Assembly: GCA_964442455.1 (NCBI GenBank)
Contig: CAYTZB010000005.1
Coordinates: 5,152 to 69,151 of the forward strand
Source of the DNA: an uncultured Gammaproteobacteria bacterium
Lineage (GTDB): Bacteria > Patescibacteriota > Microgenomatia > UBA8517 > JACQJR01
Direction: 5' to 3'
Length of the DNA stretch: 64,000 bases
How positions within the stretch are numbered: the first letter of the stretch is position 1; the number at the start of each line of letters is the position of its first letter. Shown here one piece after another: positions 1 to 64,000 of this stretch. Position numbers and translations under genes: made by a program. The notes beneath the pieces are model-generated. The model saw nothing but the letters and a program-made list of their open reading frames with translations, made no database searches and was not told where the DNA came from.

Positions 1-983
1 GCAGGGGCAATACCAATGTTTGAATAATAAAGCTTCGGTATTCCAAAAAGGAATAAAAAGATGCTCGATAAAAACCAAATAATTAAAAAGGTAATTTGCT
101 TATAACTGTTTTTTTTATTAAGAATTAAATAAAAGAAATAAAGTAGCAAAGTAGAAAGTATTAAAACTTGGGTTGTTTTATTGCCCGTCACAAGATTATC
201 ATTTACATGTAAAATTAATTTATTCCAATATGCAAACAGCGGGAAAGTTTCCGATTGAAATTTTCCAATTGATGTAAATGTTTCAATAAGCGTTGTGACC
301 GTTCTAAAACCAAACTTTATTTCAGCAAGTACGAATGTTGAGACTGAAATGGAAAAAGAAAAAAGTGATACCAAAATTCTTGGAATTGTCATTTGGGGAA
401 TTATCTCTTTCTTAAAAATCGCAACGATGATTACAAAAATAAAGCTTAAATAGATGAGAAAAAATTCAAACTGAATTGATAAGCCAAGAGCAAAAAGAGA
501 GACTGGCAAACCAATCCAATTTTTCTTAAAAACAAAAAATGCCAATCCTGCATAAAACGTCATTACTGTTAATACCGCCGGTGCAGGATTGCCAAAATAG
601 AGTGCATACTGTGTTTGCTCAAAAGAAACAGCGTACAAAAATCCTGCAAGCACTCCTGCTACCGGATTGAAAAGTATTTTTCCTATCCAAAAAATACTAA
701 AAACTCCGAGAGCATTAAGAATAAGTAAGAATGCAGCGGGAATTTCCGGATTGCCTCCGCTCAACCAGTAGAACGGACCAATAAGATACCAATAAAGAGG
801 ACCATGGAAAAGATTTTCTGCGGCCGTTGAGGGACCAATAATTTTGAAATTGAAATTCTTATATATATCTAATGATTCGAACGCATCTCGTGCTTGGTCA
901 AAACCGAAATAAACATTTTCAGGAAAATAGAGAAACCTTATGGCGCAAGCTAGGATAAATGTTAGGAACAAAAATTTTTTCAT
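1..983 (-). CDS. Integral membrane protein, GT-C/ArnT-like glycosyltransferase family (3'-truncated by window edge). Paralog of 20140..21744.
   Basis: ATG at 983-981 (revcomp of 'cat'). Translation MKKFLFLTFILACAIRFLYFPENVYFGFDQARDAFESLDIYKNFNFKIIGPSTAAENLFHGPLYWYLIGPFYWLSGGNPE... is multi-TM with a loop motif that aligns to YYDQGRDALVIWDLW...GPWYYWLIAPFY of ORF 20140..21744. Not in the ORF track because it runs off the edge. Confidence 0.5.
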   Translation of the reverse strand, partial: MKKFLFLTFILACAIRFLYFPENVYFGFDQARDAFESLDIYKNFNFKIIGPSTAAENLFHGPLYWYLIGPFYWLSGGNPEIPAAFLLILNALGVFSIFWIGKILFNPVAGVLAGFLYAVSFEQTQYALYFGNPAPAVLTVMTFYAGLAFFVFKKNWIGLPVSLFALGLSIQFEFFLIYLSFIFVIIVAIFKKEIIPQMTIPRILVSLFSFSISVSTFVLAEIKFGFRTVTTLIETFTSIGKFQSETFPLFAYWNKLILHVNDNLVTGNKTTQVLILSTLLLYFFYLILNKKNSYKQITFLIIWFLSSIFLFLFGIPKLYYSNIGIAP

Positions 984-985
984 TA

Positions 986-2650
986 TTATATTTTTCTAGT
1001 CTTAACAATCCTGTAGGCAACCACTCCATCGGGATAAAAAATTTCACGGATAAGCTCGAGTTTATGTTCTTTAATCTGACCGTAAGAAATTGTTAAACTA
1101 TCACCTATTAAATATTGTTCTATTGATAAGTCCTCCTCCCAAAAAATAGCGCGGGTTTTAATGTTTCCAATAATTTTGGTCCTATTGCGATTCATGTTTG
1201 TGTAATACTCGGAAAGGGGGACTTCGTAATTTTCCTCTTGATATTTCTCTGGCGGGTATTTTAATAAAAACAAAAATTGGCTATAAGGTTCAAAACGTGT
1301 ATTATCAACAACAATCGGCAACTTTGGATCAAGTTCATATTTTACAGTTTTTACAACTTCTTCCCATCCGTAATCCCAATAGAAACCCCGGAAATGTTCA
1401 TTAAGAATAATTGCCGAGCTATAAAGTTTAGCAATAGAATACAGGACAAGAATAACTAAAAGAGATAGCGCTCCAATTTTCAAGAGACGGTTTTTAAGAT
1501 GTTCCCAAAAACCAATCATACCTAAACTAATAATAATCAGCTGTGGAACAACAAGCGGAAGCGCTCGAATTGTTGAATAAGGATCACGAGTGAGTGCTGC
1601 TGGTATTGGAGCAATAAGAAGAAGGACAAGTGTAAAAAAACGAAGCTCGCCCAAATCGCGCCTTTTTACTAAAAGATACAAACCATAAAAGTAAAAAGGA
1701 AACTGCCATATAAAAAATGTTGCAAGTTCAGGGTATGAATCCCGAAAACCAGAGTCTCCCAGAATAAACATATTGCGCGGGGAAAAGTATGAAACATAAA
1801 GTGAGGCAAACTCCCAAGCAGATAGAAACCATGAACTATTAATAATAGGAGAAAAGACACCACTGTAATCTTCTAAAAACCCGGCAGGCATTTGTCGCTC
1901 GTGCGAGAGAATGTTTAGTCCGGATGCTCTGGCCAAAAACCCGGGAGTAAACATTATACTTAGTGTTGGTAAAGATATTAGTATCCCAACTATCAGAGCA
2001 GTTATTGTGAACCGTCGGAAGCCTTCTGCGAAAAGTTTTTTCCTGTACTTTAAAAAAAGTATCAAAATAATTGCTGGCGTTACTATTCTTTGGGAATGAT
2101 AGGAAGGAATGGCAATTGCGAACATTATTGCTGACAGCAAAAACCAAATCGGCCGTTCAAGTCCCCGGTAGAAAAAATAAACGCCGGCAACAAAGAAAAA
2201 TAACGCAACATTGCATTCAAAATTTGTCCTAGCGAAAACTATATGCCATGGTGAAATCGCCAGTAGTAAAGTAGTTAAAAAAGAAATTGAAATAGCCACT
2301 TTTGGCGGAGATATTTTTCTAATAAGCAAAAAAAGTATAGGAAAAGTTAAAATACTGAAAATAAATGACGGAAGACGAACAGTAAACGATGTCAAATCAA
2401 ATACCGGGATAAGAGGAACGATTAAATAAATATAAACAGGGGTTTTAAAGTCTATAAAAGAACGGAATACAAAAGGAAATGGTTTTCCAAACTCATCTTT
2501 CCCAGTTTGAAGTATGGAATAAGCATTGTAACCCTGACCCGCTTCGTCTATGTAAAGACCCGCCGGGGCTTCACCCAGTTTATAAAAACGTACGAATATC
2601 GCAAGTCCCAAGACAATAGCAAATAAAATAAAAAGGATAATTTTTTTCAC
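986..2650 (-). CDS. GT39/ArnT/PMT-like GT-C membrane glycosyltransferase
   Basis: 554 aa, multi-TM. First-loop 'YIDEAGQGYNAYS' matches the DE/DD motif typical of the ArnT/PMT family. Lies in a minus-strand operon with 4-nt overlaps. Confidence 0.65.
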   Translation of the reverse strand: MKKIILFILFAIVLGLAIFVRFYKLGEAPAGLYIDEAGQGYNAYSILQTGKDEFGKPFPFVFRSFIDFKTPVYIYLIVPLIPVFDLTSFTVRLPSFIFSILTFPILFLLIRKISPPKVAISISFLTTLLLAISPWHIVFARTNFECNVALFFFVAGVYFFYRGLERPIWFLLSAIMFAIAIPSYHSQRIVTPAIILILFLKYRKKLFAEGFRRFTITALIVGILISLPTLSIMFTPGFLARASGLNILSHERQMPAGFLEDYSGVFSPIINSSWFLSAWEFASLYVSYFSPRNMFILGDSGFRDSYPELATFFIWQFPFYFYGLYLLVKRRDLGELRFFTLVLLLIAPIPAALTRDPYSTIRALPLVVPQLIIISLGMIGFWEHLKNRLLKIGALSLLVILVLYSIAKLYSSAIILNEHFRGFYWDYGWEEVVKTVKYELDPKLPIVVDNTRFEPYSQFLFLLKYPPEKYQEENYEVPLSEYYTNMNRNRTKIIGNIKTRAIFWEEDLSIEQYLIGDSLTISYGQIKEHKLELIREIFYPDGVVAYRIVKTRKI

Positions 2651-3465
2651 CGTAAGAAAATTCTAATTAATTCAGGGATTGTAAATATTAAAAAAATTGC
2701 AAATGAAATTTGCACCATTTTTTTCTGCTTAAATTTAAAATTGTTAATACCGTGAATGATAATTACCGAAAGAGGCAACCATAAAAGAAAATCGTTTCTG
2801 TCAAAAATTTGGAGTATAGACAAAGATAATAAAGAACCCACGAGAAGAATTACTACAAATTTACAATATTCATGTTTACCCAAGTAATAAAAGCCAAACA
2901 AAAGAAAAATAATACCTAAGAATGGGAATTTATTTAAGTTTTGATTATCTATTAAAATTTCTCTTGGATGAAAGTTAAAGAAATAATTATTGGGGTCAAC
3001 GAGAGTAAAAAAATTATTATTGAATTTATTGATAAAAATACGCGGTTTATTCTGGAAAAATCTCGCTGTTTCAACTGTGGGGTAAAGATACCCTTTACTT
3101 ATAACCTCCTGCTGGGCCTCATAATCGGGTTGGAAAATTGTCTGCCCCCAAAAAGGTTTCCAGTTAACAAATAAGACAAGAAGTGAAAACAAAGCAAAAA
3201 TTAAGTTTCTCTTTTCCCTGTCAAGAAGGTAAATAACAAAAACAACTATTAAGGGAAATACAGCAAGTTTTGGTTCTATAAATGGAATTGCAATAAGCGG
3301 TAAGGGATAGAAATTAACTTTGTATTTTAACAAGAAAAAACTTAATGCTACTAGAAAAGCCGGTATCGCATATCTAGCAAAATCACTGGAGATGTTAGAT
3401 AAAAACAGACTTAATGGCCAAAATACAAGGCATGAACTAATAGTTATAATTTTTAACTTATTCAT
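2647..3465 (-). CDS. Hypothetical polytopic membrane protein
   Basis: 272 aa, hydrophobic throughout. 4-nt overlaps with both neighbours suggest translational coupling within the glycosylation operon. Confidence 0.45.
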   Translation of the reverse strand: MNKLKIITISSCLVFWPLSLFLSNISSDFARYAIPAFLVALSFFLLKYKVNFYPLPLIAIPFIEPKLAVFPLIVVFVIYLLDREKRNLIFALFSLLVLFVNWKPFWGQTIFQPDYEAQQEVISKGYLYPTVETARFFQNKPRIFINKFNNNFFTLVDPNNYFFNFHPREILIDNQNLNKFPFLGIIFLLFGFYYLGKHEYCKFVVILLVGSLLSLSILQIFDRNDFLLWLPLSVIIIHGINNFKFKQKKMVQISFAIFLIFTIPELIRIFLR

Positions 3466-5858
3466 TTATTTCTCCTTAAAAAGATAACCAAAAGTAAGAG
3501 TAATGCGACAGAAACACCTGTTATCTTGATACCATTGTAAAAGGAATCTGGTTCGTAGACAAATCTAATCTCATGCTCGCCTGCAGGAACATTAATTGCG
3601 CGAAAAGTATAATTGGCTTTATAAATTTTAGTTTCTATCCCATCAACAAAAGCCTTCCAGCCGGGATACCAAGTTTCGTCCACAAATAGAAATCCATAAA
3701 CGGGCGTTGAAACATTTAAAATGTTTTCCTGCTCTTTATAAGACAAATATTTCACTTCCGATGCAATCCCTTTTGTCAAATTTGTCAAAGTTGACTGTTT
3801 CGCCAAGACAAGTTCACTCAAGAATATTTTCTTGCCGGCTTCAAACTCCGAATCCAGCATTTTCTGCAATATCTTGTCGCTATCACCTTCAGTTTCCCAA
3901 TCAAATACCATAAATGCCCGAGGCAATGCATCTTTATTCTCTAGTACCACAACACTTTTATCCCGAAATACTTCTTTGTACTTCTCAATATCAACTACAC
4001 CCAAGCTACCACCTTTTACCAACACATATTTTGTATTAATTAAAGGAGATTCCCGATTTGTAATAATTCCGTATCTATCTTGTGGCTTAGCACCTGCATC
4101 ATTGCTATTTATAACTCCTATAAATTTTGCCATTTCAAATGGGTAAACCGCATCGTATCCGCTAATGCTCTCAATTTTGTAAGGAATAAATAAGTTTGCC
4201 GGGACAACATTTGCGCCATCAAACCGAAACGGCTGTTTCTGATTTTTCAGAAATTCTATAATTGGAGTTTCTGGATAAACTATATGGCGAGAAACGAAAG
4301 GTGTAAATTTCCAGCCAAAATAAAAAAGTTCTGTTAATAAAATCAAGAAAAACCCGCAAACTACAAGTTGCTTGGGAATTTTCCACTTTGTTAGAAGCAA
4401 AAACGCTATTAATACTCCCACCAAGGAAGCGAATGGCAAAATCAAATTCCTTATTGCAACTTTCTGCTGCCATTCTTCATGAATACCAAAAAATGCATAG
4501 AACAAAAAGCTAAGTAAAATTATAGTTGGTACAAGGATAGAGATTTTAAGAGAAGTCTTTGTGCGGCCCAAAACATAATCCATCCCAATTGCTGCCATTA
4601 AAGAAATTGAAAGCGTGAATAAAACAAGAGCGCGCAACGAAACCCCCGCTTGTATTCCTAGGGGGTTTGTCTGCCAAAGAAAAAGAGAAATTGGTGTGGG
4701 AAAGGCAAGAAGCAAAGATAAGACAGTAAGTAAAATTAAAAATTTAACTTCCTTTTTATCTCTCCACTGGTACAAAGTCAAAAACGCCAAAATTATACTT
4801 ACAACCCCAACAAAACCAACAACAGAGGTGTAATTTTTAGGACCCCAATAGTTACCGGTTGCATGGTTACCAAAAAAATCAGGAGCTAAAAATGTTATAA
4901 CCTGTTCCCATGATAAGAAAGCCCATTCCAAGGGTATCACTTCTCCTACTCTTTGCGAGAGGGACATAAGTTCGTACCCTGGTAGAGCTTGTATGGCTGA
5001 AATTCCCAAGCCCAAAAGAGTAAATATCAAAAGGAGTAATGTCTTTCTCCAAAACTTTCCTGTGCTCCAAAAAACAATGAACCAAAATAAAAAAATTGCG
5101 ATTAATGAATAGAAAACAATCTGCGGATATCCAGAAAAAATTTGAAGTGCCAATACTATAGATAAACCAAAAGCTGTCCAGATGTTGCCAGATCTACCCC
5201 ATCTATCAACTAATAAGATAGCCAGTGGAATAAACGCTGCAGTTAATGCATGCGCATTCCATTGAGACCAAATTAGGTTAAATCCCGAAAAAGCAAAAAT
5301 AATTCCTCCAAAAACAGATGAAGTTTTTGAAATTCCCCAATTCCGCAGAAGTAAATAAGTAAATATTGCTGCCAGTAAATGCTGCAATATAACCTGAAGA
5401 CTCCACCCGGTTAATGTATCGGTTAGAAAATAGACAAAATTGGTTGGAGAAAATGGTGCTGATTGAAAATTGGCAAGAAGTGGCGTACCGGATAAAATAT
5501 AAGGGTTCCAGAGTGGCCATTCGCCATCTTTCATTAAATCAATAGCCAGCATCCGCATAGGAAAACTAAAGGATATCGCGTCAGATGTTATTGGGTTTTT
5601 AACTGATACTCCTGCTGGATAGCCCCAATTATAATCAAGCCAGGGAAAGTAAGCGCCAACTACGACATCTGCCGGAAGAGGAACTTTTTTTTCTAGCCAT
5701 ACTGGATAGAAAAAAACAAGAGGAATAAGGATAAGAAGGATAATTGGGAAAAAATTACGCAGTAATTTTACTAATCTCATATTCGAAACGGTCTTGAGAA
5801 AACTGTTTAGATATCTGTTGGACGATATGAGAAAGTATTTTTCTCCTCTTTTCGTCAT
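3462..5858 (-). CDS. YfhO-family membrane protein (GT-C-like glycosyltransferase)
   Basis: 798 aa. Motif 'WNPYILSGTPLLANFQSAPFSPTNF' is characteristic of the YfhO family. The listed start overlaps the upstream GT1 gene by 104 nt, so the true start is probably the internal Met (MRLVKLL...) near 5780. Confidence 0.65.
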   Translation of the reverse strand: MTKRGEKYFLISSNRYLNSFLKTVSNMRLVKLLRNFFPIILLILIPLVFFYPVWLEKKVPLPADVVVGAYFPWLDYNWGYPAGVSVKNPITSDAISFSFPMRMLAIDLMKDGEWPLWNPYILSGTPLLANFQSAPFSPTNFVYFLTDTLTGWSLQVILQHLLAAIFTYLLLRNWGISKTSSVFGGIIFAFSGFNLIWSQWNAHALTAAFIPLAILLVDRWGRSGNIWTAFGLSIVLALQIFSGYPQIVFYSLIAIFLFWFIVFWSTGKFWRKTLLLLIFTLLGLGISAIQALPGYELMSLSQRVGEVIPLEWAFLSWEQVITFLAPDFFGNHATGNYWGPKNYTSVVGFVGVVSIILAFLTLYQWRDKKEVKFLILLTVLSLLLAFPTPISLFLWQTNPLGIQAGVSLRALVLFTLSISLMAAIGMDYVLGRTKTSLKISILVPTIILLSFLFYAFFGIHEEWQQKVAIRNLILPFASLVGVLIAFLLLTKWKIPKQLVVCGFFLILLTELFYFGWKFTPFVSRHIVYPETPIIEFLKNQKQPFRFDGANVVPANLFIPYKIESISGYDAVYPFEMAKFIGVINSNDAGAKPQDRYGIITNRESPLINTKYVLVKGGSLGVVDIEKYKEVFRDKSVVVLENKDALPRAFMVFDWETEGDSDKILQKMLDSEFEAGKKIFLSELVLAKQSTLTNLTKGIASEVKYLSYKEQENILNVSTPVYGFLFVDETWYPGWKAFVDGIETKIYKANYTFRAINVPAGEHEIRFVYEPDSFYNGIKITGVSVALLLLLVIFLRRNK

Positions 5859-6834
5859 TAATTAATTGGAGCGTCTTCTCAACAAGAGCTTTTTGGGAAT
5901 TCCATAAGAGATTGTCTATAGGTTCAACAAGTATTTCTCTAAAACCCCCTTTATTAACAACAATAGGAATGCACCCTGCTGCCATACTTTCCACAACTGT
6001 AATCCCGAAATGCTCAACCTTTTCTGGCTCTTTTTCCTCATCAACACCAAATCCTGATGCTGACCAAAAAATTTTTGCTCTTGCGTAAAGCGATTTCAAA
6101 TGATTGAAATCTAGGCTTTCAATAATCTCTATTGGGTAACCTCTGGCTTCAAACCTCAAACTTTTAGCAAATTCTTCTCCTCCAATATCGCTTCCTCCTA
6201 CAAGAATAAGCTTCCATCCTTGCAAACCCCCATCAACCATTGTTTTAAATACCGACACTAACACATCTTGCCGTTTTGCTTGAAGGAGCTGGGAAAATCT
6301 TCCAACAGAAAGAATAACATCAGCTTTAGTTTTATGACCCGCCTTGCCGTCGGGCAGGTTTATATCATCGAACTGACCAACATCAACTGGTGGATATATA
6401 ACAACACTATCTACCCCATATTCTTTATCAATAAATTTCTTTGTAAACTTTGAATTACATACAACTTCATAAATTCTTCTTAACTTCAATCGATTAAAAA
6501 GTGATTTTCCTCTCACATTATGAAATGGAACTTGAAAGTGCAGAATATTTTTCTTGGCATATAAGCGTGGAATACTTCCATCTGATAACCAAAAACACAA
6601 ATCATATTCTCTTCCCTTATGAATGCTAGAGACAACTCTCACGCCAGATAAATCTAGCCCCAATCTATCTTCCAGTTTTTTTAATATTCCAGCATCATCC
6701 CATCCTACATCCACCTCCCACCCACTCTTTTTCAAAACGTGAGCAACTGTCATCACATACCGTTCCCCACCACCAAGAGTATCCAAATATGGATTGTAAA
6801 TTGCAGCCCTCATAGCCTTCTTTGCATTTCCCAC
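5755..6834 (-). CDS. Glycosyltransferase family 1 (GT4-type, GT-B fold)
   Basis: 359 aa. C-terminal 'EHFGITVVESMAAGCIPIV' is the classic GT1 E-x7-E region. Confidence 0.75.
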   Translation of the reverse strand: MGNAKKAMRAAIYNPYLDTLGGGERYVMTVAHVLKKSGWEVDVGWDDAGILKKLEDRLGLDLSGVRVVSSIHKGREYDLCFWLSDGSIPRLYAKKNILHFQVPFHNVRGKSLFNRLKLRRIYEVVCNSKFTKKFIDKEYGVDSVVIYPPVDVGQFDDINLPDGKAGHKTKADVILSVGRFSQLLQAKRQDVLVSVFKTMVDGGLQGWKLILVGGSDIGGEEFAKSLRFEARGYPIEIIESLDFNHLKSLYARAKIFWSASGFGVDEEKEPEKVEHFGITVVESMAAGCIPIVVNKGGFREILVEPIDNLLWNSQKALVEKTLQLINDEKRRKILSHIVQQISKQFSQDRFEYEISKITA

Positions 6835-7748
6835 AACTTAGCATACGTTATAAATCTGCTCCATCCTTGATAAATTGAAAAGACAACACCAGGTACTCCA
6901 TCCAAAAATCCTAGTTTTAAAACTAACCGATCAAAAATTTCGCCAATGACCGGACGGAAAAATCTCCACCATGTCATTTTCGGATGACCACTCTCAAGTA
7001 AAAGCCTTGCTTCAATTTCCGACCAGTTGTTCGTTTTCTTAACCATATCTGATAAATTATCTTCTTTTAAATGAATGAAAGGATTCTTAAGATATCCAAT
7101 TTCCCCGTTGATTTTTGGTTGTTCGTGTAGTTCACCTTCCCATTTAATTAGTGCGTCCTTTCTCATAAGTCGTATAACATAATCCGGCCACCAGCCTCCA
7201 TGGTGCAATTCTTTCCCAAAAACAAAATTTCGTCTTGGAATAGCATAAGCTACTATACTAGAGTCGGCGGGTGACACGGGTGGAAGGCCTGCCTGCGCAG
7301 GCAGGGGTCCCGATCCCACTTCGCTCTTCGAGCTTCGAGGGACAAGCACGCTGGTACTGGCGGGCCTGCCAGCCGAAGCTTTAGCGTAGGCGGGAGGGAG
7401 AACCCGGGGCAGGACCCGCCGACCACCCGGGGTAGGACCCCGAGCAATCATTTCCATAATTTCCTCTCTTAACTCTGGAGAAACTCGCTCGTCAGGGTCT
7501 ATATAAAAAAGCCATTCACCTTTTGCTACCTCTTTTCCTTGATTCCTCCAGGTATCAAAACTCCCCGGTTTTTGTCTTATCACACGAGCTTTATACTTCT
7601 TCCCAATCTCAAGTGTTTTATCGGTTGAGCCGCCATCCAACAGAATAATTTCTCCTATCCCTTCCACCAGATGGCGGACAGATTCTAAACATTCAGGTAA
7701 TTTTTCAGCAGCATTTTTTGTAAGAACGACAATTGATATCTGTATCAT
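6810..7748 (-). CDS. GT2-family glycosyltransferase carrying an in-frame GC-rich palindromic insertion
   Basis: N-terminus 'ISIVVLTKNAAEKLPECLESV...ILLDGGSTDKT' and 'DPDE' are the GT2 DxD region. A roughly 57-aa Pro/Ser/Arg/Gly-rich segment (RGPTPGGRRV...PVSPADSS) interrupts the conserved core. Confidence 0.75.
   Translation of the reverse strand: MIQISIVVLTKNAAEKLPECLESVRHLVEGIGEIILLDGGSTDKTLEIGKKYKARVIRQKPGSFDTWRNQGKEVAKGEWLFYIDPDERVSPELREEIMEMIARGPTPGGRRVLPRVLPPAYAKASAGRPASTSVLVPRSSKSEVGSGPLPAQAGLPPVSPADSSIVAYAIPRRNFVFGKELHHGGWWPDYVIRLMRKDALIKWEGELHEQPKINGEIGYLKNPFIHLKEDNLSDMVKKTNNWSEIEARLLLESGHPKMTWWRFFRPVIGEIFDRLVLKLGFLDGVPGVVFSIYQGWSRFITYAKLWEMQRRL
7263..7433. repeat. GC-rich palindromic insertion element (171 bp, divisible by 3) with 10-bp perfect terminal inverted repeats GTCGGCGGGT...ACCCGCCGAC, inserted in-frame in the GT2 gene
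   Basis: The segment is sharply GC-rich within an AT-rich gene. It contains nested palindromes (CCTGCCTGCGCAGGCAGG; CACGGGTGG/CCACCCGG) and a direct repeat CTTCGAG x2. Its termini match the element at 15888-16002. Confidence 0.55.
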
Positions 7749-8698
7749 GGATTAAAACTTCCTTTCCCAAAGTTACCAAAATAATAATCTAACACTCCTC
7801 GCCGCTGCCATGACCGCCCATTGAAAAGAAGACGCGCCGACTCACGAAGTAGCGCAAATCGAGAACGAAGTGGTGCAAAGCGGCTCCCAAAGAGAAGTCG
7901 GTTGCGAGTGATGTAATAATCATTCAACTCACTCCCAATCGCAGAACTTTGCGCAACTTTGTGCCAGAGATAAGCAGATGGAGCATATAAAGTTTTAAAA
8001 CCTGTCATTTTTGCCCTTTGACAAAAATCAGCGTCTTCCCAATATAAAAAATAAGACGGGTCAAGTAGCCCAATTTTTTTAAACACTTCTTTCTTGACGA
8101 ACATACACGCACCGGTCGCAAAATCAGTCTCTGTGGTACTATCGTATTGGCCTTTATCCACTTCATCCACCCCTCGATGGCTTGCCAAAACATTATCCCA
8201 GTTAATCGCTCCCCCCGCATACCATATAACCTTTCCCAACTCTCCCTTCTTATACCTATCTTTGTGGAACTCAAAACCTTTGTAAAAATAAATTTTAGGG
8301 GAAATTATGCCAGCATGCGGGTTATTCTCTGCTGTTTTAATCAATTGAACTATTAAATTCTTATCTGTAATCGTATCGTTATTAAGAAGTACCACGTAAT
8401 CGGCATAGTCTTTTAATGCCGCTTTTATGCCCATATTATTCCCTTCCGAAAACCCTAGGTTATTTTTGTTTTCAATTAATTGAAATTTCGTGGAAAATTT
8501 TGCAAGTGTACGTAAATTTTCAACCGACCCATCAGTTGAACCATTATCAACAACAATAGTTTTGAGTTCTGAGTTTTGCCGTGCGTCGCCAAAGGCTATG
8601 CCGGCGGCGCGAGTTCTGAGTTTTGCAATGCTATCCAAGCATTGCAACGTATCTTCTTTCCCATTCCAATTAAGAATAACAATTGATACTTTTTTCAT
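7745..8698 (-). CDS. GT2-family glycosyltransferase
   Basis: 317 aa. 'VSIVILNWNGKEDTLQCLDSI...IVVDNGSTDGS' is the GT2 motif. It contains a short GC-rich insert (RTRAAGIAFGDARQNSE). Confidence 0.75.
   Translation of the reverse strand: MKKVSIVILNWNGKEDTLQCLDSIAKLRTRAAGIAFGDARQNSELKTIVVDNGSTDGSVENLRTLAKFSTKFQLIENKNNLGFSEGNNMGIKAALKDYADYVVLLNNDTITDKNLIVQLIKTAENNPHAGIISPKIYFYKGFEFHKDRYKKGELGKVIWYAGGAINWDNVLASHRGVDEVDKGQYDSTTETDFATGACMFVKKEVFKKIGLLDPSYFLYWEDADFCQRAKMTGFKTLYAPSAYLWHKVAQSSAIGSELNDYYITRNRLLFGSRFAPLRSRFALLRESARLLFNGRSWQRRGVLDYYFGNFGKGSFNP
8564..8626. repeat. 31-bp GC-rich insert flanked by a perfect 16-bp direct repeat (GAGTTCTGAGTTTTGC) inside the GT2 CDS
   Basis: 8564-8579 and 8611-8626 are identical. 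Between them lies cgtgcgtcgccaaaggctatgccggcggcgc, with imperfect palindromic ends GCGTCGCC/GGCGGCGC. It sits between the conserved CLDSI and IVVDNGS motifs. Confidence 0.5.
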
Positions 8699-8797
8699 TT
8701 TGAGCCCTGCGAAAAAACAAGCTCCGCTTATTTTGAGCCCTGCGAAAAAACAAGCTCCGCTTATTTTGAGCCCTGCGAAAAAACAAGCTCCGCTTAT
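8699..8797. repeat. Perfect 33-bp tandem repeat x3 (TTTGAGCCCTGCGAAAAAACAAGCTCCGCTTAT), followed by a hairpin CCGCTTA-tcgggt-TAAGCGG
   Basis: Three identical copies at 8699-8731, 8732-8764 and 8765-8797. The array starts immediately 5' of the ATG of GT2 gene 7745..8698 and contains the stop codon of 8794..9687. Confidence 0.9.
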
Positions 8798-9687
8798 CGG
8801 GTTAAGCGGCGCAGGAGTTTATGAAATACAGTGGGTTTTCTCATACGTTTGGCTACTAACCAATGGTCCAGTTCTCCCTCTGCATCGGTAAGTGTATTAG
8901 TAACCTCCGAAGCATCAAGAGTGATAACCTTAAACTTTTCTGCTTCCCATACCTTCAAATACAGGATAAATTCGGAAAATGCCTGAAGGAGCGACAGCGC
9001 TAACCCATGAACACCATCCTTATATCCCTCTCCAGCTAAAAACCTACTCACAAACTCATTAGTTGGTTTCGTGAGTAAATCTCGCCAATTAAATTTGTAC
9101 CCATCTCTAATTTTTGTTTCTGCTTGAATTGAACTATAGCGGTTCATTCTTTCAAGATATTGAGAAATCGATTGGTAGTTATAGTGAACAATCGCAAATC
9201 TTTCCTGCGCCGGTAAATCCCATCCAACTCCATGGGTCTCGGGTACTGAATGGATAATCTCGCTCCATAAAACACTGCCCTTCTTAAAAAATCGAATCTG
9301 GTAATCTGGCCACCAGCGTGAGTGTCTCGTCCATTGTCCAAAAATAATATTTTTACGAGGAAGGCGATAAAAATCGGCATTGGGCTTTGTTGCTAATTTT
9401 TTTAATTGCTTTGCAAGACTGTCCGGAATCTCCTCATCAGCATCAAGAACTAAAATCCAAGGACCCAAAGCTTTATTAATCGCAAAGTTGCGGGCAGGCT
9501 CAACATAACCAGTTGGCTTGTGCGAATATACTTTTGCCCCCGCCTTTTTAGCTATTTCTTGAGTGGAATCCGAAGATTCCATATCCACCACCACAATCTC
9601 AGGAGCTAAATCTTTTACAGAGGCAAGAGCTCGAGGCAAATTCTTTTCCTCGTTCCAAGTATTTATGACAACCGAAATCTTCGCCAC
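8794..9687 (-). CDS. GT2-family glycosyltransferase
   Basis: 297 aa. 'ISVVINTWNEEKNLPRALASV...VVVDMESSDST...LDADEE' is the GT2 motif set. The last codons and stop lie inside the 33-bp repeat array. Confidence 0.75.
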   Translation of the reverse strand: MAKISVVINTWNEEKNLPRALASVKDLAPEIVVVDMESSDSTQEIAKKAGAKVYSHKPTGYVEPARNFAINKALGPWILVLDADEEIPDSLAKQLKKLATKPNADFYRLPRKNIIFGQWTRHSRWWPDYQIRFFKKGSVLWSEIIHSVPETHGVGWDLPAQERFAIVHYNYQSISQYLERMNRYSSIQAETKIRDGYKFNWRDLLTKPTNEFVSRFLAGEGYKDGVHGLALSLLQAFSEFILYLKVWEAEKFKVITLDASEVTNTLTDAEGELDHWLVAKRMRKPTVFHKLLRRLTR

Positions 9688-9706
9688 ACATAAATTGTAC
9701 CAGAAG

Positions 9707-11446
9707 CTAATCCACTTGGTAAATTACCACCTCTTCATTTTCAAAAATATTGGTTAAACCAAGCTGAGATTCCCCCAAACGGAATCGTTGGCCAAAAACC
9801 GGAGTTTGGGACAAAACCAGATAAAGATATCTAATTTTATTATCTTTTAAGAAATTTCTTACTTCGTTCTGATTAAGACTTTCAAGAGGAATTCTTGAAT
9901 CTTCACGTCTATGTCGCCACTCGTACCCTGTAATATCTAGATTTACCTCGTCTTCAAGAAAAACAGGTTTTTCAGAAAACGCAGAAACATATGCAGTTGA
10001 CTCATACAAATAGAGCGGGCGTGGTGGGTTATTAACTGCGGCTTCCGCTTTTAATCTATCAAACGGATAGGTAAGTACTACACCACGAGGTTGCCTCTCT
10101 AAAAATCTTAATGCCTCTAACTCCTCATGCGATATTTTTGCCGGCGGTCGTCCAGGTAAATAATGAAGTGTAAGCGTACTAATTGTGGTTGGGATAGTTA
10201 ACAAGATAAGACCTACTATTGCCAATTTACTTAATTTATTTTCTTCTACTAACTTACCTATAAAAAGTCCTGTATAAATTGCAAAAACAAAAAGAGAATA
10301 GTAAAAGAATTGAATTGTATTCCATGGAGTACCGGACTGTAATATCGCCATCGGCAAAACCGTTCCGAGAATCGCTATTGTCAAAAGGAAAACATCAACT
10401 TCTGAAAAATTTTTCCACAACCTTTGTTTAACAATACCCCATAAGCCGATCAAACGTGTTCCCATATTGCCAACAAAAAATATGACAAACGCTACGAGAT
10501 ACGCAGGAATAAGTTTTATCAATATGCCCCCTGTCTTGTAATTCATCATCGCCTCATAAAATCTCTGCCAGCCGAATCTATCTGATACTGCCATCATCGT
10601 CTCCAAGAACCAAAATGGTTGAAAAACAACTAATTGCCTTGCAGACTTGCCAGTTAGCCAGAGCAATGCAACTCCAAGTAAAAAAGACCCTAAAAGAACT
10701 ACCAAAAAATTACTTTTAAATGCGAATTTTCTAATATGGATTATTTCGAACAGTACCACCAACCCCAATCCTCCCATCACAAGTAGCCACGCATAAATTT
10801 TTATTTGCGCCAGCACGCTAAAAATTAAAATCGTAAATCCTAAATTCCTAAATCTATTTTGAAGACTCAGTAGAAGAATCATTCCTAGAAGAATTAAAAC
10901 AAGTGATGCAGCAAACGGTGGGTTAATGAGAGTTGATATTGCCTGTTGGGCCCAGAAAAGAGATTCCCCTCCAACCACGCCATCACGAAACAATGTAGCA
11001 ATCCACCCAAAATCCCCCGCAAAATAGACAAAAAAAGTAGCCCAGAGCGCCTGTGTTCTTGACTTTCTCCAGGCAAGCACAAACCAGTACGTCAAAACCC
11101 CAACCAAAACTGCAAGTAGTGGGGGGAGAATTTGAAAGTACAGTGTATGGGCTGGGATACTCGTAATCTTATGAATGATAGCCAAAGCGAGATCAAAACC
11201 AATATGATAATTTTTAATCTGCTCTCCTGAAAAAATAGGCATTTCAAGAGAACCACGAGATAAGTGATTAATTAATGCAATATGCCATACCCCGTCATGC
11301 CCATTCGGTCCCCAAAATCCCATACCAAATGGATATATAAGACCGCTTTTTACCATAGTAAGACTCCAGCTAAGGGCGCCTGTTAAAACCAATAAAATTA
11401 TTCCAATGTTTTTCTTCACTTTTTTTAAAACTCTATGAAGCTCCAC
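9707..11446 (-). CDS. Polytopic membrane protein, putative GT-C-type glycosyltransferase/polymerase
   Basis: 579 aa, at least 10 predicted TM segments. Sits between a GT2 and the Wzx flippase. Confidence 0.45.
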   Translation of the reverse strand: MELHRVLKKVKKNIGIILLVLTGALSWSLTMVKSGLIYPFGMGFWGPNGHDGVWHIALINHLSRGSLEMPIFSGEQIKNYHIGFDLALAIIHKITSIPAHTLYFQILPPLLAVLVGVLTYWFVLAWRKSRTQALWATFFVYFAGDFGWIATLFRDGVVGGESLFWAQQAISTLINPPFAASLVLILLGMILLLSLQNRFRNLGFTILIFSVLAQIKIYAWLLVMGGLGLVVLFEIIHIRKFAFKSNFLVVLLGSFLLGVALLWLTGKSARQLVVFQPFWFLETMMAVSDRFGWQRFYEAMMNYKTGGILIKLIPAYLVAFVIFFVGNMGTRLIGLWGIVKQRLWKNFSEVDVFLLTIAILGTVLPMAILQSGTPWNTIQFFYYSLFVFAIYTGLFIGKLVEENKLSKLAIVGLILLTIPTTISTLTLHYLPGRPPAKISHEELEALRFLERQPRGVVLTYPFDRLKAEAAVNNPPRPLYLYESTAYVSAFSEKPVFLEDEVNLDITGYEWRHRREDSRIPLESLNQNEVRNFLKDNKIRYLYLVLSQTPVFGQRFRLGESQLGLTNIFENEEVVIYQVD

Positions 11447-11566
11447 GGCTAAAGCCGTGGTATCTTCTAAGCTTCACAAGCAAGTATGCTTGTGAATTAT
11501 TCGCCCTTTCGGGCTCATGAGTCAATTCATCCATGGGTAAACCCTATGGTTTTCTTGACTTGCTTA
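11447..11566. terminator. Array of stem-loops (7-bp, 9-bp and 4-bp stems) between the flippase gene and the downstream membrane protein gene
   Basis: Stem-loops are CCACGGC-taaa-GCCGTGG, TTCACAAGC-aagtat-GCTTGTGAA and GCCC-tttc-GGGC. No U-tract follows. No tRNA T-loop motif is present. Confidence 0.3.
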
Positions 11567-13066
11567 TTAACTCTTTCTGAAGGTGGCATATACATTTTTT
11601 AAATCTCGCAAAACTTGCTCGCCGACAATAACATAAAGTAGTAGAAGATAAGAAGCTATTCCTGACAAAACTAGAATAATTATTCCGAATAAATTCAGTG
11701 GGGTAATATTACCAACCAGGAATACAAAAATACCCATTCCTAAACTTGCAAGAACGGGTTTGCCTACACTTTCCAGAAAATTAAATCTCACAAATCGTGT
11801 AGCCCACACTATTGCAAAAATAGAGCTTGTTCCAACAATTGCAAATCCCAAAGCAGCTCCGTTAATGTGGTAAAGAGCGGCCAGCGCTGGTACGAGGAGC
11901 CATGTAAGCGTAGTCCACATAATCATAAGTCTAAAGGTAATTGTAATTTTGCCAATTGCCGCTAATACATTTGTAAGAGGAGTTGTTACGGCTGCCCACG
12001 CACTATTTATAGTAATAAGACCAAGTGCGAGCAATGCCGGCTGCCACTTCTCATAGCGAGGAATTACCTCTGTTAGTGGCCCCGCAAGAAGTACTAACCC
12101 GATAAGTGAGGGGAATACGAGAGCGCTTACGAAAAAAATAGAACGCGAAACCGCATGGGACAACTCCTTTTTATCATCCTGAAGACGCGAAAATGCAGGG
12201 AAAGTGACTTTTATCACCTGGTCCATAAAAAAACGTAGCGGGGCCTGTGCCCACTTTTGCGCCCAGCCCAAAAGTCCGACTCCCGCCGGCCCAAGAATCC
12301 CACCCAAAACCATAGTCATACCATCATCTTTTGCAACGGCCAAAAACGTATTTGCTTGATAGGGTAGACCAAAGCGCAGTAGTCTCGCAAGGGATTCCTT
12401 TGCGAACGCGAAACCGGGCATCCAAGGCTGGAGCAAGTAAATTATAATAAGACCTGCAAAACCTCGCACGAGTACTGCAATAGTAAAGCTTGTTATTCCT
12501 GCTCCTTGCCACGCAAAAAAAACCGCAACTCCATAAAACAAAAATGTTTCAATTATTTGAGGAATTATTAATTTTTCAAACTTTAACTGTCGTTCAAGAA
12601 GGACAGAAGGGATAGTTTTAAGAGAAGACAAAACAAGCGTTGCCGCAAGCGCCCATAAAAGATAGACAGATTGCTGACTGAACCCATACAACTTTTGAAA
12701 AAGTGGTGTTGCGGCAACGATAATAATCACCAAAAGTACTGTCAAGCCCTGTTGAATAGTAAATGTGGTCCGCAATTCCTCCTCCTTTGCCGCCTCTTTC
12801 TTTTGAATAAGCGCAGCGGCCAAGCCAATATCAGAAAAATATGCAAAAAAATTAATAACCGCTGATACTAAAAAGAATACCCCGTATTGTGTTGGAGTAA
12901 GGAAAATTGTGAGAAGAAACGTGGCAACAAGCGCAACTGTTTGAAGAGCGGCCGTCCTACCAGTGAGTACCACGACTCCCCTCACCGCCCGCTTCTTTAC
13001 CGTCTCAAGAGAAATTTCCTCTGTTGGACTTAAATGCTCACCAGCTTCAATTCCTACCACACTCAA
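11567..13066 (-). CDS. wzx: Wzx-like MOP-superfamily oligosaccharide flippase
   Basis: 499 aa, about 12 TM. The N-terminus '...RGVVVLTGRTAALQTVALVATFLLTIFLTPTQYGVFFLVSAVINFF...AALIQK' is typical of polysaccharide biosynthesis/Wzx proteins. Confidence 0.7.
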   Translation of the reverse strand: MSVVGIEAGEHLSPTEEISLETVKKRAVRGVVVLTGRTAALQTVALVATFLLTIFLTPTQYGVFFLVSAVINFFAYFSDIGLAAALIQKKEAAKEEELRTTFTIQQGLTVLLVIIIVAATPLFQKLYGFSQQSVYLLWALAATLVLSSLKTIPSVLLERQLKFEKLIIPQIIETFLFYGVAVFFAWQGAGITSFTIAVLVRGFAGLIIIYLLQPWMPGFAFAKESLARLLRFGLPYQANTFLAVAKDDGMTMVLGGILGPAGVGLLGWAQKWAQAPLRFFMDQVIKVTFPAFSRLQDDKKELSHAVSRSIFFVSALVFPSLIGLVLLAGPLTEVIPRYEKWQPALLALGLITINSAWAAVTTPLTNVLAAIGKITITFRLMIMWTTLTWLLVPALAALYHINGAALGFAIVGTSSIFAIVWATRFVRFNFLESVGKPVLASLGMGIFVFLVGNITPLNLFGIIILVLSGIASYLLLLYVIVGEQVLRDLKNVYATFRKS

Positions 13067-13069
13067 ATT

Positions 13070-13200
13070 GTAGCATTATTTCGAGCGTCAGCGAAAAACA
13101 AGCTCTGCTTATTTCGAGCAAAGCGAGAAACAAGGTTCTGTGTAAAGCACAGGTTCTTATTTCGAGCTTACGAGAAACAAGGTTCTACGCGAAGCGTAGG
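13070..13200. repeat. Degenerate array of three copies of the same repeat family seen at 8699-8797 (TATTTCGAGC-N-GCGAAAAACAAGCTCTGCTTAT...)
   Basis: Copy 1 'tatttcgagcgtcagcgaaaaacaagctctgcttat' aligns to 'ttttgagccctgcgaaaaaacaagctccgcttat'. Copies 2-3 are more diverged and carry hairpins CTGTG-taaag-CACAG and CTACGC-gaa-GCGTAG. The array lies immediately 5' of the flippase ATG. Confidence 0.7.
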
Positions 13201-13203
13201 TTA

Positions 13204-14685
13204 TCATTGTAGTTTAGCAACCAACGAATAAACTTTATCTTGAGGAAAATCTTTCGGCACACCGCCAAGGTCTTCATAAAACACTCGCAGTGTTTTGTCT
13301 TTGTACAAAATCTGCAGCGCATCTTCACCATTTAACATAAAATGGGCTTGCTTTGAGCTACCTCCCCAATCACCTGAAATTTTTGGATAATTCGGATCAT
13401 TAGCGAAGTAGAGAGCAGCGCCCTTTGGAAGTTCGGGATACTTTACTCTTATATAATTTACTAATTTTTGTGCCGCTCGGCCACGGTTTGCAGCGGGATA
13501 TGTTTTATCAGCAAGTGCGATAGACGCTACAGAAAGCAGGAATAACGACAAAAGAAATGCACCAGCCAAAACATTAGTCATAGCCCCCCACCTTTGCCTT
13601 AACCAGCTATAAGCACTAAATACTACTAACCCCACCGCCCCCCAAAAAGCTGGAAGTGCCGGGGTTAAATAATATGTTTGCTTATGAAGTGGTAAAAGAA
13701 GAACAGGTGAAAGCGCAATAGGAAACCACAGAAGGAGAAACCAAAACCTCCTATCCCGCAATATTCCACTTCGGACGGCAAACACTGCGCCCATAATAAG
13801 AATAGTCACAGCCAGCCCAGAAAAAAAGAAAATTCCCGAAGCATAATCTCCCCAAAATTTCATAAGATTAGGATTAAGTTTGAACCCCGGTTCCACGAAA
13901 TCAATAAACATCTCAGGAATACCAAGGGCCCACGCAGAGTACCAAGACAGCGAGTTAAGAATTGCTTTGGGGGATAATGTCGGCTGATACTGCTGCTCGC
14001 CTGATGAAAAACCAATAAGAAAAAAGTCTAAAAATAAGAAAACAGACAAAACAACAAAAAACGGTATGGTAATCTTTACACCTTTAAGCGCTTTTTGAAC
14101 AAACAACAATCCCACCAAAAGTAATGGTGTTACAACTGCAAGCTCATGTGAACCAAGCGCTAAAATGAACGCAAAAAATGACAATAAATACCATTTCCCA
14201 CCTTGCTCGAGCCATTTCCAAAATGAAAACAATGTCAGAAGCACAAAACTTGTTGCTCCCAACGACTGCACTCCTCCAGCAAGATAGTACAAACTTCCCA
14301 CATTTGCAGCAGTTATTCCAAAGAAAAACGAGATGAAGAGTGCCAACTCCCTTTTTTGAAACAATTTCTGCATCAACAAGTACACAAGGCCTACATTTAA
14401 AAAATGGATGCCAATTGAAAGAATCCTAAACGGAAGATGGTTTAAACCAAATATAAAATAGAAAATATTAAATAATGCTTCTCTGGTGACTGGCCGATAA
14501 AACGCAATTCCCCTCTCGCTAAATGGGTGAAATCCGAATAGATTAAGAAAACCAGCAAGCGTCCCATCGGTTTGGCTTACTTTAAAATGGAAAAAGTCAT
14601 CATGAGAGAAATAAATAGAAGAGACAGAATGATAAAGTACAAAAATCGTTCCTAAAATGCTAAAGAAAATCCAATACAATCGCAC
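13204..14685 (-). CDS. Polytopic membrane protein, putative GT-C glycosyltransferase
   Basis: 493 aa. A first-loop acidic motif 'FSHDDFFHF' follows TM1. Highly hydrophobic. Located in the glycosylation operon. Confidence 0.5.
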   Translation of the reverse strand: MRLYWIFFSILGTIFVLYHSVSSIYFSHDDFFHFKVSQTDGTLAGFLNLFGFHPFSERGIAFYRPVTREALFNIFYFIFGLNHLPFRILSIGIHFLNVGLVYLLMQKLFQKRELALFISFFFGITAANVGSLYYLAGGVQSLGATSFVLLTLFSFWKWLEQGGKWYLLSFFAFILALGSHELAVVTPLLLVGLLFVQKALKGVKITIPFFVVLSVFLFLDFFLIGFSSGEQQYQPTLSPKAILNSLSWYSAWALGIPEMFIDFVEPGFKLNPNLMKFWGDYASGIFFFSGLAVTILIMGAVFAVRSGILRDRRFWFLLLWFPIALSPVLLLPLHKQTYYLTPALPAFWGAVGLVVFSAYSWLRQRWGAMTNVLAGAFLLSLFLLSVASIALADKTYPAANRGRAAQKLVNYIRVKYPELPKGAALYFANDPNYPKISGDWGGSSKQAHFMLNGEDALQILYKDKTLRVFYEDLGGVPKDFPQDKVYSLVAKLQ

Positions 14686-14688
14686 GGC

Positions 14689-16533
14689 CTACATTCTAGC
14701 ACGCGAAAGCCGTTTCCTCCACCATGGAAGAGTAATAAGTATTCCCCAAGAAACAAGAGAAATTAAATTTCCAGCAGTGCGGGGAAAAGTATTATAGAGT
14801 TTGGCGTAAATTTCGTGCTCGCCTTCTTTAACGGTTATGTGCATTCGGCCTAACTCGTCATCATCTCCGGTAATTTCTGTTTCTTCCCCATCAATAAAAA
14901 CTCGCCAATTTGGAAATTGAAAAATATTTATTCTTGCTTTAGCACTTTCGCTTTCAATGGCAATTTTAAATTTCGCCCAGTTTGTTCCTTCACTAGTATC
15001 TGAAATATCACCCTCACCGCTCGTTATTTCGGCCAATGTAGTTCTTGGTCCTTGAGGCGCAATTCTTGATGTTTTTGGGAGATAATCATAAATCCCAGCC
15101 GTTTGTTGAAGCTCCCACGCAGCATTTGCAAATTTCTCTTCATCAGTTAAAGGACCCATGCGATAAGGCTTGAAGTAGTCTTTGTTAAACAACATCACTG
15201 TAACCAAAAGTATGACAACTAAAACTAATGTCCACCTACGCTTTCCATTAAGAAGCGGAACGAGCGCACCTATAACAAATGAAAAAGAAAGGATTACAAT
15301 TGTTAAAAATCGCCAAGGAAACTGAACAATAGAAAGGAATGGTAAGGCAAGCCAAATGGGGGTTGAACGCACATGGGCCATAAAGGCGGTGGCGAAGCCG
15401 AAAGTTAGCATGTAGCTTATGGCCAGTAGCGAATTGGTAGAAATTTTTCCTTTTCTTGCTAATTTAACCAGTACTAACGAACCTATAACTAATGCCAAAA
15501 TCCAGTGTATATGCCCAATTTGGAATGACATTCCGTCATTCTCCCCCCATACCGATGGTCCATAACCCCAAAATCGAGAAAAAAACAATTGATTAATATC
15601 TGCAAAATGGGCAATGTATTCATAATATCCTTGTGTGAGTGTATCGACGTGTACCAATCTCTGCTCGAGTATCACCGGAATGCTAAAAAATGCTGCCAAC
15701 CCAAATGCCCAAATCCCTGAAATTAAAAGTTGGGGGATTCTACTCCACGCATACCCTCTATACAACCAAAGTAAACACCAAATAGCAAACACAGGCGTGA
15801 AGATAAGCACCATAACATTGTGCGACAATAAAAGCGCCGCCCAAGAGAGCGCTAAAATAACAATCCATCTTAAATTTAATAGTAAAAGCGACGGGTGACG
15901 CGAGCGGAGGGAGTCCCACCGAGCGCCCGCAACCCGCCCAGACTGCTCGACTGTTGGCGGGGAGGACGTCGGGTGGGACGAGCGAGCGGCAGGACCCGTC
16001 GCAATAACCTTTTCAGCAATCAACTTAAAACTTGCCCACAAAATTAGCGGAACCCAGGCCAGCGCCCACGCCTCATTCATTGCTCCCCGCACATACACGT
16101 CAACCGCGTGATATGGCGCCCACACATAAAATACACTCGATAGTACCCCGCCAAGCCTGCCCCAAAATTCGCGCGCTAAAATATACATCGTTACTGCGGA
16201 CAACACGAAACTCAAGAAAAAGGTGAGCTTCACCGTCGTAATAAAAGAAACGCCTGTGAGCCTTATCACCTGCCCTACCAAATAGGGAAGTGGCGGATAG
16301 TAGTTAAAGAGTGGAAACCCATACCCATAACCCATATCCGGTACCCAACGGCAGGGGATTTGTAAATCTCGGAAGCACTTCTCCATCTCAAGTTGGCGCA
16401 TCATCTGTAAGTCATCATGCATGTTGAAGTATCCTGATGTGAGTAACACGCGACCCGCAAGAAATCCTAAAAACACTACCAAGATAATGGGCCAAAAATT
16501 AGAGAGACTCGTAATCCTTCGCAAGAATTTCAT
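14689..16533 (-). CDS. GT-C-like membrane protein (PTPS-related/'HDD-loop' family). Paralog of 60082..61755. Carries an in-frame GC-rich insertion.
   Basis: 614 aa. 'YFNMHDDLQMMRQLEMEKCFRDLQIPCRWVPDMGYGYGFPLFNYYPPLPY' parallels 'FTAHDIWHQVARFYHY...FGYPLFFFSYPLPW' of 60082..61755. The insertion encodes TGPAARSSHPTSSPPTVEQSGRVAGARWDSLRSRHP. Confidence 0.55.
   Translation of the reverse strand: MKFLRRITSLSNFWPIILVVFLGFLAGRVLLTSGYFNMHDDLQMMRQLEMEKCFRDLQIPCRWVPDMGYGYGFPLFNYYPPLPYLVGQVIRLTGVSFITTVKLTFFLSFVLSAVTMYILAREFWGRLGGVLSSVFYVWAPYHAVDVYVRGAMNEAWALAWVPLILWASFKLIAEKVIATGPAARSSHPTSSPPTVEQSGRVAGARWDSLRSRHPSLLLLNLRWIVILALSWAALLLSHNVMVLIFTPVFAIWCLLWLYRGYAWSRIPQLLISGIWAFGLAAFFSIPVILEQRLVHVDTLTQGYYEYIAHFADINQLFFSRFWGYGPSVWGENDGMSFQIGHIHWILALVIGSLVLVKLARKGKISTNSLLAISYMLTFGFATAFMAHVRSTPIWLALPFLSIVQFPWRFLTIVILSFSFVIGALVPLLNGKRRWTLVLVVILLVTVMLFNKDYFKPYRMGPLTDEEKFANAAWELQQTAGIYDYLPKTSRIAPQGPRTTLAEITSGEGDISDTSEGTNWAKFKIAIESESAKARINIFQFPNWRVFIDGEETEITGDDDELGRMHITVKEGEHEIYAKLYNTFPRTAGNLISLVSWGILITLPWWRKRLSRARM
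15888..16002. repeat. GC-rich palindromic insertion element with 9-bp TIR GCGACGGGT...ACCCGTCGC. Same family as 7263-7433.
   Basis: Both elements share a left end '(C)GGGTGAC(R)CG' and a right end 'GCAGGACCCG(Y)CG'. The segment is GC-rich inside an AT-rich CDS and the reading frame is maintained. Confidence 0.5.
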
Positions 16534-18164
16534 GGTTGTTCTTCCTCCTCTGGGAGAATTAACGCGGATGGCGTAAACTCAAATAAATAGAGGTAATCTC
16601 TTTCTCCATACCAAATGTACTCATGGGTATCAGTTCTTGCTCTTTTGGCTTTTGGATAAGATGCTACAACTTTAAGCCCCAGCTTTTCTCCTACCTCAAT
16701 AGCTCTCTGGGCATCCCTCTCAAACCTCTTCAACATTCTAGAGCTATTGAAAACTAGGTACACAGTATCCCCCGCTCTTTTTGCATTTTTCAACGACTCT
16801 GGCATTTCTTTTATTATAATTCCCACACCAATAACCGTAACATTTGGAACATTCTCTAAGTATATTTGAAGACCGTCAGGAAGTGTACCAAAAAATCCTT
16901 CAGTTCCAACCACAATTCGCTCGTCAGGGCGAGACGCTTTTTTCTCTTTGATAAACTCTGCTACTTCCCTAATCCCCGTCCCTGCAGTCCACTCTTCTAA
17001 ATATCCCGACCGTTCGCTTTGGGGCAAGGGTGCAGCTTCAGGATTAGTTAAAAATAAATAATCCGCTCTCACAGCATTTGCTAAAAAGATAAGCAGTCCC
17101 GCTATAAAGATTTTTTGATATATCTTGTTTTTTGGCAAAACCGAAGCAGCCGCAAGAGTAACTAAAAATGGAATAGAAAAAAGGATATAGCGAGCGGTAA
17201 TAACTTTCGCGAATTCTGCTTGGGCAAGGAGCGGTAGGAATGCCCACGCGGCAAGAACGAGAGTATAACGTAGATAAATTTTGCTACCAATCACGACTCC
17301 CGCGATGACCAAAAATACCAAGACGCTCGGGCCTAATATAAACAACCACTCGCGAATTCTATCGATATAGAAAATAAACGGGTCTTTGGGATTCGTCCAC
17401 AGATGGCTCAAAGGAAACACATAATCCTTATTGCGTTCTCCAATCAAGCCAAAATTGGGGCCAAGACGAAGAATATTGTACATCGCATAGCCCACGGCAT
17501 AGGTAACCCCGAACAAGCCAACAAATTTGATAATATTCAAAAAGCTCACTTTTACACTATTGCCCGTTTTCTTAAGAAATGGTGCAAGAAGAGCGGTCAC
17601 CGGCAAAAGGAGTGAGAAAAATAATGCCGGGGATTTGGTCAAAAGCGCACCACCCAACCAGAACCCTGTCAAAATGGCAGTATCAAGCCGCAAGGCTCTC
17701 GCCGTCACAAAACCGAAAAGGAGCGTCCATACACCAAACATTGAAAGCATCGAGTCAACCAGCGCCATCCTGTCAAAAAACACAGCAAACGGTGAGGCAG
17801 TGTACAATAAGCCTGCAACAACTGCACCTCTTGTTGAGCGGAAAAGATACCACGCAAGAAGCACTACTCCTACAAGTGTTCCAAACCCGGTAACCACCGA
17901 AACCATTCTTCCTGCAACAAGCGGGTCCGAGAAAATCTTAAGAAAAGGAATAATTGACCACATAAAAAGAGGTTGTTTCCCGTCAGAGAGCGGAAGGAAA
18001 CGAAGTGTAGGCTCATGTTGCATCACCTGCGCCCACCGAATATAAATCGCCTCGTCAACAAAAACAGGAATTTTCGTCAGATTCGGGACTCTAAGGAGAA
18101 AATAAAGAACAATAATTGCCAAACCGGCGATTATTGTAAATTTGTATTTGGCAAATATCTTCAC
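16530..18164 (-). CDS. GT39/ArnT-like GT-C membrane glycosyltransferase
   Basis: 544 aa. 'IPVFVDEAIYIRWAQ' is the DE motif in the first periplasmic loop. Multi-TM N-terminal domain plus a soluble C-terminal domain. Confidence 0.7.
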   Translation of the reverse strand: MKIFAKYKFTIIAGLAIIVLYFLLRVPNLTKIPVFVDEAIYIRWAQVMQHEPTLRFLPLSDGKQPLFMWSIIPFLKIFSDPLVAGRMVSVVTGFGTLVGVVLLAWYLFRSTRGAVVAGLLYTASPFAVFFDRMALVDSMLSMFGVWTLLFGFVTARALRLDTAILTGFWLGGALLTKSPALFFSLLLPVTALLAPFLKKTGNSVKVSFLNIIKFVGLFGVTYAVGYAMYNILRLGPNFGLIGERNKDYVFPLSHLWTNPKDPFIFYIDRIREWLFILGPSVLVFLVIAGVVIGSKIYLRYTLVLAAWAFLPLLAQAEFAKVITARYILFSIPFLVTLAAASVLPKNKIYQKIFIAGLLIFLANAVRADYLFLTNPEAAPLPQSERSGYLEEWTAGTGIREVAEFIKEKKASRPDERIVVGTEGFFGTLPDGLQIYLENVPNVTVIGVGIIIKEMPESLKNAKRAGDTVYLVFNSSRMLKRFERDAQRAIEVGEKLGLKVVASYPKAKRARTDTHEYIWYGERDYLYLFEFTPSALILPEEEEQP

Positions 18165-18341
18165 TTCTCAATTATAACAATAAAATGTCTACAAACTGAG
18201 TGTCCATTTTTTATTGCTGTCGGAGCAATACACCCAATAATTAATAGACACGGTCAACCACTGTGCGGCGAGTTTAAGATAACATTCGAAAAATAGCTTC
18301 CCACCTTTAAGGTGTACGCAGAAACAAGAAATAAATTTTAC

Positions 18342-18848
18342 TTATGTAGTGCCTAGTCGCTCTTGTTCGCCCACATAATCAAAAACTTTTATTTCACCTT
18401 TCAGGGAAAAGATTATTCGATATTGTAGTTCTGGCCATTTTATTCTGTAGATTAAAAACTGTATCCTGTCTGCAGGCGAAGGAAGAGGGTCTTTGGAATC
18501 ATCCCAATGAGTATGGGCAAATGCTCTCTCTACCTCTAAATTATGAAATCTTTCTAGTATAGTGGTTACATCCCTTGCTAAAACACTTGTGCCTTCACCC
18601 TCAATTAATACGCTATGTTCCCCTACAGTAACTAATCCTAATTCTCGATGTTCCTGCAAACTTCTTACAAATAATGCAACCTCCTGGGTTGTAGGGGAGC
18701 TTATCGAGAGAATAGCGTAATTAATACAGATAGTCTCTCCAAGAGGAATCTGTGATAATAAACTCTCAAAAATATTTTTCTTGTAATCTCTATATGCTTC
18801 TTCTAACCCTGGAACAAAATAATATAGCGGTGCTCTTTCCTCTTTCAT
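18342..18848 (-). CDS. Hypothetical protein (possible JAB/MPN-like metal-binding fold)
   Basis: 168 aa. 'E...HTHWDDSKDPLPSPAD' loosely resembles a JAMM motif (E-x-n-HxH-x9-S-xx-D). Confidence 0.3.
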   Translation of the reverse strand: MKEERAPLYYFVPGLEEAYRDYKKNIFESLLSQIPLGETICINYAILSISSPTTQEVALFVRSLQEHRELGLVTVGEHSVLIEGEGTSVLARDVTTILERFHNLEVERAFAHTHWDDSKDPLPSPADRIQFLIYRIKWPELQYRIIFSLKGEIKVFDYVGEQERLGTT

Positions 18849-18946
18849 AATTAGTTGAAACTATACGTTGGATAATAACAAGCCCGAAGCTAGATATCAA
18901 ATTGTCGAAGAAAATCCTGTTTGAAAGACAAGACTAGAGATACTAC

Positions 18947-19360
18947 TCAGTCAATCTTAGTCAAATCTCCATCTAAAATAATAGGCTTCATTGCCTCAAT
19001 TTCAGTTTTGTAGTATGGAATATCGGGAATTGGATTAAGTAAAAAGATTTTTTGGTTTAGCACATGTGCAAATCCAATCTCTAGAAAAGTATTACCCCCT
19101 ATGTAATTTTTAATTCCGTGCTTATCAAAGTTAGCAACCAGAATTGCATCCGCACCTTGCATGAGTCTCCAAAATTCCCTTATTGCATCTTTATTCTGCT
19201 TTTGATGAATTTTGATCTTTTCTTTCTCGTTGTCATCTTTACCAATGAAAGGATCTGCAAGGTTTGTCATAAACGCGTCGTGCCCCATTGCAATAAGTTG
19301 ATCGCGGATTTCCATCATCCGCTCCGTAAATTGCATGCTACCAACTACACCTACCCTCAT
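18947..19360 (-). CDS. Nucleoside 2-deoxyribosyltransferase-like (PF05014-type) protein
   Basis: 137 aa. 'MRVGVVGS...ILVANFD...GGNTFLEIGFAH' matches the Rossmann-like NDT/YtoQ motif D/GGT-x-FE-x-G-x-A. Confidence 0.45.
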   Translation of the reverse strand: MRVGVVGSMQFTERMMEIRDQLIAMGHDAFMTNLADPFIGKDDNEKEKIKIHQKQNKDAIREFWRLMQGADAILVANFDKHGIKNYIGGNTFLEIGFAHVLNQKIFLLNPIPDIPYYKTEIEAMKPIILDGDLTKID

Positions 19361-19362
19361 AG

Positions 19363-20127
19363 TTAATACTTGCCCTTTAAATCATTCCACCTAATCCTTA
19401 GCATATCGCGAGTTGCATCAAGGGAATCTTTGACTAATTGTACTCGCTCTGTTCCTACATGATGCCATTCAACTGGAACTGAGGCAATTTTAAATCCCTT
19501 CTTACGAGCTATGAAAAGTGTCTCAACATCAAATCCTGCATGAACTGCTGCTCCTACCGTCTTCATTCTCTCCCACCTCTCTTTCATCTTGGGGAAGAGT
19601 GTCTCTCGTGACCGTCGATTAAAAGCTTTAAAACCACATTGCGTGTCTTTAAACGGTAATCCTAAAATAATGTTTCGTAGAATAGCAAATCCCAGTGCTA
19701 CAAGTTTTCTTATTAATGGAGCCCCCGCTCTTCCATGCCGCGAACCAATAACAATGTCATATCCCCGCCGGTCGGCGGGCAGGCCTCCTTCAAAATATGG
19801 GAAAAACTTTTCAACTTCAGAAAGTGGCGTTGCTTGATCCATATCGGTAAAAAGCGCTATCTCACCTTTAGCAGCCAATAAACCTGTCATTACCGCTAAT
19901 GCTTTCCCGCCGTGCTTATTTTCAATAAGCCCCCAATTCTTTTTTCCGTGAATCCACATTTTTACTAATTCCCTTGTATTGTCTGTTGATCCGTCATCAA
20001 CAACCAAAACTTCATACGAATAATCTACATTCTTTAAGTAATTTACAACCTCACTCAAAACCTCGTTTTTAAGATTTTGCTCCTCGTTATATGCCGGAAT
20101 AATAATTGATAAATATATTTTGGCCAT
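19363..20127 (-). CDS. GT2-family glycosyltransferase (DPM1/polyprenol-phosphate glycosyltransferase-like)
   Basis: 254 aa. 'LSIIIPAYNEEQNL...VLVVDDGSTDNT...TDMDQ' is the GT2 motif set. It contains a small GC-rich palindrome at 19764-19789. Confidence 0.75.
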   Translation of the reverse strand: MAKIYLSIIIPAYNEEQNLKNEVLSEVVNYLKNVDYSYEVLVVDDGSTDNTRELVKMWIHGKKNWGLIENKHGGKALAVMTGLLAAKGEIALFTDMDQATPLSEVEKFFPYFEGGLPADRRGYDIVIGSRHGRAGAPLIRKLVALGFAILRNIILGLPFKDTQCGFKAFNRRSRETLFPKMKERWERMKTVGAAVHAGFDVETLFIARKKGFKIASVPVEWHHVGTERVQLVKDSLDATRDMLRIRWNDLKGKY

Positions 20128-20167
20128 TTGGTTACTGGGTTACTGGGTTACTGGGTTACTGGGTAAC
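20128..20167. repeat. 8-bp tandem repeat TGGGTTAC x5 (3 perfect and 2 variant copies)
   Basis: Sequence is ttggttac tgggttac tgggttac tgggttac tgggtaac. It encodes the last 8 codons and the stop of 20140..21744, and lies 1-40 nt upstream of the ATG of GT2 19363..20127. Confidence 0.85.
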
Positions 20168-21744
20168 CTATGTCTCCTCTCTACCGTTATTCCTCCGAAC
20201 TTCACCTCTTTTTCAACTTTACCAATATTTTCCTGCCTCGCCAACCATGCGTCTAGCCTCTCGGGATGAGGTGGATCAACCTCATAGAGGGTATAGAGAA
20301 GTGGCACGTGCTCCTCTTTCGGCACTATCCCATATATTGTTGTTCCCCGCCACAAAAACAAATAATCGTAGGCATATGGGATTACCGGCGGGACATAAGA
20401 GTCAACATTAAAAGGAGTATTACCAGTATCTTCGTAAACCCAGTTAACTGCTTGTTTTTGGTTACCAAAAGCAATAGTATTTTGGCCGTCTACCCCTGAA
20501 GTTATATAACTTTGGATAACTGGAACATTAGTCTGCAAAAAAAGGTATAAAAAAATACCTAAAATAATTTTGCCAAACAAGGTATTGACAATAGTCGTTA
20601 ACAGAACAGAAAACAACAAAATAAAAATTAAATAGTATCCTGTAAAGTAATAGTCATAAATATTACCGTAATTACCCTGGAAGAAAAGCATTCCGGCAAG
20701 TGGGGAGAGGAAAATAATAAGTAATGTAACAAATTTCTGATTTGCAAAAAAAATCTTTCTGTTTATAATCAAAACTCCAAGTGAAATAATTCCAAATATA
20801 AATCCGTAATTTTTATAACTCATAAAAAGCTTTGAATTAAAAACATCAAAGTAAAAAAACAACCTTTGTCTGGCTACTTCCCAAAATGAACCCTTAAAAT
20901 TACCATCTCCAATTAAAAATTTAGCAATTCCAGATCTTAATATTCCATCATGGCGCAGGTCAAAAATTATTTGCGGTAAGAATGGAATAACCAAAGCAAT
21001 AACAAATAAAATCCAAATTTTCAAATCTGGCAAATTTTTCTTTTGCCCGCTTCGCGAGGCGAGCCAGATTGCAAAAACTAAAACAGCAGGAAAATAAAAA
21101 ACTTCAGCTGCTGAACCAAATTGCATTGCAAATCCTAGCATAAGTCCAGTAATAACCCATCCCCACCGTTTGCCTTTTATAATTAAAAATAAAGAAAGTA
21201 CAAGCAACATGCTAATAAGAAGCATTGGTGTTGGATTTGATAGCCAACGTGAGGCATAAACCAACTGAAAAGAAAATGTAGAAATTATAGCAGCAACAAG
21301 CCCTGTTAATCTTCCCGATACCATTACTCCGAGGATATAAATAAGTAAACTTGCAACAACGGTGGTAAAAGACAAGAATACTGATGGCCAAACTGGATTT
21401 CCGTTCCCTAATAAATAAAAAGGGGCAATCAACCAATAGTACCAAGGGCCGCGAAAAATTCCTTCTATTCCAGTTGTCGGCCCGATAAGGAAAAATTTAC
21501 CCTTATGCCACAAATCCCAAATGACAAGCGCATCTCTTCCTTGGTCATAATAAAACCCAAGGAGATTATCAATTCTCCAAACTCTCACCAAAAAAGCACC
21601 TAGAAGAATTATTGACAAAATTAGATATATTCTCGAGTGAGTCAATATCTCAGCTCTCAAACCGCTCAGCCATCGTCTCGTTCTTGTTACACTGTTATCC
21701 TGAAAGGACAAGCTCTGCTTACGTAGGGGTATAAGATTAGCCAT
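20140..21744 (-). CDS. GT-C/ArnT-like membrane glycosyltransferase (paralog of the 1..983 gene)
   Basis: 534 aa. 'YYDQGRDALVIWDLWHKGKFFLIGPTTGIEGIFRGPWYYWLIAPFY' matches the 1..983 product. The N-terminal 35 aa is uncertain: a degenerate copy of the intergenic repeat (aaaggacaagctctgcttacg) overlaps 21700-21725. Confidence 0.55.
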   Translation of the reverse strand: MANLIPLRKQSLSFQDNSVTRTRRWLSGLRAEILTHSRIYLILSIILLGAFLVRVWRIDNLLGFYYDQGRDALVIWDLWHKGKFFLIGPTTGIEGIFRGPWYYWLIAPFYLLGNGNPVWPSVFLSFTTVVASLLIYILGVMVSGRLTGLVAAIISTFSFQLVYASRWLSNPTPMLLISMLLVLSLFLIIKGKRWGWVITGLMLGFAMQFGSAAEVFYFPAVLVFAIWLASRSGQKKNLPDLKIWILFVIALVIPFLPQIIFDLRHDGILRSGIAKFLIGDGNFKGSFWEVARQRLFFYFDVFNSKLFMSYKNYGFIFGIISLGVLIINRKIFFANQKFVTLLIIFLSPLAGMLFFQGNYGNIYDYYFTGYYLIFILLFSVLLTTIVNTLFGKIILGIFLYLFLQTNVPVIQSYITSGVDGQNTIAFGNQKQAVNWVYEDTGNTPFNVDSYVPPVIPYAYDYLFLWRGTTIYGIVPKEEHVPLLYTLYEVDPPHPERLDAWLARQENIGKVEKEVKFGGITVERRHRLPSNPVTQ

Positions 21745-23942
21745 TATGGTTTCCCGCTTGGATTATGTACAAGTCTGTATAATTTTACCCCTGCCACGTC
21801 CCACTCTTTGTCAATCTTAGACCAACCAAAAACCGTAATTTCTGCCTTGGGATTATGTGTCGGGTCACACTTTTCTTGAGGTAACTCACATACAACAAAT
21901 AATTGCTCAGCAACTGTTTCCTCATATTTTAGAGGGTCTATATCTCTTACTGGTTCTTTCCACCACTCAAGGAAATACTGATAAGCATCTTCATAATTTC
22001 GCTCGGCCAAGACAGCCAAATTAAATGTTTGGCCTTTTGCTTCCTGCACAATCTTTGCTGCCACCTCTCCCGTCCTCTGAAGTTGCCTTTGGGGAGGATT
22101 CTTGATTGGTGTCATGGAAAGGTTAAGTAGTATCAAAAACACTAAAGCAGCGAACAGTAAAAAGTTTGTAATTTGTAATTTGTAATTTGTAATTTCTTGG
22201 GCTAACATGCCCAACAAAAAAAATGGTATCACAAACATAAATCCAAAATAGTGGTCGTAGATATTTTGTTTTAAAAGTGCCATACCGCTTAAACCGAACC
22301 CCACCCAAACAAGGAGGAGGAAAGAGGGTGACTGGAAGAATGTTTGGCGCTGTTTGGCTACAATCCAAAATGTACCTATAAGGGTAACCACGGCAATGAA
22401 TCTTCCCCACAATTCGTTCATTGCACCAACCAAACGTGTCATCTCTTGCTGGAACAATGGCCACAGTTCTGGAATTGCATTCCAAGGACGAGCAGAAACA
22501 GTGGCTTGCCGCTCGGTAAAGAAAATACGCATTGCCTCAAAATTGCGCCAACCATGGCGGGCATCGAAGATAACGAGAGGAGACATGAGTAGCGCAAAAA
22601 GCGCTGAGGCGATGAGAGTATAGAGGATGAATTTTCCATTTATTTTCGAATTTCTAATTTTTTGAAATGTCAGAAGCCAGAATAGTCCAATCGTTGGAGC
22701 AAGAAGTAGACCAAGATAATGAGACTGTAACACAAACGCATACGACACACCTAAAACTAAAAGCCACTTCCACTCGTGGTGTTTCCATACACGCCACACT
22801 GAATAAATAGACAAAAGAGCAAAAAAGGGCATGATATTAGGATTCCAAGAGGAGCGAGAATAGGTAATCACAACTGGTGAAACTGCATACAAACTTGCGG
22901 CAACAACCGCCGCTACTTTTCCAAACCACTCCCTGCTAACCCACCAAACAAATCCGGTAGTAGCGACTCCGAGAGCAGCAACTTGCGCTACGGGGCCAAC
23001 TGGGGAAAGACGAAAAAGAAAAAGTGCCGGTGCAATCAGGTAATAATAAAGGGGTCCCAGATACATATTGCCAATAGAGGTACCCGGGCCGACTAAAATA
23101 GGGTCGAAGTCAACGAGGAGACGCCGCACCACAATCGCATCCCTTCCTTCGTCTCCCAGAAAAGTCATATACTCTGATAATCGATAAAATCGAAGAAACG
23201 CACCAACGATTAAAATTGTGAGTAAGGCAAAAAATTCAAGTTTCGGCAAGAATTTCCACCAAATTTTAAAAAGATCGATGTAAGACTGTATTATTACTTT
23301 TATATTAGCTCCCGTAGGTCTGCCAGCAAGACGTGGATAATGGTTAACTCCCACCTCAACAACGTTAAACCCAAATTTTTTAGCCTTTACTGCAAGTTCT
23401 GCATTAATCATTCCTCCCCGTTTCGACTCAAGATGTGGAATCTGCTCGAGCACTCTTTTTTTAACCATCTTAAAGCCGCAATCAACATCCCGAAGTTTCA
23501 GTCCAAAAAGGGTAAATAAGGATAAAGCCCACCCTTTTGCAAAAAGAAGTCTAAAAAATGGGTCTTGCCTTTTAATCCTGTATCCAATAATCAAATCGGC
23601 GGTATCTAATTTTTCTATAAATTTTGAACTTTCTGAAAAATCAAATTGCCCATCAGAATCGGTATACGCAATTACATCGTAGCGGGCGTTATAAAATCCT
23701 GACTTTAAAGCCTCACCATAACCTAAGTTTTCCTTATGATTAATAACTCTAATCCTATCATCCTGTTTACTTAGTTCTCGTGCTATCTCACCTGTTTTAT
23801 CGGTTGAGCCATCATTAATAATAATGACTTCCCACTGTGCCGCAACTTTTTTAAGGACACCGATTGAGCTTTTTACTGTACGTTCTAAATTTGCTTCTTC
23901 GTTATAAGCAGGGAAGAAGACAGAGAGCGCGCTGATTTTCAT
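21744..23942 (-). CDS. Bifunctional fusion: N-terminal GT2 (DPM1-like) plus C-terminal GT-C/ArnT-like membrane domain
   Basis: 732 aa. The N-terminus 'FFPAYNEEANL...IIINDGSTDKT...TDSDGQ' is GT2. From about residue 230 the protein is polytopic, with 'FLGDEGRDAIVVRRL...GPLYYYLIAP' resembling the other GT-C paralogs. Confidence 0.7.
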   Translation of the reverse strand: MKISALSVFFPAYNEEANLERTVKSSIGVLKKVAAQWEVIIINDGSTDKTGEIARELSKQDDRIRVINHKENLGYGEALKSGFYNARYDVIAYTDSDGQFDFSESSKFIEKLDTADLIIGYRIKRQDPFFRLLFAKGWALSLFTLFGLKLRDVDCGFKMVKKRVLEQIPHLESKRGGMINAELAVKAKKFGFNVVEVGVNHYPRLAGRPTGANIKVIIQSYIDLFKIWWKFLPKLEFFALLTILIVGAFLRFYRLSEYMTFLGDEGRDAIVVRRLLVDFDPILVGPGTSIGNMYLGPLYYYLIAPALFLFRLSPVGPVAQVAALGVATTGFVWWVSREWFGKVAAVVAASLYAVSPVVITYSRSSWNPNIMPFFALLSIYSVWRVWKHHEWKWLLVLGVSYAFVLQSHYLGLLLAPTIGLFWLLTFQKIRNSKINGKFILYTLIASALFALLMSPLVIFDARHGWRNFEAMRIFFTERQATVSARPWNAIPELWPLFQQEMTRLVGAMNELWGRFIAVVTLIGTFWIVAKQRQTFFQSPSFLLLVWVGFGLSGMALLKQNIYDHYFGFMFVIPFFLLGMLAQEITNYKLQITNFLLFAALVFLILLNLSMTPIKNPPQRQLQRTGEVAAKIVQEAKGQTFNLAVLAERNYEDAYQYFLEWWKEPVRDIDPLKYEETVAEQLFVVCELPQEKCDPTHNPKAEITVFGWSKIDKEWDVAGVKLYRLVHNPSGKP
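22165..22192. repeat. Heptanucleotide tandem repeat TTTGTAA x4 inside the CDS of 21744..23942
   Basis: Four perfect copies. On the coding strand this reads (AAATTAC)n and encodes ...EITNYKLQITN.... The unit length is not a multiple of 3. Confidence 0.85.
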
Positions 23943-23969
23943 ATCAGTTTATGATACTATGAAAAAGGT

Positions 23970-25127
23970 ATGCGACTCAACGAAAGAGTACTCCATATTC
24001 TTATTATCGCAGCTGCCACCCTCATCCCTCCCATCCTTGTGTGGGCACCCTTTTTCATACGAATGCCTTCCTTTTGGGGAATAAAGCTACCTCAAGAGGG
24101 AATGGCAACGGTAATCGCTAACTTTGACGGCCCTTATTATATTGTGGTGGCAAAAACCCTCTATAACACTAATGCTTTAGGACAATTTGAATTTCCTCTT
24201 CCCAAAGAATATTATGCTGCTCATTTTCCGGCCTTTCCACTCCTCATTCGTGCATTCTCTCCTCTTTTTGGATATCCATGGGCAATGATGGTTGTAACAC
24301 TCCTCTCTTCTTTAGTGGCGCTCGTGCTGTTTTATCTACTCCTCCGACAGGTAGGACCCAAAACTCACGCACTATGGCTAACATTGGTATTTGCAATTTT
24401 CCCTGCTCGGTGGTTAATTGTCCGTTCAATCGGTTCTCCCGAACCCCTTTTCATAGCAGCAGTTCTGGCGACTTTTTATTTCCTCTTACGAGGAAATTAT
24501 TGGGCAACGGGTATCGCGGGTGCTATCGCAATGTTTACTAAATCTCCAGGGATTTTACTCTTTGCCGCACTCGCCGCCGCACTCGCCGCACCACACATTC
24601 ATAATCTTTTTATTCATCCAATGAGTACTTTTAGAAAGCTTTTACCCAAGGGTTTACCGCTTCTCTTTATTCCTGCCGCAGTTTTGCTGGTGTTTGCCTG
24701 GTATGCACGCGCGTATGGCGACTTTTTCGCATATTTTCATTCCGGGGACAATATCCATCTTCTCTTTCCCCCTTTCCAAGTATTCAATACTGCACAAGCC
24801 TGGGTTGGAACATTTTGGCTTGATGAAATAATCTGGATTTACCTTTTCGGATTTTTGGGAGTATTTCAATTAATTAAAAATAAGCTGTATCCATTTGCAT
24901 GGTTTGTGGGAATATTTTTCGCCTCAACCCTATTTGTCTCTCATAGAGATATCGCTCGTTATATCCTCCCAATTGTTCCATTTTTATTTATCGCTTTTTC
25001 TGACGTTCTCACCAGTCGCCCTTTCAGATGGGCACTTGCACTCCTTTTACTCCCCATTTATCTGTCCGCGCTCAATTTTATTATCGGAAATGTCACTCCA
25101 ATTGCCGACTGGAGACCACTGTTGTAA
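23970..25127 (+). CDS. Polytopic membrane protein, putative GT-C-type glycosyltransferase
   Basis: 385 aa, about 10 TM. Divergently transcribed from the GT2-GT-C fusion gene, with only 27 bp between the two start codons. Confidence 0.45.
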   Translation: MRLNERVLHILIIAAATLIPPILVWAPFFIRMPSFWGIKLPQEGMATVIANFDGPYYIVVAKTLYNTNALGQFEFPLPKEYYAAHFPAFPLLIRAFSPLFGYPWAMMVVTLLSSLVALVLFYLLLRQVGPKTHALWLTLVFAIFPARWLIVRSIGSPEPLFIAAVLATFYFLLRGNYWATGIAGAIAMFTKSPGILLFAALAAALAAPHIHNLFIHPMSTFRKLLPKGLPLLFIPAAVLLVFAWYARAYGDFFAYFHSGDNIHLLFPPFQVFNTAQAWVGTFWLDEIIWIYLFGFLGVFQLIKNKLYPFAWFVGIFFASTLFVSHRDIARYILPIVPFLFIAFSDVLTSRPFRWALALLLLPIYLSALNFIIGNVTPIADWRPLL

Positions 25128-25135
25128 AAACTCTA

Positions 25136-25732
25136 TTACACTTTCCTTGCGAGGAAATTAAGGTACGTATGTGTTCGTGGTTTGAATTGTTCAAAGTGAA
25201 TAATTTGAAAACTATACATGTTTAAGCGCCTTCTTAAATCTTCTCTATCGTATAAAACAAAGAGGCGTGGTTCCCCTCCTAAGGTATAACGAATTTCCTC
25301 TCCTTCCCCTTCAATCATCCCCAAACCCAACACTCCATTAGGAACAAGCACTCTCCATATTTCTCGCAACGCCTTATTCATATAAGACCTCTCAATATGA
25401 AGAAGAGACGTATAGGCCCATACTCCGTTAAAGGATTCGCTTGCAAATGGAAGATCCAGTAAGTCAGCTTGGACCGAAGGCAGTCCTTTTTCTGTAGTCC
25501 TTTGTACCATTCCTCTAGCTGCATCAAGACACACAATATCCAACCCCGTATTTCTCAAAATTAACCCATCCCTTCCCGAACCACTTCCAACATCCAATAT
25601 TCTTCCTCTTCCTCGTACACTTTCTCTGAATTTTCTAAATATGGTGTCGGGGAATTCATCCCAGAAACCTTCTGTCTCTTGCTCATATACTCTCGGGAAA
25701 TGATTGTATGTCTCGATAGTTTCTACGTGCAT
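25136..25732 (-). CDS. Class I SAM-dependent methyltransferase
   Basis: 198 aa. 'RILDVGSGSGRDGLIL' is the SAM-binding motif I. Confidence 0.7.
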   Translation of the reverse strand: MHVETIETYNHFPRVYEQETEGFWDEFPDTIFRKFRESVRGRGRILDVGSGSGRDGLILRNTGLDIVCLDAARGMVQRTTEKGLPSVQADLLDLPFASESFNGVWAYTSLLHIERSYMNKALREIWRVLVPNGVLGLGMIEGEGEEIRYTLGGEPRLFVLYDREDLRRRLNMYSFQIIHFEQFKPRTHTYLNFLARKV

Positions 25733-25769
25733 TCAAGTAGGATTATACCACTTTCCCAAGTACGAGGAA

Positions 25770-26978
25770 TTAGAATACATTTCGAAGCTTTGCATATACT
25801 TTTGCAAAACTCCATCGCTTCCAGATAAAGAGGTTATACATCGTGTAATTGTAGGGAATAATTAAGAATGCAACAGCAATAACAAGAAAAATTTGACGAA
25901 CAAATCGGGTATCCCCAAAGAAAATAACGCCTGTACCAATAACCAGAGATTGAATGACAATTGCCCCAAAGGAAGTGAGATTAAATTGAACAAACTTTTT
26001 TATATACCGAATAGGGCCTGATATCTGTACATCCTCGAAGGTCCAAAAATTATCAAGGTTGAAGTTTGAGAAAATAGCCAATTCTGCAGCTGCTGCAGCT
26101 GCCCAAAAAGAAGGTTCGGCAATTACGGCAAAAGAGGTTTCACGAGCTTGGACAAAAAATCCCGCTAACCCTTGAGTCCAGGGGAGCATACGGAAAACCT
26201 CAAGACCCACAGCGTTAATGACAAATCCTATTCCTCCAACAATTGCAAACTTGAGAAATCGAGTCCTCAGCCGCAACACAATAATAAACGTATCCAATGT
26301 TTCTTTTAATTTGAATTTTGATTGTTCTGCCCTCCTTGGCAAAAAGGCAATAGGAACTTCCTTAACTTTTGCACCCAATTTTAAAAGCTCGGAAAGAAGA
26401 TGAATTTTGTACGCATAACTTGCTTTTCCGAATAAACTATCAAGCGCGACCTTTGATAATACCGTTGTTTTCGTTAAACGAAATCCGGTAGTCAAATCGT
26501 GAACTTGGGGTAAGAAAAGAACTGTTCTGGCAAAAAGATTACCGCCAAACGAGAGGAATTTCCTGTAAAATGCCCACTCTTTCGGAACGGACCCGCCTTT
26601 TATATAGCGTGACCCAATGACCACATCAGCTTGCGGGGAAGCAGCGACTAAGCGCGGAACATCCGCAGGATTGTGTTGGAAATCTGCGTCCATTTCAATC
26701 ACTGCATCTGCCTTCATCTCGGCAATTGCGTATTTCATGCCGCGGATATAGGCAAAACCAAGACCTTGTTTTTCTCCAGTCATTAAGTGAAGATTTTTAT
26801 ATTTCTTCGTCGCTTCCTTCACCACTTCTCCTGTGCCGTCAGGAGAGTTATCATCAACTACAAGTAAATGCATTTCGTGGTCGGCAATCTTTGGAAACTC
26901 TTCCTCAAAAAGCACGTCAATCATCCGAGCAATATTCCCCCGTTCATTGTACGTTGGCATGATAATGACAATACGCAT
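25770..26978 (-). CDS. Polyprenol-phosphate mannosyl/glycosyl-transferase (DPM1-like GT2) fused to a C-terminal GtrA-like membrane domain
   Basis: 402 aa. '[16 protein letters not shown]...[12 protein letters not shown]...MDADFQHNP' matches Dpm1/PpmS-type synthases. The C-terminal roughly 130 aa has 4 TM (the GtrA-like fold). Confidence 0.75.
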
Positions 26979-27131
26979 AATTTCACTTTATCAGACAGTA
27001 CTGATAAAATACAAGGGATGTACAATTTGCAAACAAATTTACATCCCGCAGGCCATCTAAAATCGCAGCACGAGGCGTGTATGAATAATACTGAAAAGCC
27101 TAGTGCTAAGATTGGGAGGCCAAGAGGTAGT

Positions 27132-27866
27132 ATGAAAATAGACATTATTACTTTGTTTCCAGATATGTTTCTGGGACCCTTTAATGAATCCATCCTTCGA
27201 CGGGCTCAGGATAAATCATTAGTGGAAATAAACATTCACAACCTTAGAAAGTGGGCAATTGACACACACCGGACTGTGGATGATAAACCATATGGCGGAG
27301 GAGTTGGAATGGTATTGATGGTAGAACCGATTCATCAAGCCCTACAGGCACTACGAACTACCAACTCCCAGCCACATACTATTTTACTTGATCCTGCTGG
27401 TATCCCTTTCAATCAAATAAAAGCACAAGAGTTGTCAAAATTAGACCATCTCATACTTATTGCCGGCCATTATGAAGGGGTGGACGAACGCGTCAAAGAA
27501 CATCTTGTGGATGAAGAATTATCAATTGGTGATTATGTTTTAACCGGTGGAGAGCTGCCTGCAATGGTAGTAGTTGATGCGGTAGTCAGACTCATACCCG
27601 GAGTTCTCGAAAAACCCGAAGCCACCCAATTTGAATCCTTCTCCCCAATCACTAATCACCCCGCCGAAGGCGAGGCTCGCCAAGGGCGGCAATCACTCAT
27701 CACTACCCTTGAATATCCCCAATATACTCGTCCTGAAAACTTTAAAGGATGGAAAGTTCCACAAATACTTTTATCGGGAAACCACAAGGAAATCGAAAAG
27801 TGGAGAAGTGAACACGCCCTTGAAAAAACAAAAAAAAGAAGACCAGATCTTTTAAAGAATTCTTAA
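27132..27866 (+). CDS. trmD: tRNA (guanine37-N1)-methyltransferase TrmD
   Basis: '[13 protein letters not shown]...[13 protein letters not shown]...[27 protein letters not shown]' is canonical TrmD. The ORF-track entry 26868..27866 has an 88-aa N-terminal extension. The ATG at 27132 has an AGAGG ribosome-binding site 6 nt upstream. Confidence 0.85.
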
Positions 27867-27889
27867 CCTGAAAGGCCATAGTGGGTATT

Positions 27890-28414
27890 TCAGCCATGGC
27901 GCTCTTTTCCTTGTACACTATGGATTTCAAATTCAGGCGATAGGGGAAGCTGAAATTGGTTTACTTTTCCTCCTTCACTACCAGCTTTTAGCCACCTATC
28001 AATTACTCCCTCGGGGTTTTGCGAGTGATAGATTGCATAGCGAAATGGAGCAAGCCAATCTCTTCCTTCCAAGAGAGAAGTTACTGTGTCTACAATCACT
28101 GATACGGGTATTTCCCTCCTTCCCCCAGAAAGAAAATCTCCCTTCGCTCTTTCTATCACCTCATTCGTCTCCTCTGCCGCTAGTCGCCCCTCAGTTGCCT
28201 CACGAATTGACTGTCCAAGCTTTTCAGCGTCAAACTTTTCTCTTTTCCCACCCGGATGTACAACAACCCTGCCTTCAATATCTGTCGAGACAGTCTCAAC
28301 CGTATTAAAACGCCCAGAACAGCTCTCACACTTTCTTCTTCTTCGTACCTCCCCACCATTTGCTCTCGAGTCAGTTACCTCATTTTTCTCGCTACCACAA
28401 TAAGGACAATTCAT
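27890..28414 (-). CDS. nrdR: Transcriptional repressor NrdR (Zn-ribbon plus ATP-cone)
   Basis: 174 aa. 'MNCPYCGSEKNEVTDSRANGGEVRRRRKCESCSGRFNTVE' is the NrdR zinc ribbon. An ATP-cone-like region follows. Confidence 0.75.
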   Translation of the reverse strand: MNCPYCGSEKNEVTDSRANGGEVRRRRKCESCSGRFNTVETVSTDIEGRVVVHPGGKREKFDAEKLGQSIREATEGRLAAEETNEVIERAKGDFLSGGRREIPVSVIVDTVTSLLEGRDWLAPFRYAIYHSQNPEGVIDRWLKAGSEGGKVNQFQLPLSPEFEIHSVQGKERHG

Positions 28415-28465
28415 ACTACGTTATATACACCTTCACGGGGAAGAAAACAAGCCTGAAATTAGAAG

Positions 28466-28990
28466 TTATGTATGTCTATCTGCAACCACAAATGCGCCGT
28501 AGCTCTCGGGTTTCGTTTTTGCCGTATACCCGCTCCCACTTACCATTCCTACCACTTCCCTGATCATATCACGGGTTGGACCAATCGGCCCGACGTCAAT
28601 GTGAATTTCAAGATCGTATTTTGAAGGAGGAACAACCTTCCGAATAGCGGGGACGAACTTCTCTGCCAACTCGAGAGAGAGGAGCGTCTCTCGATAAATC
28701 TTATCCCGAAGAACAAGCTTACTCTTCAGTTTAGTTTTGCTCCAGAAATAGCGTCCTCCACGACCCGCCCTGTGTATGACAATTGCTGTCACGAAGTCAA
28801 TCTCGGCTTCGCCGTTTATTCTCTTAGTTTGAGAATCCGTGCCGATAACTAGCCTATAGAAGCTTGTGGGATCCTCGTTAACGAAGTTAGCAATCTCAGA
28901 AATTACTTTCTCTAAGTTTAATTGTCCTAATGTCGGGTTATAAAACAGGCCGCTGTGCTGTCCTCCCGAGCCATTACTGCCATTTTCCAT
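28466..28990 (-). CDS. RNase H-like protein of the DUF458/YkuK family
   Basis: 174 aa. 'IGTDSQ' and the C-terminal 'ADRHT' match the YkuK family signature (B. subtilis YkuK has IGTDSH ... ADRHTK). Confidence 0.5.
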   Translation of the reverse strand: MENGSNGSGGQHSGLFYNPTLGQLNLEKVISEIANFVNEDPTSFYRLVIGTDSQTKRINGEAEIDFVTAIVIHRAGRGGRYFWSKTKLKSKLVLRDKIYRETLLSLELAEKFVPAIRKVVPPSKYDLEIHIDVGPIGPTRDMIREVVGMVSGSGYTAKTKPESYGAFVVADRHT

Positions 28991-29009
28991 ACCTCACTAT
29001 TATACCACT

Positions 29010-29444
29010 TTATATATCCAAAATCACTTGGGCGCGAAGCATACCTGTTTTTGTTTTCCCGACCTCGTATAAACGTTTGGTTGGGGCTTTGACATCGACT
29101 TTGAGTTTGTGTTTTTTAGGGTCTATTCGCTCCCCATACGCAAAGCCCTGTATAACCCAACTTTTCCCTTCCCGTGTCACACCAAGTTTTATGTCTTTAA
29201 ACAATAGTTGTTTTGCATTTTTCAAAAACACTAAATGTTCAAGTAGGCTAAAAAGGAGCTCCGACAAACTTCCCTCGCGCAAATTAAGTACCTCTTTCTC
29301 GCGGTTTCTCAAGGTTTTTGTATCAACCATAGCCTCCTCTAAAGCCCGAGCCGCATTCTCTAAAAGTTGTCTCTGTGTTCTCCCAAATGCCTCAAAGGCA
29401 ATATCGGCAGTTGCAATTTCTGGTAAGAATCTAAAATTTGGCAT
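29010..29444 (-). CDS. Archease (tRNA-ligase/methyltransferase chaperone)
   Basis: 'FRFLPEIATADIAFEAFGRTQRQLLENAARALEEAMVD' is the archease N-terminal motif. The start was moved to the internal Met (MPNFRF), because the upstream Met would overlap rmlD by 56 nt. Confidence 0.65.
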   Translation of the reverse strand: MPNFRFLPEIATADIAFEAFGRTQRQLLENAARALEEAMVDTKTLRNREKEVLNLREGSLSELLFSLLEHLVFLKNAKQLLFKDIKLGVTREGKSWVIQGFAYGERIDPKKHKLKVDVKAPTKRLYEVGKTKTGMLRAQVILDI

Positions 29445-30420
29445 TGTTTGTTCTGAATTGAGGCACAAATTTGCCTGCCCAGTCAAGAAGCATTATAGGA
29501 AGTGACCGAAGATCACGAAGACCAAAGGAGCCAACGTAGCGACCGTTTGGTATATCGAATGCATTATATTGAGGACGAGGGGCCGGTCGAGTTGCGCTAA
29601 ATTCGTCAAATGTTATCTCTTTAATAAGACTGTGGTCGAAAGATAAACCATATTTTTCAACACTATTAACTACCATCTGGGCAAATTCAAATGGGGTAAC
29701 TACAGTAGGTGATGCAACGTGCCAAATTCCGTAATCTTCTGAGTCCGCAATACGCAATATCGCATGAGCATAATCTTCTGCGTACCCCGGTGTTATCAAT
29801 TGATCAGTAACAACGGCAAATGTCTCGCCTCTTGAGAGTCTCTGTACCACTAAACGAGGAAAATCAAGCTTCATATCTTGCTCGTGGGTAAATGGCAATT
29901 GAATACGAACAATGTGGACTTTTCCTCCTGGAGCCGTAACCCTTTGTTCAGCCTCTGCTTTTGTTTGACAATAAAACCCATCTACGGGAGCAGCGGGCTC
30001 ATCTTCTTTATGAGGACAGTTTTCTTTTAAGCCTGCCAAAACATAGTCTGTCGAGATATGAACGAGTGGTATATCAAGGGCCAGACAGGAAAGAGCAAGC
30101 CTTTGCGGTCCAGAGACATTCGTTTGCCATACCTTTCCCTCTTTATTTCCCCTCTCTTTTTCACACTCATCCACGTTTGTTTTCGCAGCAAAATTAACGA
30201 CAACTGAAGGTCTATACCGCTGGAGAAAAGAAAGCATGCGTGACACTCGCATTTCTGCAATATCGAACTCTTGGTGTGAGGGAACAATGACTTCTATGTC
30301 TTCCCTCCTGGCAGCGTTCGCGAACGATCTCCCGGTAAGTCCTGAAGCTCCTAAAACAAAGAGTGTCGGTCTTGGTTCTCCTTCTTTGCGACTATCAAAC
30401 TCTCTTCCTATGTGTACCAT
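29431..30420 (-). CDS. rfbD: dTDP-4-dehydrorhamnose reductase RmlD
   Basis: 'LFVLGASGLTGRS' is the Rossmann motif, and the remaining sequence has the RmlD profile. The internal Met at 30420 is preferred, with AGAGGG 9 nt upstream. The ORF-track start at 30468 adds 16 aa. Confidence 0.75.
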   Translation of the reverse strand: MVHIGREFDSRKEGEPRPTLFVLGASGLTGRSFANAARREDIEVIVPSHQEFDIAEMRVSRMLSFLQRYRPSVVVNFAAKTNVDECEKERGNKEGKVWQTNVSGPQRLALSCLALDIPLVHISTDYVLAGLKENCPHKEDEPAAPVDGFYCQTKAEAEQRVTAPGGKVHIVRIQLPFTHEQDMKLDFPRLVVQRLSRGETFAVVTDQLITPGYAEDYAHAILRIADSEDYGIWHVASPTVVTPFEFAQMVVNSVEKYGLSFDHSLIKEITFDEFSATRPAPRPQYNAFDIPNGRYVGSFGLRDLRSLPIMLLDWAGKFVPQFRTNNAKF

Positions 30421-31144
30421 TTTTCTTTGCCCTCTGGGCTTTGGAGGCCCAGTAGGCGCTTGCCTCAAAAAGTGTTTGGAATGTTCCTGCGTCTCGCCAA
30501 AAACCGGGAAGTTCTACCCAGTGAAGTTTATTCCCTTGAATATAGAAGTTATTGACATCGGTAATTTCAAGCTGACCTCTCTTTGATGGTTTGATTTTTG
30601 AAATCTTAGTAAAAACAGTTGCATCATAAATATAAAGCCCTGTTACCGCATATGAGCTTTTAGGTACTTTTGGTTTTTCTTCAATTCTCGTGATTTGCCG
30701 CTTAGTAAATACGGGCACACCAAAACGTTGCGGATCAGGAACTTTCTTCAAGAAAATTAAAGCACCGTCAATAAAATTTTTTACCGGTTTGGTAATATCA
30801 GCATCTGTCGTATTATCTCCTAAGATAACAACAAGCGGCTCGTTACCGGCAAAGTCACGGGCGAGAGAGAGGGCATGAGCAATTCCACCGAGCGCATCAT
30901 CTTGGTAGGCATATTCAAGATGGTTAACCCCTAACTCTTTTCCATTTTGTAATACACGAATGAAATCGCCCGCATGAGGGCCACCGGTCACCACCATAAT
31001 CTCTTTTATCCCCGCATTAACCAATGTTTTAATTGGATAAAAAATCATTGGCTGGTTGTACACGGGCAGGAGATGTTTATTGGTCGCAAAGGTGAGAGGA
31101 TATAATCTCGTACCGAGTCCACCCGCTAAAACGACACCTTTCAT
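30395..31144 (-). CDS. rfbA: Glucose-1-phosphate thymidylyltransferase RmlA
   Basis: 249 aa. 'MKGVVLAGGLGTRLYPLTFATNKHLLPVYNQPMIFYPIKTL' is canonical RmlA. Overlaps rmlD by 26 nt. Confidence 0.85.
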   Translation of the reverse strand: MKGVVLAGGLGTRLYPLTFATNKHLLPVYNQPMIFYPIKTLVNAGIKEIMVVTGGPHAGDFIRVLQNGKELGVNHLEYAYQDDALGGIAHALSLARDFAGNEPLVVILGDNTTDADITKPVKNFIDGALIFLKKVPDPQRFGVPVFTKRQITRIEEKPKVPKSSYAVTGLYIYDATVFTKISKIKPSKRGQLEITDVNNFYIQGNKLHWVELPGFWRDAGTFQTLFEASAYWASKAQRAKKNGTHRKRV

Positions 31145-31147
31145 ATT

Positions 31148-31393
31148 TTACAAAAGCAGGCTTATTATAATAATACTCCCCAACAGCGCAATACCCACAT
31201 ATTCTACCACAACTTCAAAATATAAGTCATCGTGAAGGAAGTGGTGTACAATTCCCCAAGTAACGTACGAAACAGCCAGAGCAATAATCAATGCGATTTG
31301 AAAATTTTTATCCCAGGAAAAAACACTGAAGCCAACAAGCGCTATAGCAAAAAGCCCAAAAAGAACAAGATAGTGTGAAAAACGACGAGCCAT
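31148..31393 (-). CDS. Small membrane protein (2-3 TM), hypothetical
   Basis: 81 aa, hydrophobic. Starts 3 nt from the heptamer repeat. Confidence 0.4.
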   Translation of the reverse strand: MARRFSHYLVLFGLFAIALVGFSVFSWDKNFQIALIIALAVSYVTWGIVHHFLHDDLYFEVVVEYVGIALLGSIIIISLLL

Positions 31394-31395
31394 TT

Positions 31396-31423
31396 AAATT
31401 GAAAATTGAAAATTGAAAATTGA
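31396..31423. repeat. Heptanucleotide tandem repeat AAATTGA x4 in the 5'UTR/RBS region of 31148..31393
   Basis: Four perfect copies, immediately adjacent to the start codon and downstream of the stop of the CAP-domain gene. Confidence 0.85.
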
Positions 31424-31431
31424 AAATTTAA

Positions 31432-32427
31432 TCACAATATACTTCCTCTTTGAGTAATAAATAACATCATTCCTATACTTACCAAAAACCCGAAGTGTGC
31501 TAGATGCCTGGCTCCAATGCGTACCACTCGTGTCTCCAAAAGCGCCACTGCGTCAAAAACAAGAACAAGAAGGAGCATTCCCACTATAGTCATCCCCACA
31601 TTACGTTGGAGAGAGAATGGCGAAATAAGGGTGATGCCCGCTGCTGCTGCCAGCGGTCCCCCTGAAGCTGGAGTAGGAAGAGCAGCAACGATAGCAGCAG
31701 GGGTTGGCTGTGCCTGGGAAGAGGGTGTAACCGTTGGCGAGATAGATGCCTGCACGGTCGAAGGGACTGCCGTTGGCGCCACAGAGGGTGTCGGTTGAGG
31801 TGTTGATACAACTGGAGTGGGTTCTGTGGAGTTTTGAGCTACCTGTATGGGTGCACTACTTCCAAGCCTTGTGCCTAAAAGCTGGACAACAATGGTAGTA
31901 GGCTTTCCGCTCAGCTCGCCTTGCACCACCGCAATACCAATATCCTGATATTTTCCTGAAAGCATGTTATCTCTGTGTGTCGGGGACGCTATCCACGCAT
32001 TGACCACCTGCTCGGGCGAATCAAAGTCCCGCGCCAAGTTCTCTCCCGCATACCGATACTCGTAACCCGAACTAAGAAAAAATGTCCATGGCGTGGTCCC
32101 GTCAGGCGCCACGTGTGCCCAGTATCCTTTTGCAAGCATATCTTGCCCTTTTGCTGCCGCGGCAGATGAGAGCGTCGGGTCGAGCCGAAGAGAAGAGAAA
32201 CCTGATTGTGCCCGTTTTTGATTGGTGAGCTCGACTAACGCTTGCACAGGAAGTGAAGTAGCGGTTAATCCTAGAACTCTCGCAACATGGGTAGGCACAC
32301 GCACGACATATAACATAAGAAGGACACCCGCTATAACAAAAAGAGAAGAAGAATGTAAAATCTTAGCCTTAAAATTATTCGCGTGAGAGGGAAGCAAAAA
32401 ATGGGCAAGGATGGCAGCAGCGCTCAT
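31432..32427 (-). CDS. CAP/SCP/PR-1-like domain protein with an N-terminal TM anchor, a Pro/Thr/Ser-rich linker and C-terminal TM segments
   Basis: 331 aa. 'LVELTNQKRAQSGFSSLRLDPTLSSAAAAKGQDMLAKGYWAHV...GENLARDFDSPEQVVNAWIASPTHRDNMLSGKYQDIGIAV' is a CAP domain (YkwD-like). The GC-rich part of the gene (31590-31800) encodes the PTPS linker. Confidence 0.6.
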   Translation of the reverse strand: MSAAAILAHFLLPSHANNFKAKILHSSSLFVIAGVLLMLYVVRVPTHVARVLGLTATSLPVQALVELTNQKRAQSGFSSLRLDPTLSSAAAAKGQDMLAKGYWAHVAPDGTTPWTFFLSSGYEYRYAGENLARDFDSPEQVVNAWIASPTHRDNMLSGKYQDIGIAVVQGELSGKPTTIVVQLLGTRLGSSAPIQVAQNSTEPTPVVSTPQPTPSVAPTAVPSTVQASISPTVTPSSQAQPTPAAIVAALPTPASGGPLAAAAGITLISPFSLQRNVGMTIVGMLLLVLVFDAVALLETRVVRIGARHLAHFGFLVSIGMMLFITQRGSIL

Positions 32428-32458
32428 AACGTGCTTTCATTGTAACAGAGGGAAAAGT

Positions 32459-32533
32459 GAAAACTCAAGATACATACTGTATACTCATCTTACTTGAGTT
32501 TTCAACTTTTAAGCCTGCCTGCCGGCAGGCAGG
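32459..32533. promoter_or_regulatory. Divergent intergenic region holding a long imperfect inverted repeat (GAAAACTCAAG...CTTGAGTTTTC, 32459-32503) and a perfect 20-bp GC palindrome CCTGCCTGCCGGCAGGCAGG (32514-32533)
   Basis: The 11-bp arms are read directly from the sequence. The GC palindrome is nearly identical to CCTGCCTGCGCAGGCAGG inside the 7263-7433 element. Confidence 0.5.
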
Positions 32534-32566
32534 GTATTCGTATATACCTGTTTTACATCATTTTTA

Positions 32567-34816
32567 ATGCAAATTAAGGTTAAACAGGTATATAATAACG
32601 CCATGAAGCAAAATACCCTCTTTGAGATTAAAACACCCCGCGCAGGGAAAGAAACACCCGAGCAAGCTGCGACGGTATTTTCCGCACTCGCTTCCCAGCG
32701 GCCAACGCTCCTTTCACGGCTCACTGGAAGGCTAAAACCGTTCTTTTTTGAAATCGCAGGGTTTGACCAATCCATCCACTTTTACGCCAGCGTTCCCCAA
32801 GAAGTCGGCTCGTATTTTACTTCGCAACTTACCGCACAATATCCCCAAGCGCAAATTATCCCCGCTACCGACTACCTTACCTCTTTCCCACAAAATGAGA
32901 ACGAGGTAGCTCAACTGGCTCTTGCCAATTATTCTTATTATCCGCTGAAGGCCTGGCGAGATGTAGGCGAGGATACCGACCCGCTCTCCCCGGTGTTGGG
33001 TGTACTGGCAAACCTTAACGCACAACAACGTGCGTTGGTACAGCTAGTAGTGGTACCTGCGTCTGCCTCATGGCAGGAGAGAGGACGGGCATTCTTAACC
33101 ACTGGAATACAAACTCCTGAAGGAGGAACACGAACTCACCCCAAAGCCGCACTTGTTGAGCGCAAATTAGGAGCGAGCCAAGCGTTTGTAGTAGGAATAC
33201 GACTGCTTGTGCACGGAGAAACAAAAGCCGATGCCCAGGCTCTTCTGGGAAACCTGACTGGCTCGTTTGGTGCTTTTTCCCTAGGTGAGGGAAATGCGTT
33301 GGTGGTAAGTAATCCCTTCTTCTTTCGCAAGAAGCAGCTTGAGGGGTCAATAATAGCTCGTCTACCCAAACCCCTTCCTCAGGGAAATATCCTGACCGTT
33401 GACGAGCTTGCAACACTTTGGCATCTTCCGACAGAACCGCTGTCTAGAATTCCCACTATATCCTGGGGAGGAAAGCTCATGAGCGAGCCACCGGAAAATT
33501 TGCCCATTGGAACCTCCCAAGAGAAAGATGAAATTAACTTTTTTGCAAGAGCGGATTTTAAGGGAAAACCAACAGTATTTGGAGTGAAACGAGTGGATAG
33601 ACGCCGCCATATGTATCTGATTGGAAAAACAGGCACCGGTAAGTCGACCCTCATTGCCAATATGGCAATAAACGATATGCGAAATCGAGAGGGAGTAGCG
33701 GTAATTGACCCCCATGGGGATTTATCCGATATTTTGCTTGATTACGTACCTTCATTCCGCATTAACGACATTGTTTATTTAGACGCTGCGGACCGTAACT
33801 ACCCGTTTCACCTAAACTTGTTTGAGGGAGCAGAAAGTGGGCAACATGACTTAATTGCCTCGGGTATTGTGGCAATTTTCTACAAACTCTACCATTATTC
33901 GTGGGGACCTCGACTTGAGTATGTATTCAGAAATGCTATCTTAACGCTGCTTGAACAACCCGGCTCAACGCTTGTTGATATACCACGCCTCTTAACCGAC
34001 CGCGGTTTTCGGGAGAAGATTGTCTCACAAAGTAAAGACCGGATACTTGTCAACTTTTGGAAAAAAGAGTTTGAGGGAATGGGTGAAAGACTGCAAGCCG
34101 AGACAATCTCCCCAATTCTCAATAAAGTTGGACAATTTGTCTCTTCTCCGCTCATTCGCAATATTATAGGGCATCCGCGCTCAACAATTAACTTAGGAAA
34201 AATTATGAATGAAGGGAAAATTTTAGTCCTCAATTTGTCACAGGGAAAATTGGGAGAAGACAACTCATCACTTTTGGGAGCAATGGTCGTTACCAAACTT
34301 CAGCTTGCTGCCATGGAGCGAGTGAATGTTCCGGAGAGCGAGCGGCGGGACTTTTTCTTGTATGTTGATGAGTTTCAAAATTTTGCCACCACCTCATTTA
34401 TCAAGATTCTCTCTGAAGCACGAAAATATCGGCTGTCTTTAGTCCTTGCCAATCAATATATTGCACAAGTCCCTGAAGATGTCCAAAAGGCAATCTTAGG
34501 CAATGTTGGTAGCTTGGTCTCGTTCGTGGTGAGTGCGCAGGACGCGCACGTTTTGGCGCAAGAATTCGGCGACGTGTATAAAGAAGAGGACTTAGTCGCG
34601 CTTGATAATTGGCAAGTCGTTGTAAAAATGGCAATTGAGGGGAAAACTTCCCGTCCCTTCGTAGCCACCACTCTGCCACTGCCTCGTTCACGCAACAAAA
34701 ACCGTGCAAAAATCATTAACGTATCGCGGGAACGCTATGCAAAACCGCTCACTGCTCACACCTCACAAGCTCATGCGGCTGAGGAAGTAGTTCTCTACAA
34801 AGCACAGAATCGCTAA
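32567..34816 (+). CDS. VirD4/TraD/TrwB-like P-loop ATPase (FtsK-HerA superfamily, T4SS DNA-binding-domain type) with no N-terminal TM anchor
   Basis: 749 aa. The Walker A is 'YLIGKTGTGKSTLIANMA' and the Walker B is 'FFLYVDEFQNF', followed by a C-terminal 'LVLANQYIAQVP'. The roughly 330-aa N-terminal region is soluble and novel. The true start is possibly MKQNTLFEI at 32603. Confidence 0.6.
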   Translation: MQIKVKQVYNNAMKQNTLFEIKTPRAGKETPEQAATVFSALASQRPTLLSRLTGRLKPFFFEIAGFDQSIHFYASVPQEVGSYFTSQLTAQYPQAQIIPATDYLTSFPQNENEVAQLALANYSYYPLKAWRDVGEDTDPLSPVLGVLANLNAQQRALVQLVVVPASASWQERGRAFLTTGIQTPEGGTRTHPKAALVERKLGASQAFVVGIRLLVHGETKADAQALLGNLTGSFGAFSLGEGNALVVSNPFFFRKKQLEGSIIARLPKPLPQGNILTVDELATLWHLPTEPLSRIPTISWGGKLMSEPPENLPIGTSQEKDEINFFARADFKGKPTVFGVKRVDRRRHMYLIGKTGTGKSTLIANMAINDMRNREGVAVIDPHGDLSDILLDYVPSFRINDIVYLDAADRNYPFHLNLFEGAESGQHDLIASGIVAIFYKLYHYSWGPRLEYVFRNAILTLLEQPGSTLVDIPRLLTDRGFREKIVSQSKDRILVNFWKKEFEGMGERLQAETISPILNKVGQFVSSPLIRNIIGHPRSTINLGKIMNEGKILVLNLSQGKLGEDNSSLLGAMVVTKLQLAAMERVNVPESERRDFFLYVDEFQNFATTSFIKILSEARKYRLSLVLANQYIAQVPEDVQKAILGNVGSLVSFVVSAQDAHVLAQEFGDVYKEEDLVALDNWQVVVKMAIEGKTSRPFVATTLPLPRSRNKNRAKIINVSRERYAKPLTAHTSQAHAAEEVVLYKAQNR

Positions 34817-37800
34817 TTATTCGCGGGGACGACGGGGCCAAAAAACCAAAGCACCAATAACTACTATAAGAATTACACCGAGGGCGAGTAAACGATTACC
34901 AGAAAGCCGTTCAAGTAATCCGCCCTGTTCTTCCCCAACAGGAGTTGGTGCCGCCGAAGGTGTCGGAGTTGCTTCTCCTCCCAAAATCTCACCCTCGCTT
35001 GGTTCTTCTTTCGGTAAAATCTTTACCTCTCCAACACCACCAGCAACTGCCCCAGTAGTCGTTGCGGCCGACGCCAGCACTGCTCCGGCGGTAACCTGTG
35101 CCTCTTGATCAGCAACTATGCCTGAGCCATTTCCTGCATGGTCAACTGCCCGCAGAGCGTAAAAGTATGTCTTTCCACTCTCAAGGCCAAAATTATCCCA
35201 TGACATTTGCTGGTCAGGTGCTCCTCCTACCTCTCCCACTTTAGTTCCCCCATCAGCTGTAAACTCCGGTTTATCCGAGCGGTAAATAAACACTCTGCTG
35301 AAATCAGAATCGCCCGGGTTTTTCCAGAAAAGACGGTAGCTTGAGTCAGAAGGTCTTTCCTTCCTGTACTCTTGAACTCCTGATGGTCCTGAGTGGTCAA
35401 AATTTGTATTGGTCTCGTCAGCAGAAGTATCCGCTCCGCCAGTCACCTCAACTCGAAAGATATATTTCCCTTGACCGTCATAGAAATCAGCGCCTGTTAC
35501 CAAAACTTTATTGGTTGCGCCAGTTGTTGAGGAGTTAACCAAACTTCTAAATGTTCCACCATCCTTCTTGACGAAGAAGTTGGCTGTTACAGAATCGCCC
35601 TCTATGTCAAGCGCAGTATAGGAGATGTAGAAAGTATCTGTATTGGTGTAGGAAGGCAAGTCGAGTATATCAACGGTCACTGCCGCTTTGGCTGGCGAAA
35701 CCTGTGCAACAAATATGAAGAGCAACAGTACAACTACGCTACCCAAAAACTTTTTCCAAAGACCACTCTTTTTTGCTCTTCCTTTTCTTCTTGGTGCAAG
35801 TGCCAGGCCGAGGCGTCTCAAACCAAATCCTGCTCCCAAGAGGAAGCCAACATATACAAGCCAGACAGTATTAGCACCGGCTGCCGGAAGTTCTGTTACT
35901 GCAGCAAGCACTTGTGGCTGGTGAATATCGTATGAGATGAAGACACCCTTTCCTATCGGGACCGATGAACGGACAATATTACTTTGGAATGTGTCACTTC
36001 CCGTACCCTGGGCAAAGGCAAGGTTTGTGTGGGTACCGGCATGAATATCACTTGCAATAACCGCCTTATAGGTAACAGTCAAGGATGCAGTGCCAGCAAT
36101 ATCTCCAAGATTATTCCAGGTTAAGATGTTGCCTGAGACTGAGTCGGGGTCAGCAGGCGTTCCTGTCAAAGGAATAAATGTAAATCCGCTAGGCAAGACA
36201 TCAACTAATCTGACATCATGCAGTGTTCCACCACCGGTATTGGTAATGACCAATGTATATGTGACCACATCCGAACCAGAAGCACTGGAGGTATGGTCAT
36301 TTGTCTTGGTAAGCGAAATGCCAGGAAGTAATTTTTGGTTGGTAAAGGTACAAGTGACACCATCTGTGGTCAAGTTCACAACAATCTCATTGGTAGTACC
36401 GCTTGTCTCGTCCGAACAACTCCAGGAAACTAAGCCAAATTCTTCTTGTAGGTCTTCTGAAATTGTATAGCTTTCGGTTGGTAGGGTGCGGGTTTGGCCT
36501 GTCGCAATATTCTGCTCAACACCTGCTATATCCCATGTCCAGTTAGTTGCGCCAATTATGTCTTCTTCATCATTCAAATCGCCGTCTCCATTTGCATCCA
36601 CGTTCTTGAGAACAGTCAAATCTCCTGTATCCCGCGCATTACAGAGAGTAATCTCGGCACTCTGGTCTTCTTCTACTGTTATGCTTGCTGGGAGTTCTGC
36701 ATTTTCTGGATCCTCACAAGTTCCTTCTCCCTCAAACCAACCAACGAAGTGGTAACCAAGAACATTATTTTCTGAAACATCGTATGTTCCTGTATCAAGG
36801 GGACCAGCACTTTCTCCCATTTCTCTTTCCGGTGTTTCCTCATCAATTCCCCAACGGAAGCCCAGTTCATTTGCTACATCATTATCGCCCTCAAAGCTAC
36901 CGTCACCGTTGGTATCTACTTGTTTATTGACTACGATTTCTCCAATATCACGGGTGTTTGTAATCGTGCAGGTTACATCCTCACCCTCATCAAGGATAAC
37001 TGTCCCACCAAGCACTTCTGGGCATTTCTCGTCTCCGGTAATTGATGTAAAGCTGTAACCTTCTAGCCCGTCCTCGTCAATTGCGATTGGAGTATTCGCA
37101 TCAACCTCGGTTGCAAAACCAGATAATACTCCTATGTCATCAACCAGGAGACCGAAATCGTCTGGGTCTGCATTCCCGCCAATAACTTCTTTAATAAGAG
37201 TAATTGTTGGAATAATATCATCGTTGGTTATGGTACAAGAGATATTTTCTCCTTCATCCAAGGTAACTGTTCCACCAAGAGTATTTGGACACTTAGCATC
37301 CCCTGTAATAGATACAAAGTTGTAGCCGTCAAGAACAGTCTCATTGATTGTGTGAGGTTGATTGGCAGAAACTTGGGTTGTGGAACCCGATAAGACAACG
37401 TTCCCATCTATTGTTGGGTCAAAATCGTTAGGCTGCGCATTACCACCGTTATTATTTACAACAACCTTAGTAAGTGTAATGGTTGGACCAACATCGTTGT
37501 TTGTGATAGTACACGTAATACTTTCTCCTTCATCAAGAGTTACAGTTCCGCCAAGAATTTCTGGGCATTTTGCATCTCCTGAAATCGAAACGAAGGAATA
37601 ACCTGTTAGTCCAACTTCGTTAATTACTATTGGGGTATTAGCGGAAACCGTGGTTGTAGCTCCGGACAAGACCGCTGAACCACCAACTGAAATTCCAAAA
37701 TCGTCTGAACCTGCATTACCTCCATTATCATTGATTACTTCCTTAATTAAGGTTATGGATGGAGCTATATCATCGTTGGTTATAGTACAAGTGACGCTTT

Positions 37801-40800
37801 CTCCTTCATCCAAAGTTACTGTTCCTCCCAACTGAGTGGGACATCCTTCCCCTGCTATAGAAACGAATTCGTAACCGGTTAAACCAGCTTCGTTGATTGC
37901 AACTGAAGTGTTGGCGTCAACTTCTATTGTTTGACCAGAGGTTACAGGAACGCCTCCTATTGTAAGTCCAAAATTGTTTACGCCGGCATTTCCACCATTA
38001 TCGTTGATTACGTTCTTGATAAGAGTAACTGTTGGACCAACATCATTGTTTGTGATAGTACAAGTTTTGGTCTGCCCAAAAGCAATCGTGCCTGAACAAT
38101 CCTGGGATAAGCTCTTGGTATAGCCTGAAACTGAATCCTCATCAACGCTGTAAGACCCGGCGTCCAGCGTGACTGTAGTTCCATTTTCATCACCTTGGAA
38201 CGAAGAGTCGCTTACATTGGTTCCGGTAACATTTATATTAAAGTCACTCGCAACGTTATCTCCGCCGTTGTTATTAATTACGTGTTTAATAACAATTAAT
38301 TGTGCGGATACCTGTTTGTTTGTTACGTAAACATTGAAAGTTCCACCGCTTGAGACTGTTACAACCCCTCCATCGCTTATTGAAACTAGCTGATAACCAG
38401 TTGGTGCTGTAGCTTCCGTTATAGTGTATGTACCGGGTCCCAAATCAGGGTAAGTTGCATCTGTTCCTTCTGCAATAGCCTTTGGAGTGCCTCCGTTAAG
38501 CAACGAAGTAAACTCTGTTGAATTTGAAACATCTGTAGTCCCATCTGTGCCAAGAACGTTTTTATGAACAATAATTTGAGCGTTTTGGAAGTTTACGAAA
38601 GTGAAAACGTAGTTGCTGCCGCTTGTTGCTTGACCAAAACTGTGGGTTGTATCGCCAAGATTTGTCCAGCCTCCCGGGGTCTCTTCTGAAACTCCGTATG
38701 TGTGCCCCGGGCCCAAGTTTGTCCATGTATAACAACCATCTTCTTCGGTTGTTTGAGTATCGCTTACTTGACTATCAACCAAAAGTTTAACGGTCCAACC
38801 AGATTTATTTGTCTGGTCACCCGTAGTTCCTATATCTCCATCAGCGTCTATTACCTTACAAGCTTTAACGCTTACATTCTTAAAGTTTATAAAGTTTTGC
38901 TCTGTAACACTCCCACCTGGAGTAAGGGTGACGTTCTTGAAAACTGCAGTTAACGCCGTCCAACCAGCTTGTAGAACTTCTTTTACTTGATAATAGCCAG
39001 GAATAATACTCGAGAAACTATATGAACCGTCTGAAGCTGTATTTATGGTTTGAGATAAGACACAGCCGGTAAAGTCTGAAGCACAACTCCAAAGCTCAAT
39101 CGCCCAGCCAATTAATCCTGTCTGGTCGCCGCTAGTCAATAGACTTCCATCTGTGTCCTCAAATTTAAATCCTGAAATAGAGCCTACATTTTGATAATTG
39201 ACAAACGTGATGATTAGATTTTGATTACTGGCAAGAGTTTGAGTTGTCCCATTACTGGCGTTTGTATCATTATCCGGGTTTATATTATTTAGGGTATAAC
39301 CTGCCGTCACTATTTCTGAAAATGTGTACGTGCCGGGGGCAAGGGTATAAACGGCATTAAGACCCTCGTGGAAATCTTTATTATCTCCGCCACCTCTTTG
39401 AACTACGAAATTTGTGCTATCCAAGACATCATTCCCATTTGGATCGCGGACGTCTTTAACAATGGTTACAATAGCGTTCTTTTGCTTGTTTGTACAAGTA
39501 ACAGTTATAGTTCCGTTGCTGGAAACGGTAACTTGAGCTCCGTCTCCGGGAGTTTGGTTTGCGTCCGGAGTACAAGAAACATAAGTGTAATTTGAGTCTT
39601 CTACTTCTGTAATCGAGTAGCTACCCGGATTAACAGGATAGCTAGCAGTCAGGGTTTCTGAGAAGCTTTGATTATTTGCCCCATTTAGTTGTGCTGTAAA
39701 GGCATGATTATCAGAAACATCCGAGCCATCCGGAGCACGAACATCTTTAACAACGTTAATGGTTGCTTTCTTTTGCTTGTTGACAACATTAACGGTTTGC
39801 TGCTCGCCAGGCCCAACAACAACCTGTGTACCACCAGCACCCGTGTCTTCGTCTGGTGTGATGCTTACCAAATCATAATCCGGATCAGGACTTTCAGTTA
39901 TTGCGTATGTTCCTGGGACAACCGTGAATACGCCGTTGTCACCCTCCCCAATTTGGTCTGACTGACTGCCAACATTGACTGTGAATTGATGTGTATCTGA
40001 AACCTCTCCGCCATCTGGATTAAGAACATCTTTAATTACTGTTATGGTCGCATTTTGCTGGCGGTTGACAACGAATACATCTGTAGTTTGTCCCGGAGTA
40101 ACCGTCACTTGGGCACCGCTTGTCCCCCCATCATTATCCGGAGTAATACTGAATAAGGCATAACCTGTTGGCGGGGTATCCTCTGTAATTGTGTGTGTAC
40201 CTGCGGTAATGTCAGTGTAAGTAAAAGTTTCCCCGTCGGTGAGGAATTGAGGATTGGCACTGTCTAGTCTGACCGTAAAGTTTTGAGAAGTATCGGTTAT
40301 CGCTTCACCATTTGGACCCTGAACATCTTTATGAACAATAATTGTTCCAGTGTTTAGGGCGTTATGAAAGGTACAAGTGGCGTTAGTTGGCGGTTTACCT
40401 GCGGCTACTGTGGCAGTAGCTGTCGAACCATTAAAGGTGCAACTTGTGCCAGTACCACTTGCAAACGTATAGCCTGCGGGGCCACTTTCGGTAACGGTGT
40501 AATTCCCATCAGGAGAAACATTGTTAATGGTCACAGAGTTTTGACCTGGAGGTATGGGGTAGACTGATTGCCCATTAATTGCCGGTGTAATGGTAAACGA
40601 CCACTGATCAGAAGTTGCGCTACCACTATCCACAATCTTGCTCAATGTAATCGAAGGTAACTGCAGTAATTGGTTGACTGGGATCGGAATATTTTCTTGA
40701 CCACCCTGGGCTGTTCTTATACTCATCGAAGAACCATTAAACTGACTTGCATCCAAACCCAGTCTGCCGCAGAAAAGCATGTAAACAGTATTATGGGAGG

Positions 40801-41974
40801 GAACATTCGACAAGATTACATTGTAATGACGCAAAGAATCGGAACTGCTAATTGGAGTTGTACCATCATTATTACCACCGAATGGACCCGAGACTGTTGC
40901 TGGCACCGTTCCACCACTACTTTTTACGAAGCTCGTGGATGATGTAAAGTCGCTACCAGGGTAGGAAAAATCATTTAAGTTATCAGCCGAGGATCGGGGA
41001 TTACCGCTTAACCCAGTCGTGATTTGTTCTAGATGGTCGATACCGATAACACTATTTTGGAAATCATACACAGGACTGACGATAATATCCCCATCAGTAT
41101 TGTCATTGTTTTTGACTTCAATCTCAGTCGGTATACATGCCCCTTCTGGATAGGCACCAACATTACCGTTTTTAAGTTCCCCTGTTCCGGTTGGCTGGCC
41201 ACTAACAAGACTATAGACGCCAGATAAGACAAAACCGAACATACTGATTGCCACTTTGTTGTCTGGAATAGTAGAATCCGTAAACGTGGTTGTTGCCAAA
41301 ACTGACGCACCCAGCAGTACTTCAACCAGATAGCTTCCCTGTTGTCCTTCGCCGCGGAGAGGGTATAGATAAATAAAGGAACCATTTTGGTCGGTTGTTA
41401 CCGTATCGGATGAACCTATATTACCTTCCGCATCTCGAACCTGCCCATCTGGCCAGGTTACACGAACAGTTAAGTTAGAATTTGTTGGGAAATTGGAACC
41501 GGTTATTGTAACTGTATCCGAAGGAGAATAATCCGCTTTGTCGGTTGAAAGAGAATAGTTAAGTTGTGCGCTTGGCTCGCTTTCTTGTTGTCCTAGATCA
41601 AGTTGAGGGGGCCCGGTAGTGGTTTGCGGACTTACATCGTTTGCTTGGACTAAGACCTCCCCTGAAAGAACGGGTGGTTCGGAATTGTCTGGTGTGGGAG
41701 TTGGTAACAAAACCTCAGGTGTTGCGGTAACTTGCGGTGTAGGCGTTAAGGAAGGATCTGGCGAAACCGTAGGGTCTGTCGTTTCACTCGTTATTGACGG
41801 TGAATCTGTTGGGGCTTCTGTCGGAGCAATTGTTGCTTCGGGGGTTGGTGTTGCACTTTCCGCAAAAACTACTCCCGGCGCCAAAAGAACCGGCGCCCAA
41901 GAATTAAGCAGTAGGGAGACCGTTGCTACTATAGACAAAAACTTAGATAGTCTTCGGCCAAGTTCTTTTCTCAC
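34817..41974 (-). CDS. Giant (2385 aa) secreted multi-domain surface protein. It has an N-terminal signal/TM, a Ser/Thr/Pro-rich stalk, tandem Cna-B/SpaA-type and DUF11-like beta-sandwich repeats (about 95 aa each), an internal LPAAG sorting-signal-like module, an FN3-like domain and a C-terminal TM anchor.
   Basis: Cna-B-like 'SDGSYSFSSIIPGYYQVKEVLQAGW' is present. There are four near-identical repeats 'VINDNGGNAG..DFG..VGG..VLSG.TT.V.AN....INE.GL.GY.F.SI.GD.KCP..LGGTV.LDEGE..TCTITN'. The FN3-like segment is 'YRLFWKNPGDSDFSRVFIYRSDKP...GKTYFYALRAVDHAGNGS'. The C-terminus is 'LLALGVILIVVIGALVFWPRRPRE'. Confidence 0.8.
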   Translation of the reverse strand: MRKELGRRLSKFLSIVATVSLLLNSWAPVLLAPGVVFAESATPTPEATIAPTEAPTDSPSITSETTDPTVSPDPSLTPTPQVTATPEVLLPTPTPDNSEPPVLSGEVLVQANDVSPQTTTGPPQLDLGQQESEPSAQLNYSLSTDKADYSPSDTVTITGSNFPTNSNLTVRVTWPDGQVRDAEGNIGSSDTVTTDQNGSFIYLYPLRGEGQQGSYLVEVLLGASVLATTTFTDSTIPDNKVAISMFGFVLSGVYSLVSGQPTGTGELKNGNVGAYPEGACIPTEIEVKNNDNTDGDIIVSPVYDFQNSVIGIDHLEQITTGLSGNPRSSADNLNDFSYPGSDFTSSTSFVKSSGGTVPATVSGPFGGNNDGTTPISSSDSLRHYNVILSNVPSHNTVYMLFCGRLGLDASQFNGSSMSIRTAQGGQENIPIPVNQLLQLPSITLSKIVDSGSATSDQWSFTITPAINGQSVYPIPPGQNSVTINNVSPDGNYTVTESGPAGYTFASGTGTSCTFNGSTATATVAAGKPPTNATCTFHNALNTGTIIVHKDVQGPNGEAITDTSQNFTVRLDSANPQFLTDGETFTYTDITAGTHTITEDTPPTGYALFSITPDNDGGTSGAQVTVTPGQTTDVFVVNRQQNATITVIKDVLNPDGGEVSDTHQFTVNVGSQSDQIGEGDNGVFTVVPGTYAITESPDPDYDLVSITPDEDTGAGGTQVVVGPGEQQTVNVVNKQKKATINVVKDVRAPDGSDVSDNHAFTAQLNGANNQSFSETLTASYPVNPGSYSITEVEDSNYTYVSCTPDANQTPGDGAQVTVSSNGTITVTCTNKQKNAIVTIVKDVRDPNGNDVLDSTNFVVQRGGGDNKDFHEGLNAVYTLAPGTYTFSEIVTAGYTLNNINPDNDTNASNGTTQTLASNQNLIITFVNYQNVGSISGFKFEDTDGSLLTSGDQTGLIGWAIELWSCASDFTGCVLSQTINTASDGSYSFSSIIPGYYQVKEVLQAGWTALTAVFKNVTLTPGGSVTEQNFINFKNVSVKACKVIDADGDIGTTGDQTNKSGWTVKLLVDSQVSDTQTTEEDGCYTWTNLGPGHTYGVSEETPGGWTNLGDTTHSFGQATSGSNYVFTFVNFQNAQIIVHKNVLGTDGTTDVSNSTEFTSLLNGGTPKAIAEGTDATYPDLGPGTYTITEATAPTGYQLVSISDGGVVTVSSGGTFNVYVTNKQVSAQLIVIKHVINNNGGDNVASDFNINVTGTNVSDSSFQGDENGTTVTLDAGSYSVDEDSVSGYTKSLSQDCSGTIAFGQTKTCTITNNDVGPTVTLIKNVINDNGGNAGVNNFGLTIGGVPVTSGQTIEVDANTSVAINEAGLTGYEFVSIAGEGCPTQLGGTVTLDEGESVTCTITNDDIAPSITLIKEVINDNGGNAGSDDFGISVGGSAVLSGATTTVSANTPIVINEVGLTGYSFVSISGDAKCPEILGGTVTLDEGESITCTITNNDVGPTITLTKVVVNNNGGNAQPNDFDPTIDGNVVLSGSTTQVSANQPHTINETVLDGYNFVSITGDAKCPNTLGGTVTLDEGENISCTITNDDIIPTITLIKEVIGGNADPDDFGLLVDDIGVLSGFATEVDANTPIAIDEDGLEGYSFTSITGDEKCPEVLGGTVILDEGEDVTCTITNTRDIGEIVVNKQVDTNGDGSFEGDNDVANELGFRWGIDEETPEREMGESAGPLDTGTYDVSENNVLGYHFVGWFEGEGTCEDPENAELPASITVEEDQSAEITLCNARDTGDLTVLKNVDANGDGDLNDEEDIIGATNWTWDIAGVEQNIATGQTRTLPTESYTISEDLQEEFGLVSWSCSDETSGTTNEIVVNLTTDGVTCTFTNQKLLPGISLTKTNDHTSSASGSDVVTYTLVITNTGGGTLHDVRLVDVLPSGFTFIPLTGTPADPDSVSGNILTWNNLGDIAGTASLTVTYKAVIASDIHAGTHTNLAFAQGTGSDTFQSNIVRSSVPIGKGVFISYDIHQPQVLAAVTELPAAGANTVWLVYVGFLLGAGFGLRRLGLALAPRRKGRAKKSGLWKKFLGSVVVLLLFIFVAQVSPAKAAVTVDILDLPSYTNTDTFYISYTALDIEGDSVTANFFVKKDGGTFRSLVNSSTTGATNKVLVTGADFYDGQGKYIFRVEVTGGADTSADETNTNFDHSGPSGVQEYRKERPSDSSYRLFWKNPGDSDFSRVFIYRSDKPEFTADGGTKVGEVGGAPDQQMSWDNFGLESGKTYFYALRAVDHAGNGSGIVADQEAQVTAGAVLASAATTTGAVAGGVGEVKILPKEEPSEGEILGGEATPTPSAAPTPVGEEQGGLLERLSGNRLLALGVILIVVIGALVFWPRRPRE
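35750..35900 (-). other. Internal sortase-signal-like module within the giant ORF: LPAAG, then a hydrophobic segment, then a basic patch RRLGLALAPRRKGRAKK. It is immediately followed by a signal-peptide-like segment KKFLGSVVVLLLFIFVAQVSPAKA-AV.
   Basis: Translated directly from the sequence. No stop codon or frame change occurs between the two parts. A sortase gene lies directly upstream at 42031-42681. Confidence 0.55.
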
Positions 41975-42030
41975 TTATAGATGGATACTATAAGCTTATC
42001 TTAATCAAATGTCAAGTTTTTTAATCCGAT

Positions 42031-42681
42031 TTAATCAATTGCTACTTTTTTTGAAATAACAATTAACCTCTTAAGTGTCGTTCCCGGAGGATAACAAGTT
42101 TGTAGAGTGAGCATTTCCTCTTTATTTTTGGTATTGCGAAGATATTTAATGTCCGCCGAAGGAACAACTTTTTTCTCAACAACCTCATATTTGAATCTTT
42201 CTCCTTTATAAAAAATATCAATCTCGTCTCCCTTCTCAAGTTTTCCGATAAGATAAAACACGGCGTTGTAGCGACCAACATTTAGGAAACTATCGGTTGA
42301 GTGAGCAAAAAGATAAACGTTTCCCTCCTCACCCGGCAAGGCAGTACCCTTTGCATGAGCTACGCCGCTCTTTAACACGGAAAGATATTCTGACTTGTTA
42401 AAGGGATTAACATTGGCAAAAACCGGTGCGTTGGCGGCAAGTTTGGGAATTACTATTCCAAAATCTGTGCTCGCGGGGGTAATTTGGCGGTCGGAGGAAA
42501 AGGGTTCAACTGAGTATTTTATCTGAAATAGTTCATTAATCTTATACCCAATTTCTTCTTTTATTGCCGGCCCAAAGGTAAAAATAAGCATTAAAACTGC
42601 ACCGACTATAAAGAGATTACCCAAAAACATAAGAGCTCGAGCCAGGAAAATAATTTTTCTGTTTTCAGCTTTAGTAGCCAT
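42031..42681 (-). CDS. Sortase (transpeptidase) with an N-terminal TM anchor
   Basis: His is in 'GNVYLFAHS', the catalytic Cys in 'LTLQTCYP' (TLxTC motif), and Arg in 'RLIVIS'. The ORF-track start (42933) overlaps galE by 263 nt. The internal ATG at 42681 (MATKAEN..., TM 'IIFLARALMFLGNLFIVGAVLMLIF') is preferred. Confidence 0.7.
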   Translation of the reverse strand: MATKAENRKIIFLARALMFLGNLFIVGAVLMLIFTFGPAIKEEIGYKINELFQIKYSVEPFSSDRQITPASTDFGIVIPKLAANAPVFANVNPFNKSEYLSVLKSGVAHAKGTALPGEEGNVYLFAHSTDSFLNVGRYNAVFYLIGKLEKGDEIDIFYKGERFKYEVVEKKVVPSADIKYLRNTKNKEEMLTLQTCYPPGTTLKRLIVISKKVAID

Positions 42682-43651
42682 TAGGATTTTGTTTATGCCA
42701 AAGATGGGCAGTTTTGACAATGGTTTCAAGATCAGAGTGTTTTGGTTTCCAACCAAGCTCTTTTTGAAGTTTTGAAGAGTCGGCAACAAGTTCTGCCGGA
42801 TCCCCTTCTCGGCGTGGGCCCACTTTAACGGGAAACTCACCCGCAACTTTTTTGACCATCTCAATAACTTCACGATTTGAATATCCTTGGCCGGTACCGG
42901 CATTATACGCCGCACACATTTGACCACTTTCAAGAGCCTTAAGTGCCAGGATATGTGCTTCTACTAAATCCAAAACATGAATATAGTCGCGGATGCACGT
43001 TCCGTCTTTTGTTTCGTAGTCGTCCCCAAAAAGAGTAAACTCGCTTTTCGACAACGCTGCGCGTATCGCAAGGGGGATGATATGGCTTTCGTTTTTATGA
43101 GCTTCACCCAGTGAACCATCTAACGCCGCACCTGCTGCATTAAAGTAACGAATACTAATTGAGTTTATCTTGTGGATTTGGTGGTACCAATGGAGTAACC
43201 GCTCAATCATCACTTTCGTCTCTCCATATGCGTTTGTAGGGGATTGCGGGTGCTCTTCTGGAATTGGGATTTTGGTTGGATTACCATATACTGCAGCACT
43301 TGAGGAAAACACAAACTTGCGTATACCTGACAGCGCGCATGTTTCAATTAAATGAAAACTACCCTCGACATTATTCTTAAAGTACTTTCCGGGATTCTGC
43401 ATTGATTCACCGGCTTGAATGAACGCGGCAAAGTGCATAACCGCCTCTATTTCATTTATTTGAATTGTCTTTTCAATTAATTGTCCTCCAGTTACTAAAT
43501 CTCCTTCTACTACCTTTACTTCTTTTGGGATTGCCTCTTTGTGGCCTTCTGAAAAATTATCAAACACCACAACAGAATGCCCTGCATCTTTCAAGGCACG
43601 AACCGTAAAACTCCCAATATATCCTGCTCCGCCGGTAACTAGAATGTTCAT
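42671..43651 (-). CDS. galE: UDP-glucose 4-epimerase GalE
   Basis: 326 aa. 'MNILVTGGAGYIGS', the YxxxK motif and the remaining sequence have the GalE profile. Confidence 0.85.
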   Translation of the reverse strand: MNILVTGGAGYIGSFTVRALKDAGHSVVVFDNFSEGHKEAIPKEVKVVEGDLVTGGQLIEKTIQINEIEAVMHFAAFIQAGESMQNPGKYFKNNVEGSFHLIETCALSGIRKFVFSSSAAVYGNPTKIPIPEEHPQSPTNAYGETKVMIERLLHWYHQIHKINSISIRYFNAAGAALDGSLGEAHKNESHIIPLAIRAALSKSEFTLFGDDYETKDGTCIRDYIHVLDLVEAHILALKALESGQMCAAYNAGTGQGYSNREVIEMVKKVAGEFPVKVGPRREGDPAELVADSSKLQKELGWKPKHSDLETIVKTAHLWHKQNPNGY

Positions 43652-43974
43652 ATATACACTGGTTCTACTGGCTTCTTCTCAACTTTTCTCCCATTAACAG
43701 GAATACCGAGCGTCCAACCCAGGGCATTGGCAACTGCTACCCCCACTCGCAGTCCGGTAAACGAGCCCGGGCCAGGATTTATCCTAATCGCACCAATATC
43801 GGCAACACTCAATTTCTGTTTTTTGAGTGCTTTTTCAATAAGGGGAAGGAGCGCCTGTGACTTCAAAAATTCGTTCTTCTGCTCAAAACTCACTTTTTTG
43901 CCATCAATCTCAAGCACCAAGCGCGTCCTCTCGCTTTCCGAGGTATCAATATATAATAATAGTGCTTTTCGCAT
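43648..43974 (-). CDS. tsaB: Short TsaB/YeaZ-like protein (tRNA t6A biosynthesis; N-terminal ASKHA half only)
   Basis: 108 aa. 'LLLYIDTSESERTRLVL...ALLPLIEKALKK..LSVADIGAIRINPGPGSFTGLRVGVAVANAL' matches the TsaB N-terminal domain. Confidence 0.55.
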   Translation of the reverse strand: MRKALLLYIDTSESERTRLVLEIDGKKVSFEQKNEFLKSQALLPLIEKALKKQKLSVADIGAIRINPGPGSFTGLRVGVAVANALGWTLGIPVNGRKVEKKPVEPVYI

Positions 43975-44049
43975 AGATGACTAGTTAACTGGTCAACTCC
44001 GTTAATTGTATCTTATTCGAGGCTAGGGGTAAAGATTAGGAATTGAAAA

Positions 44050-45075
44050 TTAGATACCTTGGTTATTGATGAAGTCGCAAACACCCATCATCAAAAGTAA
44101 TTGATTTCTTGTTGGATTTGTCAAAGTTACCCCAGTAGCTTTTCCTTCTATAGCAGTAATTACATCCCCTAAACTGACTGTTGGCCCGCTCAAACCCAAA
44201 TAACTGGCTGCCCCTGAGGGTAAACTAGATACATTATATATGTGAGCCAGTGATTTTCTTCCAGAAGCCACATTTAGACGCAGAGCTAGATATTGAGCTT
44301 TAAACTTTAGTGCACTACACGAACGTTGACTACCTTTACAACCGGTGGAGTTTTTAATTAGATTAACCAAACCTGTTGTATTAATACCGTAAGTAGTAGT
44401 TATGCCCAATTGAGGAAACCAATCATTGATTAACCAACCTGAATCGGTATTGATAGTTGATATCCACCCATTAATATCTCCTTGAGAATAAGTATTATGT
44501 CTATTCCAATTTCTCCAAAAACCAATTGTTCCTTCAAATTCCACTACAGAGCCAAAAGTTAAGTCAAAAATTACTGATTTGGCTTGAAACTCATTGCCAG
44601 CTCCTGGTGGAAAAGTTACCTTGAAATTATAAACTTTGTGTTCACTGGGGCCAATTAGACTAAGTGTCACTCCATCTATACTTATCGAATCATTGAAAAA
44701 ATCAGCCAAAGTCTTTGCCCCTGTTGGACTACCACTGCCATAAACAGGTGTTGACCCATCCTTAATAACAATATCCAAAACCGTTTCTAGTTTTGGATCA
44801 TCCCCCACACCTCCAGTTCTAATACCTTTGACTGCCACCAAAATAGCATCACTGCCACTGTTGGTTACATCAATGTCTCTGTCCTCCATATCCCCTGGAG
44901 TCATGTTCGTTACCACAAAAATCGGATCGCCTATAGGAACATGGAAATCAACAATTAAACTCCCAAATGCTTTCACTGTTGAGCTCTTAAGCGGGAATTT
45001 ATAAGCCGTCGCAAATACTACCAAAAATGCAGCGAGCGAAACTACTGTCAATATTCTCATTACATATTTTTTCAT
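44050..45075 (-). CDS. Secreted/cell-surface protein, hypothetical (N-terminal signal anchor; possibly SipW-processed)
   Basis: 341 aa. N-terminus is 'MKKYVMRILTVVSLAAFLVVFATAYKF'. Gly/Thr-rich. Sits directly downstream of the SipW-like peptidase. Confidence 0.35.
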   Translation of the reverse strand: MKKYVMRILTVVSLAAFLVVFATAYKFPLKSSTVKAFGSLIVDFHVPIGDPIFVVTNMTPGDMEDRDIDVTNSGSDAILVAVKGIRTGGVGDDPKLETVLDIVIKDGSTPVYGSGSPTGAKTLADFFNDSISIDGVTLSLIGPSEHKVYNFKVTFPPGAGNEFQAKSVIFDLTFGSVVEFEGTIGFWRNWNRHNTYSQGDINGWISTINTDSGWLINDWFPQLGITTTYGINTTGLVNLIKNSTGCKGSQRSCSALKFKAQYLALRLNVASGRKSLAHIYNVSSLPSGAASYLGLSGPTVSLGDVITAIEGKATGVTLTNPTRNQLLLMMGVCDFINNQGI

Positions 45076-45076
45076 A

Positions 45077-46267
45077 TTAAATTCCTGGTGTCGGTGGATC
45101 TCGATTTACAAAATCAGCGTTCGTATTAGTGTCAATTCCATCTGGATCCCTTTCATGGGAAATTCCCGCTGACGTAGCCGCTGGAATCGATGGGTTTAGG
45201 CCATTAGTATTGGAGCCCCAGCTAATATGATCAACAATTAGCCCTGATGAAGGACAAACTCCACTTCTTAACGCTAGCTCATCATTATTGGCTAAGCCAT
45301 TACCAATTGATGATGGGGCAACAATGAAAACAACGCTGCCATCAGTTGGAACTGCCGTCCAAACCGCCCTAAACTCAGCTTCTGTGTGAGTAGAAACAAT
45401 CGCAAATCCATTTGAAGGTATAGAGGCATTGGGCATGTTGTCACAACTGGTGTTATCGGAAATAGACCAGTTGGCTAGACTCACAGCGGTACTTGTTGGG
45501 TTGTAAAGCTCGGCCCATTCTGAATCAGCTTCGCTACCAATTCGATGGGCTTGAGCAATTCGATAGTAGACTTCATTTATGACAATGTCATTAATACTCG
45601 GAAATTGTCCGGCAGTAAAAATATTATTCGTACTTGATCCGGAATTTGAGAAAAAGGCATGGGAGTTTTGGATAAATGAACCACTTATAATAAGGGGAAT
45701 AAGAATAACAAGACTATTTAAACTCACAGAAGGTGAAAATGAGCCTTGAGATTTCCCGCGTTGCCTTCTAATTTCTTTAAAGATATTTACAACTTCCAAA
45801 ACAATTACAAGTAATGCCGGGAAAATAACAAGAAGTGGAAAACCAATATTCGACTTAGTAAAAGCAAAAAGCCTTCCTATATACGGCAAGAGAAATATTG
45901 CTTTTCCGACAACCTTCTCTTCCGCTACTACTCCATTATCCGGCGCATTATTCGCATCTCCTTTTGTTTGATAAAACAATTTCCCCTCTTTTGTTTCAAC
46001 AGCAACAATTCTGTGTGTTGTAAGAATTTTGGGATCCTTCTCGCCTTTAAAGGCAACAATATCACCTTCTTTGTATAGTAGTAACCCTTCACCTTTGGAA
46101 TTGACGACCACAAGATCACCGACTTTAATCGTCGGTTCCATACTTCCTGAGCGAACAATCAATGCTTTATTATCAAACCAAGGAATGGCCACGAACGCCA
46201 ATCCTACTGCTACTATTACAAGCAGCACTGATACAACATAACTAATACTTTTTAAGAGCGTATTCAC
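45077..46267 (-). CDS. Archaeal/ER-type signal peptidase I (SipW-like) fused to a C-terminal lamin-tail domain (LTD)
   Basis: An N-terminal TM then 'IVRSGSMEPTIKVGDLVVV' carry the SPase I catalytic Ser box and 'GD'. The C-terminal 'INEVYYRIAQAHRIGSEADSEWAELYNPTSTAVSLANWSISDN' is an LTD signature (NEV.Y...EW.ELYN...L.GW.L.D). Confidence 0.65.
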   Translation of the reverse strand: MNTLLKSISYVVSVLLVIVAVGLAFVAIPWFDNKALIVRSGSMEPTIKVGDLVVVNSKGEGLLLYKEGDIVAFKGEKDPKILTTHRIVAVETKEGKLFYQTKGDANNAPDNGVVAEEKVVGKAIFLLPYIGRLFAFTKSNIGFPLLVIFPALLVIVLEVVNIFKEIRRQRGKSQGSFSPSVSLNSLVILIPLIISGSFIQNSHAFFSNSGSSTNNIFTAGQFPSINDIVINEVYYRIAQAHRIGSEADSEWAELYNPTSTAVSLANWSISDNTSCDNMPNASIPSNGFAIVSTHTEAEFRAVWTAVPTDGSVVFIVAPSSIGNGLANNDELALRSGVCPSSGLIVDHISWGSNTNGLNPSIPAATSAGISHERDPDGIDTNTNADFVNRDPPTPGI

Positions 46268-46364
46268 ATAACCCTTTCTTTCGACAATCGAACCTCCAAT
46301 CTATAACTTCAATCTAACCGCGCATCCCGAAGCCCTCCGGACCCTCCGGAGGGCTGTACGTGAA

Positions 46365-46967
46365 CTACTGTGACAGATTTTGATGACCTACAAACGTAAA
46401 CGTTTCTGTAATTGACTTTCCTTGGTAGGTATCATCTGCATCCTCATCAAACTCGAAGGTCAGACATAGGTATCTAGTTTCACCCGACACTATTGCCGAA
46501 AAAGGCAAATCAAGATCCGTTGTGTTCAGAGCAGCTAAAGTTGTAAAGCTACCAGTAATATCATCTGGATCATCGGCGCAGGTTGAAACGGAATCAATTT
46601 TAGCGGACGTGATATTCAATTGAGTAGCTAGATCTGGAGAACTTGAAACGGTCTCTGTTGCTCCTAAGTTAACTTCTGCAATATCGATCGAACCATCGTT
46701 GTGCATAGATACAAACCCAGAAGTAGTATCACCAGGTGCCATATCAGCATCTCCGAACGAGGCATCAATTGTGGCAGCAGGCGTTATGTCGTCGTCATCG
46801 TCTAGCAGAAGAACAAGATCACCACTAGCAAATACGTTGTCAGTACTTGTTGCTGTGCTTGAGAAAAACGCAAATGTTGAGCCGACAATTAATGCTCCTG
46901 CGGCGGCAATTGACGCAAGACTTAATGCAATTCGTGAATTAATTGCAAAAGGCATAATTTTTATCAC
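46365..46967 (-). CDS. TasA/camelysin-family-like secreted protein with a SipW-cognate-class signal peptide
   Basis: 'RIALSLASIAAAGALIVGSTFAFFSSTATSTDNVFASGDLVL' matches the SipW-dependent signal peptide pattern (...ALIGGGTFAFFSDTE.S.N.F.AG.L.L). The remainder is Asp/Thr-rich. Confidence 0.6.
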   Translation of the reverse strand: MIKIMPFAINSRIALSLASIAAAGALIVGSTFAFFSSTATSTDNVFASGDLVLLLDDDDDITPAATIDASFGDADMAPGDTTSGFVSMHNDGSIDIAEVNLGATETVSSSPDLATQLNITSAKIDSVSTCADDPDDITGSFTTLAALNTTDLDLPFSAIVSGETRYLCLTFEFDEDADDTYQGKSITETFTFVGHQNLSQ

Positions 46968-46995
46968 CTCCTTTCTGCCCTCAAAAGGGCTCTTA

Positions 46996-47030
46996 TATAA
47001 AATAAACTCCGCGGTTTATAGCGGAGTTAA
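46996..47030 (-). terminator. Rho-independent terminator downstream of the metzincin gene
   Basis: On the minus strand, AACTCCGC-tataaacc-GCGGAGTT (8-bp stem) is followed by TTATTTTATAT. Confidence 0.5.
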
Positions 47031-47256
47031 CATGGAAACTATAAGTTTGTTGTATGCAAAACAGGATTGGCAGAGTAATATCTTCATAAAAATGGGCAGA
47101 ATAGATAAGGAGGGCAGGAGGTTTTTTAAGATTTTATGGTCTTTTTTAGGCTATAGGGTACGGATTATATTGTCAAGATGAACAAAAGTAATCAAAGAGG
47201 TTTAAAATGGGTCAATCATTCCTGAGAAATATTACGTAGTAAGAGGTAAATATTTT

Positions 47257-48009
47257 CTAGTTACTACAACCTGGCCCGGGAGATGTATTTCCAGTGGAGT
47301 AAAGTACATCCATACCTAATTTATCCCCTAATCCTAAAGTTCGCTTCTGGGTTTCTCCAAGACCAGCAAATCTATAGGAAGTTAGACAACCATCTTTAGG
47401 GGCATTCGTATGATCAAGTCCCGCAACATGAAGCCATTCATGGGTAAGAGCATTTTGAACATCATAAGTTGTTGGACTGTCCCCAACTGACCATGGCTCA
47501 GATGTGTCAATTGTTATAACAAAACCGCCTATTTCCTTTGTCGCAACATTACGACAAACACGAGCGGAAGCAAGAGCGCCACCCTCTCCATCAATTGCTG
47601 TCCATTGAACAGTATTTGGATCCCCAGTACAGAGGTTTTCTTGAGCGGTAGAATCGTCCCGACTAAATTCACGAGTGATTATAAACCCATCAACTATATC
47701 TTCTGCATCAACAATCGCAGTATTACCCCCACTTACCGCTTCTGTTCCTGTAATCTTATACTCAACCATACCACCAGCAAACCATTTAATCCCCCCTTGC
47801 GTTAAATGAAAACTATTAGATTCTGTAGTCGGATGAGGACCAGGACCAGCATGAGTATCAGCTCCATAATCCACAAATACCTCTTCAACCCACTGCAGAC
47901 TGGGGGCGGTGACTCTTTTAGACGGAGCAGCAGAAGCAGGAAAGACAGCGAGAATTAAAAGGGTAAAAGCTACTATAGCAGTTGTTATTTTGCTAACACT
48001 AAAACTCAT
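47257..48009 (-). CDS. Secreted zinc metalloprotease, metzincin type (matrixin/snapalysin-like)
   Basis: 250 aa with a signal peptide. 'HEWLHVAGLDH' is the HExxHxxGxxH zinc-binding motif. Confidence 0.7.
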   Translation of the reverse strand: MSFSVSKITTAIVAFTLLILAVFPASAAPSKRVTAPSLQWVEEVFVDYGADTHAGPGPHPTTESNSFHLTQGGIKWFAGGMVEYKITGTEAVSGGNTAIVDAEDIVDGFIITREFSRDDSTAQENLCTGDPNTVQWTAIDGEGGALASARVCRNVATKEIGGFVITIDTSEPWSVGDSPTTYDVQNALTHEWLHVAGLDHTNAPKDGCLTSYRFAGLGETQKRTLGLGDKLGMDVLYSTGNTSPGPGCSN

Positions 48010-49160
48010 GGAGCGGTGGGGAGACCAAAACCGGCGTCGGGGTCATCGCCTACTCTTCCAATATCTGCATAGTTGTTGAGCGCTCTATTTTGAAGATAAG
48101 TCCTGGTTGCTGCAGCCGTCCCTTGCCATACTTTGGCAGAAAGACCGGCAACATGAGGGGTTGCCATTGAAGTACCAGAGATAGTGTAATAACACCCATT
48201 TTTCCAAGTTGACTCAACCGAAACTCCTGGTGCCGCAAATTCTATATCGCGCGCTTCTACCACATATGGGGTAGTGTTGTAGTTGTTACCGCGTGAGGAC
48301 CAGTTGGCAATTGCATCGCTTGAATTTATTGCACCAACCGCTACCACATTCGCAAGCGCGGCGGGATAAAGAATTGTGTTATCCGCTGGCCCACTATTTC
48401 CCGCTGCTGCCACAATGAGCACTCCTTTGCCAACTGCATAATTAAAAGCATTTACCTCATCTTGTGTTATTGAAGATCCCCCAAGACTTAGGTTAATAAT
48501 ATTCGCTCCGTTGTCAGCTGCATAGCGAACACCCCTGGCAATATCATCACTCCAGCATAAACCTCCGTTTGAGCATACCTTAATAGCCATAATCTTGGCA
48601 GCGGGCGCAACTCCCAAAATTTTCCCATTGGCTGCAATCGTGCCTGCCACATGGGTACCGTGCCCGTTCCCATCACTACATCGAGCGAGAATTGTTGAGT
48701 ATTGTGCATCGCGGCAATCAACAATGTTGTTTTTCAAATCCGGATGGTCTTTCTTAACACCGGTATCAATAACCGCTACTTTAATTCCACTTCCCGAGCC
48801 TGCCTGACCACCGTTCACCTTCGAGATGCCCCATGGTGTCTGGGTAGATGGTGAACAAGTTGCTTGAGTTTCACGATGGGAAGCGACAGAGGGAACTTCA
48901 AGAAGTTGCCACTGACTCGCCATTCCGCGGAATTCTAAATTGGGGTTTGTTTGTAATCGCTCTATAGTTGAAATGGGTGCTTCTATAGAGAAGACACCAT
49001 CACCAAAGTCATGATGAATATAACGGGAGATTGAAGTTAAAGCTGTGGGAGACGTAACTTTAAAGTACGCCCGACCAATTTCTTGAGCTTGAACGCTGGA
49101 GAGGATTGTTCCTGCAAAGAATGCAACTACAACCGCAAAGATAATGAGGAGTTTTTTCAT
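48006..49160 (-). CDS. Subtilisin-like serine protease (S8 family), secreted
   Basis: 384 aa with a signal peptide. The catalytic triad motifs are 'VAVIDTGV', 'HGTHVAGTIAA' and 'GTSMATPHVAG'. Confidence 0.85.
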   Translation of the reverse strand: MKKLLIIFAVVVAFFAGTILSSVQAQEIGRAYFKVTSPTALTSISRYIHHDFGDGVFSIEAPISTIERLQTNPNLEFRGMASQWQLLEVPSVASHRETQATCSPSTQTPWGISKVNGGQAGSGSGIKVAVIDTGVKKDHPDLKNNIVDCRDAQYSTILARCSDGNGHGTHVAGTIAANGKILGVAPAAKIMAIKVCSNGGLCWSDDIARGVRYAADNGANIINLSLGGSSITQDEVNAFNYAVGKGVLIVAAAGNSGPADNTILYPAALANVVAVGAINSSDAIANWSSRGNNYNTTPYVVEARDIEFAAPGVSVESTWKNGCYYTISGTSMATPHVAGLSAKVWQGTAAATRTYLQNRALNNYADIGRVGDDPDAGFGLPTAP

Positions 49161-49175
49161 TACGGTATCTCTACT

Positions 49176-49631
49176 TTACACCAGCATAGATTCTGTGTCA
49201 AGCATTATTTTGCGGCTATTTTCATCAAATTGCTCAAAATTAATCCAAATAGTACTTTTTGGAAGAAATCTTCTTATCTTTTCCGCCCATTCAATTGCAA
49301 TAATATTCTCCTGTTTCCCCCAAATCTCACCAAATCCCAAACCTTTAATTTCATGCTCAATATTTTTTTCTAATCGGTAAAGGTCCACATGATAGAAGTG
49401 GGTGATTGGGTTATTGGGTGGCTGGGTAACTAGGTAATGGCGCATAATTATGAACGTTGGTGAGATAACCCTTTTTTTAATTCCCAAACCTTCTGCCAAT
49501 CCTTGGACAAATGTCGTCTTCCCGCTTCCTAACTCTCCCACCAGCGCCAAAATCTCACCGCCTGAAAGTTTCCGTGCAAATCTTTTCGCAACTCTCTCCG
49601 TTTCCTCTGATGAATTTGTAACAATTTCCAT
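49176..49631 (-). CDS. tsaE: tRNA t6A37 biosynthesis ATPase TsaE (YjeE)
   Basis: 151 aa. 'GEILALVGELGSGKTTFVQGL', 'SPTFIIMRHY' and 'HVDLYRL' are TsaE motifs. Confidence 0.8.
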   Translation of the reverse strand: MEIVTNSSEETERVAKRFARKLSGGEILALVGELGSGKTTFVQGLAEGLGIKKRVISPTFIIMRHYLVTQPPNNPITHFYHVDLYRLEKNIEHEIKGLGFGEIWGKQENIIAIEWAEKIRRFLPKSTIWINFEQFDENSRKIMLDTESMLV

Positions 49632-49637
49632 AGTTCT

Positions 49638-49663
49638 GTTTTAATGTTTCGAAACATTAAAAC
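49638..49663. promoter_or_regulatory. Perfect 26-bp palindrome GTTTTAATGTTTC|GAAACATTAAAAC, 7 nt upstream of the tsaE start (copy 1 of 3)
   Basis: Read directly. The core TGTTTCGAAACA is shared with the copies at 50564-50589 and 51087-51110. Confidence 0.6.
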
Positions 49664-49686
49664 AATCATCAGCCCAATGTTTCTTC

Positions 49687-50583
49687 TCACTCTTTATCGG
49701 TATCAGTTAAATTTATAGTTTTTCTCTCTCTCATAAACACAATTGTCGTCCCAACAAGAAAACTTAGTCCTGTAATAATAAAGATTACAGGCAAAACAGG
49801 CAATTCTTTGAACCAACCGCCTATTTTTGTTTCCTCTCCTAGTGTCGGTGAAGGAGAAGAAGTTTGTCCCTCTTGCAAACCAAGTACAATTGGCTCTGAT
49901 GTTGGAGAAGGAGAATTTTTTGGGCTGGCCGTTGGCTTTGGCGTAGGAGTCTTTGTAGGAGTTGGAGTTTTGGTTGGGGTGGGAGTAGGTGTCTTTGTGG
50001 GCGTCGGTGCAAGAGTCTGCGAGGGGGTTGGGGTTGGAGAAGGAGTGGGAGAAGGTGTGGGTGTTTGAGGTATAGAGTTAGTCGATCCTTTAGTTGCAGT
50101 TTGTAAGATTGAGAATATCCCTGTACGATCAGGACTCCTCCCTATCGATATACCGTCACCAGGATTCGAAGTATACTGGTACTGATCAACAATCGCCCCA
50201 GAAGAATCAAAAAGCACCACATGATCCCATTCTCCGGCGCTGTTGGCACTGTTGTTTAAAAAGGAATCCATCTCTATAAAGGGGTATGTCGTGCTCGTAG
50301 TAACAAGATCAGCCAAGACTTTCTTGGTGCTACTCCCAGTATCGGTTGTAAAATCCGTATCGTCATCAAGCCAATAGGACTTTAAGAATTCAGCACTACT
50401 TGATGCATTATAAAACTCAACCCACTCAGGATTCCCATCAACCAAAAACTCATTTATCACCACCTGTGCAAAAGAATTCGTTGGGAAAACCAACCAAAGA
50501 ATAAAAAATAAACCTAAGGAGAAAACTGCTTTCGTTAAACCAAAGATAACTATATTCAATTTTGTTTTAATGTTTCGAAACAT
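49687..50583 (-). CDS. Lamin-tail-domain (LTD) cell-surface protein with a Pro/Thr-rich linker and a C-terminal TM anchor
   Basis: After the signal peptide, '[22 protein letters not shown]...YWLDDD' is an LTD. Then comes '(PTPS/PTKT)n', about 70 aa of low complexity, then '[24 protein letters not shown]'. Confidence 0.6.
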
Positions 50584-50589
50584 CGAAGC
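50564..50589. promoter_or_regulatory. Palindromic operator copy 2 (GTTTTAATGTTTCGAAACATCGAAGC), overlapping the ATG of the LTD gene
   Basis: The left half-site and the 12-bp core are perfect. The right arm diverges (CATCGAAGC vs CATTAAAAC). Confidence 0.55.
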
Positions 50590-50592
50590 AAT

Positions 50593-51060
50593 TTAGAGCT
50601 GTTTAGCTCTCTTCCTTTTGCGAATCTCCTCCTTAAGAGAAACCCATGCGTGGCTCTTTCTCCCAGGAAGCGAGAAAAGTGCTGCCATAGCTTCACCCAC
50701 ATCCAACCAAAACCGCTCCATCCGTTCATCTTGCAAAATGGTGTTCACTACCCGCTTATATCCAGAACCAGTGTTATATTGCAGTGAAATTTTGCCAATT
50801 GTTGATGTACTCACCCTAAGGAGTTTAGAAATCTCTCTCCAATCATACCCTTTAACCAAAAGAAGTGCGATTGCCAAGCGCTTAGAAAGCATTATCTGTT
50901 CAGTTGGAGATAAAAGATCTCGCAAGAAAACTGTAATCTCGCTTTTTATTCTTAAATGGGCAATTGTGCTTAAAAATATCTCAAAGATATGGGTGTAGAC
51001 TTCTTGGGAAATAGGGTACTTTGAAACTTGCGCCATAGATATATATCCATTATTGCACAT
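50593..51060 (-). CDS. TrpR-like YerC/YecD-family DNA-binding protein
   Basis: 155 aa. 'DLLSPTEQIMLSKRLAIALLLVKGYDWREISKLLRVSTSTIGKIS' matches the YerC/YecD (Trp-repressor-like) HTH region. Confidence 0.55.
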   Translation of the reverse strand: MCNNGYISMAQVSKYPISQEVYTHIFEIFLSTIAHLRIKSEITVFLRDLLSPTEQIMLSKRLAIALLLVKGYDWREISKLLRVSTSTIGKISLQYNTGSGYKRVVNTILQDERMERFWLDVGEAMAALFSLPGRKSHAWVSLKEEIRKRKRAKQL

Positions 51061-51086
51061 CTTAGTAATATGACTAGAGAGTGCAT

Positions 51087-51110
51087 GTTTTAATGTTTCG
51101 AAACATCGAA
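51087..51110. promoter_or_regulatory. Palindromic operator copy 3 (GTTTTAATGTTTCGAAACATCGAA), about 27 nt upstream of the YerC-like gene start
   Basis: Same motif as the other two copies. Its position is consistent with autoregulation. Confidence 0.55.
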
Positions 51111-51204
51111 ACCTAAGAAGTCGATGTAAATGTAATTCAATTTAATCGGTCAATGGTGGATTTATAAAAATGGATTAAGGATAACTTCCGAACCGAGTAA
51201 GCCC

Positions 51205-52326
51205 CTATTGAACGTGCCAGTACCAAGAGATTGTCTTCTCTCCGTGGTCAATGGCAACGAAGTTCATTGGTGAGCTACCACACGCGACTGTTCCTTTATA
51301 AAGTGTCCCGTCAACGGGCGCTCGTATGGCAACATTATCCGAGGTCATATCAAGCCCTGTATGCGGTCGGCCGCCATAAAAGCCCGTTCTTGCCCAGTAG
51401 GTCATGCCAAATCCCTGGGTAATACGTGGATTATCAATCGGCCACGCAAGGCTACCGGTAAACGGAAATGGACCGTCAGGCGCATTATCCCATTGGACAT
51501 CCCGAGAAGAAAGATATCCTGCCGGATCAACACTAGTCCCATCCTTTTGAATCTCAAAGTGAAGATGAGGTCCCGTTGAACAACCGGGAGAACCAGAGTT
51601 GCCAATGAGGGCAATCGTCGTTCCCTTATTTACCGGTTGACCATTTTTAAGGAGGGCTGCTGCATTGCGCATTGCGGCGGCAATGGCTGCTTGCTCGGCT
51701 CGCGCTTTACTCAACAGCTCCTGGAATCTCCTTTCATCATTTTTTGTGACTTCAAGGAGTTTCTGCTTTCCTGCACGCTGGCTAGCCAAGAATGCCCGCT
51801 GCTGTTCTAATTGTTTCTCAAGTTTTTCGAGCTCGGCCTTATCTTCCTCAAAACTTATTTGTGACGTTTGAAGGCGCACCAGCAAATTCTGGTCACGTTG
51901 CTGCACCAGCCGTAAATAATGGAGCCGAGAGAAAAGACTGGGGAGATCTTGGGAAGTCAGAAGAAAGACAAGCGGATCTCCTAATCTGACTAATTGATAT
52001 GAGGCTACCACTCGCTGCTCAAATGCGTTTGATAGCTCAACAATAGATATTTCAAGAGCATTAATTTTGGCGGAGAGTGAGGTAATATCTGCTTCCGTTT
52101 GGTCTATGCGTAACTCCGTTAATTGTATCTGGGTATTGAAATTCGCAATTTGATTGGCGAGGGTATTTTTTTGTTGAGAAAGCTCTATTAGTTTTTGCTC
52201 AAGTTGCTTAATCTCCTCAATCTTGCGCTGATAATCTTCCTCGAGACTTGCCCCTAAGGGAGCCACACTCACCAGAAGCACGATACCTGCAACAAAAAGT
52301 GCTGTAATCTTCGCAAACCAACTCAT
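51205..52326 (-). CDS. envC: M23-family murein DD-endopeptidase with an N-terminal coiled coil (EnvC-like)
   Basis: 373 aa. The N-terminal signal/TM is followed by a roughly 200-aa coiled coil. The C-terminal 'GPHLHFEI...HTGLD...IDHG' is the LytM/M23 motif set. Lies downstream of ftsE-ftsX. Confidence 0.75.
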   Translation of the reverse strand: MSWFAKITALFVAGIVLLVSVAPLGASLEEDYQRKIEEIKQLEQKLIELSQQKNTLANQIANFNTQIQLTELRIDQTEADITSLSAKINALEISIVELSNAFEQRVVASYQLVRLGDPLVFLLTSQDLPSLFSRLHYLRLVQQRDQNLLVRLQTSQISFEEDKAELEKLEKQLEQQRAFLASQRAGKQKLLEVTKNDERRFQELLSKARAEQAAIAAAMRNAAALLKNGQPVNKGTTIALIGNSGSPGCSTGPHLHFEIQKDGTSVDPAGYLSSRDVQWDNAPDGPFPFTGSLAWPIDNPRITQGFGMTYWARTGFYGGRPHTGLDMTSDNVAIRAPVDGTLYKGTVACGSSPMNFVAIDHGEKTISWYWHVQ

Positions 52327-52341
52327 ACAAGAATGCCCGCT

Positions 52342-53259
52342 TCATCTCATTTTAAGGTAGCGAGCAATGGCAAACCACGCTCCTACAATACCAATCAAAA
52401 GTGCAGCAGTCAATTCTATGCCGGCGAGTATTCCCAGTTGTGCAAGAAGAGTAGGTATCTCCCGCAAGATAGAAAGAATTTCACCAAAGTATTTTGCAAG
52501 ATTGGGCATTAAATATAAAAATAGGAGAGTAGCGGTAATAAATCCTGCAAGCGCTCCGGTGAGCGCATATATTATCCCCTCAAACAGAAACGGGGCGCGG
52601 ATAAATCCCGGCGTTGCCCCAATGAGCGTTAATACCTGTATTTCTTCCCGGCGGCTAGCAACACGCGTACCAATAACCACAAGCAATGTCAAAAGAGCAG
52701 TGACAGACAAAAACGAAAGAAGCGCCACGCCCCCTATTCTCACATATCGGGTAATCCTCTGCAGGTTCCCAATAACGGTAGCGAGTGACGTCTCTCCCCC
52801 CAAACTCGCCGTAAACTCAACACGGTCAACAATGGGTACTTGTTTGACCTCCGCAATCACCTCTTGTGTGTATGAAAGATTAGTTACGGAAAACTCAAGA
52901 GAGGCAGGCAACACATCAGGACTCACGAGTTCTGTAACCAAGGGATTGTCAGCGGTTTCTCTATAAATTTGCAACGCCTCCTCGTGAGAGACATAGCGAA
53001 TATCGCTGCGAACCCGAGCATCATTGGCGAGTTTTTGGGAAAGTGCGGAAACTGCTTCCGGAGTTGCATCATTTTTCAAGAAGGCAATAATTTGCGGCCG
53101 CGTTTCAAAGTAATGGAGTGTCGAAGTTGCGATGTATGCGGTAAATGCAAAAATAGTCGCAACAAAAAAAGTGAGCGTCATAACAAGGACTGCCGCAAGC
53201 GCTTGGTAGGGCGAACGACGTATATGAACAAGGGCAGTACGGAGATGTTGGGCAAACAT
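52342..53259 (-). CDS. ftsX: Cell division permease-like protein FtsX
   Basis: 305 aa, with TM1, a large periplasmic domain and 3 C-terminal TM. Paired with ftsE. Confidence 0.8.
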   Translation of the reverse strand: MFAQHLRTALVHIRRSPYQALAAVLVMTLTFFVATIFAFTAYIATSTLHYFETRPQIIAFLKNDATPEAVSALSQKLANDARVRSDIRYVSHEEALQIYRETADNPLVTELVSPDVLPASLEFSVTNLSYTQEVIAEVKQVPIVDRVEFTASLGGETSLATVIGNLQRITRYVRIGGVALLSFLSVTALLTLLVVIGTRVASRREEIQVLTLIGATPGFIRAPFLFEGIIYALTGALAGFITATLLFLYLMPNLAKYFGEILSILREIPTLLAQLGILAGIELTAALLIGIVGAWFAIARYLKMR

Positions 53260-53939
53260 TAACTTTCTTTATATTTTCCGTGTTCTTGGTCACGAACAAT
53301 TCTTCCACCACGCAACTCAATCACATGATGTTTCATTCTGTCCACAATATCATGATTATGGGTTGCCATAAGAACGGTTGTTCCATCCTTGTTAATGTCA
53401 CTCATCAGCTCCACAATTTCCCATGCGGTATCGGGGTCAAGGTTTCCTGTCGGCTCATCAGCCAAAAGCAATTTGGGATTGTGAGCAAGTGCGCGTGCAA
53501 ACACTGCTCGTTGCAGTTCTCCTCCTGCCAATTGTGAGGGAAATGCATCAACTCTCTCTCTCAGTCCTACACGAGAGAGTACTTCATGAGCCCTAGAGAG
53601 TTGCTTCTCTTCCGGTTCATCAAATACGGCCAGCGCTAGTGCGACATTCTCGCCAACGGTTCTGTCGTGGAGCAGTTTAAAATCTTGAAATACCACCCCT
53701 ATTCTTCTTCTGTAAAAGGGAATATCCTGGCTTTTTAATTGAGCGATGTTTTTCCCTCCAAAAAGCACGTCACCCGCATCAGGCATGAATTCGCGAAGAA
53801 TAATGCGCAACAACGTTGTTTTGCCCGCCCCTGAAGGTCCAGTAATAAAGGCAAACTCTCCCGGCTCAATAGCGAAGGAAATACCTTCAAGCGCTACGAT
53901 GGAACCAAATTTCTTAGAAACATCCTTAAAAGTAATCAT
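53259..53939 (-). CDS. ftsE: Cell division ABC ATPase FtsE
   Basis: 'GPSGAGKTTLLRII' is the Walker A, 'LAGGELQRAVFARAL' the ABC signature, and 'LLLADEPTGNLD' the Walker B. The start was moved to MITFKDV (53939). The ORF-track start at 54011 adds 24 unlikely residues. Confidence 0.85.
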   Translation of the reverse strand: MITFKDVSKKFGSIVALEGISFAIEPGEFAFITGPSGAGKTTLLRIILREFMPDAGDVLFGGKNIAQLKSQDIPFYRRRIGVVFQDFKLLHDRTVGENVALALAVFDEPEEKQLSRAHEVLSRVGLRERVDAFPSQLAGGELQRAVFARALAHNPKLLLADEPTGNLDPDTAWEIVELMSDINKDGTTVLMATHNHDIVDRMKHHVIELRGGRIVRDQEHGKYKES

Positions 53940-54427
53940 TACTCTATTATCTTTATCCTTCCCACATCCATCAACCATCCTGCTTTTTGACCCTTGAACG
54001 TTTCTCCCCACACTTCTACCTTTTTATCTACAAACTCATTGAGGTTGATAACAGAAGAGGTAAGGTAGGCATTCTGCGAAGGTCCTCCCTCTCTTTCCAA
54101 ATGATGCGTTCCTTCACCATCTATCCCGCCTTTTTTCAAAACGCCAGTTGCTGAGTCTCTGAATGTTTTAGTATCTTCCAACCCAATCCCTTCTCCGGTA
54201 ACTTTAGCACCGGGAGCTACTTCAAATTTTCCACTGATACCCGCTGGACCTTTCTGAGAGAGGAAATATCCCGTGAATATTCCCGCCCCAATAACTACCA
54301 ATACCGCAAGGAGCATTGGGCGCGGAAGGCCACGCACGAAAGAAAACTTCGCAAATAGCGTCGCTTTTTGTGGCACTGCTCTGGGTGCTGCTTGCTGCTG
54401 CTGTTGGGTTTGTTGTGTCGGGTCCAT
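53939..54427 (-). CDS. Hypothetical membrane-anchored protein (Gln-rich N-terminus, single TM)
   Basis: 162 aa. 'MDPTQQTQQQQQAAPRAV' is followed by the TM segment 'MLLAVLVVIGAGIFTGYFL'. The stop overlaps the ftsE ATG (ATGA). Confidence 0.4.
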   Translation of the reverse strand: MDPTQQTQQQQQAAPRAVPQKATLFAKFSFVRGLPRPMLLAVLVVIGAGIFTGYFLSQKGPAGISGKFEVAPGAKVTGEGIGLEDTKTFRDSATGVLKKGGIDGEGTHHLEREGGPSQNAYLTSSVINLNEFVDKKVEVWGETFKGQKAGWLMDVGRIKIIE

Positions 54428-54455
54428 ATTATACTCTCTATTTTTACCTCTTCTT

Positions 54456-55490
54456 CTACACGCTAGTCAAGCTGCTGATTACAAATTCGTCAAGTTTTCC
54501 ATCAAGCACACCTTCCGCATCAGACAGTTCTACCCCTGTTCTTAAATCTTTTACCATTTTATAGGGGTGAAGTACATATGAGCGACGTTGCGCCCCCCAA
54601 GACGCAGGTTTGTATTCGCCCCTCAATGCTTTTTTCTCTTTTTCTTTTCTTTCCTGTTCCCTAACCCACAACTTTGCCGCAAGCAAGCGCAGAGCAATTT
54701 TTCTATTTTGCTCTTGGAAACGCTCTGTTTGGGCGGTAACGACTATTCCTGTGGGCTTGTGCGTTAACCGCACGGCAGTTGACACCTTCTGGACATTTTG
54801 CCCACCGTGTCCTGAAGCACGGAAAAATTGCCACTCAAGCTCGTCTTCTTTAATACCTATTTGCTCTGTTTCGGGTAGTTGAGGAAGTACCTCAACCAAC
54901 GCAAATGAAGTTTGGCGAAGCCGCGCCGCATTAAAAGGAGACTGGCGCACGAGACGGTGTGCTCCCGCTTCATGTTTTAAATAGCCATACGCATATGGTC
55001 CGTCAACGAAAAGTGTTGCTGATTTAACCCCTGCTTCCTCTCCAGGCACAATATCAACCATCTCAACCTTCCAACCACGGCGTTCAGCAAAGCGCATGTA
55101 CATACGCTCGAGCATTTGCGCCCAATCCATTGCCTCGACTCCCCCTTGCCCCGCGTGAATTGAAATAATCGCCGGTTCTTTATCATACGGACCCGACAAA
55201 AATGCTAAAACTTCTAGCTTCTTTAGTTCTTTGTCTACTTCACTTAACTCGAAATTCTCCGCTATCTGCTTTTCTACCTTTTCCACCTCACCTACTTGCT
55301 CTTGAAGTAGAGAAAGCTCACTCATTAACTTTCCGGCTCTACCCGAATCCTGCCAAAAAGAGGGGTTTTGCGACTCACGACTCAACTCCCCTATCCGCTT
55401 TTTCTTTCCGGGAACATCAAGCGCAGACTTTAATTTCTCTACTCGTTCTTGTAATTCAACTTTCGTTGCCATACCCACCAATTGTACCAA
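54456..55490 (-). CDS. prfB: Peptide chain release factor 2 (single uninterrupted frame)
   Basis: 344 aa. The 'SPF' tripeptide ('RQSPFNAARLRQTSFALV') is RF2-specific, and 'SGHGGQNVQK' is the GGQ motif. Confidence 0.85.
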   Translation of the reverse strand: MVQLVGMATKVELQERVEKLKSALDVPGKKKRIGELSRESQNPSFWQDSGRAGKLMSELSLLQEQVGEVEKVEKQIAENFELSEVDKELKKLEVLAFLSGPYDKEPAIISIHAGQGGVEAMDWAQMLERMYMRFAERRGWKVEMVDIVPGEEAGVKSATLFVDGPYAYGYLKHEAGAHRLVRQSPFNAARLRQTSFALVEVLPQLPETEQIGIKEDELEWQFFRASGHGGQNVQKVSTAVRLTHKPTGIVVTAQTERFQEQNRKIALRLLAAKLWVREQERKEKEKKALRGEYKPASWGAQRRSYVLHPYKMVKDLRTGVELSDAEGVLDGKLDEFVISSLTSV

Positions 55491-55526
55491 ACGACTGCAA
55501 CTAAAGGTGAATATAATTGAGATACT

Positions 55527-55991
55527 CTAGGGAGTACAAATTAACTGGCGGGCTTTTTGCCGCTCAAGAGAGGACAAACTCTGGAATTCTAAAACTACAT
55601 CTGCCGCGCCCGTTGCTTCTTCTGCGGCACTCAAGGTTTTTGGTTCCCCTGCTAGGGACTGCGCAAGTTCTGTGAGATTTTTCTGAAGAAATACACGGAC
55701 GCCTTGCGGGGTCCGCTCATTTTTTATTGCTTCAACCACTAAGGTTCTTCCTCCTACCAATAAAAACGCCTCAACTGCAAGCGCGAGCACAATACCAAGC
55801 ACTATCCCAAACCATGCCCCTCTTATACTCCAAGAAAGCATGTGATGGCGGGTAAAGGCAAAAAGAAGGAGAAAAAGAAAAATCCCTACACCAATGAAGA
55901 ACGCTTTCTGCGTTCCGGGAGAGACGTACGCTCCAAGCATAGAGAAAAACTCACCCCCTCGTAAATACACCTCTCCTATAACATTTTCCAT
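55527..55991 (-). CDS. Hypothetical membrane protein (3-4 TM)
   Basis: Start trimmed to MENVIGEVYL (55991). The ORF-track start at 56102 overlaps the upstream gene. Confidence 0.4.
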   Translation of the reverse strand: MENVIGEVYLRGGEFFSMLGAYVSPGTQKAFFIGVGIFLFLLLFAFTRHHMLSWSIRGAWFGIVLGIVLALAVEAFLLVGGRTLVVEAIKNERTPQGVRVFLQKNLTELAQSLAGEPKTLSAAEEATGAADVVLEFQSLSSLERQKARQLICTP

Positions 55992-56599
55992 TAGTACACT
56001 TCCTCCTCTTCCTCGTAAATCGCCCCGTTTGTTTGCGAAGAAGGAGCGGTTGGGGGAGCTACCGCAAAAGAAGACACAACCATGTTCTGTACCTCTTCCC
56101 AAAACCCGCCGTCTTGTGGCCCTTCAATACGATAGAGAACTCCTAAGTCCACAGCTAAAGTTGTAATTATATTCTGGGCACCACGACTATAGGCATATTG
56201 CTTGGCCGCAACCTCGCCAAGAGAAGCCGCTCCGGTAACCCGTGCAAGTTTTGGACTGTCGGGGTCGCTCTCGAACCACTCATCAAGTGTTGACGCGCTC
56301 GTATCTTGAACGGTCACGGTGACTTTTCCCTCTTTTTGAGACGCGCTGAGTTCAAGCAGTGAATAGTAGGAGTCATCTGGGATTGTTTTTTCAGTTACGG
56401 TAACGTTATCTGGGTACGCAAACGAGAACCCAGAGCCATCCTCGTATGTTGACTGCCCGCTTATCGCAACTTCCGTCGTTCCCTCACCTAGGTTATTTAT
56501 GAGAGCTATTCCTCCCCTATTTTGCGTCCTAAAAAGAAACACTGCACTTGCAACAAGGAAAAGGATACCTACCACCCCCGCAATAAATTTCTTTGACAT
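55991..56599 (-). CDS. Hypothetical secreted/membrane-anchored protein
   Basis: 202 aa. The N-terminal signal anchor is 'FIAGVVGILFLVASAVFLF'. The tail is acidic (EEEEEVY). Confidence 0.4.
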   Translation of the reverse strand: MSKKFIAGVVGILFLVASAVFLFRTQNRGGIALINNLGEGTTEVAISGQSTYEDGSGFSFAYPDNVTVTEKTIPDDSYYSLLELSASQKEGKVTVTVQDTSASTLDEWFESDPDSPKLARVTGAASLGEVAAKQYAYSRGAQNIITTLAVDLGVLYRIEGPQDGGFWEEVQNMVVSSFAVAPPTAPSSQTNGAIYEEEEEVY

Positions 56600-56719
56600 G
56601 TTACCTATTTTAACTATATCATAAACTACAGAGGACTAAGAGCCCTCGGTATTCTCGCCCTTTGGGCTCAACAAGTTTGTTTCTTGTCCCGCTTAGCGGG
56701 ACTGCGAAATGAAAAAGAG

Positions 56720-57160
56720 ATGAAACGGCTACTTCTCGCAACAACTTTAATACTAATAGTAGGAGTAATTGTGGTTTCAACTGCGAGTGCAAAACGACTG
56801 CTTCCGCGTGCACAAAAGCCGAGCGTTCCTTCAGGAGCCAGTACAGCAGTCAAAACTGTGGGAGTTAAACCAATTGTGGGGTTTAGAAGCGACCGCCGTG
56901 CCATTATTGTCACTTTTCAAAACTTAGAAATTGCCGCCCGTGTGGAATACTCGCTTACCTACACCTCACGGGGGATAAAACAGGGTGCTGGAGGAGTAAT
57001 CACCCCTACTACTTCCGAGGAAACCAGAGAGCTTTTGTTTGGCACATGCTCCCATGGAGTATGCCGCTACGATACAGGTATCACCAACGCACGGTTTACT
57101 GTTACTACTGTCCTCAAAAACGGCCGCAAAGTTGTTAAACCATTCAGACTTCGGGTGTAA
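56720..57160 (+). CDS. Hypothetical secreted protein
   Basis: The internal Met MKRLLLATTLILIVGVIVVSTASA looks like a signal peptide. The ORF-track start at 56684 adds 12 aa. Confidence 0.4.
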   Translation: MKRLLLATTLILIVGVIVVSTASAKRLLPRAQKPSVPSGASTAVKTVGVKPIVGFRSDRRAIIVTFQNLEIAARVEYSLTYTSRGIKQGAGGVITPTTSEETRELLFGTCSHGVCRYDTGITNARFTVTTVLKNGRKVVKPFRLRV

Positions 57161-57170
57161 ACTGCTTTTC

Positions 57171-57198
57171 TTGACTCCATAAACTGAAGGTATATACT
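57171..57198 (+). promoter_or_regulatory. Sigma-70-like promoter (TTGACT, 16-nt spacer, TATACT) preceding a roughly 180-nt structured leader and the small-peptide cassette
   Basis: Hexamers read directly. The leader contains the hairpin TTGGAAACGT-cga-ACGTTCCAA. Confidence 0.4.
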
Positions 57199-57377
57199 AT
57201 TGTACAAAACGAAAAAGATTCAACAAGCGAATCTTTCATTCGTTTCACAACTGAATAAAAGGTCTTGTCGAGAGCAAGATAAAAAGCATTTTGTCTTTCG
57301 ATAAAGACGGTAGTGTTGGAAACGTCGAACGTTCCAAAGCACCTTGACATCAAAGTGTGTGTTCAAAAGGAGAAACC

Positions 57378-57467
57378 ATGCGATCTCGCGGCGATGGTCT
57401 CGGATTAGTGATAACGATACTGTTACTCATCGTCTTCGTAGTGGCCATACTATTGCTCCCTGGATGA
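57378..57467 (+). CDS. Small hydrophobic peptide P1 (29 aa, 1 TM)
   Basis: MRSRGDGLGLVITILLLIVFVVAILLLPG. An AAAAGGAGA ribosome-binding site lies 5 nt upstream. Confidence 0.45.
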   Translation: MRSRGDGLGLVITILLLIVFVVAILLLPG

Positions 57468-57481
57468 AAAGGAGGAAAGAG

Positions 57482-57664
57482 ATGAAAATTCGAGTACGTG
57501 TCGTGGAGATAATCCGGATTTTCTTCTTCTTGGCAATAGGAGTACTGGTAGTACTGGCAGCAAGAGGCGTGATAAGTTTTGAATTGCTGGCAAAAGCCCT
57601 CGTAGTGCTGATTGTCTTTGTAGTCGCAGGAATTTTTGTGACCGTTCGGATTGGCTCCCGGTGA
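57482..57664 (+). CDS. Small hydrophobic peptide P2 (60 aa, 2 TM)
   Basis: MKIRVRVVEIIRIFFFLAIGVLVVLAARGVISFELLAKALVVLIVFVVAGIFVTVRIGSR. An AAAGGAGGAAAGAG ribosome-binding site lies directly upstream. Confidence 0.5.
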   Translation: MKIRVRVVEIIRIFFFLAIGVLVVLAARGVISFELLAKALVVLIVFVVAGIFVTVRIGSR

Positions 57665-57698
57665 CTAAAACCAGCAATTCTCAATAAGGAGGAAAAAG

Positions 57699-57794
57699 AT
57701 GAGTCCCAGAATGATAAATGCTCTGACAGTACTCGTTGGACTGACTATCGCGTTCCTTGGAGGATTCTTCCTCATAGCAGGAGGCATAAGATGA
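57699..57794 (+). CDS. Small hydrophobic peptide P3 (31 aa, 1 TM)
   Basis: MSPRMINALTVLVGLTIAFLGGFFLIAGGIR. An AAGGAGGAAAAAG ribosome-binding site lies upstream. Confidence 0.45.
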   Translation: MSPRMINALTVLVGLTIAFLGGFFLIAGGIR

Positions 57795-57844
57795 TTCGCC
57801 ATGACGAATAACCAATCCAGCTACAGTTCCTCAAGGAGGAAACA

Positions 57845-58243
57845 ATGAGCGCGCGATCGTTTTGGTTTCTGATAGCAACCAGTGTGAGTATGTGGAGTAC
57901 ACTACTTCTTTTGATTGCCATAGATGGCCAGGGAAGTATGACATCCTATAGAGTGTCAGGACTCGTTCTTCTAACAGTATGGTGGATCGTGGAGCTTGTC
58001 ACAGCGTTGGATGGGCTTTGGTTTCCGACAAGGGACATGATACTTGGGGTGGTGATAGTTCTCGTGAGCATACTTGCGAATGTTGCAATAACCGCTGCAA
58101 TCCGAGCATGCTGTGCAAGCATCACCCACGAGGTAACACTCATCGTATCAACCGTGATAACTAACATGCTGGTCCTAGCAACCTTTGTTAACCAATGGTT
58201 GCCAAAACAACCAAATGGAGAGGTAACAACTCCCAGACGGTGA
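57845..58243 (+). CDS. Small membrane protein P4 (132 aa, 4 TM)
   Basis: An AAGGAGGAAACA ribosome-binding site lies upstream. Four hydrophobic helices. Confidence 0.5.
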   Translation: MSARSFWFLIATSVSMWSTLLLLIAIDGQGSMTSYRVSGLVLLTVWWIVELVTALDGLWFPTRDMILGVVIVLVSILANVAITAAIRACCASITHEVTLIVSTVITNMLVLATFVNQWLPKQPNGEVTTPRR

Positions 58244-58272
58244 GTAAACCCGGGTTCCTAAAGGAGGTTTCT

Positions 58273-58392
58273 ATGGAATGGATGAGCGGTGATGAATGGT
58301 TCACGGGCTGGGTGGTCTTCGCAGCCATCTTTTTGGTGATCGCTGTCGTAGGATTGGCAGGGAGATTACTTGGAAGATGGATAAAACGATAA
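58273..58392 (+). CDS. Small hydrophobic peptide P5 (39 aa, 1 TM, Trp-rich N-terminus)
   Basis: MEWMSGDEWFTGWVVFAAIFLVIAVVGLAGRLLGRWIKR. An AAAGGAGG ribosome-binding site lies 6 nt upstream. The ORF-track start at 58195 is less likely. Confidence 0.45.
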   Translation: MEWMSGDEWFTGWVVFAAIFLVIAVVGLAGRLLGRWIKR

Positions 58393-58423
58393 TACCAACA
58401 CTACAACTGAATAAATACAACTA

Positions 58424-58488
58424 GAGCGGCATGTACCGTTGTCAATCAGGTAACTGATTTGCATGATGGTATAGCCGCTCTTTTTTTT
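58424..58488. terminator. Bidirectional rho-independent terminator between the peptide cassette (+) and the VIT gene (-)
   Basis: GAGCGGC...(inner hairpin AATCAG/CTGATT)...GCCGCTC followed by TTTTTTTT. Confidence 0.55.
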
Positions 58489-58515
58489 GGTTAGTACCTT
58501 GTGTAACTTCGCTAT

Positions 58516-59289
58516 CTATACCAACTTTTGCACAAATGCCCCCACAAAATACGCAATGGACGCGGCTGCCGAACCAACCAACAACATCTCCAACCCTCCC
58601 CGAAACCAACTCACCGTCGTAATAAAAGTTCTTGCTGCTCCCACCACAAAAAGCATAGCCGCACCCACAAGAATTGAAAACAAAAAGGGAGACGGGCCGG
58701 GTGACACAAGATAAGGAAGAAGCGGAAAAAATCCAGCAATCACAAACGCGGCGAAGGTCGCCACTCCATGTTTCTTGGGCTCGTCGCTCGAATCTTCCAT
58801 AATACCGAGCTCGTCTTTCATCATCGTATCAAGCCACACCTCTCGGTTTGACGTCACAACTTTTACTGCGTTCTCAAGCTCTTTTCCCCGAAATCCTTTG
58901 CGTGTAAAAATCTCTCGTATCTCTTCAATCTCAAGCTCTCTTAGATGGTCAATTTCCCAACTCTCTTTCTCGCGCTGAGAGCGCGCAAAATCCTGCTCTG
59001 ACTTTCCCCCCAGAAAATTGCTTGCGCCCATCGATATACCATCTGCCAAAATATTTGCCAAACCCAAAATAACGACCACACTCGCGGGCAACGCAGCTCC
59101 CGCTGCACCCGCAACAACGGCAAACGTTGTAATAATCCCATCATTTGCACCGTATACTAAATCACCAATGTAACGCCCGGCTGTATGTTGATGGAGCAGT
59201 GCTTCTTGTCGCTGATATTCGGGATGCGTATGAAGATATCTCTCTTTACGCGCTATTACCTCTTCTTCCTTTTTACCCATACAAACCAT
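58516..59289 (-). CDS. VIT1/CCC1-family Fe/Mn transporter
   Basis: 257 aa. 'YGANDGIITTFAVVAGAAGA' is the VIT-family signature. The C-terminal half has TM segments. Confidence 0.75.
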   Translation of the reverse strand: MVCMGKKEEEVIARKERYLHTHPEYQRQEALLHQHTAGRYIGDLVYGANDGIITTFAVVAGAAGAALPASVVVILGLANILADGISMGASNFLGGKSEQDFARSQREKESWEIDHLRELEIEEIREIFTRKGFRGKELENAVKVVTSNREVWLDTMMKDELGIMEDSSDEPKKHGVATFAAFVIAGFFPLLPYLVSPGPSPFLFSILVGAAMLFVVGAARTFITTVSWFRGGLEMLLVGSAAASIAYFVGAFVQKLV

Positions 59290-59325
59290 TGTAGCGCAAC
59301 ACTAATCACTAGTCACCACTATTTA

Positions 59326-60015
59326 TTATAAAGGTGTTGCAGTAGGCGAGGCAGTTGGAGATGAAGTAGGAGATGCTTTGGGACTTGAGGTTGGGCTTGC
59401 TTTCGGAGTGGACTTGGGACTAGGAGACGGGGAAGGTTTCGGTGTCTGCCCCTTTCGGAGTCCCGTAATTATCTCTACATCTGCCCCTGAAGGCGCCCGT
59501 GTGGTTTGTTTAACACTCGTGTATGTATCTTCAAGCAGCGCTATAAGTTCATTTTTTATATCGTCAGTTACTGAACTCCCGATTGTAATTTCTGTTGCTT
59601 GATAGTCTTCTTTCCCGGCATTTCCAGCGTCCACATCGGTATATCCCACCGCTTTCAACTTGTCGCGAAGCAGTGCTGCCTCCCCTGTAACGCCCGTCCC
59701 GTTCAAAACCTTAATTTTTATTTCTTCTCTGTTAATGGGGGCTGGGGTAAGAATTGGTTCTTGTGTTGGAGAAAATAAAGGAGTAGGAGAAGGAGCGAGC
59801 TCATCTTTCCCGCCTCTTATGAAAAAGAAGGCACCACCCACTAGCGCAACAAGCACCACTACAACGAAGAGGGGGACAACAATATTACTTTTCTTCTTCG
59901 AATCCCGAGGGCCCAGGAAATCTTGTGTTCGGACAGGGGAGTCAATTACAGCAGTTTTCTCCTGCTCCTCTGTTTCCATCACGCGGAGTATACCCTTGTG
60001 AAAATTACTTGTCAA
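59326..60015 (-). CDS. LytR_C-domain (LytR cell-envelope-associated C-terminal domain) membrane-anchored protein with a Pro/Ser-rich tail
   Basis: A TM segment 'IVVPLFVVVVLVALVGGAFFFI' is followed by 'IKIKVLNGTGVTGEAALLRDKLKAVGYTDVDAGNA...YQATEITIG', which matches LytR_C. The tail is (SPxxSPTS)n. Confidence 0.5.
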   Translation of the reverse strand: MTSNFHKGILRVMETEEQEKTAVIDSPVRTQDFLGPRDSKKKSNIVVPLFVVVVLVALVGGAFFFIRGGKDELAPSPTPLFSPTQEPILTPAPINREEIKIKVLNGTGVTGEAALLRDKLKAVGYTDVDAGNAGKEDYQATEITIGSSVTDDIKNELIALLEDTYTSVKQTTRAPSGADVEIITGLRKGQTPKPSPSPSPKSTPKASPTSSPKASPTSSPTASPTATPL

Positions 60016-60081
60016 GTAGTAGTGTTTAATCGATTAAAATCCAAGGGATAATCACTCTCGTGACATTGTACAATACAAACA

Positions 60082-61755
60082 ATGAGTAAGCATCTCCTCC
60101 TCTTAATTACCATTTCCGTATTTTCAACTGTCGGGATGAAGGCTCTAACCAGTCCAGGGCTTTTTACTGCACATGATATTTGGCATCAAGTAGCACGATT
60201 TTATCATTATCACCAAGCGTTCATTGACAAGCAATTCCCTCCCTATTGGATAGACACTTTAGCTGCGGGGTTTGGATACCCATTGTTTTTCTTTTCGTAC
60301 CCTTTACCTTGGATTATTGGTATTCCATTTCTAGAGCTTGGATTTGATATCCCAACAACAATAAAAGTTCTTTTCTTTCTCTCATATCTTTTATCGGGAG
60401 TTTTTATGTACTTGTTCGCATCCGAACTTTTTAAAAACAAACCCGCCGCTCTTTTATCCTCAATTCTTTACCTTTGGGTACCATATCACTTTTCAACAAT
60501 TCTAGTAAGCGCTGCTATGGGGACGGCATTTGTGTTTACATTTTTTCCTTTACTCCTCCTGGGAATATATAAAATCGGCAACGATAAATCACCAAAGTTA
60601 GGAATTATTTTTACATCTTTTGGTCTTTCAGGAATAATACTCTCTCACATATTGACAACTATCTCATTGCTCCCTTTTATCACCGTATTTACTCTATGGA
60701 TTTTGTTAAACAAAGTTAAAGGCAAAGTTAGGAATGATTTTATCAAAAACGTTACTTTTTCTTTCTTTCTTGGAATTGGTTTATCAACCTTCTATCTCCT
60801 ACCCGCAGTTTTTTATAGTAAATTAACTCAAGTCTCAACAGGAGCATTCAGCGCACTCTATCAAAAAAATTTTGTAAATATTGACCAACTTATATATTCT
60901 CGCTGGGGATACGGGATAAGCGACAATGCAAAAGACGGAGTAATATCCTATCAAATTGGTATAGCTCAATGGTTAGCTTTCCTTGGCACACTAGCAATAT
61001 TTTTAATCAGCAGATCCCGCCTTGCAAGACATTTAATTGAAAGGGTCTCTAAAGAAACAAAAATATTGAGTATTGTGCTCGTGGGTTTATTCGCATTTTC
61101 CACTTTCATGATGATTGATGTCTCGCGTCTAATTTGGGATTTTGGAGCAAAGTTTATAACTCTTGATTACCCAACAATGTTCTTGCTTTCCGCAGCTTTT
61201 TCCGGATCCCTACTAGGTGGCTTACTATTAAAACTAATCAAAGAAAACCTCCGTCCGGCTCTTTTTATTGGAATAGCAGCTGTCGCGCTCTACACAAACA
61301 GAAATCATCTAAACGTCAATATGTATACAAACTACCCGGTATCTCTTTATGTCGCATCAGAAACAACCACAAATTCTTACCATGAATATTTACCAAAAGA
61401 GGCGGATATAAAACTATTTAACGAACCTCACCCATCATTTATAATTCCCGACCTCACTATTTCGGAACTTACTAGAAACACTCGTGGAATTTCTTTTACT
61501 ACTACTCCAAAAGAAGATCTAACGCTTACTCTTAATCATTTTTCTTTCCCGGGAATTTCTCTATACATTGATGGAGAGAAAAGATTATTCACATTAAATA
61601 CACGAGGAAAAATCACATTTCCAATATCTCAAGGAGTACATCAAGTTAAAGTGTCTTTTGAGGAAACGCCTTTGATAAAGATCGCAAAATTCATTACTAT
61701 TGGTTCTCTTATTTTTGTTGTATGGTTAATTAGCAAAATGTTATTGTATCACTAA
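60082..61755 (+). CDS. GT-C-like membrane protein (PTPS-related/'HD-loop' family). Paralog of 14689..16533.
   Basis: 557 aa. 'FTAHDIWHQVARFYHYHQAF...FGYPLFFFSYPLPW' matches the paralog. About 12 TM plus a C-terminal soluble domain. Confidence 0.55.
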   Translation: MSKHLLLLITISVFSTVGMKALTSPGLFTAHDIWHQVARFYHYHQAFIDKQFPPYWIDTLAAGFGYPLFFFSYPLPWIIGIPFLELGFDIPTTIKVLFFLSYLLSGVFMYLFASELFKNKPAALLSSILYLWVPYHFSTILVSAAMGTAFVFTFFPLLLLGIYKIGNDKSPKLGIIFTSFGLSGIILSHILTTISLLPFITVFTLWILLNKVKGKVRNDFIKNVTFSFFLGIGLSTFYLLPAVFYSKLTQVSTGAFSALYQKNFVNIDQLIYSRWGYGISDNAKDGVISYQIGIAQWLAFLGTLAIFLISRSRLARHLIERVSKETKILSIVLVGLFAFSTFMMIDVSRLIWDFGAKFITLDYPTMFLLSAAFSGSLLGGLLLKLIKENLRPALFIGIAAVALYTNRNHLNVNMYTNYPVSLYVASETTTNSYHEYLPKEADIKLFNEPHPSFIIPDLTISELTRNTRGISFTTTPKEDLTLTLNHFSFPGISLYIDGEKRLFTLNTRGKITFPISQGVHQVKVSFEETPLIKIAKFITIGSLIFVVWLISKMLLYH

Positions 61756-61766
61756 CAAAAAAATTA

Positions 61767-63518
61767 ATGCGCAGATTTCTATACCTAATACAGCATAATT
61801 ATTTGCTTCTTTTAATTCTTATATTTACTTTTTTAAGTAGGCTTCTTCTGCTCGATAAATTTCCAATAGGGATAACTCACGATGAATTAAATTATGTTAT
61901 TGCTGCCAAATCTTTATATTGGACAAAAAACTTCGCACCGGGTACAGCACCTGCTGTTTTTTCGACTGATATGACGAATTTCAGCGTAACAATTGCTGAA
62001 GTTCCTGCCTCAATTCTTGCTTTCTTTATTGGTCCTTTAGATACTTCTCTTTTTACGAGCAGAATTATTGGAGCAATTTTAAATTCTTCTATAGTTCTTG
62101 CCATGTATTTTCTCGTCAAACGTTTAATAAATAGTAAACTTATCGCTTTATTGACTTCTTTAGTTTTAGCCATAAATCCCTGGAGTTTTTTAATGGGAAG
62201 AACTATTTTTGAAACTAATTTTTTTGTCGCTTTTTTTCTTTGGGGATCTGTAATATTACTCGGTCAAAAAGGCTTCAAAGTTTTGCGTGCCTTACCTTTT
62301 TTTATTCTTGGATTTTTTAGTTATACAGGAGGACAAATTGCTTTTTATCTTTTTATTAACATCATATTGCTTTATCGTTACTTCACTCTTCCCAGACAAC
62401 AGATAACCCCTTACGCAATTTTTTTTGTGACAATGACAATAATTCTAGCAGGCTATGTTTATGTTGTGCTTAATAACCAATCTTATTCTTCAAGGGGAGG
62501 AGAAATATACACACCACAAGCAGTTGCCCAAGAAGTTGATAAAGAGAGACAAGTTGCAGTCCAAAATAGCGTTAACCCCATTTTTATTAATAAGATAACT
62601 TTATATTTAAGTGGTTTCCTGGATAAATATCTAAATGCCTATTCTGTTAATAATTTGTTTTTAAGAGGTGAGCTGCGCGCTGCTTTTTCTTACCAGAAAC
62701 ATGGCACTTTTTATTTCCTCGATTTTCTTTTTATAGTTATTGGAGTCTCTTTTTTGTTTAGTAAATACAGGAAAGTTTGGGTCCTTGTGTTATCAATTAT
62801 TGCGGCAGGGGCAGTAACATCAGGAATAAGCTTTATTGAGTATTCATACAGTCAAAGATCTGGATTAATATTTCCTTTTATAACTATCCTTATAGGCGCA
62901 GGGTTGGGTTATATCCTTACAATTTTTAAAAAAAATAAATTTAGGTTTTTTATAGGAGGTGCAATTTTTATCACCTACGGTTTTCTCTTTTTAAATCTTT
63001 TACATTTGTATTTCTATCGTTTCCCTGTTTATGCTTCAGATGGTTGGTTTTTCCAGGATAGGATTTTAAGCCGCTATATTGCACTGACAAACCAGGAACA
63101 TCAAAACACAAAAGTTGTAGTTTCTACCTTTGAACCAAAAATAATTTTCCAGGAATATCTATTTTTTAACAACATTTATAATGGAGAGGAAATTTCCGTC
63201 ATAAATCAAGAGATGAAAAGCGGAGATTATTCTTTTAATAATGTTGTTTTTACAGATAAATGTTTTGATGATAACTTTGACAAGAATACAGTTTGGATTG
63301 GCGATGGATTGCTCGGGTGTGAGAGATTCTCTATTAAAGAAGATAATTTACGCATCACCCGCTTCAGAGATGTTTACGAAATTTATTTAATAAAAGAAGA
63401 TAAAATTTGCCAAGGTCAACAGTTAAATTCTTATGTCTCGCCATTCTCTTTCCAGGATTTTAACATTGAAAAACAGTCAAAAAGTGAATTTTGTCAAAAC
63501 TGGATTACTAAGTTGTAA
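61767..63518 (+). CDS. GT39/PMT/ArnT-like GT-C membrane glycosyltransferase
   Basis: 583 aa. '[19 protein letters not shown]' is the acidic first-loop motif. Polytopic. Confidence 0.6.
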
Positions 63519-63541
63519 ACAACGCTCAAAAATTAAAAAAT

Positions 63542-64000
63542 ATGTCGAAACGAAAACCAAAAATTGTTGCCGTAATGCCTGCTTACAATGCGGCAAGAAC
63601 ACTTGAAAAAACCTATAAAGACATTCCAAGAGGTATAGTTGATAAAGTAATCTTGGTTGATGATGGCTCAAGAGACGACACAGTAAAAGTTGCAAAAAAA
63701 TTAGGTCTCCAGGTAGTAGTCCACCCTCAAAACAGGGGTTACGGAGGAAATCAAAAAACTTGCTACACTATTGCTTTATCTGAGGGAGCAGACATCGTTG
63801 TAATGATACATCCCGACTACCAGTACGACAGTACATTAACCGGAGAACTCGTCCGTCCAATAATTCAAAATCGTTTCGATTTAATGCTCGGTTCAAGAGT
63901 TAGAACACGACAAGAGGCCCTAAAAGGAGGAATGCCCCTTTATAAATACACTGGCAATAGAATACTTACCTTAGTGGAAAATTTTGTCCTTGGACAAAAT
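63542..64000 (+). CDS. GT2-family glycosyltransferase (DPM1-like), 3'-truncated by the window edge
   Basis: [21 protein letters not shown]...[12 protein letters not shown]...HPDYQYD is the GT2 motif set. Runs off the end of the window. Confidence 0.7.

Follow-up and report, generated by a model that had tools for sequence, protein, structure and literature searches.

The question raised by this locus is whether a signal peptidase joined to a lamin-tail domain (LTD), lying among secreted proteins, proteases and a second LTD protein, belongs to a unit that secretes and processes a surface fibre, and how far such a unit extends. The window, a stretch of 64,000 nucleotides from a candidate-phyla-radiation (CPR, Microgenomates) bacterium, had been described in an earlier note in which the whole of 44050-50583 was read as this unit. 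All six ORFs listed there are present on the minus strand at the given coordinates together with the quoted motifs, and a sipW-tasA-type module is genuine, but it is confined to 44050-46967. We consider it fairly likely that the window contains a Patescibacteria relative of the tapA-sipW-tasA fibre operon, restricted to three co-directional genes of the minus strand in this compact interval and including a peptidase-substrate fusion. The gene order is a TasA/Peptidase_M73 homologue, the ER/archaeal-type signal peptidase I-LTD fusion and a minor secreted protein. The features are as follows.

46365..46967, minus: putative major subunit, TasA/Peptidase_M73 homologue (PF12389, TIGR04088, profile, AF2)
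46809..46868, minus: post-cleavage motif FFSSTATSTDNVFASGDLVL of the major subunit (alignment A1)
46332..46354, minus: GC-rich stem-loop GCCCUCCGGAGGGUCCGGAGGGC (fold of the 70 nt after the stop)
45077-46267, minus: whole peptidase-LTD fusion gene (TIGR02228, PF00932)
45770..46267, minus: SipW-type (ER/archaeal) signal peptidase I domain, aa 1-166 (TIGR02228, SEC11 alignment)
45605..45742, minus: internal signal-peptide-like segment, aa 176-221 (motif HMM, hydropathy)
45080..45598, minus: lamin-tail domain (Ig-like), aa 224-396 (PF00932)
44542..45075, minus: N-domain of the putative minor subunit, aa 1-178, signal peptide and divergent TasA-like beta-sandwich (hhalign)
44053..44532, minus: 'domain X' of the minor subunit, aa 182-341 (AF2 helices at 182-337)
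47005..47028, minus: terminator-like hairpin with U-rich tail (terminator scan)
47257-48009, minus: secreted M10 metzincin, not in the module (PF00413, 34.4 bits)
48006-49160, minus: S8 subtilase, not in the module (PF00082, 195.5 bits)
49176-49631, minus: TsaE, not in the module (PF02367, 121.9 bits)
49687-50583, minus: LTD/PT-rich/C-terminal TM protein, not in the module (PF00932, 43.5 bits)

The peptidase is of the ER/archaeal type, as first proposed. The SGSMEP box occupies aa 40-45 of 45077-46267, TIGR02228 (archaeal-type signal peptidase I) matches with 108.9 bits (cutoff 51.85) and the domain aligns with human SEC11A/C at E 1e-10. Hydropathy gives a first transmembrane segment (TM1, aa ~9-29), a catalytic domain with S42/H85/D104/D110 and a second segment (TM2, aa ~137-166). 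These four residues, which include the Ser/His dyad on which the earlier proposal hinged, are invariant across 21 homologues. No LepB-type peptidase was found within the 64-kb window, and the enzyme is called dedicated because it is co-localised with its substrates.

The statement that the peptidase itself is fused to an LTD holds in that an in-frame LTD is present (PF00932, aa 224-351, 41.2 bits, GA 34.3), but this domain appears to belong to a substrate with its own cleavage motif. Hydropathy of the fusion shows three hydrophobic segments, the last two of which are connected by a +4 loop; this basic loop contains KEIRRQRGK, and aa 164-182 hold five K+R for one D+E. The third hydrophobic stretch runs into SHA followed by FFSNSGSSTNNIFTAGQ, with a predicted cleavage at A204/F205; SHA-FFSNSGSSTNNIFTAG is a TasA-type cleavage and donor-strand motif preceding the LTD. 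A motif HMM built from CPR TasA N-termini gave 22.1 bits on aa 203-221, whereas none of 2400 shuffles exceeded 8.5, and at least 15 bits in 85 of 120 homologues; most fusions have the motif 4-27 aa ahead of the LTD. When 7269 other ORFs were scored, 55 reached at least 10 bits, the best 45 of which are co-directional and located upstream of or beside the peptidase.

The LTD is fused to the peptidase in 27 of 82 loci and is encoded by its own ORF immediately 3' of the peptidase in 20. In these stand-alone homologues the initial Met is followed by basic residues, a hydrophobic stretch and the same motif, as in a normal N-terminal signal peptide, but TIGR04088 gave no more than 14-16 bits (cutoff 19), and this in 2 of 5 of them. 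Because other genomes thus carry the LTD protein separately, with the motif in its N-terminal signal peptide, the fusion is better taken as a peptidase plus an LTD-bearing substrate with its own SipW-type signal, probably self-released. The LTD is predicted to lie outside the membrane, freed from the peptidase.

It is unlikely, though worth weighing, that the LTD is instead a permanent, uncleaved peptidase domain tethering the enzyme to the wall, the S-layer or its substrates, the motif being a leftover third membrane anchor. The frequency of the fusion, with more than 100 database proteins besides the surveyed loci, is in line with this, as are the degraded motif of some fusions (below 10 bits in 12 of 28) and the lack of a TIGR04088 match to the internal segment of the window's fusion. 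Also in its favour, SipW of B. subtilis is reported to have a second, C-terminal role in biofilm control. Nevertheless, S212 and N215, both in the motif, do not vary among homologues of the fusion and residue -1 is small (A or S) in 21 of 21 fusions, which would be unexpected in a mere anchor, and the unfused orthologues are ordinary secreted proteins bearing the same signal. In addition, the LTD motif covaries weakly with that of the cognate substrate: similarity was 0.562 within loci and 0.528 between loci, a value reached in 18 of 10000 permutations, a small effect that could reflect lineage.

A separate predicted substrate is encoded by the first gene of the module. Its product matches PF12389 (Peptidase_M73) over its full length with 54.1 bits (GA 22.5), and TIGR04088 (26.8 bits, cutoff 19) confirmed the SipW-cognate signal peptide proposed for it. 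The sequence, which includes ALIVGSTFAFFSSTATSTDNVFASGDLVL, most likely starts at ATG 46955 (196 aa) and not at the listed GTG 46967; a ribosome-binding site, GGAGGTG, lies 7 nt 5' of this ATG. SipW cleavage is predicted between TFA and FF, at A33/F34 in the 200-aa numbering. In alignment A1, FFSSTATSTDNVFASGDLVL falls on residues 28-47 of B. subtilis TasA, its N-terminal donor strand, and the HMM alignment to 5of1 starts at this motif. The N-terminal strand of TasA was shown to act as donor strand (PMC9674648) and, by analogy, FFSSTATSTDNVFASGDLVL may do so here. When compared with the PDB, the CPR M73 (A1) profile found TasA (5of1/8aur, E 1.6e-11), the match beginning at the donor strand and reaching the C-terminus. 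The AF2 model (pLDDT 82) had the TasA fibre 8aur as best PDB fold match in Foldseek (E 8e-7). Family HMM, PDB profile and predicted fold all make this protein a TasA homologue, as had been expected.

That the M73 proteins are camelysin-like metalloproteases or soluble or antimicrobial proteins, the locus being limited to a peptidase and its private substrates, is very improbable. The Pfam family does take its name from a metallopeptidase, JGI homologues are labelled 'ribosomally synthesized peptide with SipW-like signal peptide' or 'spore coat-associated protein N', and polymerisation is a prediction from homology. However, the 200-aa sequence contains neither HExxH nor another zinc motif, the TasA homology spans the entire fibre-forming fold including the donor strand, and the top structural match is a fibre form. 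Moreover, two more proteins of the operon have related N-terminal strands, as do TapA and TasA.

One of these is the product of the third gene, which begins 1 nt past the peptidase stop (TAA-T-ATG). With a hydrophobic N-terminal signal segment at aa 3-29, 44050-45075 is indeed the second secreted protein that had been announced, and it had no match in the family HMM library. Its N-domain, which has 573 cluster representatives, gave only 14.1 bits with PF12389, below the Pfam threshold, but was aligned by hhalign to the CPR M73 profile (98.4% probability, E 9e-15, 168 columns). This one profile-profile link supports a remote relationship of the N-half to the TasA family. The AF2 model (pLDDT 88.9) had no significant PDB match in Foldseek, with TasA outside the top 50, and the A4 profile of the minor subunit found nothing in the PDB. 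The TasA/camelysin fold earlier suggested for this protein is thus backed for its N-half by hhalign and not by Foldseek. Domain X is all-alpha, with the signature EGTIGFWRNWN...INNQGI and two invariant Cys, and has no Pfam or PDB family match. It sits where most minor-subunit homologues have an LTD or RTX repeats, and was also found on the SpaA-like proteins P0135 and P0190 and joined to the peptidase in loci L026 and L031.

A synteny survey found the gene order of the module again in 82 Patescibacteria loci. A motif-bearing or M73 ORF lies upstream of the peptidase in 62 of 70 loci and the minor-subunit N-domain downstream in 48 of 63. The triplet was met in dozens of independent assemblies, a recurrence far beyond what chance would give. 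Its recurrent neighbours do not include the proteases, TsaE or the LTD-PT-TM protein.

The metzincin with its HEWLHVAGLDH (HExxHxxGxxH), the S8 subtilisin and the second LTD protein with PT stalk and anchor do exist as reported. The M10 and S8 genes overlap by 4 nt and are a unit of their own. The LTD-PT-TM protein has an ordinary signal peptide (NSFA before QV) and, towards its C-terminus, a hydrophobic segment (aa 258-285), and no equivalent was found at the corresponding position among the other listed loci. The housekeeping TsaE gene, overlooked by the earlier note, lies inside the cluster as first proposed. Between the M10 and TasA-like genes, the hairpin at 47005-47028 (z-score -3.3; none of 200 shuffles was as stable) delimits the module on its upstream side. 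That 44050-50583 forms one unit, in which the LTD-PT-TM protein serves as anchor of a fibre matured or remodelled by M10 and S8, is scarcely credible and largely refuted by synteny. In its favour, all genes are co-directional, secreted or membrane-bound and inside 6.5 kb, an LTD occurs in both the fusion and the anchor-like protein, and 4 other loci have an S8 gene within 8 kb. Against it, in the 36 loci whose flanks measure 7 kb or more on both sides, M10 was found within 7-8 kb of the peptidase in 0 and S8 in 3; the flanks of L003, L004 and L005 are wholly different, a tRNA-modification gene (TsaE) breaks the cluster, the terminator-like hairpin lies after the M10 gene, and the LTD-PT-TM protein lacks a SipW-type motif (motif HMM -1.5 bits). 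These neighbours are bystanders.

Within the three-gene module, the stem-loop GCCCUCCGGAGGGUCCGGAGGGC starts 10 nt 3' of the major-subunit stop codon; it has no U-tract and is therefore not a canonical intrinsic terminator. The 70 nt downstream of the stop fold at -24.3 kcal/mol. At this site the mean is -24.8 kcal/mol in 62 loci, against -11.4 after 370 control genes, and -24 kcal/mol or lower is reached in 60% of the loci against 7% of the controls (Mann-Whitney p 1.4e-23). An attenuator or mRNA-stabilising element that lifts the ratio of major subunit to downstream products is proposed.

The module had been presented as not described for this kind of organism. However, PF12389 (TasA) homologues are already known in Patescibacteria (Wang et al. 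2022, PMC9245690) and some are called 'TasA family protein' in the NCBI annotation; it is for the operon, the peptidase-LTD fusion and the hairpin that no literature description was found. Several features are shared with B. subtilis tapA-sipW-tasA. The gene of the ER/archaeal-type signal peptidase I lies between those of its substrates; the major subunit is homologous to TasA, bears a SipW-cognate signal and conserves the N-terminal strand after the cleavage site; and in an accessory protein a similar N-terminal strand precedes a complete Ig-like domain. The host here, however, is a CPR bacterium and the order is major subunit, peptidase and accessory proteins; the Ig-like domain is a lamin-tail domain and not the TapA fold, and about one third of loci have its protein joined in frame to the peptidase; the third component combines a divergent TasA-like domain with a variable C-terminal module; and a conserved stem-loop follows the major-subunit gene. 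Scores are far under the Bacillus equivalog cutoffs (SipW 107.7 vs 190, TasA 21.6 vs 450).

In B. cereus sipW-tasA-calY, SipW adjoins two TasA/camelysin paralogues (PMC4292775), and the CPR locus likewise has two TasA-like proteins beside SipW, but its second paralogue is highly divergent with an extra C-terminal domain, and the fusion is absent in Bacillus. In the bundling pili AbpA/AbpB of Pyrobaculum, donor strands link TasA-like subunits of jelly-roll fold; the first of these strands has been proposed to come from a TapA-like partner that also bears distal adhesive domains, and the operon has no dedicated signal peptidase (PMC9245690). The CPR system resembles them in its predicted pairing of TasA-like donor-strand subunits with a TapA-like partner; its M73 profile touches archaeal AbpX chains weakly (E 0.09-0.15) and its proteins are much closer to bacterial TasA than to these pilins. 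Finally, the enzyme shares catalytic fold and Ser-His-Asp residues with eukaryotic/archaeal SEC11 (7p2p, 7p2q; E 1e-10) but is a stand-alone, substrate-extended bacterial membrane enzyme with a C-terminal TM helix, outside any complex.

In the mechanism we propose, the major subunit would be exported by Sec and cut after TFA by the dedicated peptidase, and its freed N-terminus, FFSSTATSTDNVFASG..., would serve as donor strand, the beta-sandwich subunits polymerising to fibres like those of Bacillus TasA. The peptidase gene continues in frame into the next predicted substrate, through TM2, the basic cytoplasmic loop, the third hydrophobic segment, the SHA cleavage motif and the LTD, and the LTD protein would be freed in cis or in trans. 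With a donor strand preceding an already complete Ig-like fold, the product has the TapA layout and therefore would start or anchor the fibre, by analogy with the fibre-initiator mechanism of TapA in Bacillus (PMC10151520). The translationally coupled third gene would add a minor subunit, whose variable C-terminal module, helical here and LTD or RTX repeats elsewhere, is a candidate tip or adhesin, and the stem-loop probably gives a high ratio of major to minor expression.

Every reading frame of the earlier note, which took 44050-50583 as one unit for the secretion and processing of surface fibres, was confirmed, each on the minus strand. The genes and the domain concerned are the following, LTD standing for lamin-tail domain.

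Genes and domain of the module and of its neighbours
46365-46967, minus strand: Peptidase_M73/TasA protein with a SipW-cognate signal (PF12389 and TIGR04088)
45077-46267, minus strand: archaeal/ER-type signal peptidase I with an LTD (TIGR02228 and PF00932)
44050-45075, minus strand: minor subunit gene, no library match in Pfam and NCBIfam scans
44053-44532, minus strand: domain X, the C-terminal 160 residues of 44050-45075, all-alpha in the AF2 model
47257-48009, minus strand: M10 metzincin (PF00413 34.4 bits, HEWLHVAGLDH)
48006-49160, minus strand: S8 subtilase (PF00082 195.5 bits)
49176-49631, minus strand: TsaE, a housekeeping gene within the proposed cluster that the earlier note did not mention
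49687-50583, minus strand: LTD (PF00932 43.5 bits, GA 34.3, aa 36-138), PT-rich stretch and C-terminal TM helix

To delimit the unit, 80 related loci were fetched from species-representative genomes and, together with earlier fetches, 82 non-redundant ones were counted. The six-frame ORFs of all loci were scored with our own HMMs, including one for the SipW/TasA-type motif, that is, the cleavage site and the donor-strand stretch behind it.

Occurrence of module genes and neighbours in the related loci
Peptidase fused to an LTD: 27 of 82 loci
Unfused peptidase with an LTD ORF directly downstream: 20 of 82 loci
Co-directional upstream ORF with the motif or an M73 domain: 62 of 70 loci
N-domain protein (N-domain of 44050-45075) downstream: 48 of 63 loci
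M10 within 7-8 kb: 0 of 36 loci
S8 within 7-8 kb: 3 of 36 loci
Sortase within 7-8 kb: 8 of 36 loci

These counts, the flanks of three related loci (L003, L004 and L005) that are unrelated to those of the window, a terminator-like hairpin at 47005-47028 after the M10 gene (z -3.3) and the single nucleotide separating the peptidase stop from the ATG of 44050-45075 argue for a conserved module confined to 44050-46967, in which the proteases, TsaE and the LTD protein with the PT-rich stretch appear as neighbours and not as components. Co-occurrence across genomes, which the earlier note had put forward as a check, is thus borne out for the core by its upstream and downstream partners. The two proteases, by their absence (M10) or rarity (S8) in the other loci and the hairpin behind M10, drop out of the unit, and so does the second LTD protein, which has an ordinary signal peptide and a motif score of -1.5 bits. 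The S8 and M10 genes overlap by 4 nt (ATGA, window 48006-48009) and so constitute a separate unit of two secreted proteases with coupled translation.

A sortase was also considered as a module part and rejected, since the module proteins are without a terminal sorting signal. It is syntenic in the window (42031-42933) and in L086, the closest relative, adjoining in both a giant SpaA/CLIPPER adhesin, and the two genes are treated as a neighbouring surface-protein locus apart from the module. The giant protein of the window (34817-41974, minus strand, 2385 aa) carries a sortase-like sorting signal at aa 2029-2070 (LPAAG, with the motif at 35876-35890, a hydrophobic stretch and RRKGRAKK), beyond which about 310 in-frame residues follow with a signal-peptide-like start and a TM-helix end. 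This ORF is either two genes without a stop between them or a protein with an unusual internal sorting signal. In L086, a PIN/RHH toxin-antitoxin pair (3255-3897) lies between the module and a TsaB-like gene, the flanks being otherwise syntenic.

The first gene of the module encodes a TasA homologue. Its product matches PF12389 over the full length (54.1 bits, GA 22.5, profile positions 2-192 of 196) and contains a SipW-cognate signal at aa 17-51 (TIGR04088 26.8 bits, cutoff 19), so that the signal class and the M73 assignment proposed from the sequence both hold. The profile built from 38 CPR homologues finds TasA of B. subtilis (5of1, 8aur) at E 1.6e-11, from the N-terminal donor-strand region through to the C-terminus. 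In the same way, Foldseek with the AF2 monomer (pLDDT 82, N-terminal strand at low confidence) gives a single significant PDB match, the TasA fibre 8aur solved by cryo-EM (E 8.1e-7, TM 0.55/0.48), and model and profile together agree with the jelly-roll/beta-sandwich fold of TasA that had been anticipated. On the Bacillus TasA equivalog NF046066 the protein gets 21.6 bits, under the cutoff of 450. Translation probably starts at ATG 46955 after GGAGGTG rather than at GTG 46967. Of note, 85 bp of this gene (window 46659-46743) are missing from L001 (GCA_016182755.1, JACPFY010000005, position 9610), a contig 99.9% identical to the window in which the gene is broken into two pieces (89 and 99 aa); the window copy is intact and aligns full-length with its homologues. 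The difference stems either from an error of assembly or from variation within the population.

The peptidase matches TIGR02228 at 108.9 bits (cutoff 51.85) over aa 8-160 and can be aligned with human SEC11A/C (E about 1e-10). In this alignment S42 (SGSMEP), H85 (THRI) and D104/D110 (TKGDANNAPD) match the SEC11A/C residues, giving a catalytic Ser-His(-Asp) and not the Ser-Lys of LepB. Ser42, His85, Asp104 and Asp110 are invariant across 21 homologues of 38-64% identity, which bears out the ER-type Ser/His dyad whose conservation the earlier note required. Since its score of 107.7 bits on the Bacillus SipW equivalog NF046067 is under the cutoff of 190, the protein is best described as a predicted SipW-type enzyme without an orthologue-level match to Bacillus SipW. 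It is, as expected of such an enzyme, encoded beside proteins bearing the SipW-cognate signal. No LepB-type peptidase was found in the 64-kb window or the fetched loci with B. subtilis SipS as query. GCA_016182755.1 contains an identical peptidase under the name 'signal peptidase I [Candidatus Microgenomates bacterium]', which places the source organism among the CPR/Patescibacteria.

The LTD of this protein is in frame (aa 224-351, PF00932 41.2 bits, GA 34.3), so the fusion itself stands, while its reading changes. Three hydrophobic segments were found, at aa 1-34, 137-166 and 176-200, and the loop between the second and the third (aa 164-182) is basic, with five K+R and one D+E. By the positive-inside rule, the LTD is predicted to sit outside the membrane. 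The third segment leads directly into SHA/FFSNSGSSTNNIFTAGQ, with the LTD behind it, and the same motif follows the signal peptide of TasA-like proteins as TFA/FFSSTATSTDNVFASG. With TIGR04088, the internal segment of the window fusion gave no match and two of five stand-alone LTD proteins reached 14-16 bits, under the cutoff; a lineage-specific motif HMM with shuffle controls was used in its place. With this HMM of CPR TasA N-termini the internal motif scores 22.1 bits against a shuffle maximum of 8.5 (n=2400), and 85 of 120 homologues reach at least 15 bits. S212 and N215 are invariant and the -1 residue is Ala or Ser throughout. In other genomes the LTD protein has a gene of its own (P0024, P0060, P0065 and others), and its N-terminus, in which Met and a basic stretch are followed by a hydrophobic one and then by the same motif, is an ordinary SipW-type signal peptide. 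The motif is also specific: at least 10 bits were reached by only 55 of 7269 unrelated ORFs (83 loci), the best 45 of the 55 being all co-directional and upstream of or beside the peptidase. From its score, its invariance, the stand-alone genes and this specificity, the fusion is better read as a putative peptidase plus substrate, and cleavage should fall between A204 and F205. Likeness of the LTD motif to the substrate motif is slightly but significantly higher within a locus (0.562) than between loci (0.528; 18/10000 permutations), a pattern that would fit a peptidase or a groove common to both.

The third gene encodes a putative minor subunit (AF2 model, pLDDT 88.9). Its N-terminal 178 residues form a family with 573 cluster representatives in a library of 1.84 billion proteins and match the CPR M73 profile in hhalign (98.4%, E 9e-15, 168 columns). 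PF12389 gives 14.1 bits, under GA 22.5, and weakly matches 10 of 24 family members (best E 1e-4). The N-domain profile found no match among PDB sequences, and the full model found only generic beta-sandwiches in PDB with Foldseek (E at least 1e-3), with TasA absent and the helical domain unmatched. With this caveat, the N-domain may be called a divergent TasA-family domain. In most homologues LTD or RTX repeats take the place of domain X, whose signature is EGTIGFWRNWN...C..C...INNQGI over about 160 aa, with 37 invariant columns in 6 sequences; its profile matched no Pfam family and turned up nothing beyond a weak helical match with TolC (E 0.0085). Domain X also terminates SpaA/SdrD_B-type repeat proteins (P0135, P0190, P0194, P0182), as an uncharacterised C-terminal module that moves between surface proteins of CPR bacteria. 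In two loci (L026 7965-9029, L031 8001-9032), the C-terminus of the peptidase ORF weakly matches domain X (23-26 bits) in place of the LTD, which suggests that various passenger domains can be fused to a SipW-type peptidase.

A perfect GC-rich stem-loop without a U-tract (46332-46354) lies ten nt past the TasA-like stop codon. In 62 loci, folding of the 70 nt beyond the gene ahead of the peptidase yields -24.8 kcal/mol on average, compared with -11.4 after 370 control genes and -11.8 after the last module gene; -24 kcal/mol or lower is reached in 60% of loci and 7% of controls (Mann-Whitney p 1.4e-23). Attenuation or mRNA stabilisation in favour of the major subunit is proposed, which would parallel the TasA:TapA ratio of roughly 100:1 (PMC10151520). 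Rfam and tRNA scans of the window gave no matches, and sigma-70 promoter hits were not above expectation (14 vs 17.9 in shuffles).

Many loci (L009, L012, L015, L017, L018, L020, L024, L025 and others) hold, upstream of the peptidase, one or two proteins of 300-500 aa with the SipW-type motif at 30-50 bits and little or no M73 signal, which replace or accompany the TasA homologue of about 200 aa. Judged from sequence, they appear to be further uncharacterised substrate classes. The CPR-type module is also present on contigs labelled archaeal, namely L082 (Nanoarchaeia archaeon; motif protein, peptidase and N-domain at 144 bits), L074 (Thermoplasmata archaeon) and L030 (archaeon), and many module loci are titled 'uncultured Gammaproteobacteria/Pseudomonadales'. 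The probable cause is wrong binning or labelling of MAG contigs; transfer of the module to DPANN archaea is a possible alternative.

When TasA of B. subtilis polymerises, the N-terminal strand (residues 28-38) of the mature protein enters the next subunit, and TapA, with a near-identical N-terminus and a complete Ig fold, gives the first strand (PMC9674648, PMC10151520). The CPR module likewise pairs a major TasA homologue with a SipW-type peptidase, and differs by an extra minor subunit, which is TasA-like and has an exchangeable module at its C-terminus. Its LTD protein shares with TapA only the layout, a TasA-like donor-type N-terminal strand and a complete Ig-like domain; no TapA model in NCBIfam or Pfam matched it. 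By analogy, the major subunit would polymerise through the same donor-strand exchange. In many CPR bacteria the peptidase and the LTD 'initiator' would be made together as a self-processing polyprotein, and a cut at the internal TasA-type site would free, or place at the membrane, an Ig-like domain with a donor strand, which may nucleate and anchor the fibres. The tips would bear swappable modules (LTD, RTX, helical domain X) and the conserved intra-operon stem-loop would set stoichiometry. Taken jointly, polyprotein, LTD nucleator and anchor, swappable tips, stem-loop stoichiometry and a second class of appendage make up a tentative picture, as a whole rather more doubtful than probable.

As to novelty, the earlier note held the system to be undescribed for this kind of organism. 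This is too broad, since Patescibacteria are already among the phyla with PF12389 homologues (Wang et al. 2022, PMC9245690) and some homologues of the TasA-like protein are labelled 'TasA family protein' by NCBI. The operon, the fusion and the hairpin, on the other hand, were not found described in full-text literature on TasA with Patescibacteria or on lamin tail with TasA or signal peptidase, nor among the top-listed matches on SipW/TasA or CPR lineages.

For annotation, the metzincin, the subtilisin and the second LTD protein should not be entered as members of the system. The fusion is a possible case of a signal peptidase freeing its own fused passenger, and it offers a naturally occurring reporter of SipW-type cleavage specificity within one polypeptide. 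Most CPR bacteria are uncultured and tiny and probably live as episymbionts, and to our knowledge little is known about their attachment to hosts and surfaces apart from type IV pili. This compact and widely conserved TasA-type module is a concrete candidate for a second adhesive appendage and, if the proposal is true, these episymbionts would possess besides type IV pili a second class of surface appendage, possibly serving attachment to hosts or surfaces.

Follow-up and report, generated by a model that had tools for sequence, protein, structure and literature searches.

The closest described counterpart of the regulator reported here is YerC of Bacillus subtilis, which is HisR, a histidine-responsive repressor of the TrpR family (PMC9413887), so that an earlier note on this DNA is outdated in stating that no ligand or target has been established for YerC/YecD proteins. 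Histidine-dependent binding to the operator has been demonstrated for the HisR ortholog of Ruminococcus gnavus, the operators of HisR are 20-bp palindromes (cacTTTA-N6-TAAAgtg), and about half of genomes show autoregulation of hisR (PMC9413887). For TrpR, a spacing of 8 bp between half-sites has been described (PMC9413887).

The locus analyzed here lies in a 64-kb stretch of DNA (the window) of an uncultured Microgenomates bacterium and comprises a TrpR-like regulator gene and three palindromes, designated O1, O2, and O3. The regulator resembles HisR in that its closest solved structures and profile matches (3G1C, 3FRW, and 3KOR) are of the HisR/YerC type, its recognition helix is similar (xSTxTIxxVN), its putative operators are palindromic with predicted autoregulation, and the CACTTTA...TAAAGTG half-site occurs in some subfamilies. 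It differs in the length of the protein (147–150 aa in the regulator family versus less than 100 aa), owing to a basic two-helix extension at the C-terminus; in scoring under the TIGR02531 cutoff; in the operator, of 28 bp with four subsites in the window and 24–34 bp in the family versus 20 bp for HisR; in the number of paralogs, several per genome in Microgenomates versus one; in lacking linkage to genes for the biosynthesis or uptake of histidine among the downstream or window neighbors; and in that putative operators bracket the Microgenomates regulator gene on both sides. With Escherichia coli TrpR it shares the fold (1TRR and 1TRO), a putative operator overlapping the −10 region in the family, predicted autoregulation, and an 8-bp half-site repeat as in tandem dimer binding (1TRR is titled as tandem binding), but the half-site sequence differs, there is no sequence match at E ≤ 1, and the Microgenomates gene has a second putative operator at its 3′ end. 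In mechanism only, the arrangement is also reminiscent of LacI (O1/O2/O3), GalR, and DeoR, in which an auxiliary operator lies hundreds of base pairs from the promoter-proximal one; the distance between lac O1 and O2 is 401 bp, versus 467–568 bp from center to center in the Microgenomates loci, but the protein families are unrelated and the Microgenomates auxiliary site is located exactly at the 3′ boundary of the gene family-wide.

To our knowledge, operators bracketing a gene are unusual among bacterial repressors. Genomes of the CPR/Patescibacteria contain very few recognizable regulators, and we know of none with an experimentally defined regulon. Literature searches for this regulator family or architecture in CPR yielded only a brief reference to a “trp repressor gene” at the head of a TrpRS-A operon.

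The Regulator Is Predicted to Have a TrpR Fold

The regulator gene (50593..51036, minus strand) codes for a protein of 147 aa. A longer product of 155 aa, starting at 51060, had been proposed; however, the start is almost certainly the ATG at 51036, since all 120 homologs listed are of about 147–150 aa and the aligned ones open with MxQVSKYP. The protein matched Pfam PF01371 (Trp_repressor) with 41.4 bits versus a cutoff of 27 (residues 27–100 of the 155-aa ORF), and this domain was present in all 120 homologs listed. Against TIGR02531, the equivalog model of YerC/YecD (that is, of HisR), it reached 25.1 bits, under the cutoff of 42.2. In a PDB profile search, 3FRW, 3G1C, and 3KOR were matched at E of about 1e-12, and E. 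coli TrpR gave no sequence match at E ≤ 1. An AF2 model was obtained with pLDDT 78, in which residues ~11–102 were confident; when this model was compared by Foldseek, the best hits were 3KOR, 3FRW, and 3G1C (TM 0.77–0.82 on target), followed by E. coli TrpR entries including 1TRR and 1TRO. The model indicates that the regulator is an all-helical protein of the TrpR fold with a helix-turn-helix. Its N-terminal ~100 aa are similar to YerC/HisR, and a C-terminal Lys/Arg-rich extension of two helices (residues ~106–146) is specific to this regulator family. No second paralog was found in the 64-kb window by tblastn.

Three Palindromes Lie Around the Regulator Gene

A 28-bp palindrome with core TGTTTCGAAACA occurs three times in the window, at 49637..49664 (O1), 50563..50590 (O2), and 51086..51113 (O3). 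Its layout is that of four subsites with 8-bp spacing, TGTT-N4-TGTT-N4-AACA-N4-AACA. Allowing at most one mismatch, the 12-nt core had three matches in the window versus 0.28 expected, and none of 100 shuffles reached three; for a 22-nt version with at most three mismatches, there were three matches versus 0.00 expected. No further copies exist in the window and the three lie within 1.5 kb, which argues against the dispersal expected of a generic repeat. As candidates of other kinds, Rfam 15 gave no match at E ≤ 1 in 48900–51500 and none at gathering score window-wide; a scan for intrinsic (Rho-independent) terminators called none of the three sites, the stems of which are AT-rich with no T-run or U-tract; and a REP element with its RAYT was discarded, the flanked gene coding for an HTH regulator and not for a Y1-transposase, and the copies being few and local.

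The three copies reported in the earlier note were thus all present, with some corrections. O1, TGTTTTAATGTTTCGAAACATTAAAACA, is the only fully symmetric copy, and it is perfect over 28 bp rather than the 26 bp given before. It starts 22 nt past the LTD stop codon and ends 5 nt ahead of the ATG of tsaE (49631, minus strand). O2 consists of TGTTTTAATGTTTC followed by GAAACATCGAAGCA and starts 2 nt past the regulator stop codon (50593–50595); as had been noted, it overlaps the beginning of the LTD gene, whose first ATG (50583–50581) falls within the palindrome, and an alternative TTG start of this ORF is found at 50559, 3 nt beyond O2. O3 consists of TGTTTTAATGTTTC followed by GAAACATCGAAACC; with the regulator starting at 51036, a gap of 50 nt, rather than about 27 nt, separates O3 from the start codon, and the center of O3 is 64 nt from the ATG. 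From center to center, O3 and O2 are 523 bp apart.

The neighbors of the regulator gene in the window are an M23 peptidase gene, the LTD gene, and tsaE. The LTD (lamin-tail-domain) gene (49687..50583, minus strand) was assigned by Pfam PF00932 (E 4.7e-11), the neighborhoods of relatives, and comparison of N-termini, and its product contains a signal peptide, the LTD, a Pro/Thr-rich linker, and a C-terminal membrane anchor. The tsaE gene (49176..49631, minus strand; PF02367, E 2e-35, and TIGR00150) codes for the ATPase subunit of tRNA t6A synthesis. The LTD gene is a probable regulated target and tsaE a possible additional one in the source species.

A candidate promoter of the regulator gene is located at 51049..51076 (minus strand), with a −35 box TAGTCA (51076–51071), a 16-nt spacer, and a TG-extended −10 box AATAAT (51054–51049); in this case, O3 would stand just upstream of the −35 box. 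The TGCAATAAT block downstream of O3, a candidate for the extended −10, is conserved in the ortholog L081, and GATGTGCAATAAT is common to the window and L081. An alternative promoter, TTAAAA-17-TATTAC, overlaps the right arm of O3. A consensus promoter scan of the window showed no excess over shuffles (5 candidates versus 5.1 expected), and the assignment, resting on conservation in L081, is uncertain. O2 has no −35 box of its own.

Paired Sites Bracket the Regulator Gene in Homologous Loci

Conservation of the sites near orthologs was assessed in 80 homologous loci (~20 kb each) from Microgenomates genomes of GTDB. A related palindrome was centered 13–69 nt before the regulator ATG in 69 of the 80 loci, which corresponds to O3, and 4–74 nt after the regulator stop codon in 68, which corresponds to O2; both flanking sites were present in 64 loci, 467–568 bp apart. 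These palindromes are lineage-specific and of 24–34 bp, and the two copies of one locus agreed on average at 24.5 of 28 positions (64 two-site loci). Within the 20-kb loci, copies were found almost exclusively at the flanks of the regulator gene. What is conserved is two sites, one on each side of the regulator gene, rather than the series of sites at successive gene starts that had been described.

Both flanking sites are retained at the 89%-identical ortholog in L081, where the two arms carry compensating changes (TTTTAA to TTTCGA), and the upstream site of L081, as in the window, is centered unusually far from the ATG, at 64 nt. In the Gottesmanbacteria homolog of L063, only 38% identical, the same 12-nt core was found on both flanks. 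Two other loci, L082 and L083, add no independent ortholog: the first matches the window at 100% identity over its full length, and the second has the same two sites. The site upstream of tsaE is lineage-specific and has no counterpart at that position in L081; it is only loosely echoed in L006 and L007, of two other lineages, by a third site abutting a tsaB-like gene, so that the earlier reading is not supported on this point. The pairing of regulator and LTD genes did hold in the orthologous group, an LTD gene being the downstream gene in 11 of 61 co-directional neighbors, those of the closest relatives of the window, and in L001, L004, and L021 the LTD ORF likewise opens at an ATG within the palindrome. 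Synteny of FtsX, M23 peptidase, regulator, and LTD is held at 40–50% protein identity. Other downstream neighbors include FeS_assembly_P, His_Phos_1, RecA, and TatD, among others; no histidine-biosynthesis family was present among the 25 commonest Pfam families of these neighbors, His_Phos_1 being a phosphatase superfamily and not a histidine-biosynthesis one.

At least six loci (L018, L074, L060, L055, L073, and L030) keep the downstream site where a convergent ORF, long in L030, L055, and L073, ends 10–76 nt past the regulator stop codon. Since the site is kept before convergent ORFs and a −35 box was absent from the downstream sites (68 sites), its role is not just that of an operator for the gene that follows.

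Sites Covary With the Recognition Helix and Overlap Promoters

Across the homologous loci, the type of palindrome changed with the recognition helix. The RVTPPTIASVS helix was accompanied by AGTG outer arms, KVSKSTVG by ATAA, and RVSKPTIA by ACCA, and the group of the window, L081, and L063 by AACA; paralogs of one genome had differing palindromes. In several Microgenomates subfamilies the sites contained the HisR half-site, CACTTTA...TAAAGTG, with arms 14 nt apart versus 6 in HisR. Specific bases (ATGAT/ATCAT and TGxT/AxCA) were conserved in the sites, rather than mere pairing. The outer and inner 4-mers are the same in the AACA, ACCA, and TACA classes and differ in the large ATCA class, and because of this the model of four equivalent subsites is only suggestive.

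An exact TTGACA was found at 28 of the 69 upstream sites, at none of the 68 downstream sites, and at 16 of 1540 random positions. In the upstream sites its offset relative to the site center was constant, at −22 or −35, which puts the −10 element inside the palindrome. Upstream sites thus overlap sigma-70 promoters across the family, and the pairing of gene and sites is non-random, conserved, and covarying. Taken together, the paired sites in 64 of 80 loci, their covarying sequence, and the promoter overlap argue that the adjacent TrpR-like protein very probably has its cognate operators in these palindromes and that its gene is autoregulated; of the compact autoregulated regulon proposed in the earlier note, this part stands.

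Proposed Mechanism and Alternative Explanations

On these grounds we consider it likely that the regulator is an autoregulated HTH repressor of the TrpR/HisR superfamily, with the three palindromes as its cognate operators and O2 covering the LTD start. The four subsites at 8-bp spacing suggest adjacent binding of two dimers, in the manner of E. coli TrpR on its tandem half-sites. Binding to O3, at the promoter of the regulator itself, would account for autoregulation; the role of O2 would probably be to give the protein a second anchor, cooperating or forming a loop with O3, to gate the LTD surface-protein gene by roadblock or occlusion, or both; and O1 would place tsaE under the same control in the source species. 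Repression rather than activation, the binding stoichiometry, looping or roadblock, and a small-molecule effector are all inferred. The two-site spacing showed no helical phasing (Rayleigh p 0.46–0.73), a result that is uninformative at ~480 bp and lends no support to looping. Simple occlusion of the −10 box is not evident in the window and L081, because the center of O3 is 64 nt from the ATG, placing it upstream of the best promoter candidate or only at its border.

The same position of O3 in the window and L081, together with the TGCAATAAT candidate downstream of it, could instead point to an activator or dual regulator. O3 would then lie upstream of the core promoter with its center near −57 relative to the predicted start, where class I activators typically sit, and O2 and O1, each with an extended −10-like TGnTTTAAT in the outer arm, could serve the LTD gene and tsaE as factor-dependent promoters instead of points of repression. 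Outer arms of the form TGnTnnnAT occur on both strands of the window sites and in several other subfamilies, and the junction sites abut start codons, leaving no space for a separate promoter. However, in most family members the TTGACA-17/18 spacing puts the −10 within the palindrome, a classic repressor geometry, promoter candidates in the window are as frequent as in shuffles, and TrpR and HisR are repressors (PMC9413887). We regard this explanation as rather unlikely.

Another explanation, which we find very unlikely, takes the palindromes for RNA hairpins between cistrons that would work as terminators or 3′-end stabilizers, as RNase III processing sites, or by hiding start codons with translational coupling, the regulator being irrelevant or RNA-binding. 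The tight wedging of the sites between stop and start codons, exemplified by O2, their retention between convergent genes, and the predicted RNA fold of O1 (−10.6 kcal/mol, z = −3.5) would agree with it. Against it, O2 and O3 are poor as RNA (−5.2 and −8.4 kcal/mol) and form no full hairpin, the conservation of bases goes beyond pairing alone, and transcription from the upstream sites would start inside or past the palindrome, leaving the hairpin untranscribed. Furthermore, arm mismatches were of G.U type in 65 cases, of A.C type in 86, and of other types in 139, with no excess of G.U on the sense strand, and the downstream sites alone showed the same split as the upstream set (32 of G.U type versus 44 of A.C type).

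A metagenome scan with TGTT-N4-TGTTTCGAAACA-N4-AACA retrieved 99 DNA stretches, and in ~50 of 80 fetched loci, with sites wedged between genes, the stretch contained no regulator; the same core also stands at many gene junctions of a sister lineage with the regulator absent nearby, which reflects either larger regulons or some spread as a repeat. That the palindrome is in general a REP/MITE-like extragenic repeat gathered in intergenic gaps, with only incidental adjacency to the regulator, is nevertheless scarcely credible, given the three clustered copies in the window and the near-restriction to gene flanks in homologous loci, the covariation of sites with the adjacent protein and the distinct palindromes of paralogs in one genome, the lack of a transposase, including any transposase domain in the flanked HTH regulator gene, the synteny described above, which argues against mobility, and a site upstream of Ham1 that is kept in three orthologous loci (60–69% identity), as a regulon member would be.

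Returning to the autoregulated repressor, each gene of the family would come with a putative cognate operator readable from both of its ends, which gives dozens of testable protein/site pairs, and the family would offer a naturally occurring range of specificities from which to work out how the TrpR fold recognizes DNA. Being short and mutually distinct, such repressor/operator pairs may serve as parts. If bracketing means looping or two-sided insulation, it would provide compact gene control for genomes in which hardly any intergenic space exists. In the window, the LTD surface protein, plus tsaE in the source species, is predicted to be under conditional control. A more inclusive reading, possible but in our opinion doubtful, is that of an undescribed expanded branch of TrpR/HisR proteins in Microgenomates in which two dimers or a tetramer would be able, through the C-terminal extension, to fill the four-subsite 28-bp operator, and bridging of the operators at the 5′ and 3′ boundaries would loop the transcription unit shut or insulate it on both sides; at least 10 mutually distinct protein/operator specificities would coexist, several per genome, each tied to one neighboring gene, and the effector would be nucleotide-related. 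The candidate targets of the TGTTTCGAAACA group lean to tRNA modification and nucleotide house-cleaning (tsaE, tsaB, TGT, Ham1/ITPase, DUF84 NTPase, and NUDIX), and this leaning hints at such an effector.

Palindromic Sites and the Regulator Gene in the Window

Direct reading of positions 49000-51800 revealed one palindrome type in three copies: O1 (49637-49664; TGTTTTAATGTTTCGAAACATTAAAACA, a perfect palindrome of 28 bp) before tsaE, O2 (50563-50590) at the junction of the regulator gene and the gene for a lamin-tail-domain (LTD) surface protein, and O3 (51086-51113) upstream of the regulator gene. The copies reported in the earlier note were all confirmed, at far above the chance count: the 12-nt core (with at most one mismatch) was found three times in the 64 kb, where 0.28 copies would be expected, and the 22-nt palindrome version three times in the window against 0.00. 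O1 is the sole perfect copy; the left 20 nt are common to the three, and the outer right arm of O2 and O3 departs from O1. The tsaE ATG lies 5 nt beyond the end of O1, and O2 starts 2 nt past the regulator stop, so placed that the first ATG of the LTD ORF falls within it. Every gene around the sites is on the minus strand: an M23 peptidase gene (51205-52326), the Trp_repressor-family ORF between the M23 peptidase and LTD genes, the LTD gene (49687-50583), tsaE (49176-49631), and S8 and M10 peptidase genes. The order ftsE, ftsX, M23 peptidase, TrpR-like regulator, LTD, (VanZ), tsaE, (tsaC), a short tsaB-like gene, and then secreted S8 and M10 peptidases is conserved (window ~47257-54011; L006 7958-13832; L007 5210-10467; L081, the 89%-identical ortholog, 7105-11901), with t6A genes standing among those for cell division and the cell wall.

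Translated from ATG 51060, the regulator ORF gives 155 aa, the length originally proposed, but its homologs (120/120 listed) measured about 147-150 aa, and those that were aligned open with MxQVSKYP, which corresponds to ATG 51036. With ATG 51036 as the real start, O3 ends 50 nt from the start codon. The N-terminus MxQVSKYPIS (51036-51010 in the window) was unusually conserved over its ten residues in all loci, with M1, Q3, and S5 invariant; part of this conservation may reflect a nucleotide-level role in translation initiation, because the mRNAs of many family members seem to have little or no leader.

The protein (record MBI2405595.1, from a 'Candidatus Microgenomates bacterium' MAG) matched Pfam PF01371 above threshold and scored below the cutoff of the YerC/YecD equivalog model TIGR02531 (25.1 vs 42.2 bits). 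A 30-member family profile matched the YerC/HisR-type structures 3FRW, 3G1C, and 3KOR (E ~1e-12); E. coli TrpR was not matched in this structure profile search. An AlphaFold2 model (mean pLDDT 78) combined a confidently modelled helical core (residues ~11-102) with two less confident helices at the C-terminus (106-121 and 129-146), and fold comparison placed 3KOR, 3FRW, and 3G1C at the top, ahead of numerous E. coli TrpR entries. The premise that the YerC family lacks a known ligand or target is outdated, since Bacillus subtilis YerC is HisR, and a HisR ortholog from Ruminococcus gnavus showed histidine-dependent operator binding in vitro (PMC9413887). HisR operators are 20-bp palindromes, and autoregulation is found in about half of genomes (PMC9413887). 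In contrast, the Microgenomates proteins are longer, have 28-bp operators that bracket the gene, occur as several paralogs per genome, and show no link to his genes. They form a separate branch, confined to Microgenomates plus a few other CPR MAGs. A literature search found no description of this branch or of its gene-bracketing sites; one paper mentions in passing a 'trp repressor gene' at the head of a CPR tRNA-Trp/TrpRS-A operon (PMC5370408), and one downstream neighbor among the homologous loci codes for a class Ib tRNA synthetase.

Conservation of the Bracketing Sites and Co-variation With the Regulator

With the family alignment as query, a search covering a single genome for each GTDB species yielded 256 stretches encoding a relative, and the best 80 of 256 were kept with flanks of up to 10 kb on each side. 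These loci came from Woese-, Levy-, Gottesman-, Shapiro-, Davies-, Curtiss-, and Roizmanbacteria and unclassified MAGs. Many of their GTDB records are titled 'uncultured Gammaproteobacteria bacterium' or 'Pseudomonadales' despite a Microgenomates-type locus, and these titles are probably placeholder or wrong taxon labels.

In most loci, an unbiased search for long palindromes found one of 24-34 bp ending a few nt before the regulator ATG and a second, closely related one opening a few nt past the regulator stop. When each locus was scanned with its own 24-nt reference (up to 5 mismatches), the upstream site was present in 69 of the best 80 loci (centre 13-69 nt from the ATG, mode 15-16), the downstream site in 68 (centre 4-74 nt past the stop, mode 17), and both in 64, separated by 467-568 bp and identical on average at 24.5 of 28 positions. 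Extra copies within the ±10 kb flanks were rare. L081 has the same order of M23 peptidase, regulator, LTD, and tsaE genes as the window, and both its flanking sites are perfect copies of TGTTTCGATGTTTCGAAACATCGAAACA, with the outer block altered symmetrically in both arms. L063 (Gottesmanbacteria, 38% identity) carries the same 12-nt core at both flanks, and a third copy past an adjoining kinase-like gene.

The palindromes vary among loci in step with the regulator protein, which ties the sites to it. Recognition helix RVTPPTIASVS goes with outer arms AGTG/AGTA and centre ATAT or ACGT, RVSAxTIASVN with AA-ATCA-TTAA-AGCA, KVSKSTVG with ATAA, RVSKPTIA with ACCA, and the group of the window, L081, L063, L053, and L056 with AACA; in genomes with two or three paralogs, each paralog has a different palindrome. 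The shared layout TGxT-N4-TGxT-N4-AxCA-N4-AxCA comprises four subsites with an 8-bp period, and 8-bp half-site spacing is a known TrpR property (PMC9413887; also the title of 1TRR). The inner 4-mer is repeated as the outer one in the AACA, ACCA, and TACA classes, and symmetry is highest at arm positions 2-6 and 11. One subfamily has CACTTTA...TAAAGTG arms, the same half-site as published for HisR, but its arms are 14 nt apart, compared with 6 nt in HisR (PMC9413887). The bracketing sites and this co-variation strongly support the predicted operator/regulator pairing and autoregulation, and this part of the regulon proposed in the earlier note is retained.

Roles of the Upstream and Downstream Copies

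At the RNA level, folding gave a full hairpin for O1 only (-10.6 kcal/mol), and O2 (-5.2 kcal/mol) and O3 (-8.4 kcal/mol) both slipped register. An Rfam search returned no match for the palindromes. Arm mismatches were G.U-compatible on the sense strand in 65 cases, of A.C type in 86, and of other types in 139, and no G.U preference appeared when the upstream and downstream sets were analysed separately. The sites thus look like DNA elements and not RNA structures.

At the DNA level, an exact TTGACA was found at -50 to -9 from the site centre in 28/69 upstream sites, compared with 16/1540 random positions and 0/68 downstream sites. Its offsets clustered at -22 and -35. At -22, a 17-nt spacer leads to a -10 element formed by the right inner half (TATCAT), with the ATG 6-9 nt further, which implies leaderless or near-leaderless mRNAs; at -35, the spacer is of 18 nt and the -10 element is the left-arm TTTAAT after TG. 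Since TTGACA occurs at fixed offsets and at upstream sites only, the upstream copy is predicted to be an operator overlapping a sigma-70 promoter, and the downstream copy something else.

The gene after the regulator was co-directional in 59/79 loci and convergent in 20/79, some of these convergent calls leaving room for missed small ORFs. At least six loci (L018, L074, L060, L055, L073, and L030) keep the downstream site despite a convergent ORF, long in L030, L055, and L073, that ends 10-76 nt past the regulator stop. Conserved partner families among co-directional neighbors were LTD (11/61), FeS_assembly_P (6), and His_Phos_1 (4), the others being diverse. We infer that the role of the downstream operator is tied to the regulator unit, where it could bind cooperatively or form a loop with the upstream copy, or serve as a boundary or roadblock; the family-specific C-terminal extension would be a candidate for dimer-dimer contacts. 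No helical phasing of the operator spacing was seen.

In the window lineage, the downstream operator would also control the abutting LTD gene. The LTD-partner loci are the closest relatives of the window, and the palindrome encloses the LTD start codon in the window, L001, L004, and L021 and precedes it by 0-4 nt in L006, L013, L017, and L007. The window has Thr (ACG) where the L081 LTD protein has its initiating Met (MKAVF..., L081 10531), which leaves the ATG within O2 or a TTG 3 nt beyond it (50557-50583) as the start of the window LTD gene. N-termini read from the in-palindrome ATG are MNRFIKV (L001), MIQITKS (L004), and MIRITGL (L021) vs MFRNIKT in the window. Control of the LTD gene by the regulator, also part of the earlier proposal, is plausible and conserved.

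The claim for tsaE fared differently: L081 keeps both flanking sites and has no operator before tsaE. An unrelated hairpin, GTTACACCCTTACATAAGGGTGTAAC, occupies the place of O1 between LTD and tsaE in L081 (~11410-11435). L082 and L083 are from the same genome as the window and therefore not independent. Among 12 loci of the LTD group, a third site was found in L006 and L007 only, where it abuts a short TsaB/TsaD-family gene at its ATG; this gene follows tsaE in L006, and tsaE plus tsaC in L007. A third operator in the t6A cluster thus recurs in three lineages, at different genes, and tsaE is a plausible, species-specific member of the putative regulon.

Occurrence of the Core in Metagenomes

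A metagenome scan for TGTT-N4-TGTTTCGAAACA-N4-AACA (20 specified bases) retrieved 99 DNA stretches, with fewer than one expected by chance on a rough estimate. Of these, 80 loci were fetched: in about 30 a regulator homolog adjoins the site, often with the second flank, and in about 50 the fetched stretch contains no regulator homolog. The regulator-less sites are mostly TGTTACYATGTTTCGAAACATRGTAACA, lying between co-directional genes with 0-25 nt on either side. This sister operator directly precedes orthologous Ham1/ITPase genes (60-69% identity) in three metagenome contigs (L088 1176, L113 1002, and L143 789); other genes directly downstream code for a DUF84 NTPase, a NUDIX hydrolase, TGT, a GNAT acetyltransferase, a short-chain dehydrogenase, and Wzy_C. 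The Ham1, DUF84 NTPase, NUDIX, and TGT genes hint that nucleotide house-cleaning and the modification of tRNA may be a common theme. In the sister lineage the operator appears to mark a wider set of units, a pattern more in keeping with a modest regulon than with a generic repeat.

Bracketing extends beyond the regulator gene: two sites in L085 (5919-5946 and ~7605) bracket a two-gene HAD (Cof-type) operon, and those at L063 9403 and 9958 enclose the AAA_33/KTI12-like kinase gene, a single copy lying between convergent gene ends. A separate GC-rich intergenic palindrome, AAGCCTGCCTGCCGGCAGGCAGGGT, at window 32512-32535 had no Rfam match, and unrelated Microgenomates loci (L067 14279, L068 7375, and L050 12019) contain the near-identical CCTGCCTGCCGGCAGGCAGG.

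Follow-up and report, generated by a model that had tools for sequence, protein, structure and literature searches.

Are the five very small hydrophobic open reading frames (ORFs) that follow one another on the + strand of a groundwater Microgenomates (CPR) genome real genes, and what kind of locus do they form? We analyzed this question within a window of 64 kb (the whole stretch of DNA under study, 64,000 nucleotides), whose content consists mainly of envelope and surface genes. A preliminary description had proposed five small transmembrane (TM) peptide genes of 29, 60, 31, 132 and 39 aa behind a promoter and a structured leader, and all five are present on the + strand at these lengths, with products that are hydrophobic throughout. 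The region is a single predicted transcription unit of ~1.29 kb, a five-gene operon encoding tiny membrane proteins; it opens with a conserved sigma-70-type promoter and a structured leader, continues with the five cistrons, closes with an intrinsic terminator, and is laid out as follows (SD, Shine-Dalgarno sequence):

57171-57198, + strand: sigma-70-type promoter TTGACT-16-TATACT, 10/12 consensus matches
57366-57467, + strand: O1 cassette (ORF 57378-57467), SD AAAGGAGA, 29 aa, one TM segment
57468-57664, + strand: O2 cassette (ORF 57482-57664), SD AAAGGAGG, 60 aa, two TM segments
57685-57794, + strand: O3 cassette (ORF 57699-57794), SD TAAGGAGG, 31 aa, one TM segment
57832-58243, + strand: O4 cassette (ORF 57845-58243), SD CAAGGAGG, 132 aa, four helices
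58260-58392, + strand: O5 cassette (ORF 58273-58392), SD AAAGGAGG, 39 aa, one TM segment and a basic C-terminus (GRLLGRWIKR)
58423-58488: terminator hairpin (58423-58481) and T-run, common to the convergent VIT1 gene

The transcription signals agree well with what had been proposed. The promoter was recovered exactly, and its hexamers and spacing are the same in the relatives L015, L024 and L025. The leader (~57205-57377), described earlier as roughly 180 nt with hairpins, measures ~173 nt and folds more stably than shuffled sequences (z = -3.7). The terminator, shared with VIT1 and in this sense bidirectional as suggested, lies in a region that folds with an energy of -38 kcal/mol (z = -5.6); the relatives show a hairpin and T-run at the same position, with a partly divergent stem sequence. 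The promoter also appears to be constitutive. That the cassette lies on the strand opposite to its surroundings is only partly true, because the gene immediately upstream (56720-57160), encoding a 146-aa secreted protein, is likewise on the + strand; the genes further left, as well as VIT1/LytR_C on the right, do lie on the opposite strand. In the NCBI annotation, only three of the five ORFs have been called on the identical contig: O1 and O3 are missing, and the starts of O2 and O5 are placed too far upstream.

A first indication of coding function comes from the ribosome-binding sites. Four of the five ORFs carry the proposed AAGGAGG, located 5-6 nt ahead of the ATG, the exception being O1 with its AAAGGAGA. 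Of 17 AAGGAGG heptamers on both strands of the 64 kb, four fall within the 800-bp cassette stretch. The earlier impression of strong SDs against a background of weak ones was borne out, as only 4/54 long ORFs in the window show an SD of at least 6 nt, even when the most favourable start is picked for each ORF. Among 498 ATG-ORFs of 25-150 aa in the six frames of the window, the five cassette ORFs alone combine an SD of at least 6 nt with a strongly hydrophobic 19-residue window, and they occupy hydrophobicity ranks 1-5 among the 14 ORFs with any SD. The short peptides reach 19-residue Kyte-Doolittle maxima of 2.4-3.4 and resemble uniformly hydrophobic TM helices. In each cistron module, a short spacer leads to a consensus SD ((A)AAGGAGG), followed after 5-8 nt by the ATG of a small ORF whose product is little more than TM helix, with one to four helices each. 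For O4, the AlphaFold2 model comprises four helices at a pLDDT of 55, too poor for a search by fold. An RF2 programmed frameshift was considered as an independent test of anti-SD use and dropped, as such a site is lacking in the local prfB gene.

Comparison with the closest relatives, whose flanking genes are 85-89% identical, revealed five different gene contents at this one site:

Window haplotype: O1-O2-O3-O4-O5
Haplotype H1 (L024 and L008, joined via a 74-nt identical overlap): O2'-G-b'-E-O5'
Haplotype L015: a-b, plus remnants of E and O5
Haplotype L007: ...F-O5'
Haplotype L001: A-O4'-C

Together, these gene contents comprise at least 12 unrelated small membrane-protein families. Recognisable partners across haplotypes exist for O2, O4, O5 and b only; an all-against-all BLASTP of the cassette ORFs returned the pairs O4/B, O5/O5', O2/O2' and b/b'/D, and similarity among the remaining ORFs was rejected as homology since it reflects TM composition. 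Comparison of these haplotypes identifies the locus as a strain-variable cassette array, newly found here, which keeps a constant position between the conserved 146-aa secreted-protein gene and VIT1. Constant across strains are the promoter and 5' leader at one end and O5, the 3' UTR and the terminator at the other. The conservation of reading frames in relatives that would be expected of real genes applies to O2 (78% identical and of equal length in L024), O4 and O5 (82% identical in Hainich relatives, with 90% nucleotide identity across the O5 region); O1 and O3 are absent or replaced in the nearest relatives because the array is variable. No single cassette is essential, since even the most conserved ORF, O5, has been lost from L015.

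The consensus SD is kept at every ORF of all haplotypes, at optimal spacing, over at least 13 start codons in the five haplotypes, and TM-like segments occur in 12/12 cassette families versus 9% of random window ORFs. Given the persistence of the SDs across all haplotypes and the hydrophobicity of all ORFs, it is very probable that the cassettes contain real genes for small membrane proteins and that these are translated. Translation had been considered likely from the outset, and the comparison of O4 copies points in the same direction: dN/dS is 0.44, significantly below 1 (z about 3.4; pS 0.40 versus pN 0.22), and the indels relative to its one homologue are exclusively in-frame. Overall, selection is relaxed, with dN/dS between 0.44 and 0.84 among the compared ORFs; the values for O2 (0.84), b (0.68) and O5 (0.44) are not significantly below 1, and O2 and b preserve their exact length in both compared copies.

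In line with the preliminary description, no recognisable homology to known families emerged. The five ORFs and four cassette ORFs of relatives gave nothing significant in Pfam, PHROGs, NCBIfam or PADLOC; the five ORFs had no Pfam or NCBIfam match even at E ≤ 1, and a PDB profile search with O4 returned no match. Among about 15 billion proteins, O4 has a single homologue (in L001, 59% identity). An exhaustive O4 profile search over 1.84 billion representatives returned the query alone, and scanning JGI metagenomes and GTDB genomes with back-translated queries yielded nothing for O4 and already-known loci only for O5. No homologue was found for O1 and O3 in the searches. Only a small Microgenomates clade from groundwater carries the array, which is missing from relatives at about 60% identity. 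The idea that O4 is a GtrA- or SMR-type small flippase, prompted by a glycosylation context, was dropped given no Pfam support at E ≤ 1.

Such extreme lineage restriction is what one would expect if the locus were neutral junk or a proto-gene nursery, i.e. a transcribed but dispensable spacer giving rise to short hydrophobic ORFs that decay and are exchanged under little or no selection, functionless though maybe translated. The absence from the ~60% relatives, the high dN/dS of O2 and b and the deletions and remnants in L015 would fit as well, and de novo ORFs are known to tend towards TM-like character (PMC7005711). However, a nursery of this kind accounts poorly for consensus SDs kept at optimal spacing in an SD-poor genome, for TM segments in all 12 families, for the significant constraint on O4 and for a leader that is more strongly conserved than synonymous sites, and we assign it a low probability.

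The differences between haplotypes allow the changes to be traced to their junctions. O1 is missing from H1, with AAAAGGAG repeats at both edges of the indel; the O3 slot of H1 holds an unrelated 58-aa TM ORF between conserved spacers; in L015, O5 was lost by deletion between two GGAGGTT sequences (microhomology). L007 and L008 are 99.4% identical over 315 nt and then unrelated, with the change located ~25 nt upstream of the O5 ATG. Otherwise unrelated cassettes repeatedly share junction matches of 16-30 nt, and gains, losses and swaps have their breakpoints at repeated SD and spacer sequences.

Variable arrays of small peptide and TM-protein genes between conserved flanks are also known from bacteriocin loci. 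The pneumococcal blp bacteriocin-immunity region is such a strain-variable locus (PMC6422914), and the strong SD in front of each gene would be compatible with a bacteriocin system, a likeness raised before, in which the 29-39-aa peptides would be exported antimicrobials (leaderless or PSM-like) and O2 and O4 immunity proteins. In contrast to blp, no double-glycine leader (LSxxELxxIxGG-type) was found in the 12 ORF families, the promoter looks constitutive and the products are hydrophobic throughout; a BlpAB-type exporter and a two-component regulator are lacking, and neither the operon nor the 64-kb window encodes a C39 peptidase, a dedicated ABC exporter or a regulator. The sole ABC pair in the window is FtsEX with an M23 peptidase. 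The peptides are hydrophobic TM helices, not amphipathic and cationic ones, and match no family, so that we regard a bacteriocin-immunity function as quite improbable.

The conserved ends of the transcript contain the following elements:

57207-57245, + strand: HP1, 5' hairpin at the predicted mRNA 5' end
57247-57259, + strand: ACAACTGAATAAA, 5' copy of a 13-nt direct repeat with two copies only in the window
57262-57308, + strand: HP2, leader hairpin (predicted fold)
57310-57319, + strand: GUAGUGUUGG, 5' arm of a long-distance helix, also within the alternative hairpin HP3 (57309-57343)
58395-58415, + strand: 3' UTR CCAACACUAC-AACUGAAUAAA, 100% identical in all relatives, comprising the 3' helix arm (58395-58404) and the 3' copy of the 13-nt repeat (58403-58415)

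Compared to L024, the leader in the window is 91.7% identical versus 78% at the synonymous sites of the neighbouring gene. The inner stem of HP1 (AAAGAUUC/GAAUCUUU) is invariant in four leaders; HP2 is retained in L024 and L025 via four one-sided wobble changes, and L015 has a hairpin of different sequence at its position. The significance of ACAACTGAATAAA is doubtful because its 5' copy carries two substitutions in L024 and L025.

Leader and 3' UTR share a perfect 10-mer complement (P = 0.003 in shuffles). A helix of 10-13 bp between GUAGUGUUGG and CCAACACUAC appears in the minimum free energy fold of three different full-length mRNAs, with predicted pair probabilities of 0.92, about 1.0 and about 1.0. 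All four leaders contain the 5' arm, even that of L015, which has lost HP3; here the arm stands in a different sequence context and the helix is extended to 13 bp, while in L025 it measures 12 bp. Neither motif recurs elsewhere in the retrieved loci. A thermodynamic prediction of pairing over a 1-kb range is in itself weak evidence, the 5' arm is also explained by the local hairpin HP3 in three leaders, and no true compensatory change in the helix core was seen among the four leaders and the one 3' UTR sequence type sampled. The helix includes no SD, lies 47 nt upstream of the SD of O1 in the window and, on its 3' side, 2 nt past the O5 stop codon.

These features raise the question of whether the locus is a type I toxin-antitoxin-like system, as suggested earlier, in which one or more small hydrophobic peptides, O5 above all, would be membrane toxins and the mRNA would be kept quiet by the 5'-3' lock, by local anti-SD hairpins and by an as-yet-unseen antisense RNA. 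According to T1TAdb, the key determinants of toxin mRNAs are 5' and terminator stem-loops, strong SDs and a 5'-3' helix (PMC8594479), and all of these are present here, the helix as a conserved predicted pairing. O1, O3 and O5, with 29-39 aa and one TM segment, match such toxins in size and composition; UUCCU lies 6 nt upstream of several SDs and could form weak 5-bp UUCCU/AGGAA anti-SD hairpins; and the perfectly conserved 3' UTR and the 90% nucleotide identity of the O5 region would likewise suit such a system. As in hok/Sok and aapA1/IsoA1, small hydrophobic ORFs with strong SDs are combined with 5' and terminator stem-loops and pairing of the 5' UTR with the 3' end, and the 5' arm can be occupied by a local hairpin (here HP3) until the 3' end has been transcribed. 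This comparison also exposes clear differences: the operon is polycistronic with five ORFs, unlike known type I loci, its gene content varies, there is no sequence homology, and the long-distance helix pairs GUAGUGUUGG and does not sequester an SD. No Hok, Fst/Ldr, TxpA, Ibs or other toxin family was matched in Pfam or NCBIfam at E ≤ 1, and L015 deleted O5, yet the helix remained. No antisense RNA gene was found: the promoter/terminator scan gave one weak site only on the - strand, Rfam covariance models had no match over the window at the gathering threshold, and the sole Rfam match over the locus at E ≤ 5 was a chance snoRNA. On the - strand, a conserved TGGTATTAT overlaps the O5 stop and is a candidate extended -10 by eye only, and an antisense promoter over the conserved leader (TTGTTG-16-TACAAT, 8/12) was rejected, as it is not conserved in L015. 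Overall, a type I system is an improbable account of the locus.

The repeats at both ends could alternatively mark a phage or mobile-element remnant, be it a holin-type lysis cassette, a superinfection exclusion module or an integron-like or invertible array. The 10-bp inverted repeat (57310-19, 58395-404) and the 13-nt direct repeat do flank the array, small TM proteins with charged ends would suit such an element, and strong SDs unlike those of host genes suggest a foreign origin. Yet the cassette showed no similarity to viral contigs, phage genomes or plasmids and no PHROG match, its GC content resembles that of the flanks, and no endolysin, integrase, invertase, recombinase or other phage gene lies within the 64 kb. 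The proposed holin likeness thereby loses its context, with no muramidase or amidase in the operon either. An inverton built on the 10-bp repeat was discarded, because all six contigs show one orientation, none breaks at the inverted repeats and no recombinase is present. The 13-nt repeat was likewise dismissed as att site or target duplication: its copies are not adjacent to the inverted repeats, and the 5' copy is not conserved in L024 and L025. Integron arrays resemble the locus in having promoterless small ORF modules, many of them orphan, in series behind one promoter, but the 14-50 nt spacers between the ORFs here are too short for attC sites, contain no imperfect palindromes, and come with no integrase. 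Overall, a mobile-element origin appears highly improbable.

T4-type phage hyperplastic regions and replacement-type flexible genomic islets contain small ORFs with repeated junction motifs. The array resembles them in that unrelated small genes share one site in close strains, with breakpoints at short repeats; it differs in that the junction is the ribosome-binding site itself, that the genes share one mRNA with conserved pairing ends, and that the host is a CPR bacterium.

Taken together, we favour, with a probability of roughly 60%, the reading that the locus encodes a set of small membrane proteins with high expression and fast turnover, which probably relates to conflict or immunity and fits no known family. 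The ORFs would be translated at a high level from their consensus SDs, although the genome makes scant use of SD sites elsewhere, and the conserved UTRs would act as an expression platform, the mRNA being stabilised by the 5' hairpin and the terminator. Module swaps may result from recombination in the conserved flanking sequences, gains and losses from slippage or microhomology at the SD repeats. The leader-3' UTR helix of 10-13 bp would compete with local HP3 and close the entire coding region into a loop; as it lies 2 nt after the O5 stop, translation of O5 should melt it. The weakest step concerns function. We infer that the products are probably strain-specific small inner-membrane proteins with a role in conflict or recognition (toxin/immunity-like, or exclusion of phages or competitors) and not housekeeping proteins; searches for such a role gave no PADLOC or PHROGs matches and no partner toxin or exporter.

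A bolder and rather unlikely extension would see in the locus a 'plug-and-play' platform for small membrane proteins, a previously undescribed diversity-generating accessory locus in CPR bacteria. A constitutive promoter would drive an mRNA whose leader and 3' UTR pair into a loop, and its slots would be delimited by consensus ribosome-binding sites that double as recombination junctions, serving the capture, exchange and even new creation of small TM ORFs. Through the 5'-3' lock, the state of the entire mRNA and the translation of its last cistron would be coupled, as in type I toxin mRNAs.

CPR bacteria are uncultivated episymbionts, and small orphan membrane proteins form much of their proteome. 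The favoured reading makes this locus a compact, concrete case, with at least 12 orphan families at one site that turn over between strains and are apparently real and strongly expressed, and with a turnover mechanism that appears legible from the breakpoints at ribosome-binding sites. With consensus SDs here and SD-less genes elsewhere in the window, the partitioning of translation initiation in such genomes can be tested in a natural setting. Should the pairing of the 5' and 3' UTRs be functional, the mRNA-lock principle of type I toxins would also apply to a polycistronic operon from a distant phylum, and if the proposed role in membrane conflict or recognition is true, the locus would mark strain-level arms races in groundwater CPR populations.

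The locus is a genuine promoter-to-terminator operon of small membrane-protein genes, carried by a Candidatus Microgenomates (CPR) genome whose region is identical to contig JACPFY010000005.1 of GCA_016182755.1. All five plus-strand ORFs announced in a preliminary description were present at the claimed lengths, and the promoter, the structured leader and the strong terminator were likewise recovered (transmembrane (TM) segments by simple hydropathy):

57171-57198 (+), promoter TTGACT-16-TATACT
57378-57467 (+), O1, 29 aa, 1 TM segment
57482-57664 (+), O2, 60 aa, 2 TM segments
57699-57794 (+), O3, 31 aa, 1 TM segment
57845-58243 (+), O4, 132 aa, 4 TM segments
58273-58392 (+), O5, 39 aa, 1 TM segment
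58423-58481, terminator hairpin followed by a T-run

Leader folding exceeds that of shuffled sequences (z = -3.7), the terminator region reaches -38 kcal/mol (z = -5.6), and O4 is predicted by AlphaFold2, with low confidence, to contain four helices. The cassette had also been placed on the strand opposite to its neighbours, which does not hold for the immediate upstream gene (56720-57160), encoded on the same strand. A six-codon mini-ORF, MIRHDE (57790-57810, +), overlaps the O3 stop codon, has its own Shine-Dalgarno (SD)-like CAGGAGGC and was flagged as the third copy of SD repeat family D1; it is probably insignificant.

Four of the 17 AAGGAGG heptamers of the 64 kb lie within the cassette, each 5-6 nt before an ATG, and an SD of at least 6 nt precedes only 4/54 long ORFs of the window when the most favourable start is picked. 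Among the 498 ATG-ORFs of 25-150 aa counted over all six frames, only the five cassette ORFs combine such an SD with strong hydrophobicity, and they are the five most hydrophobic of the 14 counted ORFs with any SD. The claim of a perfect SD at each ORF is thus strongly borne out as an AAGGAGG excess, with the exception of O1, preceded by AAAGGAGA. The anti-SD is generally retained in CPR, a Parcubacteria subgroup excepted (PMC9297842), and the consensus SDs would be expected to give high translation of the cassette ORFs. The RF2 gene prfB (54456-55490, -) is read in a single frame from ATG 55470, without the usual +1 programmed frameshift site.

The cassette protein families are orphans, as the preliminary description had supposed. 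Neither the ORFs nor the locus matched Pfam, PHROGs, NCBIfam, PADLOC, PDB or Rfam, and among 5.8 billion clusters O4 had one homologue (59% identity), on an 895-bp contig from the Hainich aquifer. An O4 profile search of 1.84 billion representatives gave no further homologue, and scans of JGI metagenomes, GTDB genomes, IMG/VR, phage genomes and plasmids returned only the same few contigs.

Relatives were located through the two flanking genes, VIT1 on the right and a 146-aa secreted protein on the left. The closest ones, with flanks 85-89% identical, carry different gene content at the same site, so that gene content is modular and strain-variable. The comparison is based on five haplotypes of one small clade (letters, cassette ORFs of relatives; primes, homologues):

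This window: leader-O1-O2-O3-O4-O5-terminator
H1 (L024 and L008, joined by a 74-nt identical overlap): leader-O2' (78% identity)-G (58 aa)-b' (104 aa)-E (76 aa)-O5' (82% identity)-terminator
L015: leader-a (45 aa)-b (104 aa)-9-codon remnant of E-O5 deleted-terminator
L007: ...F (74 aa)-O5'-terminator
L001: A-O4' (59% identity)-C

An (A)AAGGAGG-type SD stands before every start codon across the haplotypes. In an all-against-all comparison the only homologous sets were O2/O2', O4/B (B being O4' of L001), O5/O5' and b/b'/D; the likeness of the remaining ORFs is limited to TM composition. The cassette ORFs thus fall into 12 or more families; TM-like segments occur in every one of them, compared to 9% of random ORFs of the window. 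Relatives whose 146-aa protein is about 60% identical lack the cassette and differ in their right flank. This signal-peptide protein (56720-57160, +), which has no Pfam domain, is one of ~126 members of a family that seems confined to Microgenomates or Patescibacteria, and its gene adjoins an RF2/two-hypothetical/FtsEX-M23 block in several examined relatives. Hainich relatives have ~70 nt extra between it and the cassette promoter (L024 5228-5298, L025 851-921), including a small hairpin CCACCTCGAAGGTGG; the stretch is missing from the window and L015.

The course of variation was read directly from alignments, in which the breakpoints fall at SDs. The O1 indel spans 103 nt and has AAAAGGAG at both borders, as the SD of O1 at one and the SD of O2 at the other. 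The deletion that removed O5 from L015 is flanked by the GGAGGTT in the O5 SD and a second GGAGGTT within the O5 coding sequence. O3 and G replace each other between conserved spacers. L007 and L008 are 99.4% identical over their last 315 nt, and their sequences are unrelated upstream of a point ~25 nt ahead of the O5 ATG. Otherwise unrelated cassettes of different haplotypes share junction sequences of 16-30 nt (consensus TAAAAGGAGGAAAGNGATGA). Cassette junctions (window 57471 and 57825; end of L006) coincide exactly with ends of several independent short-read contigs (Logan runs SRR12113422 and SRR12113430; GCA_964363945.1), which gives a hint that alternative haplotypes coexist in those samples. 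Since the 64-kb window contains no integrase, invertase, attC-like site or phage gene and cassette GC content resembles that of the flanks, these SD breakpoints suggest ordinary homologous recombination via the conserved flanks together with microhomology events at the repeated SDs.

O4 showed a dN/dS of 0.44 (pS 0.40 vs pN 0.22, z about 3.4) with all indels in-frame; values for O5 (0.44), b (0.68) and O2 (0.84) were not significant, and O2 and b have exactly equal lengths in both copies compared. The flanking genes gave 0.33-0.34 (146-aa neighbour) and 0.15 (VIT1). By the dN/dS values and the length constancy, the cassettes evolve fast under weak or mixed constraint; strictly kept across them are the SD, an open frame and TM character. 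High dN/dS favours a neutral "proto-gene" reading, as does the fact that de novo ORFs are TM-biased (PMC7005711), but SDs and TM character are perfectly maintained and O4 is constrained, which makes this reading improbable.

The ends of the operon are conserved and complementary to each other. Promoter, first leader hairpin (HP1) and leader start are near-invariant in four haplotypes. Between window and L024 the leader as a whole is 91.7% identical, compared with 22% divergence at synonymous sites in the neighbouring gene for the 146-aa protein. RNAalifold kept HP1-HP4; HP2 has four changes, each a wobble on one side of the stem. At the 3' end, identity over O5 and 26 nt of 3' UTR is about 90% to 100%. 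The leader 10-mer GUAGUGUUGG (57310-57319) exactly complements CCAACACUAC in the 3' UTR (58395-58404), a complement of a length found with P = 0.003 in 5,000 dinucleotide shuffles, and both motifs are absent elsewhere in the fetched loci. This helix is part of the ViennaRNA MFE fold of 3/3 full-length mRNAs, with pair probabilities of 0.92 (window, 1291 nt) and about 1.0 (L015, 817 nt; H1, 1478 nt). The long-distance duplex reaches -20 kcal/mol vs -12.3 kcal/mol for the rival local hairpin HP3, which includes the 5' arm. In L015 the HP3 region is gone, the 5' arm is retained in another context and the helix is lengthened to 13 bp; in L025 it has 12 bp. The helix core showed no compensatory change and a single 3' UTR sequence type is represented; thermodynamic prediction of pairing over such a distance is in itself weak evidence. 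Because the 3' arm starts 2 nt past the O5 stop codon, a ribosome terminating on O5 should open the helix, which might act as a stability or translation switch. A 13-nt direct repeat, ACAACTGAATAAA, carries little weight because it is not conserved in L024 and L025.

Several envelope genes were observed elsewhere in the window. The first 27 kb (986-26978) form an envelope-glycosylation island with at least seven GT2 genes, four PMT_2-type mannosyltransferase-like membrane proteins, one YfhO, one GT1/GT4, a polysaccharide flippase and a GtrA-fused GT2. A 2385-aa surface protein with SpaA/prealbumin-fold repeats adjoins a sortase; a VirD4/TrwB-like coupling ATPase lies adjacent to the two, with a CAP-domain secreted protein after it (34817-41974, -; 42031-42933, -; 32567-34816, +). 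The camelysin/TasA-like secreted-protein gene (Peptidase_M73; 46368-46967, -), which has the only other perfect SD of the window (AAGGAGGTGA), adjoins the gene of an S26 signal peptidase that is SipW-like and carries a fused lamin-tail domain (45077-46267, -); the pair resembles a fibre operon of the TasA/SipW type, here in a CPR bacterium. Two large multi-TM proteins of 557 and 583 aa (60082-61755 and 61767-63518, +), without Pfam match and with synteny to LytR_C, GT2 and PMT_2 kept in relatives, are probably novel envelope glycosyltransferase-like proteins.

Among known systems, type I toxin mRNAs have the closest architecture: they too combine strong SDs with a stem-loop at the 5' end, a terminator and long-distance pairing of the 5' and 3' ends (PMC8594479). 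Membership fails here, as the helix does not sequester an SD and there is no homology; a promoter and terminator scan gave no convincing antisense gene. The population pattern is like that of the pneumococcal blp bacteriocin-immunity region (PMC6422914), whereas the cassette lacks its leaders, exporter and regulator. Holin, integron and inverton readings each fail on their defining features (adjacent endolysin and phage context; attC sites and integrase; both orientations and invertase).

The operon is real and more structured than was visible at first reading. Variable islets of genes for small membrane proteins are familiar in kind; what could not be filed under a described system is the organisation, with SD-delimited cassettes behind one promoter on an mRNA whose conserved ends are predicted to pair. 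Fast turnover, dispensability, lineage restriction and the envelope-themed neighbourhood (glycosyltransferases, sortase with SpaA-type surface protein, secreted proteases) suggest that the products act at the membrane in conflict or recognition, the weakest step of the argument. With a probability of about 0.2, the locus may be a platform with SD-delimited slots for capturing and swapping small TM ORFs under a 5'-3' mRNA lock.
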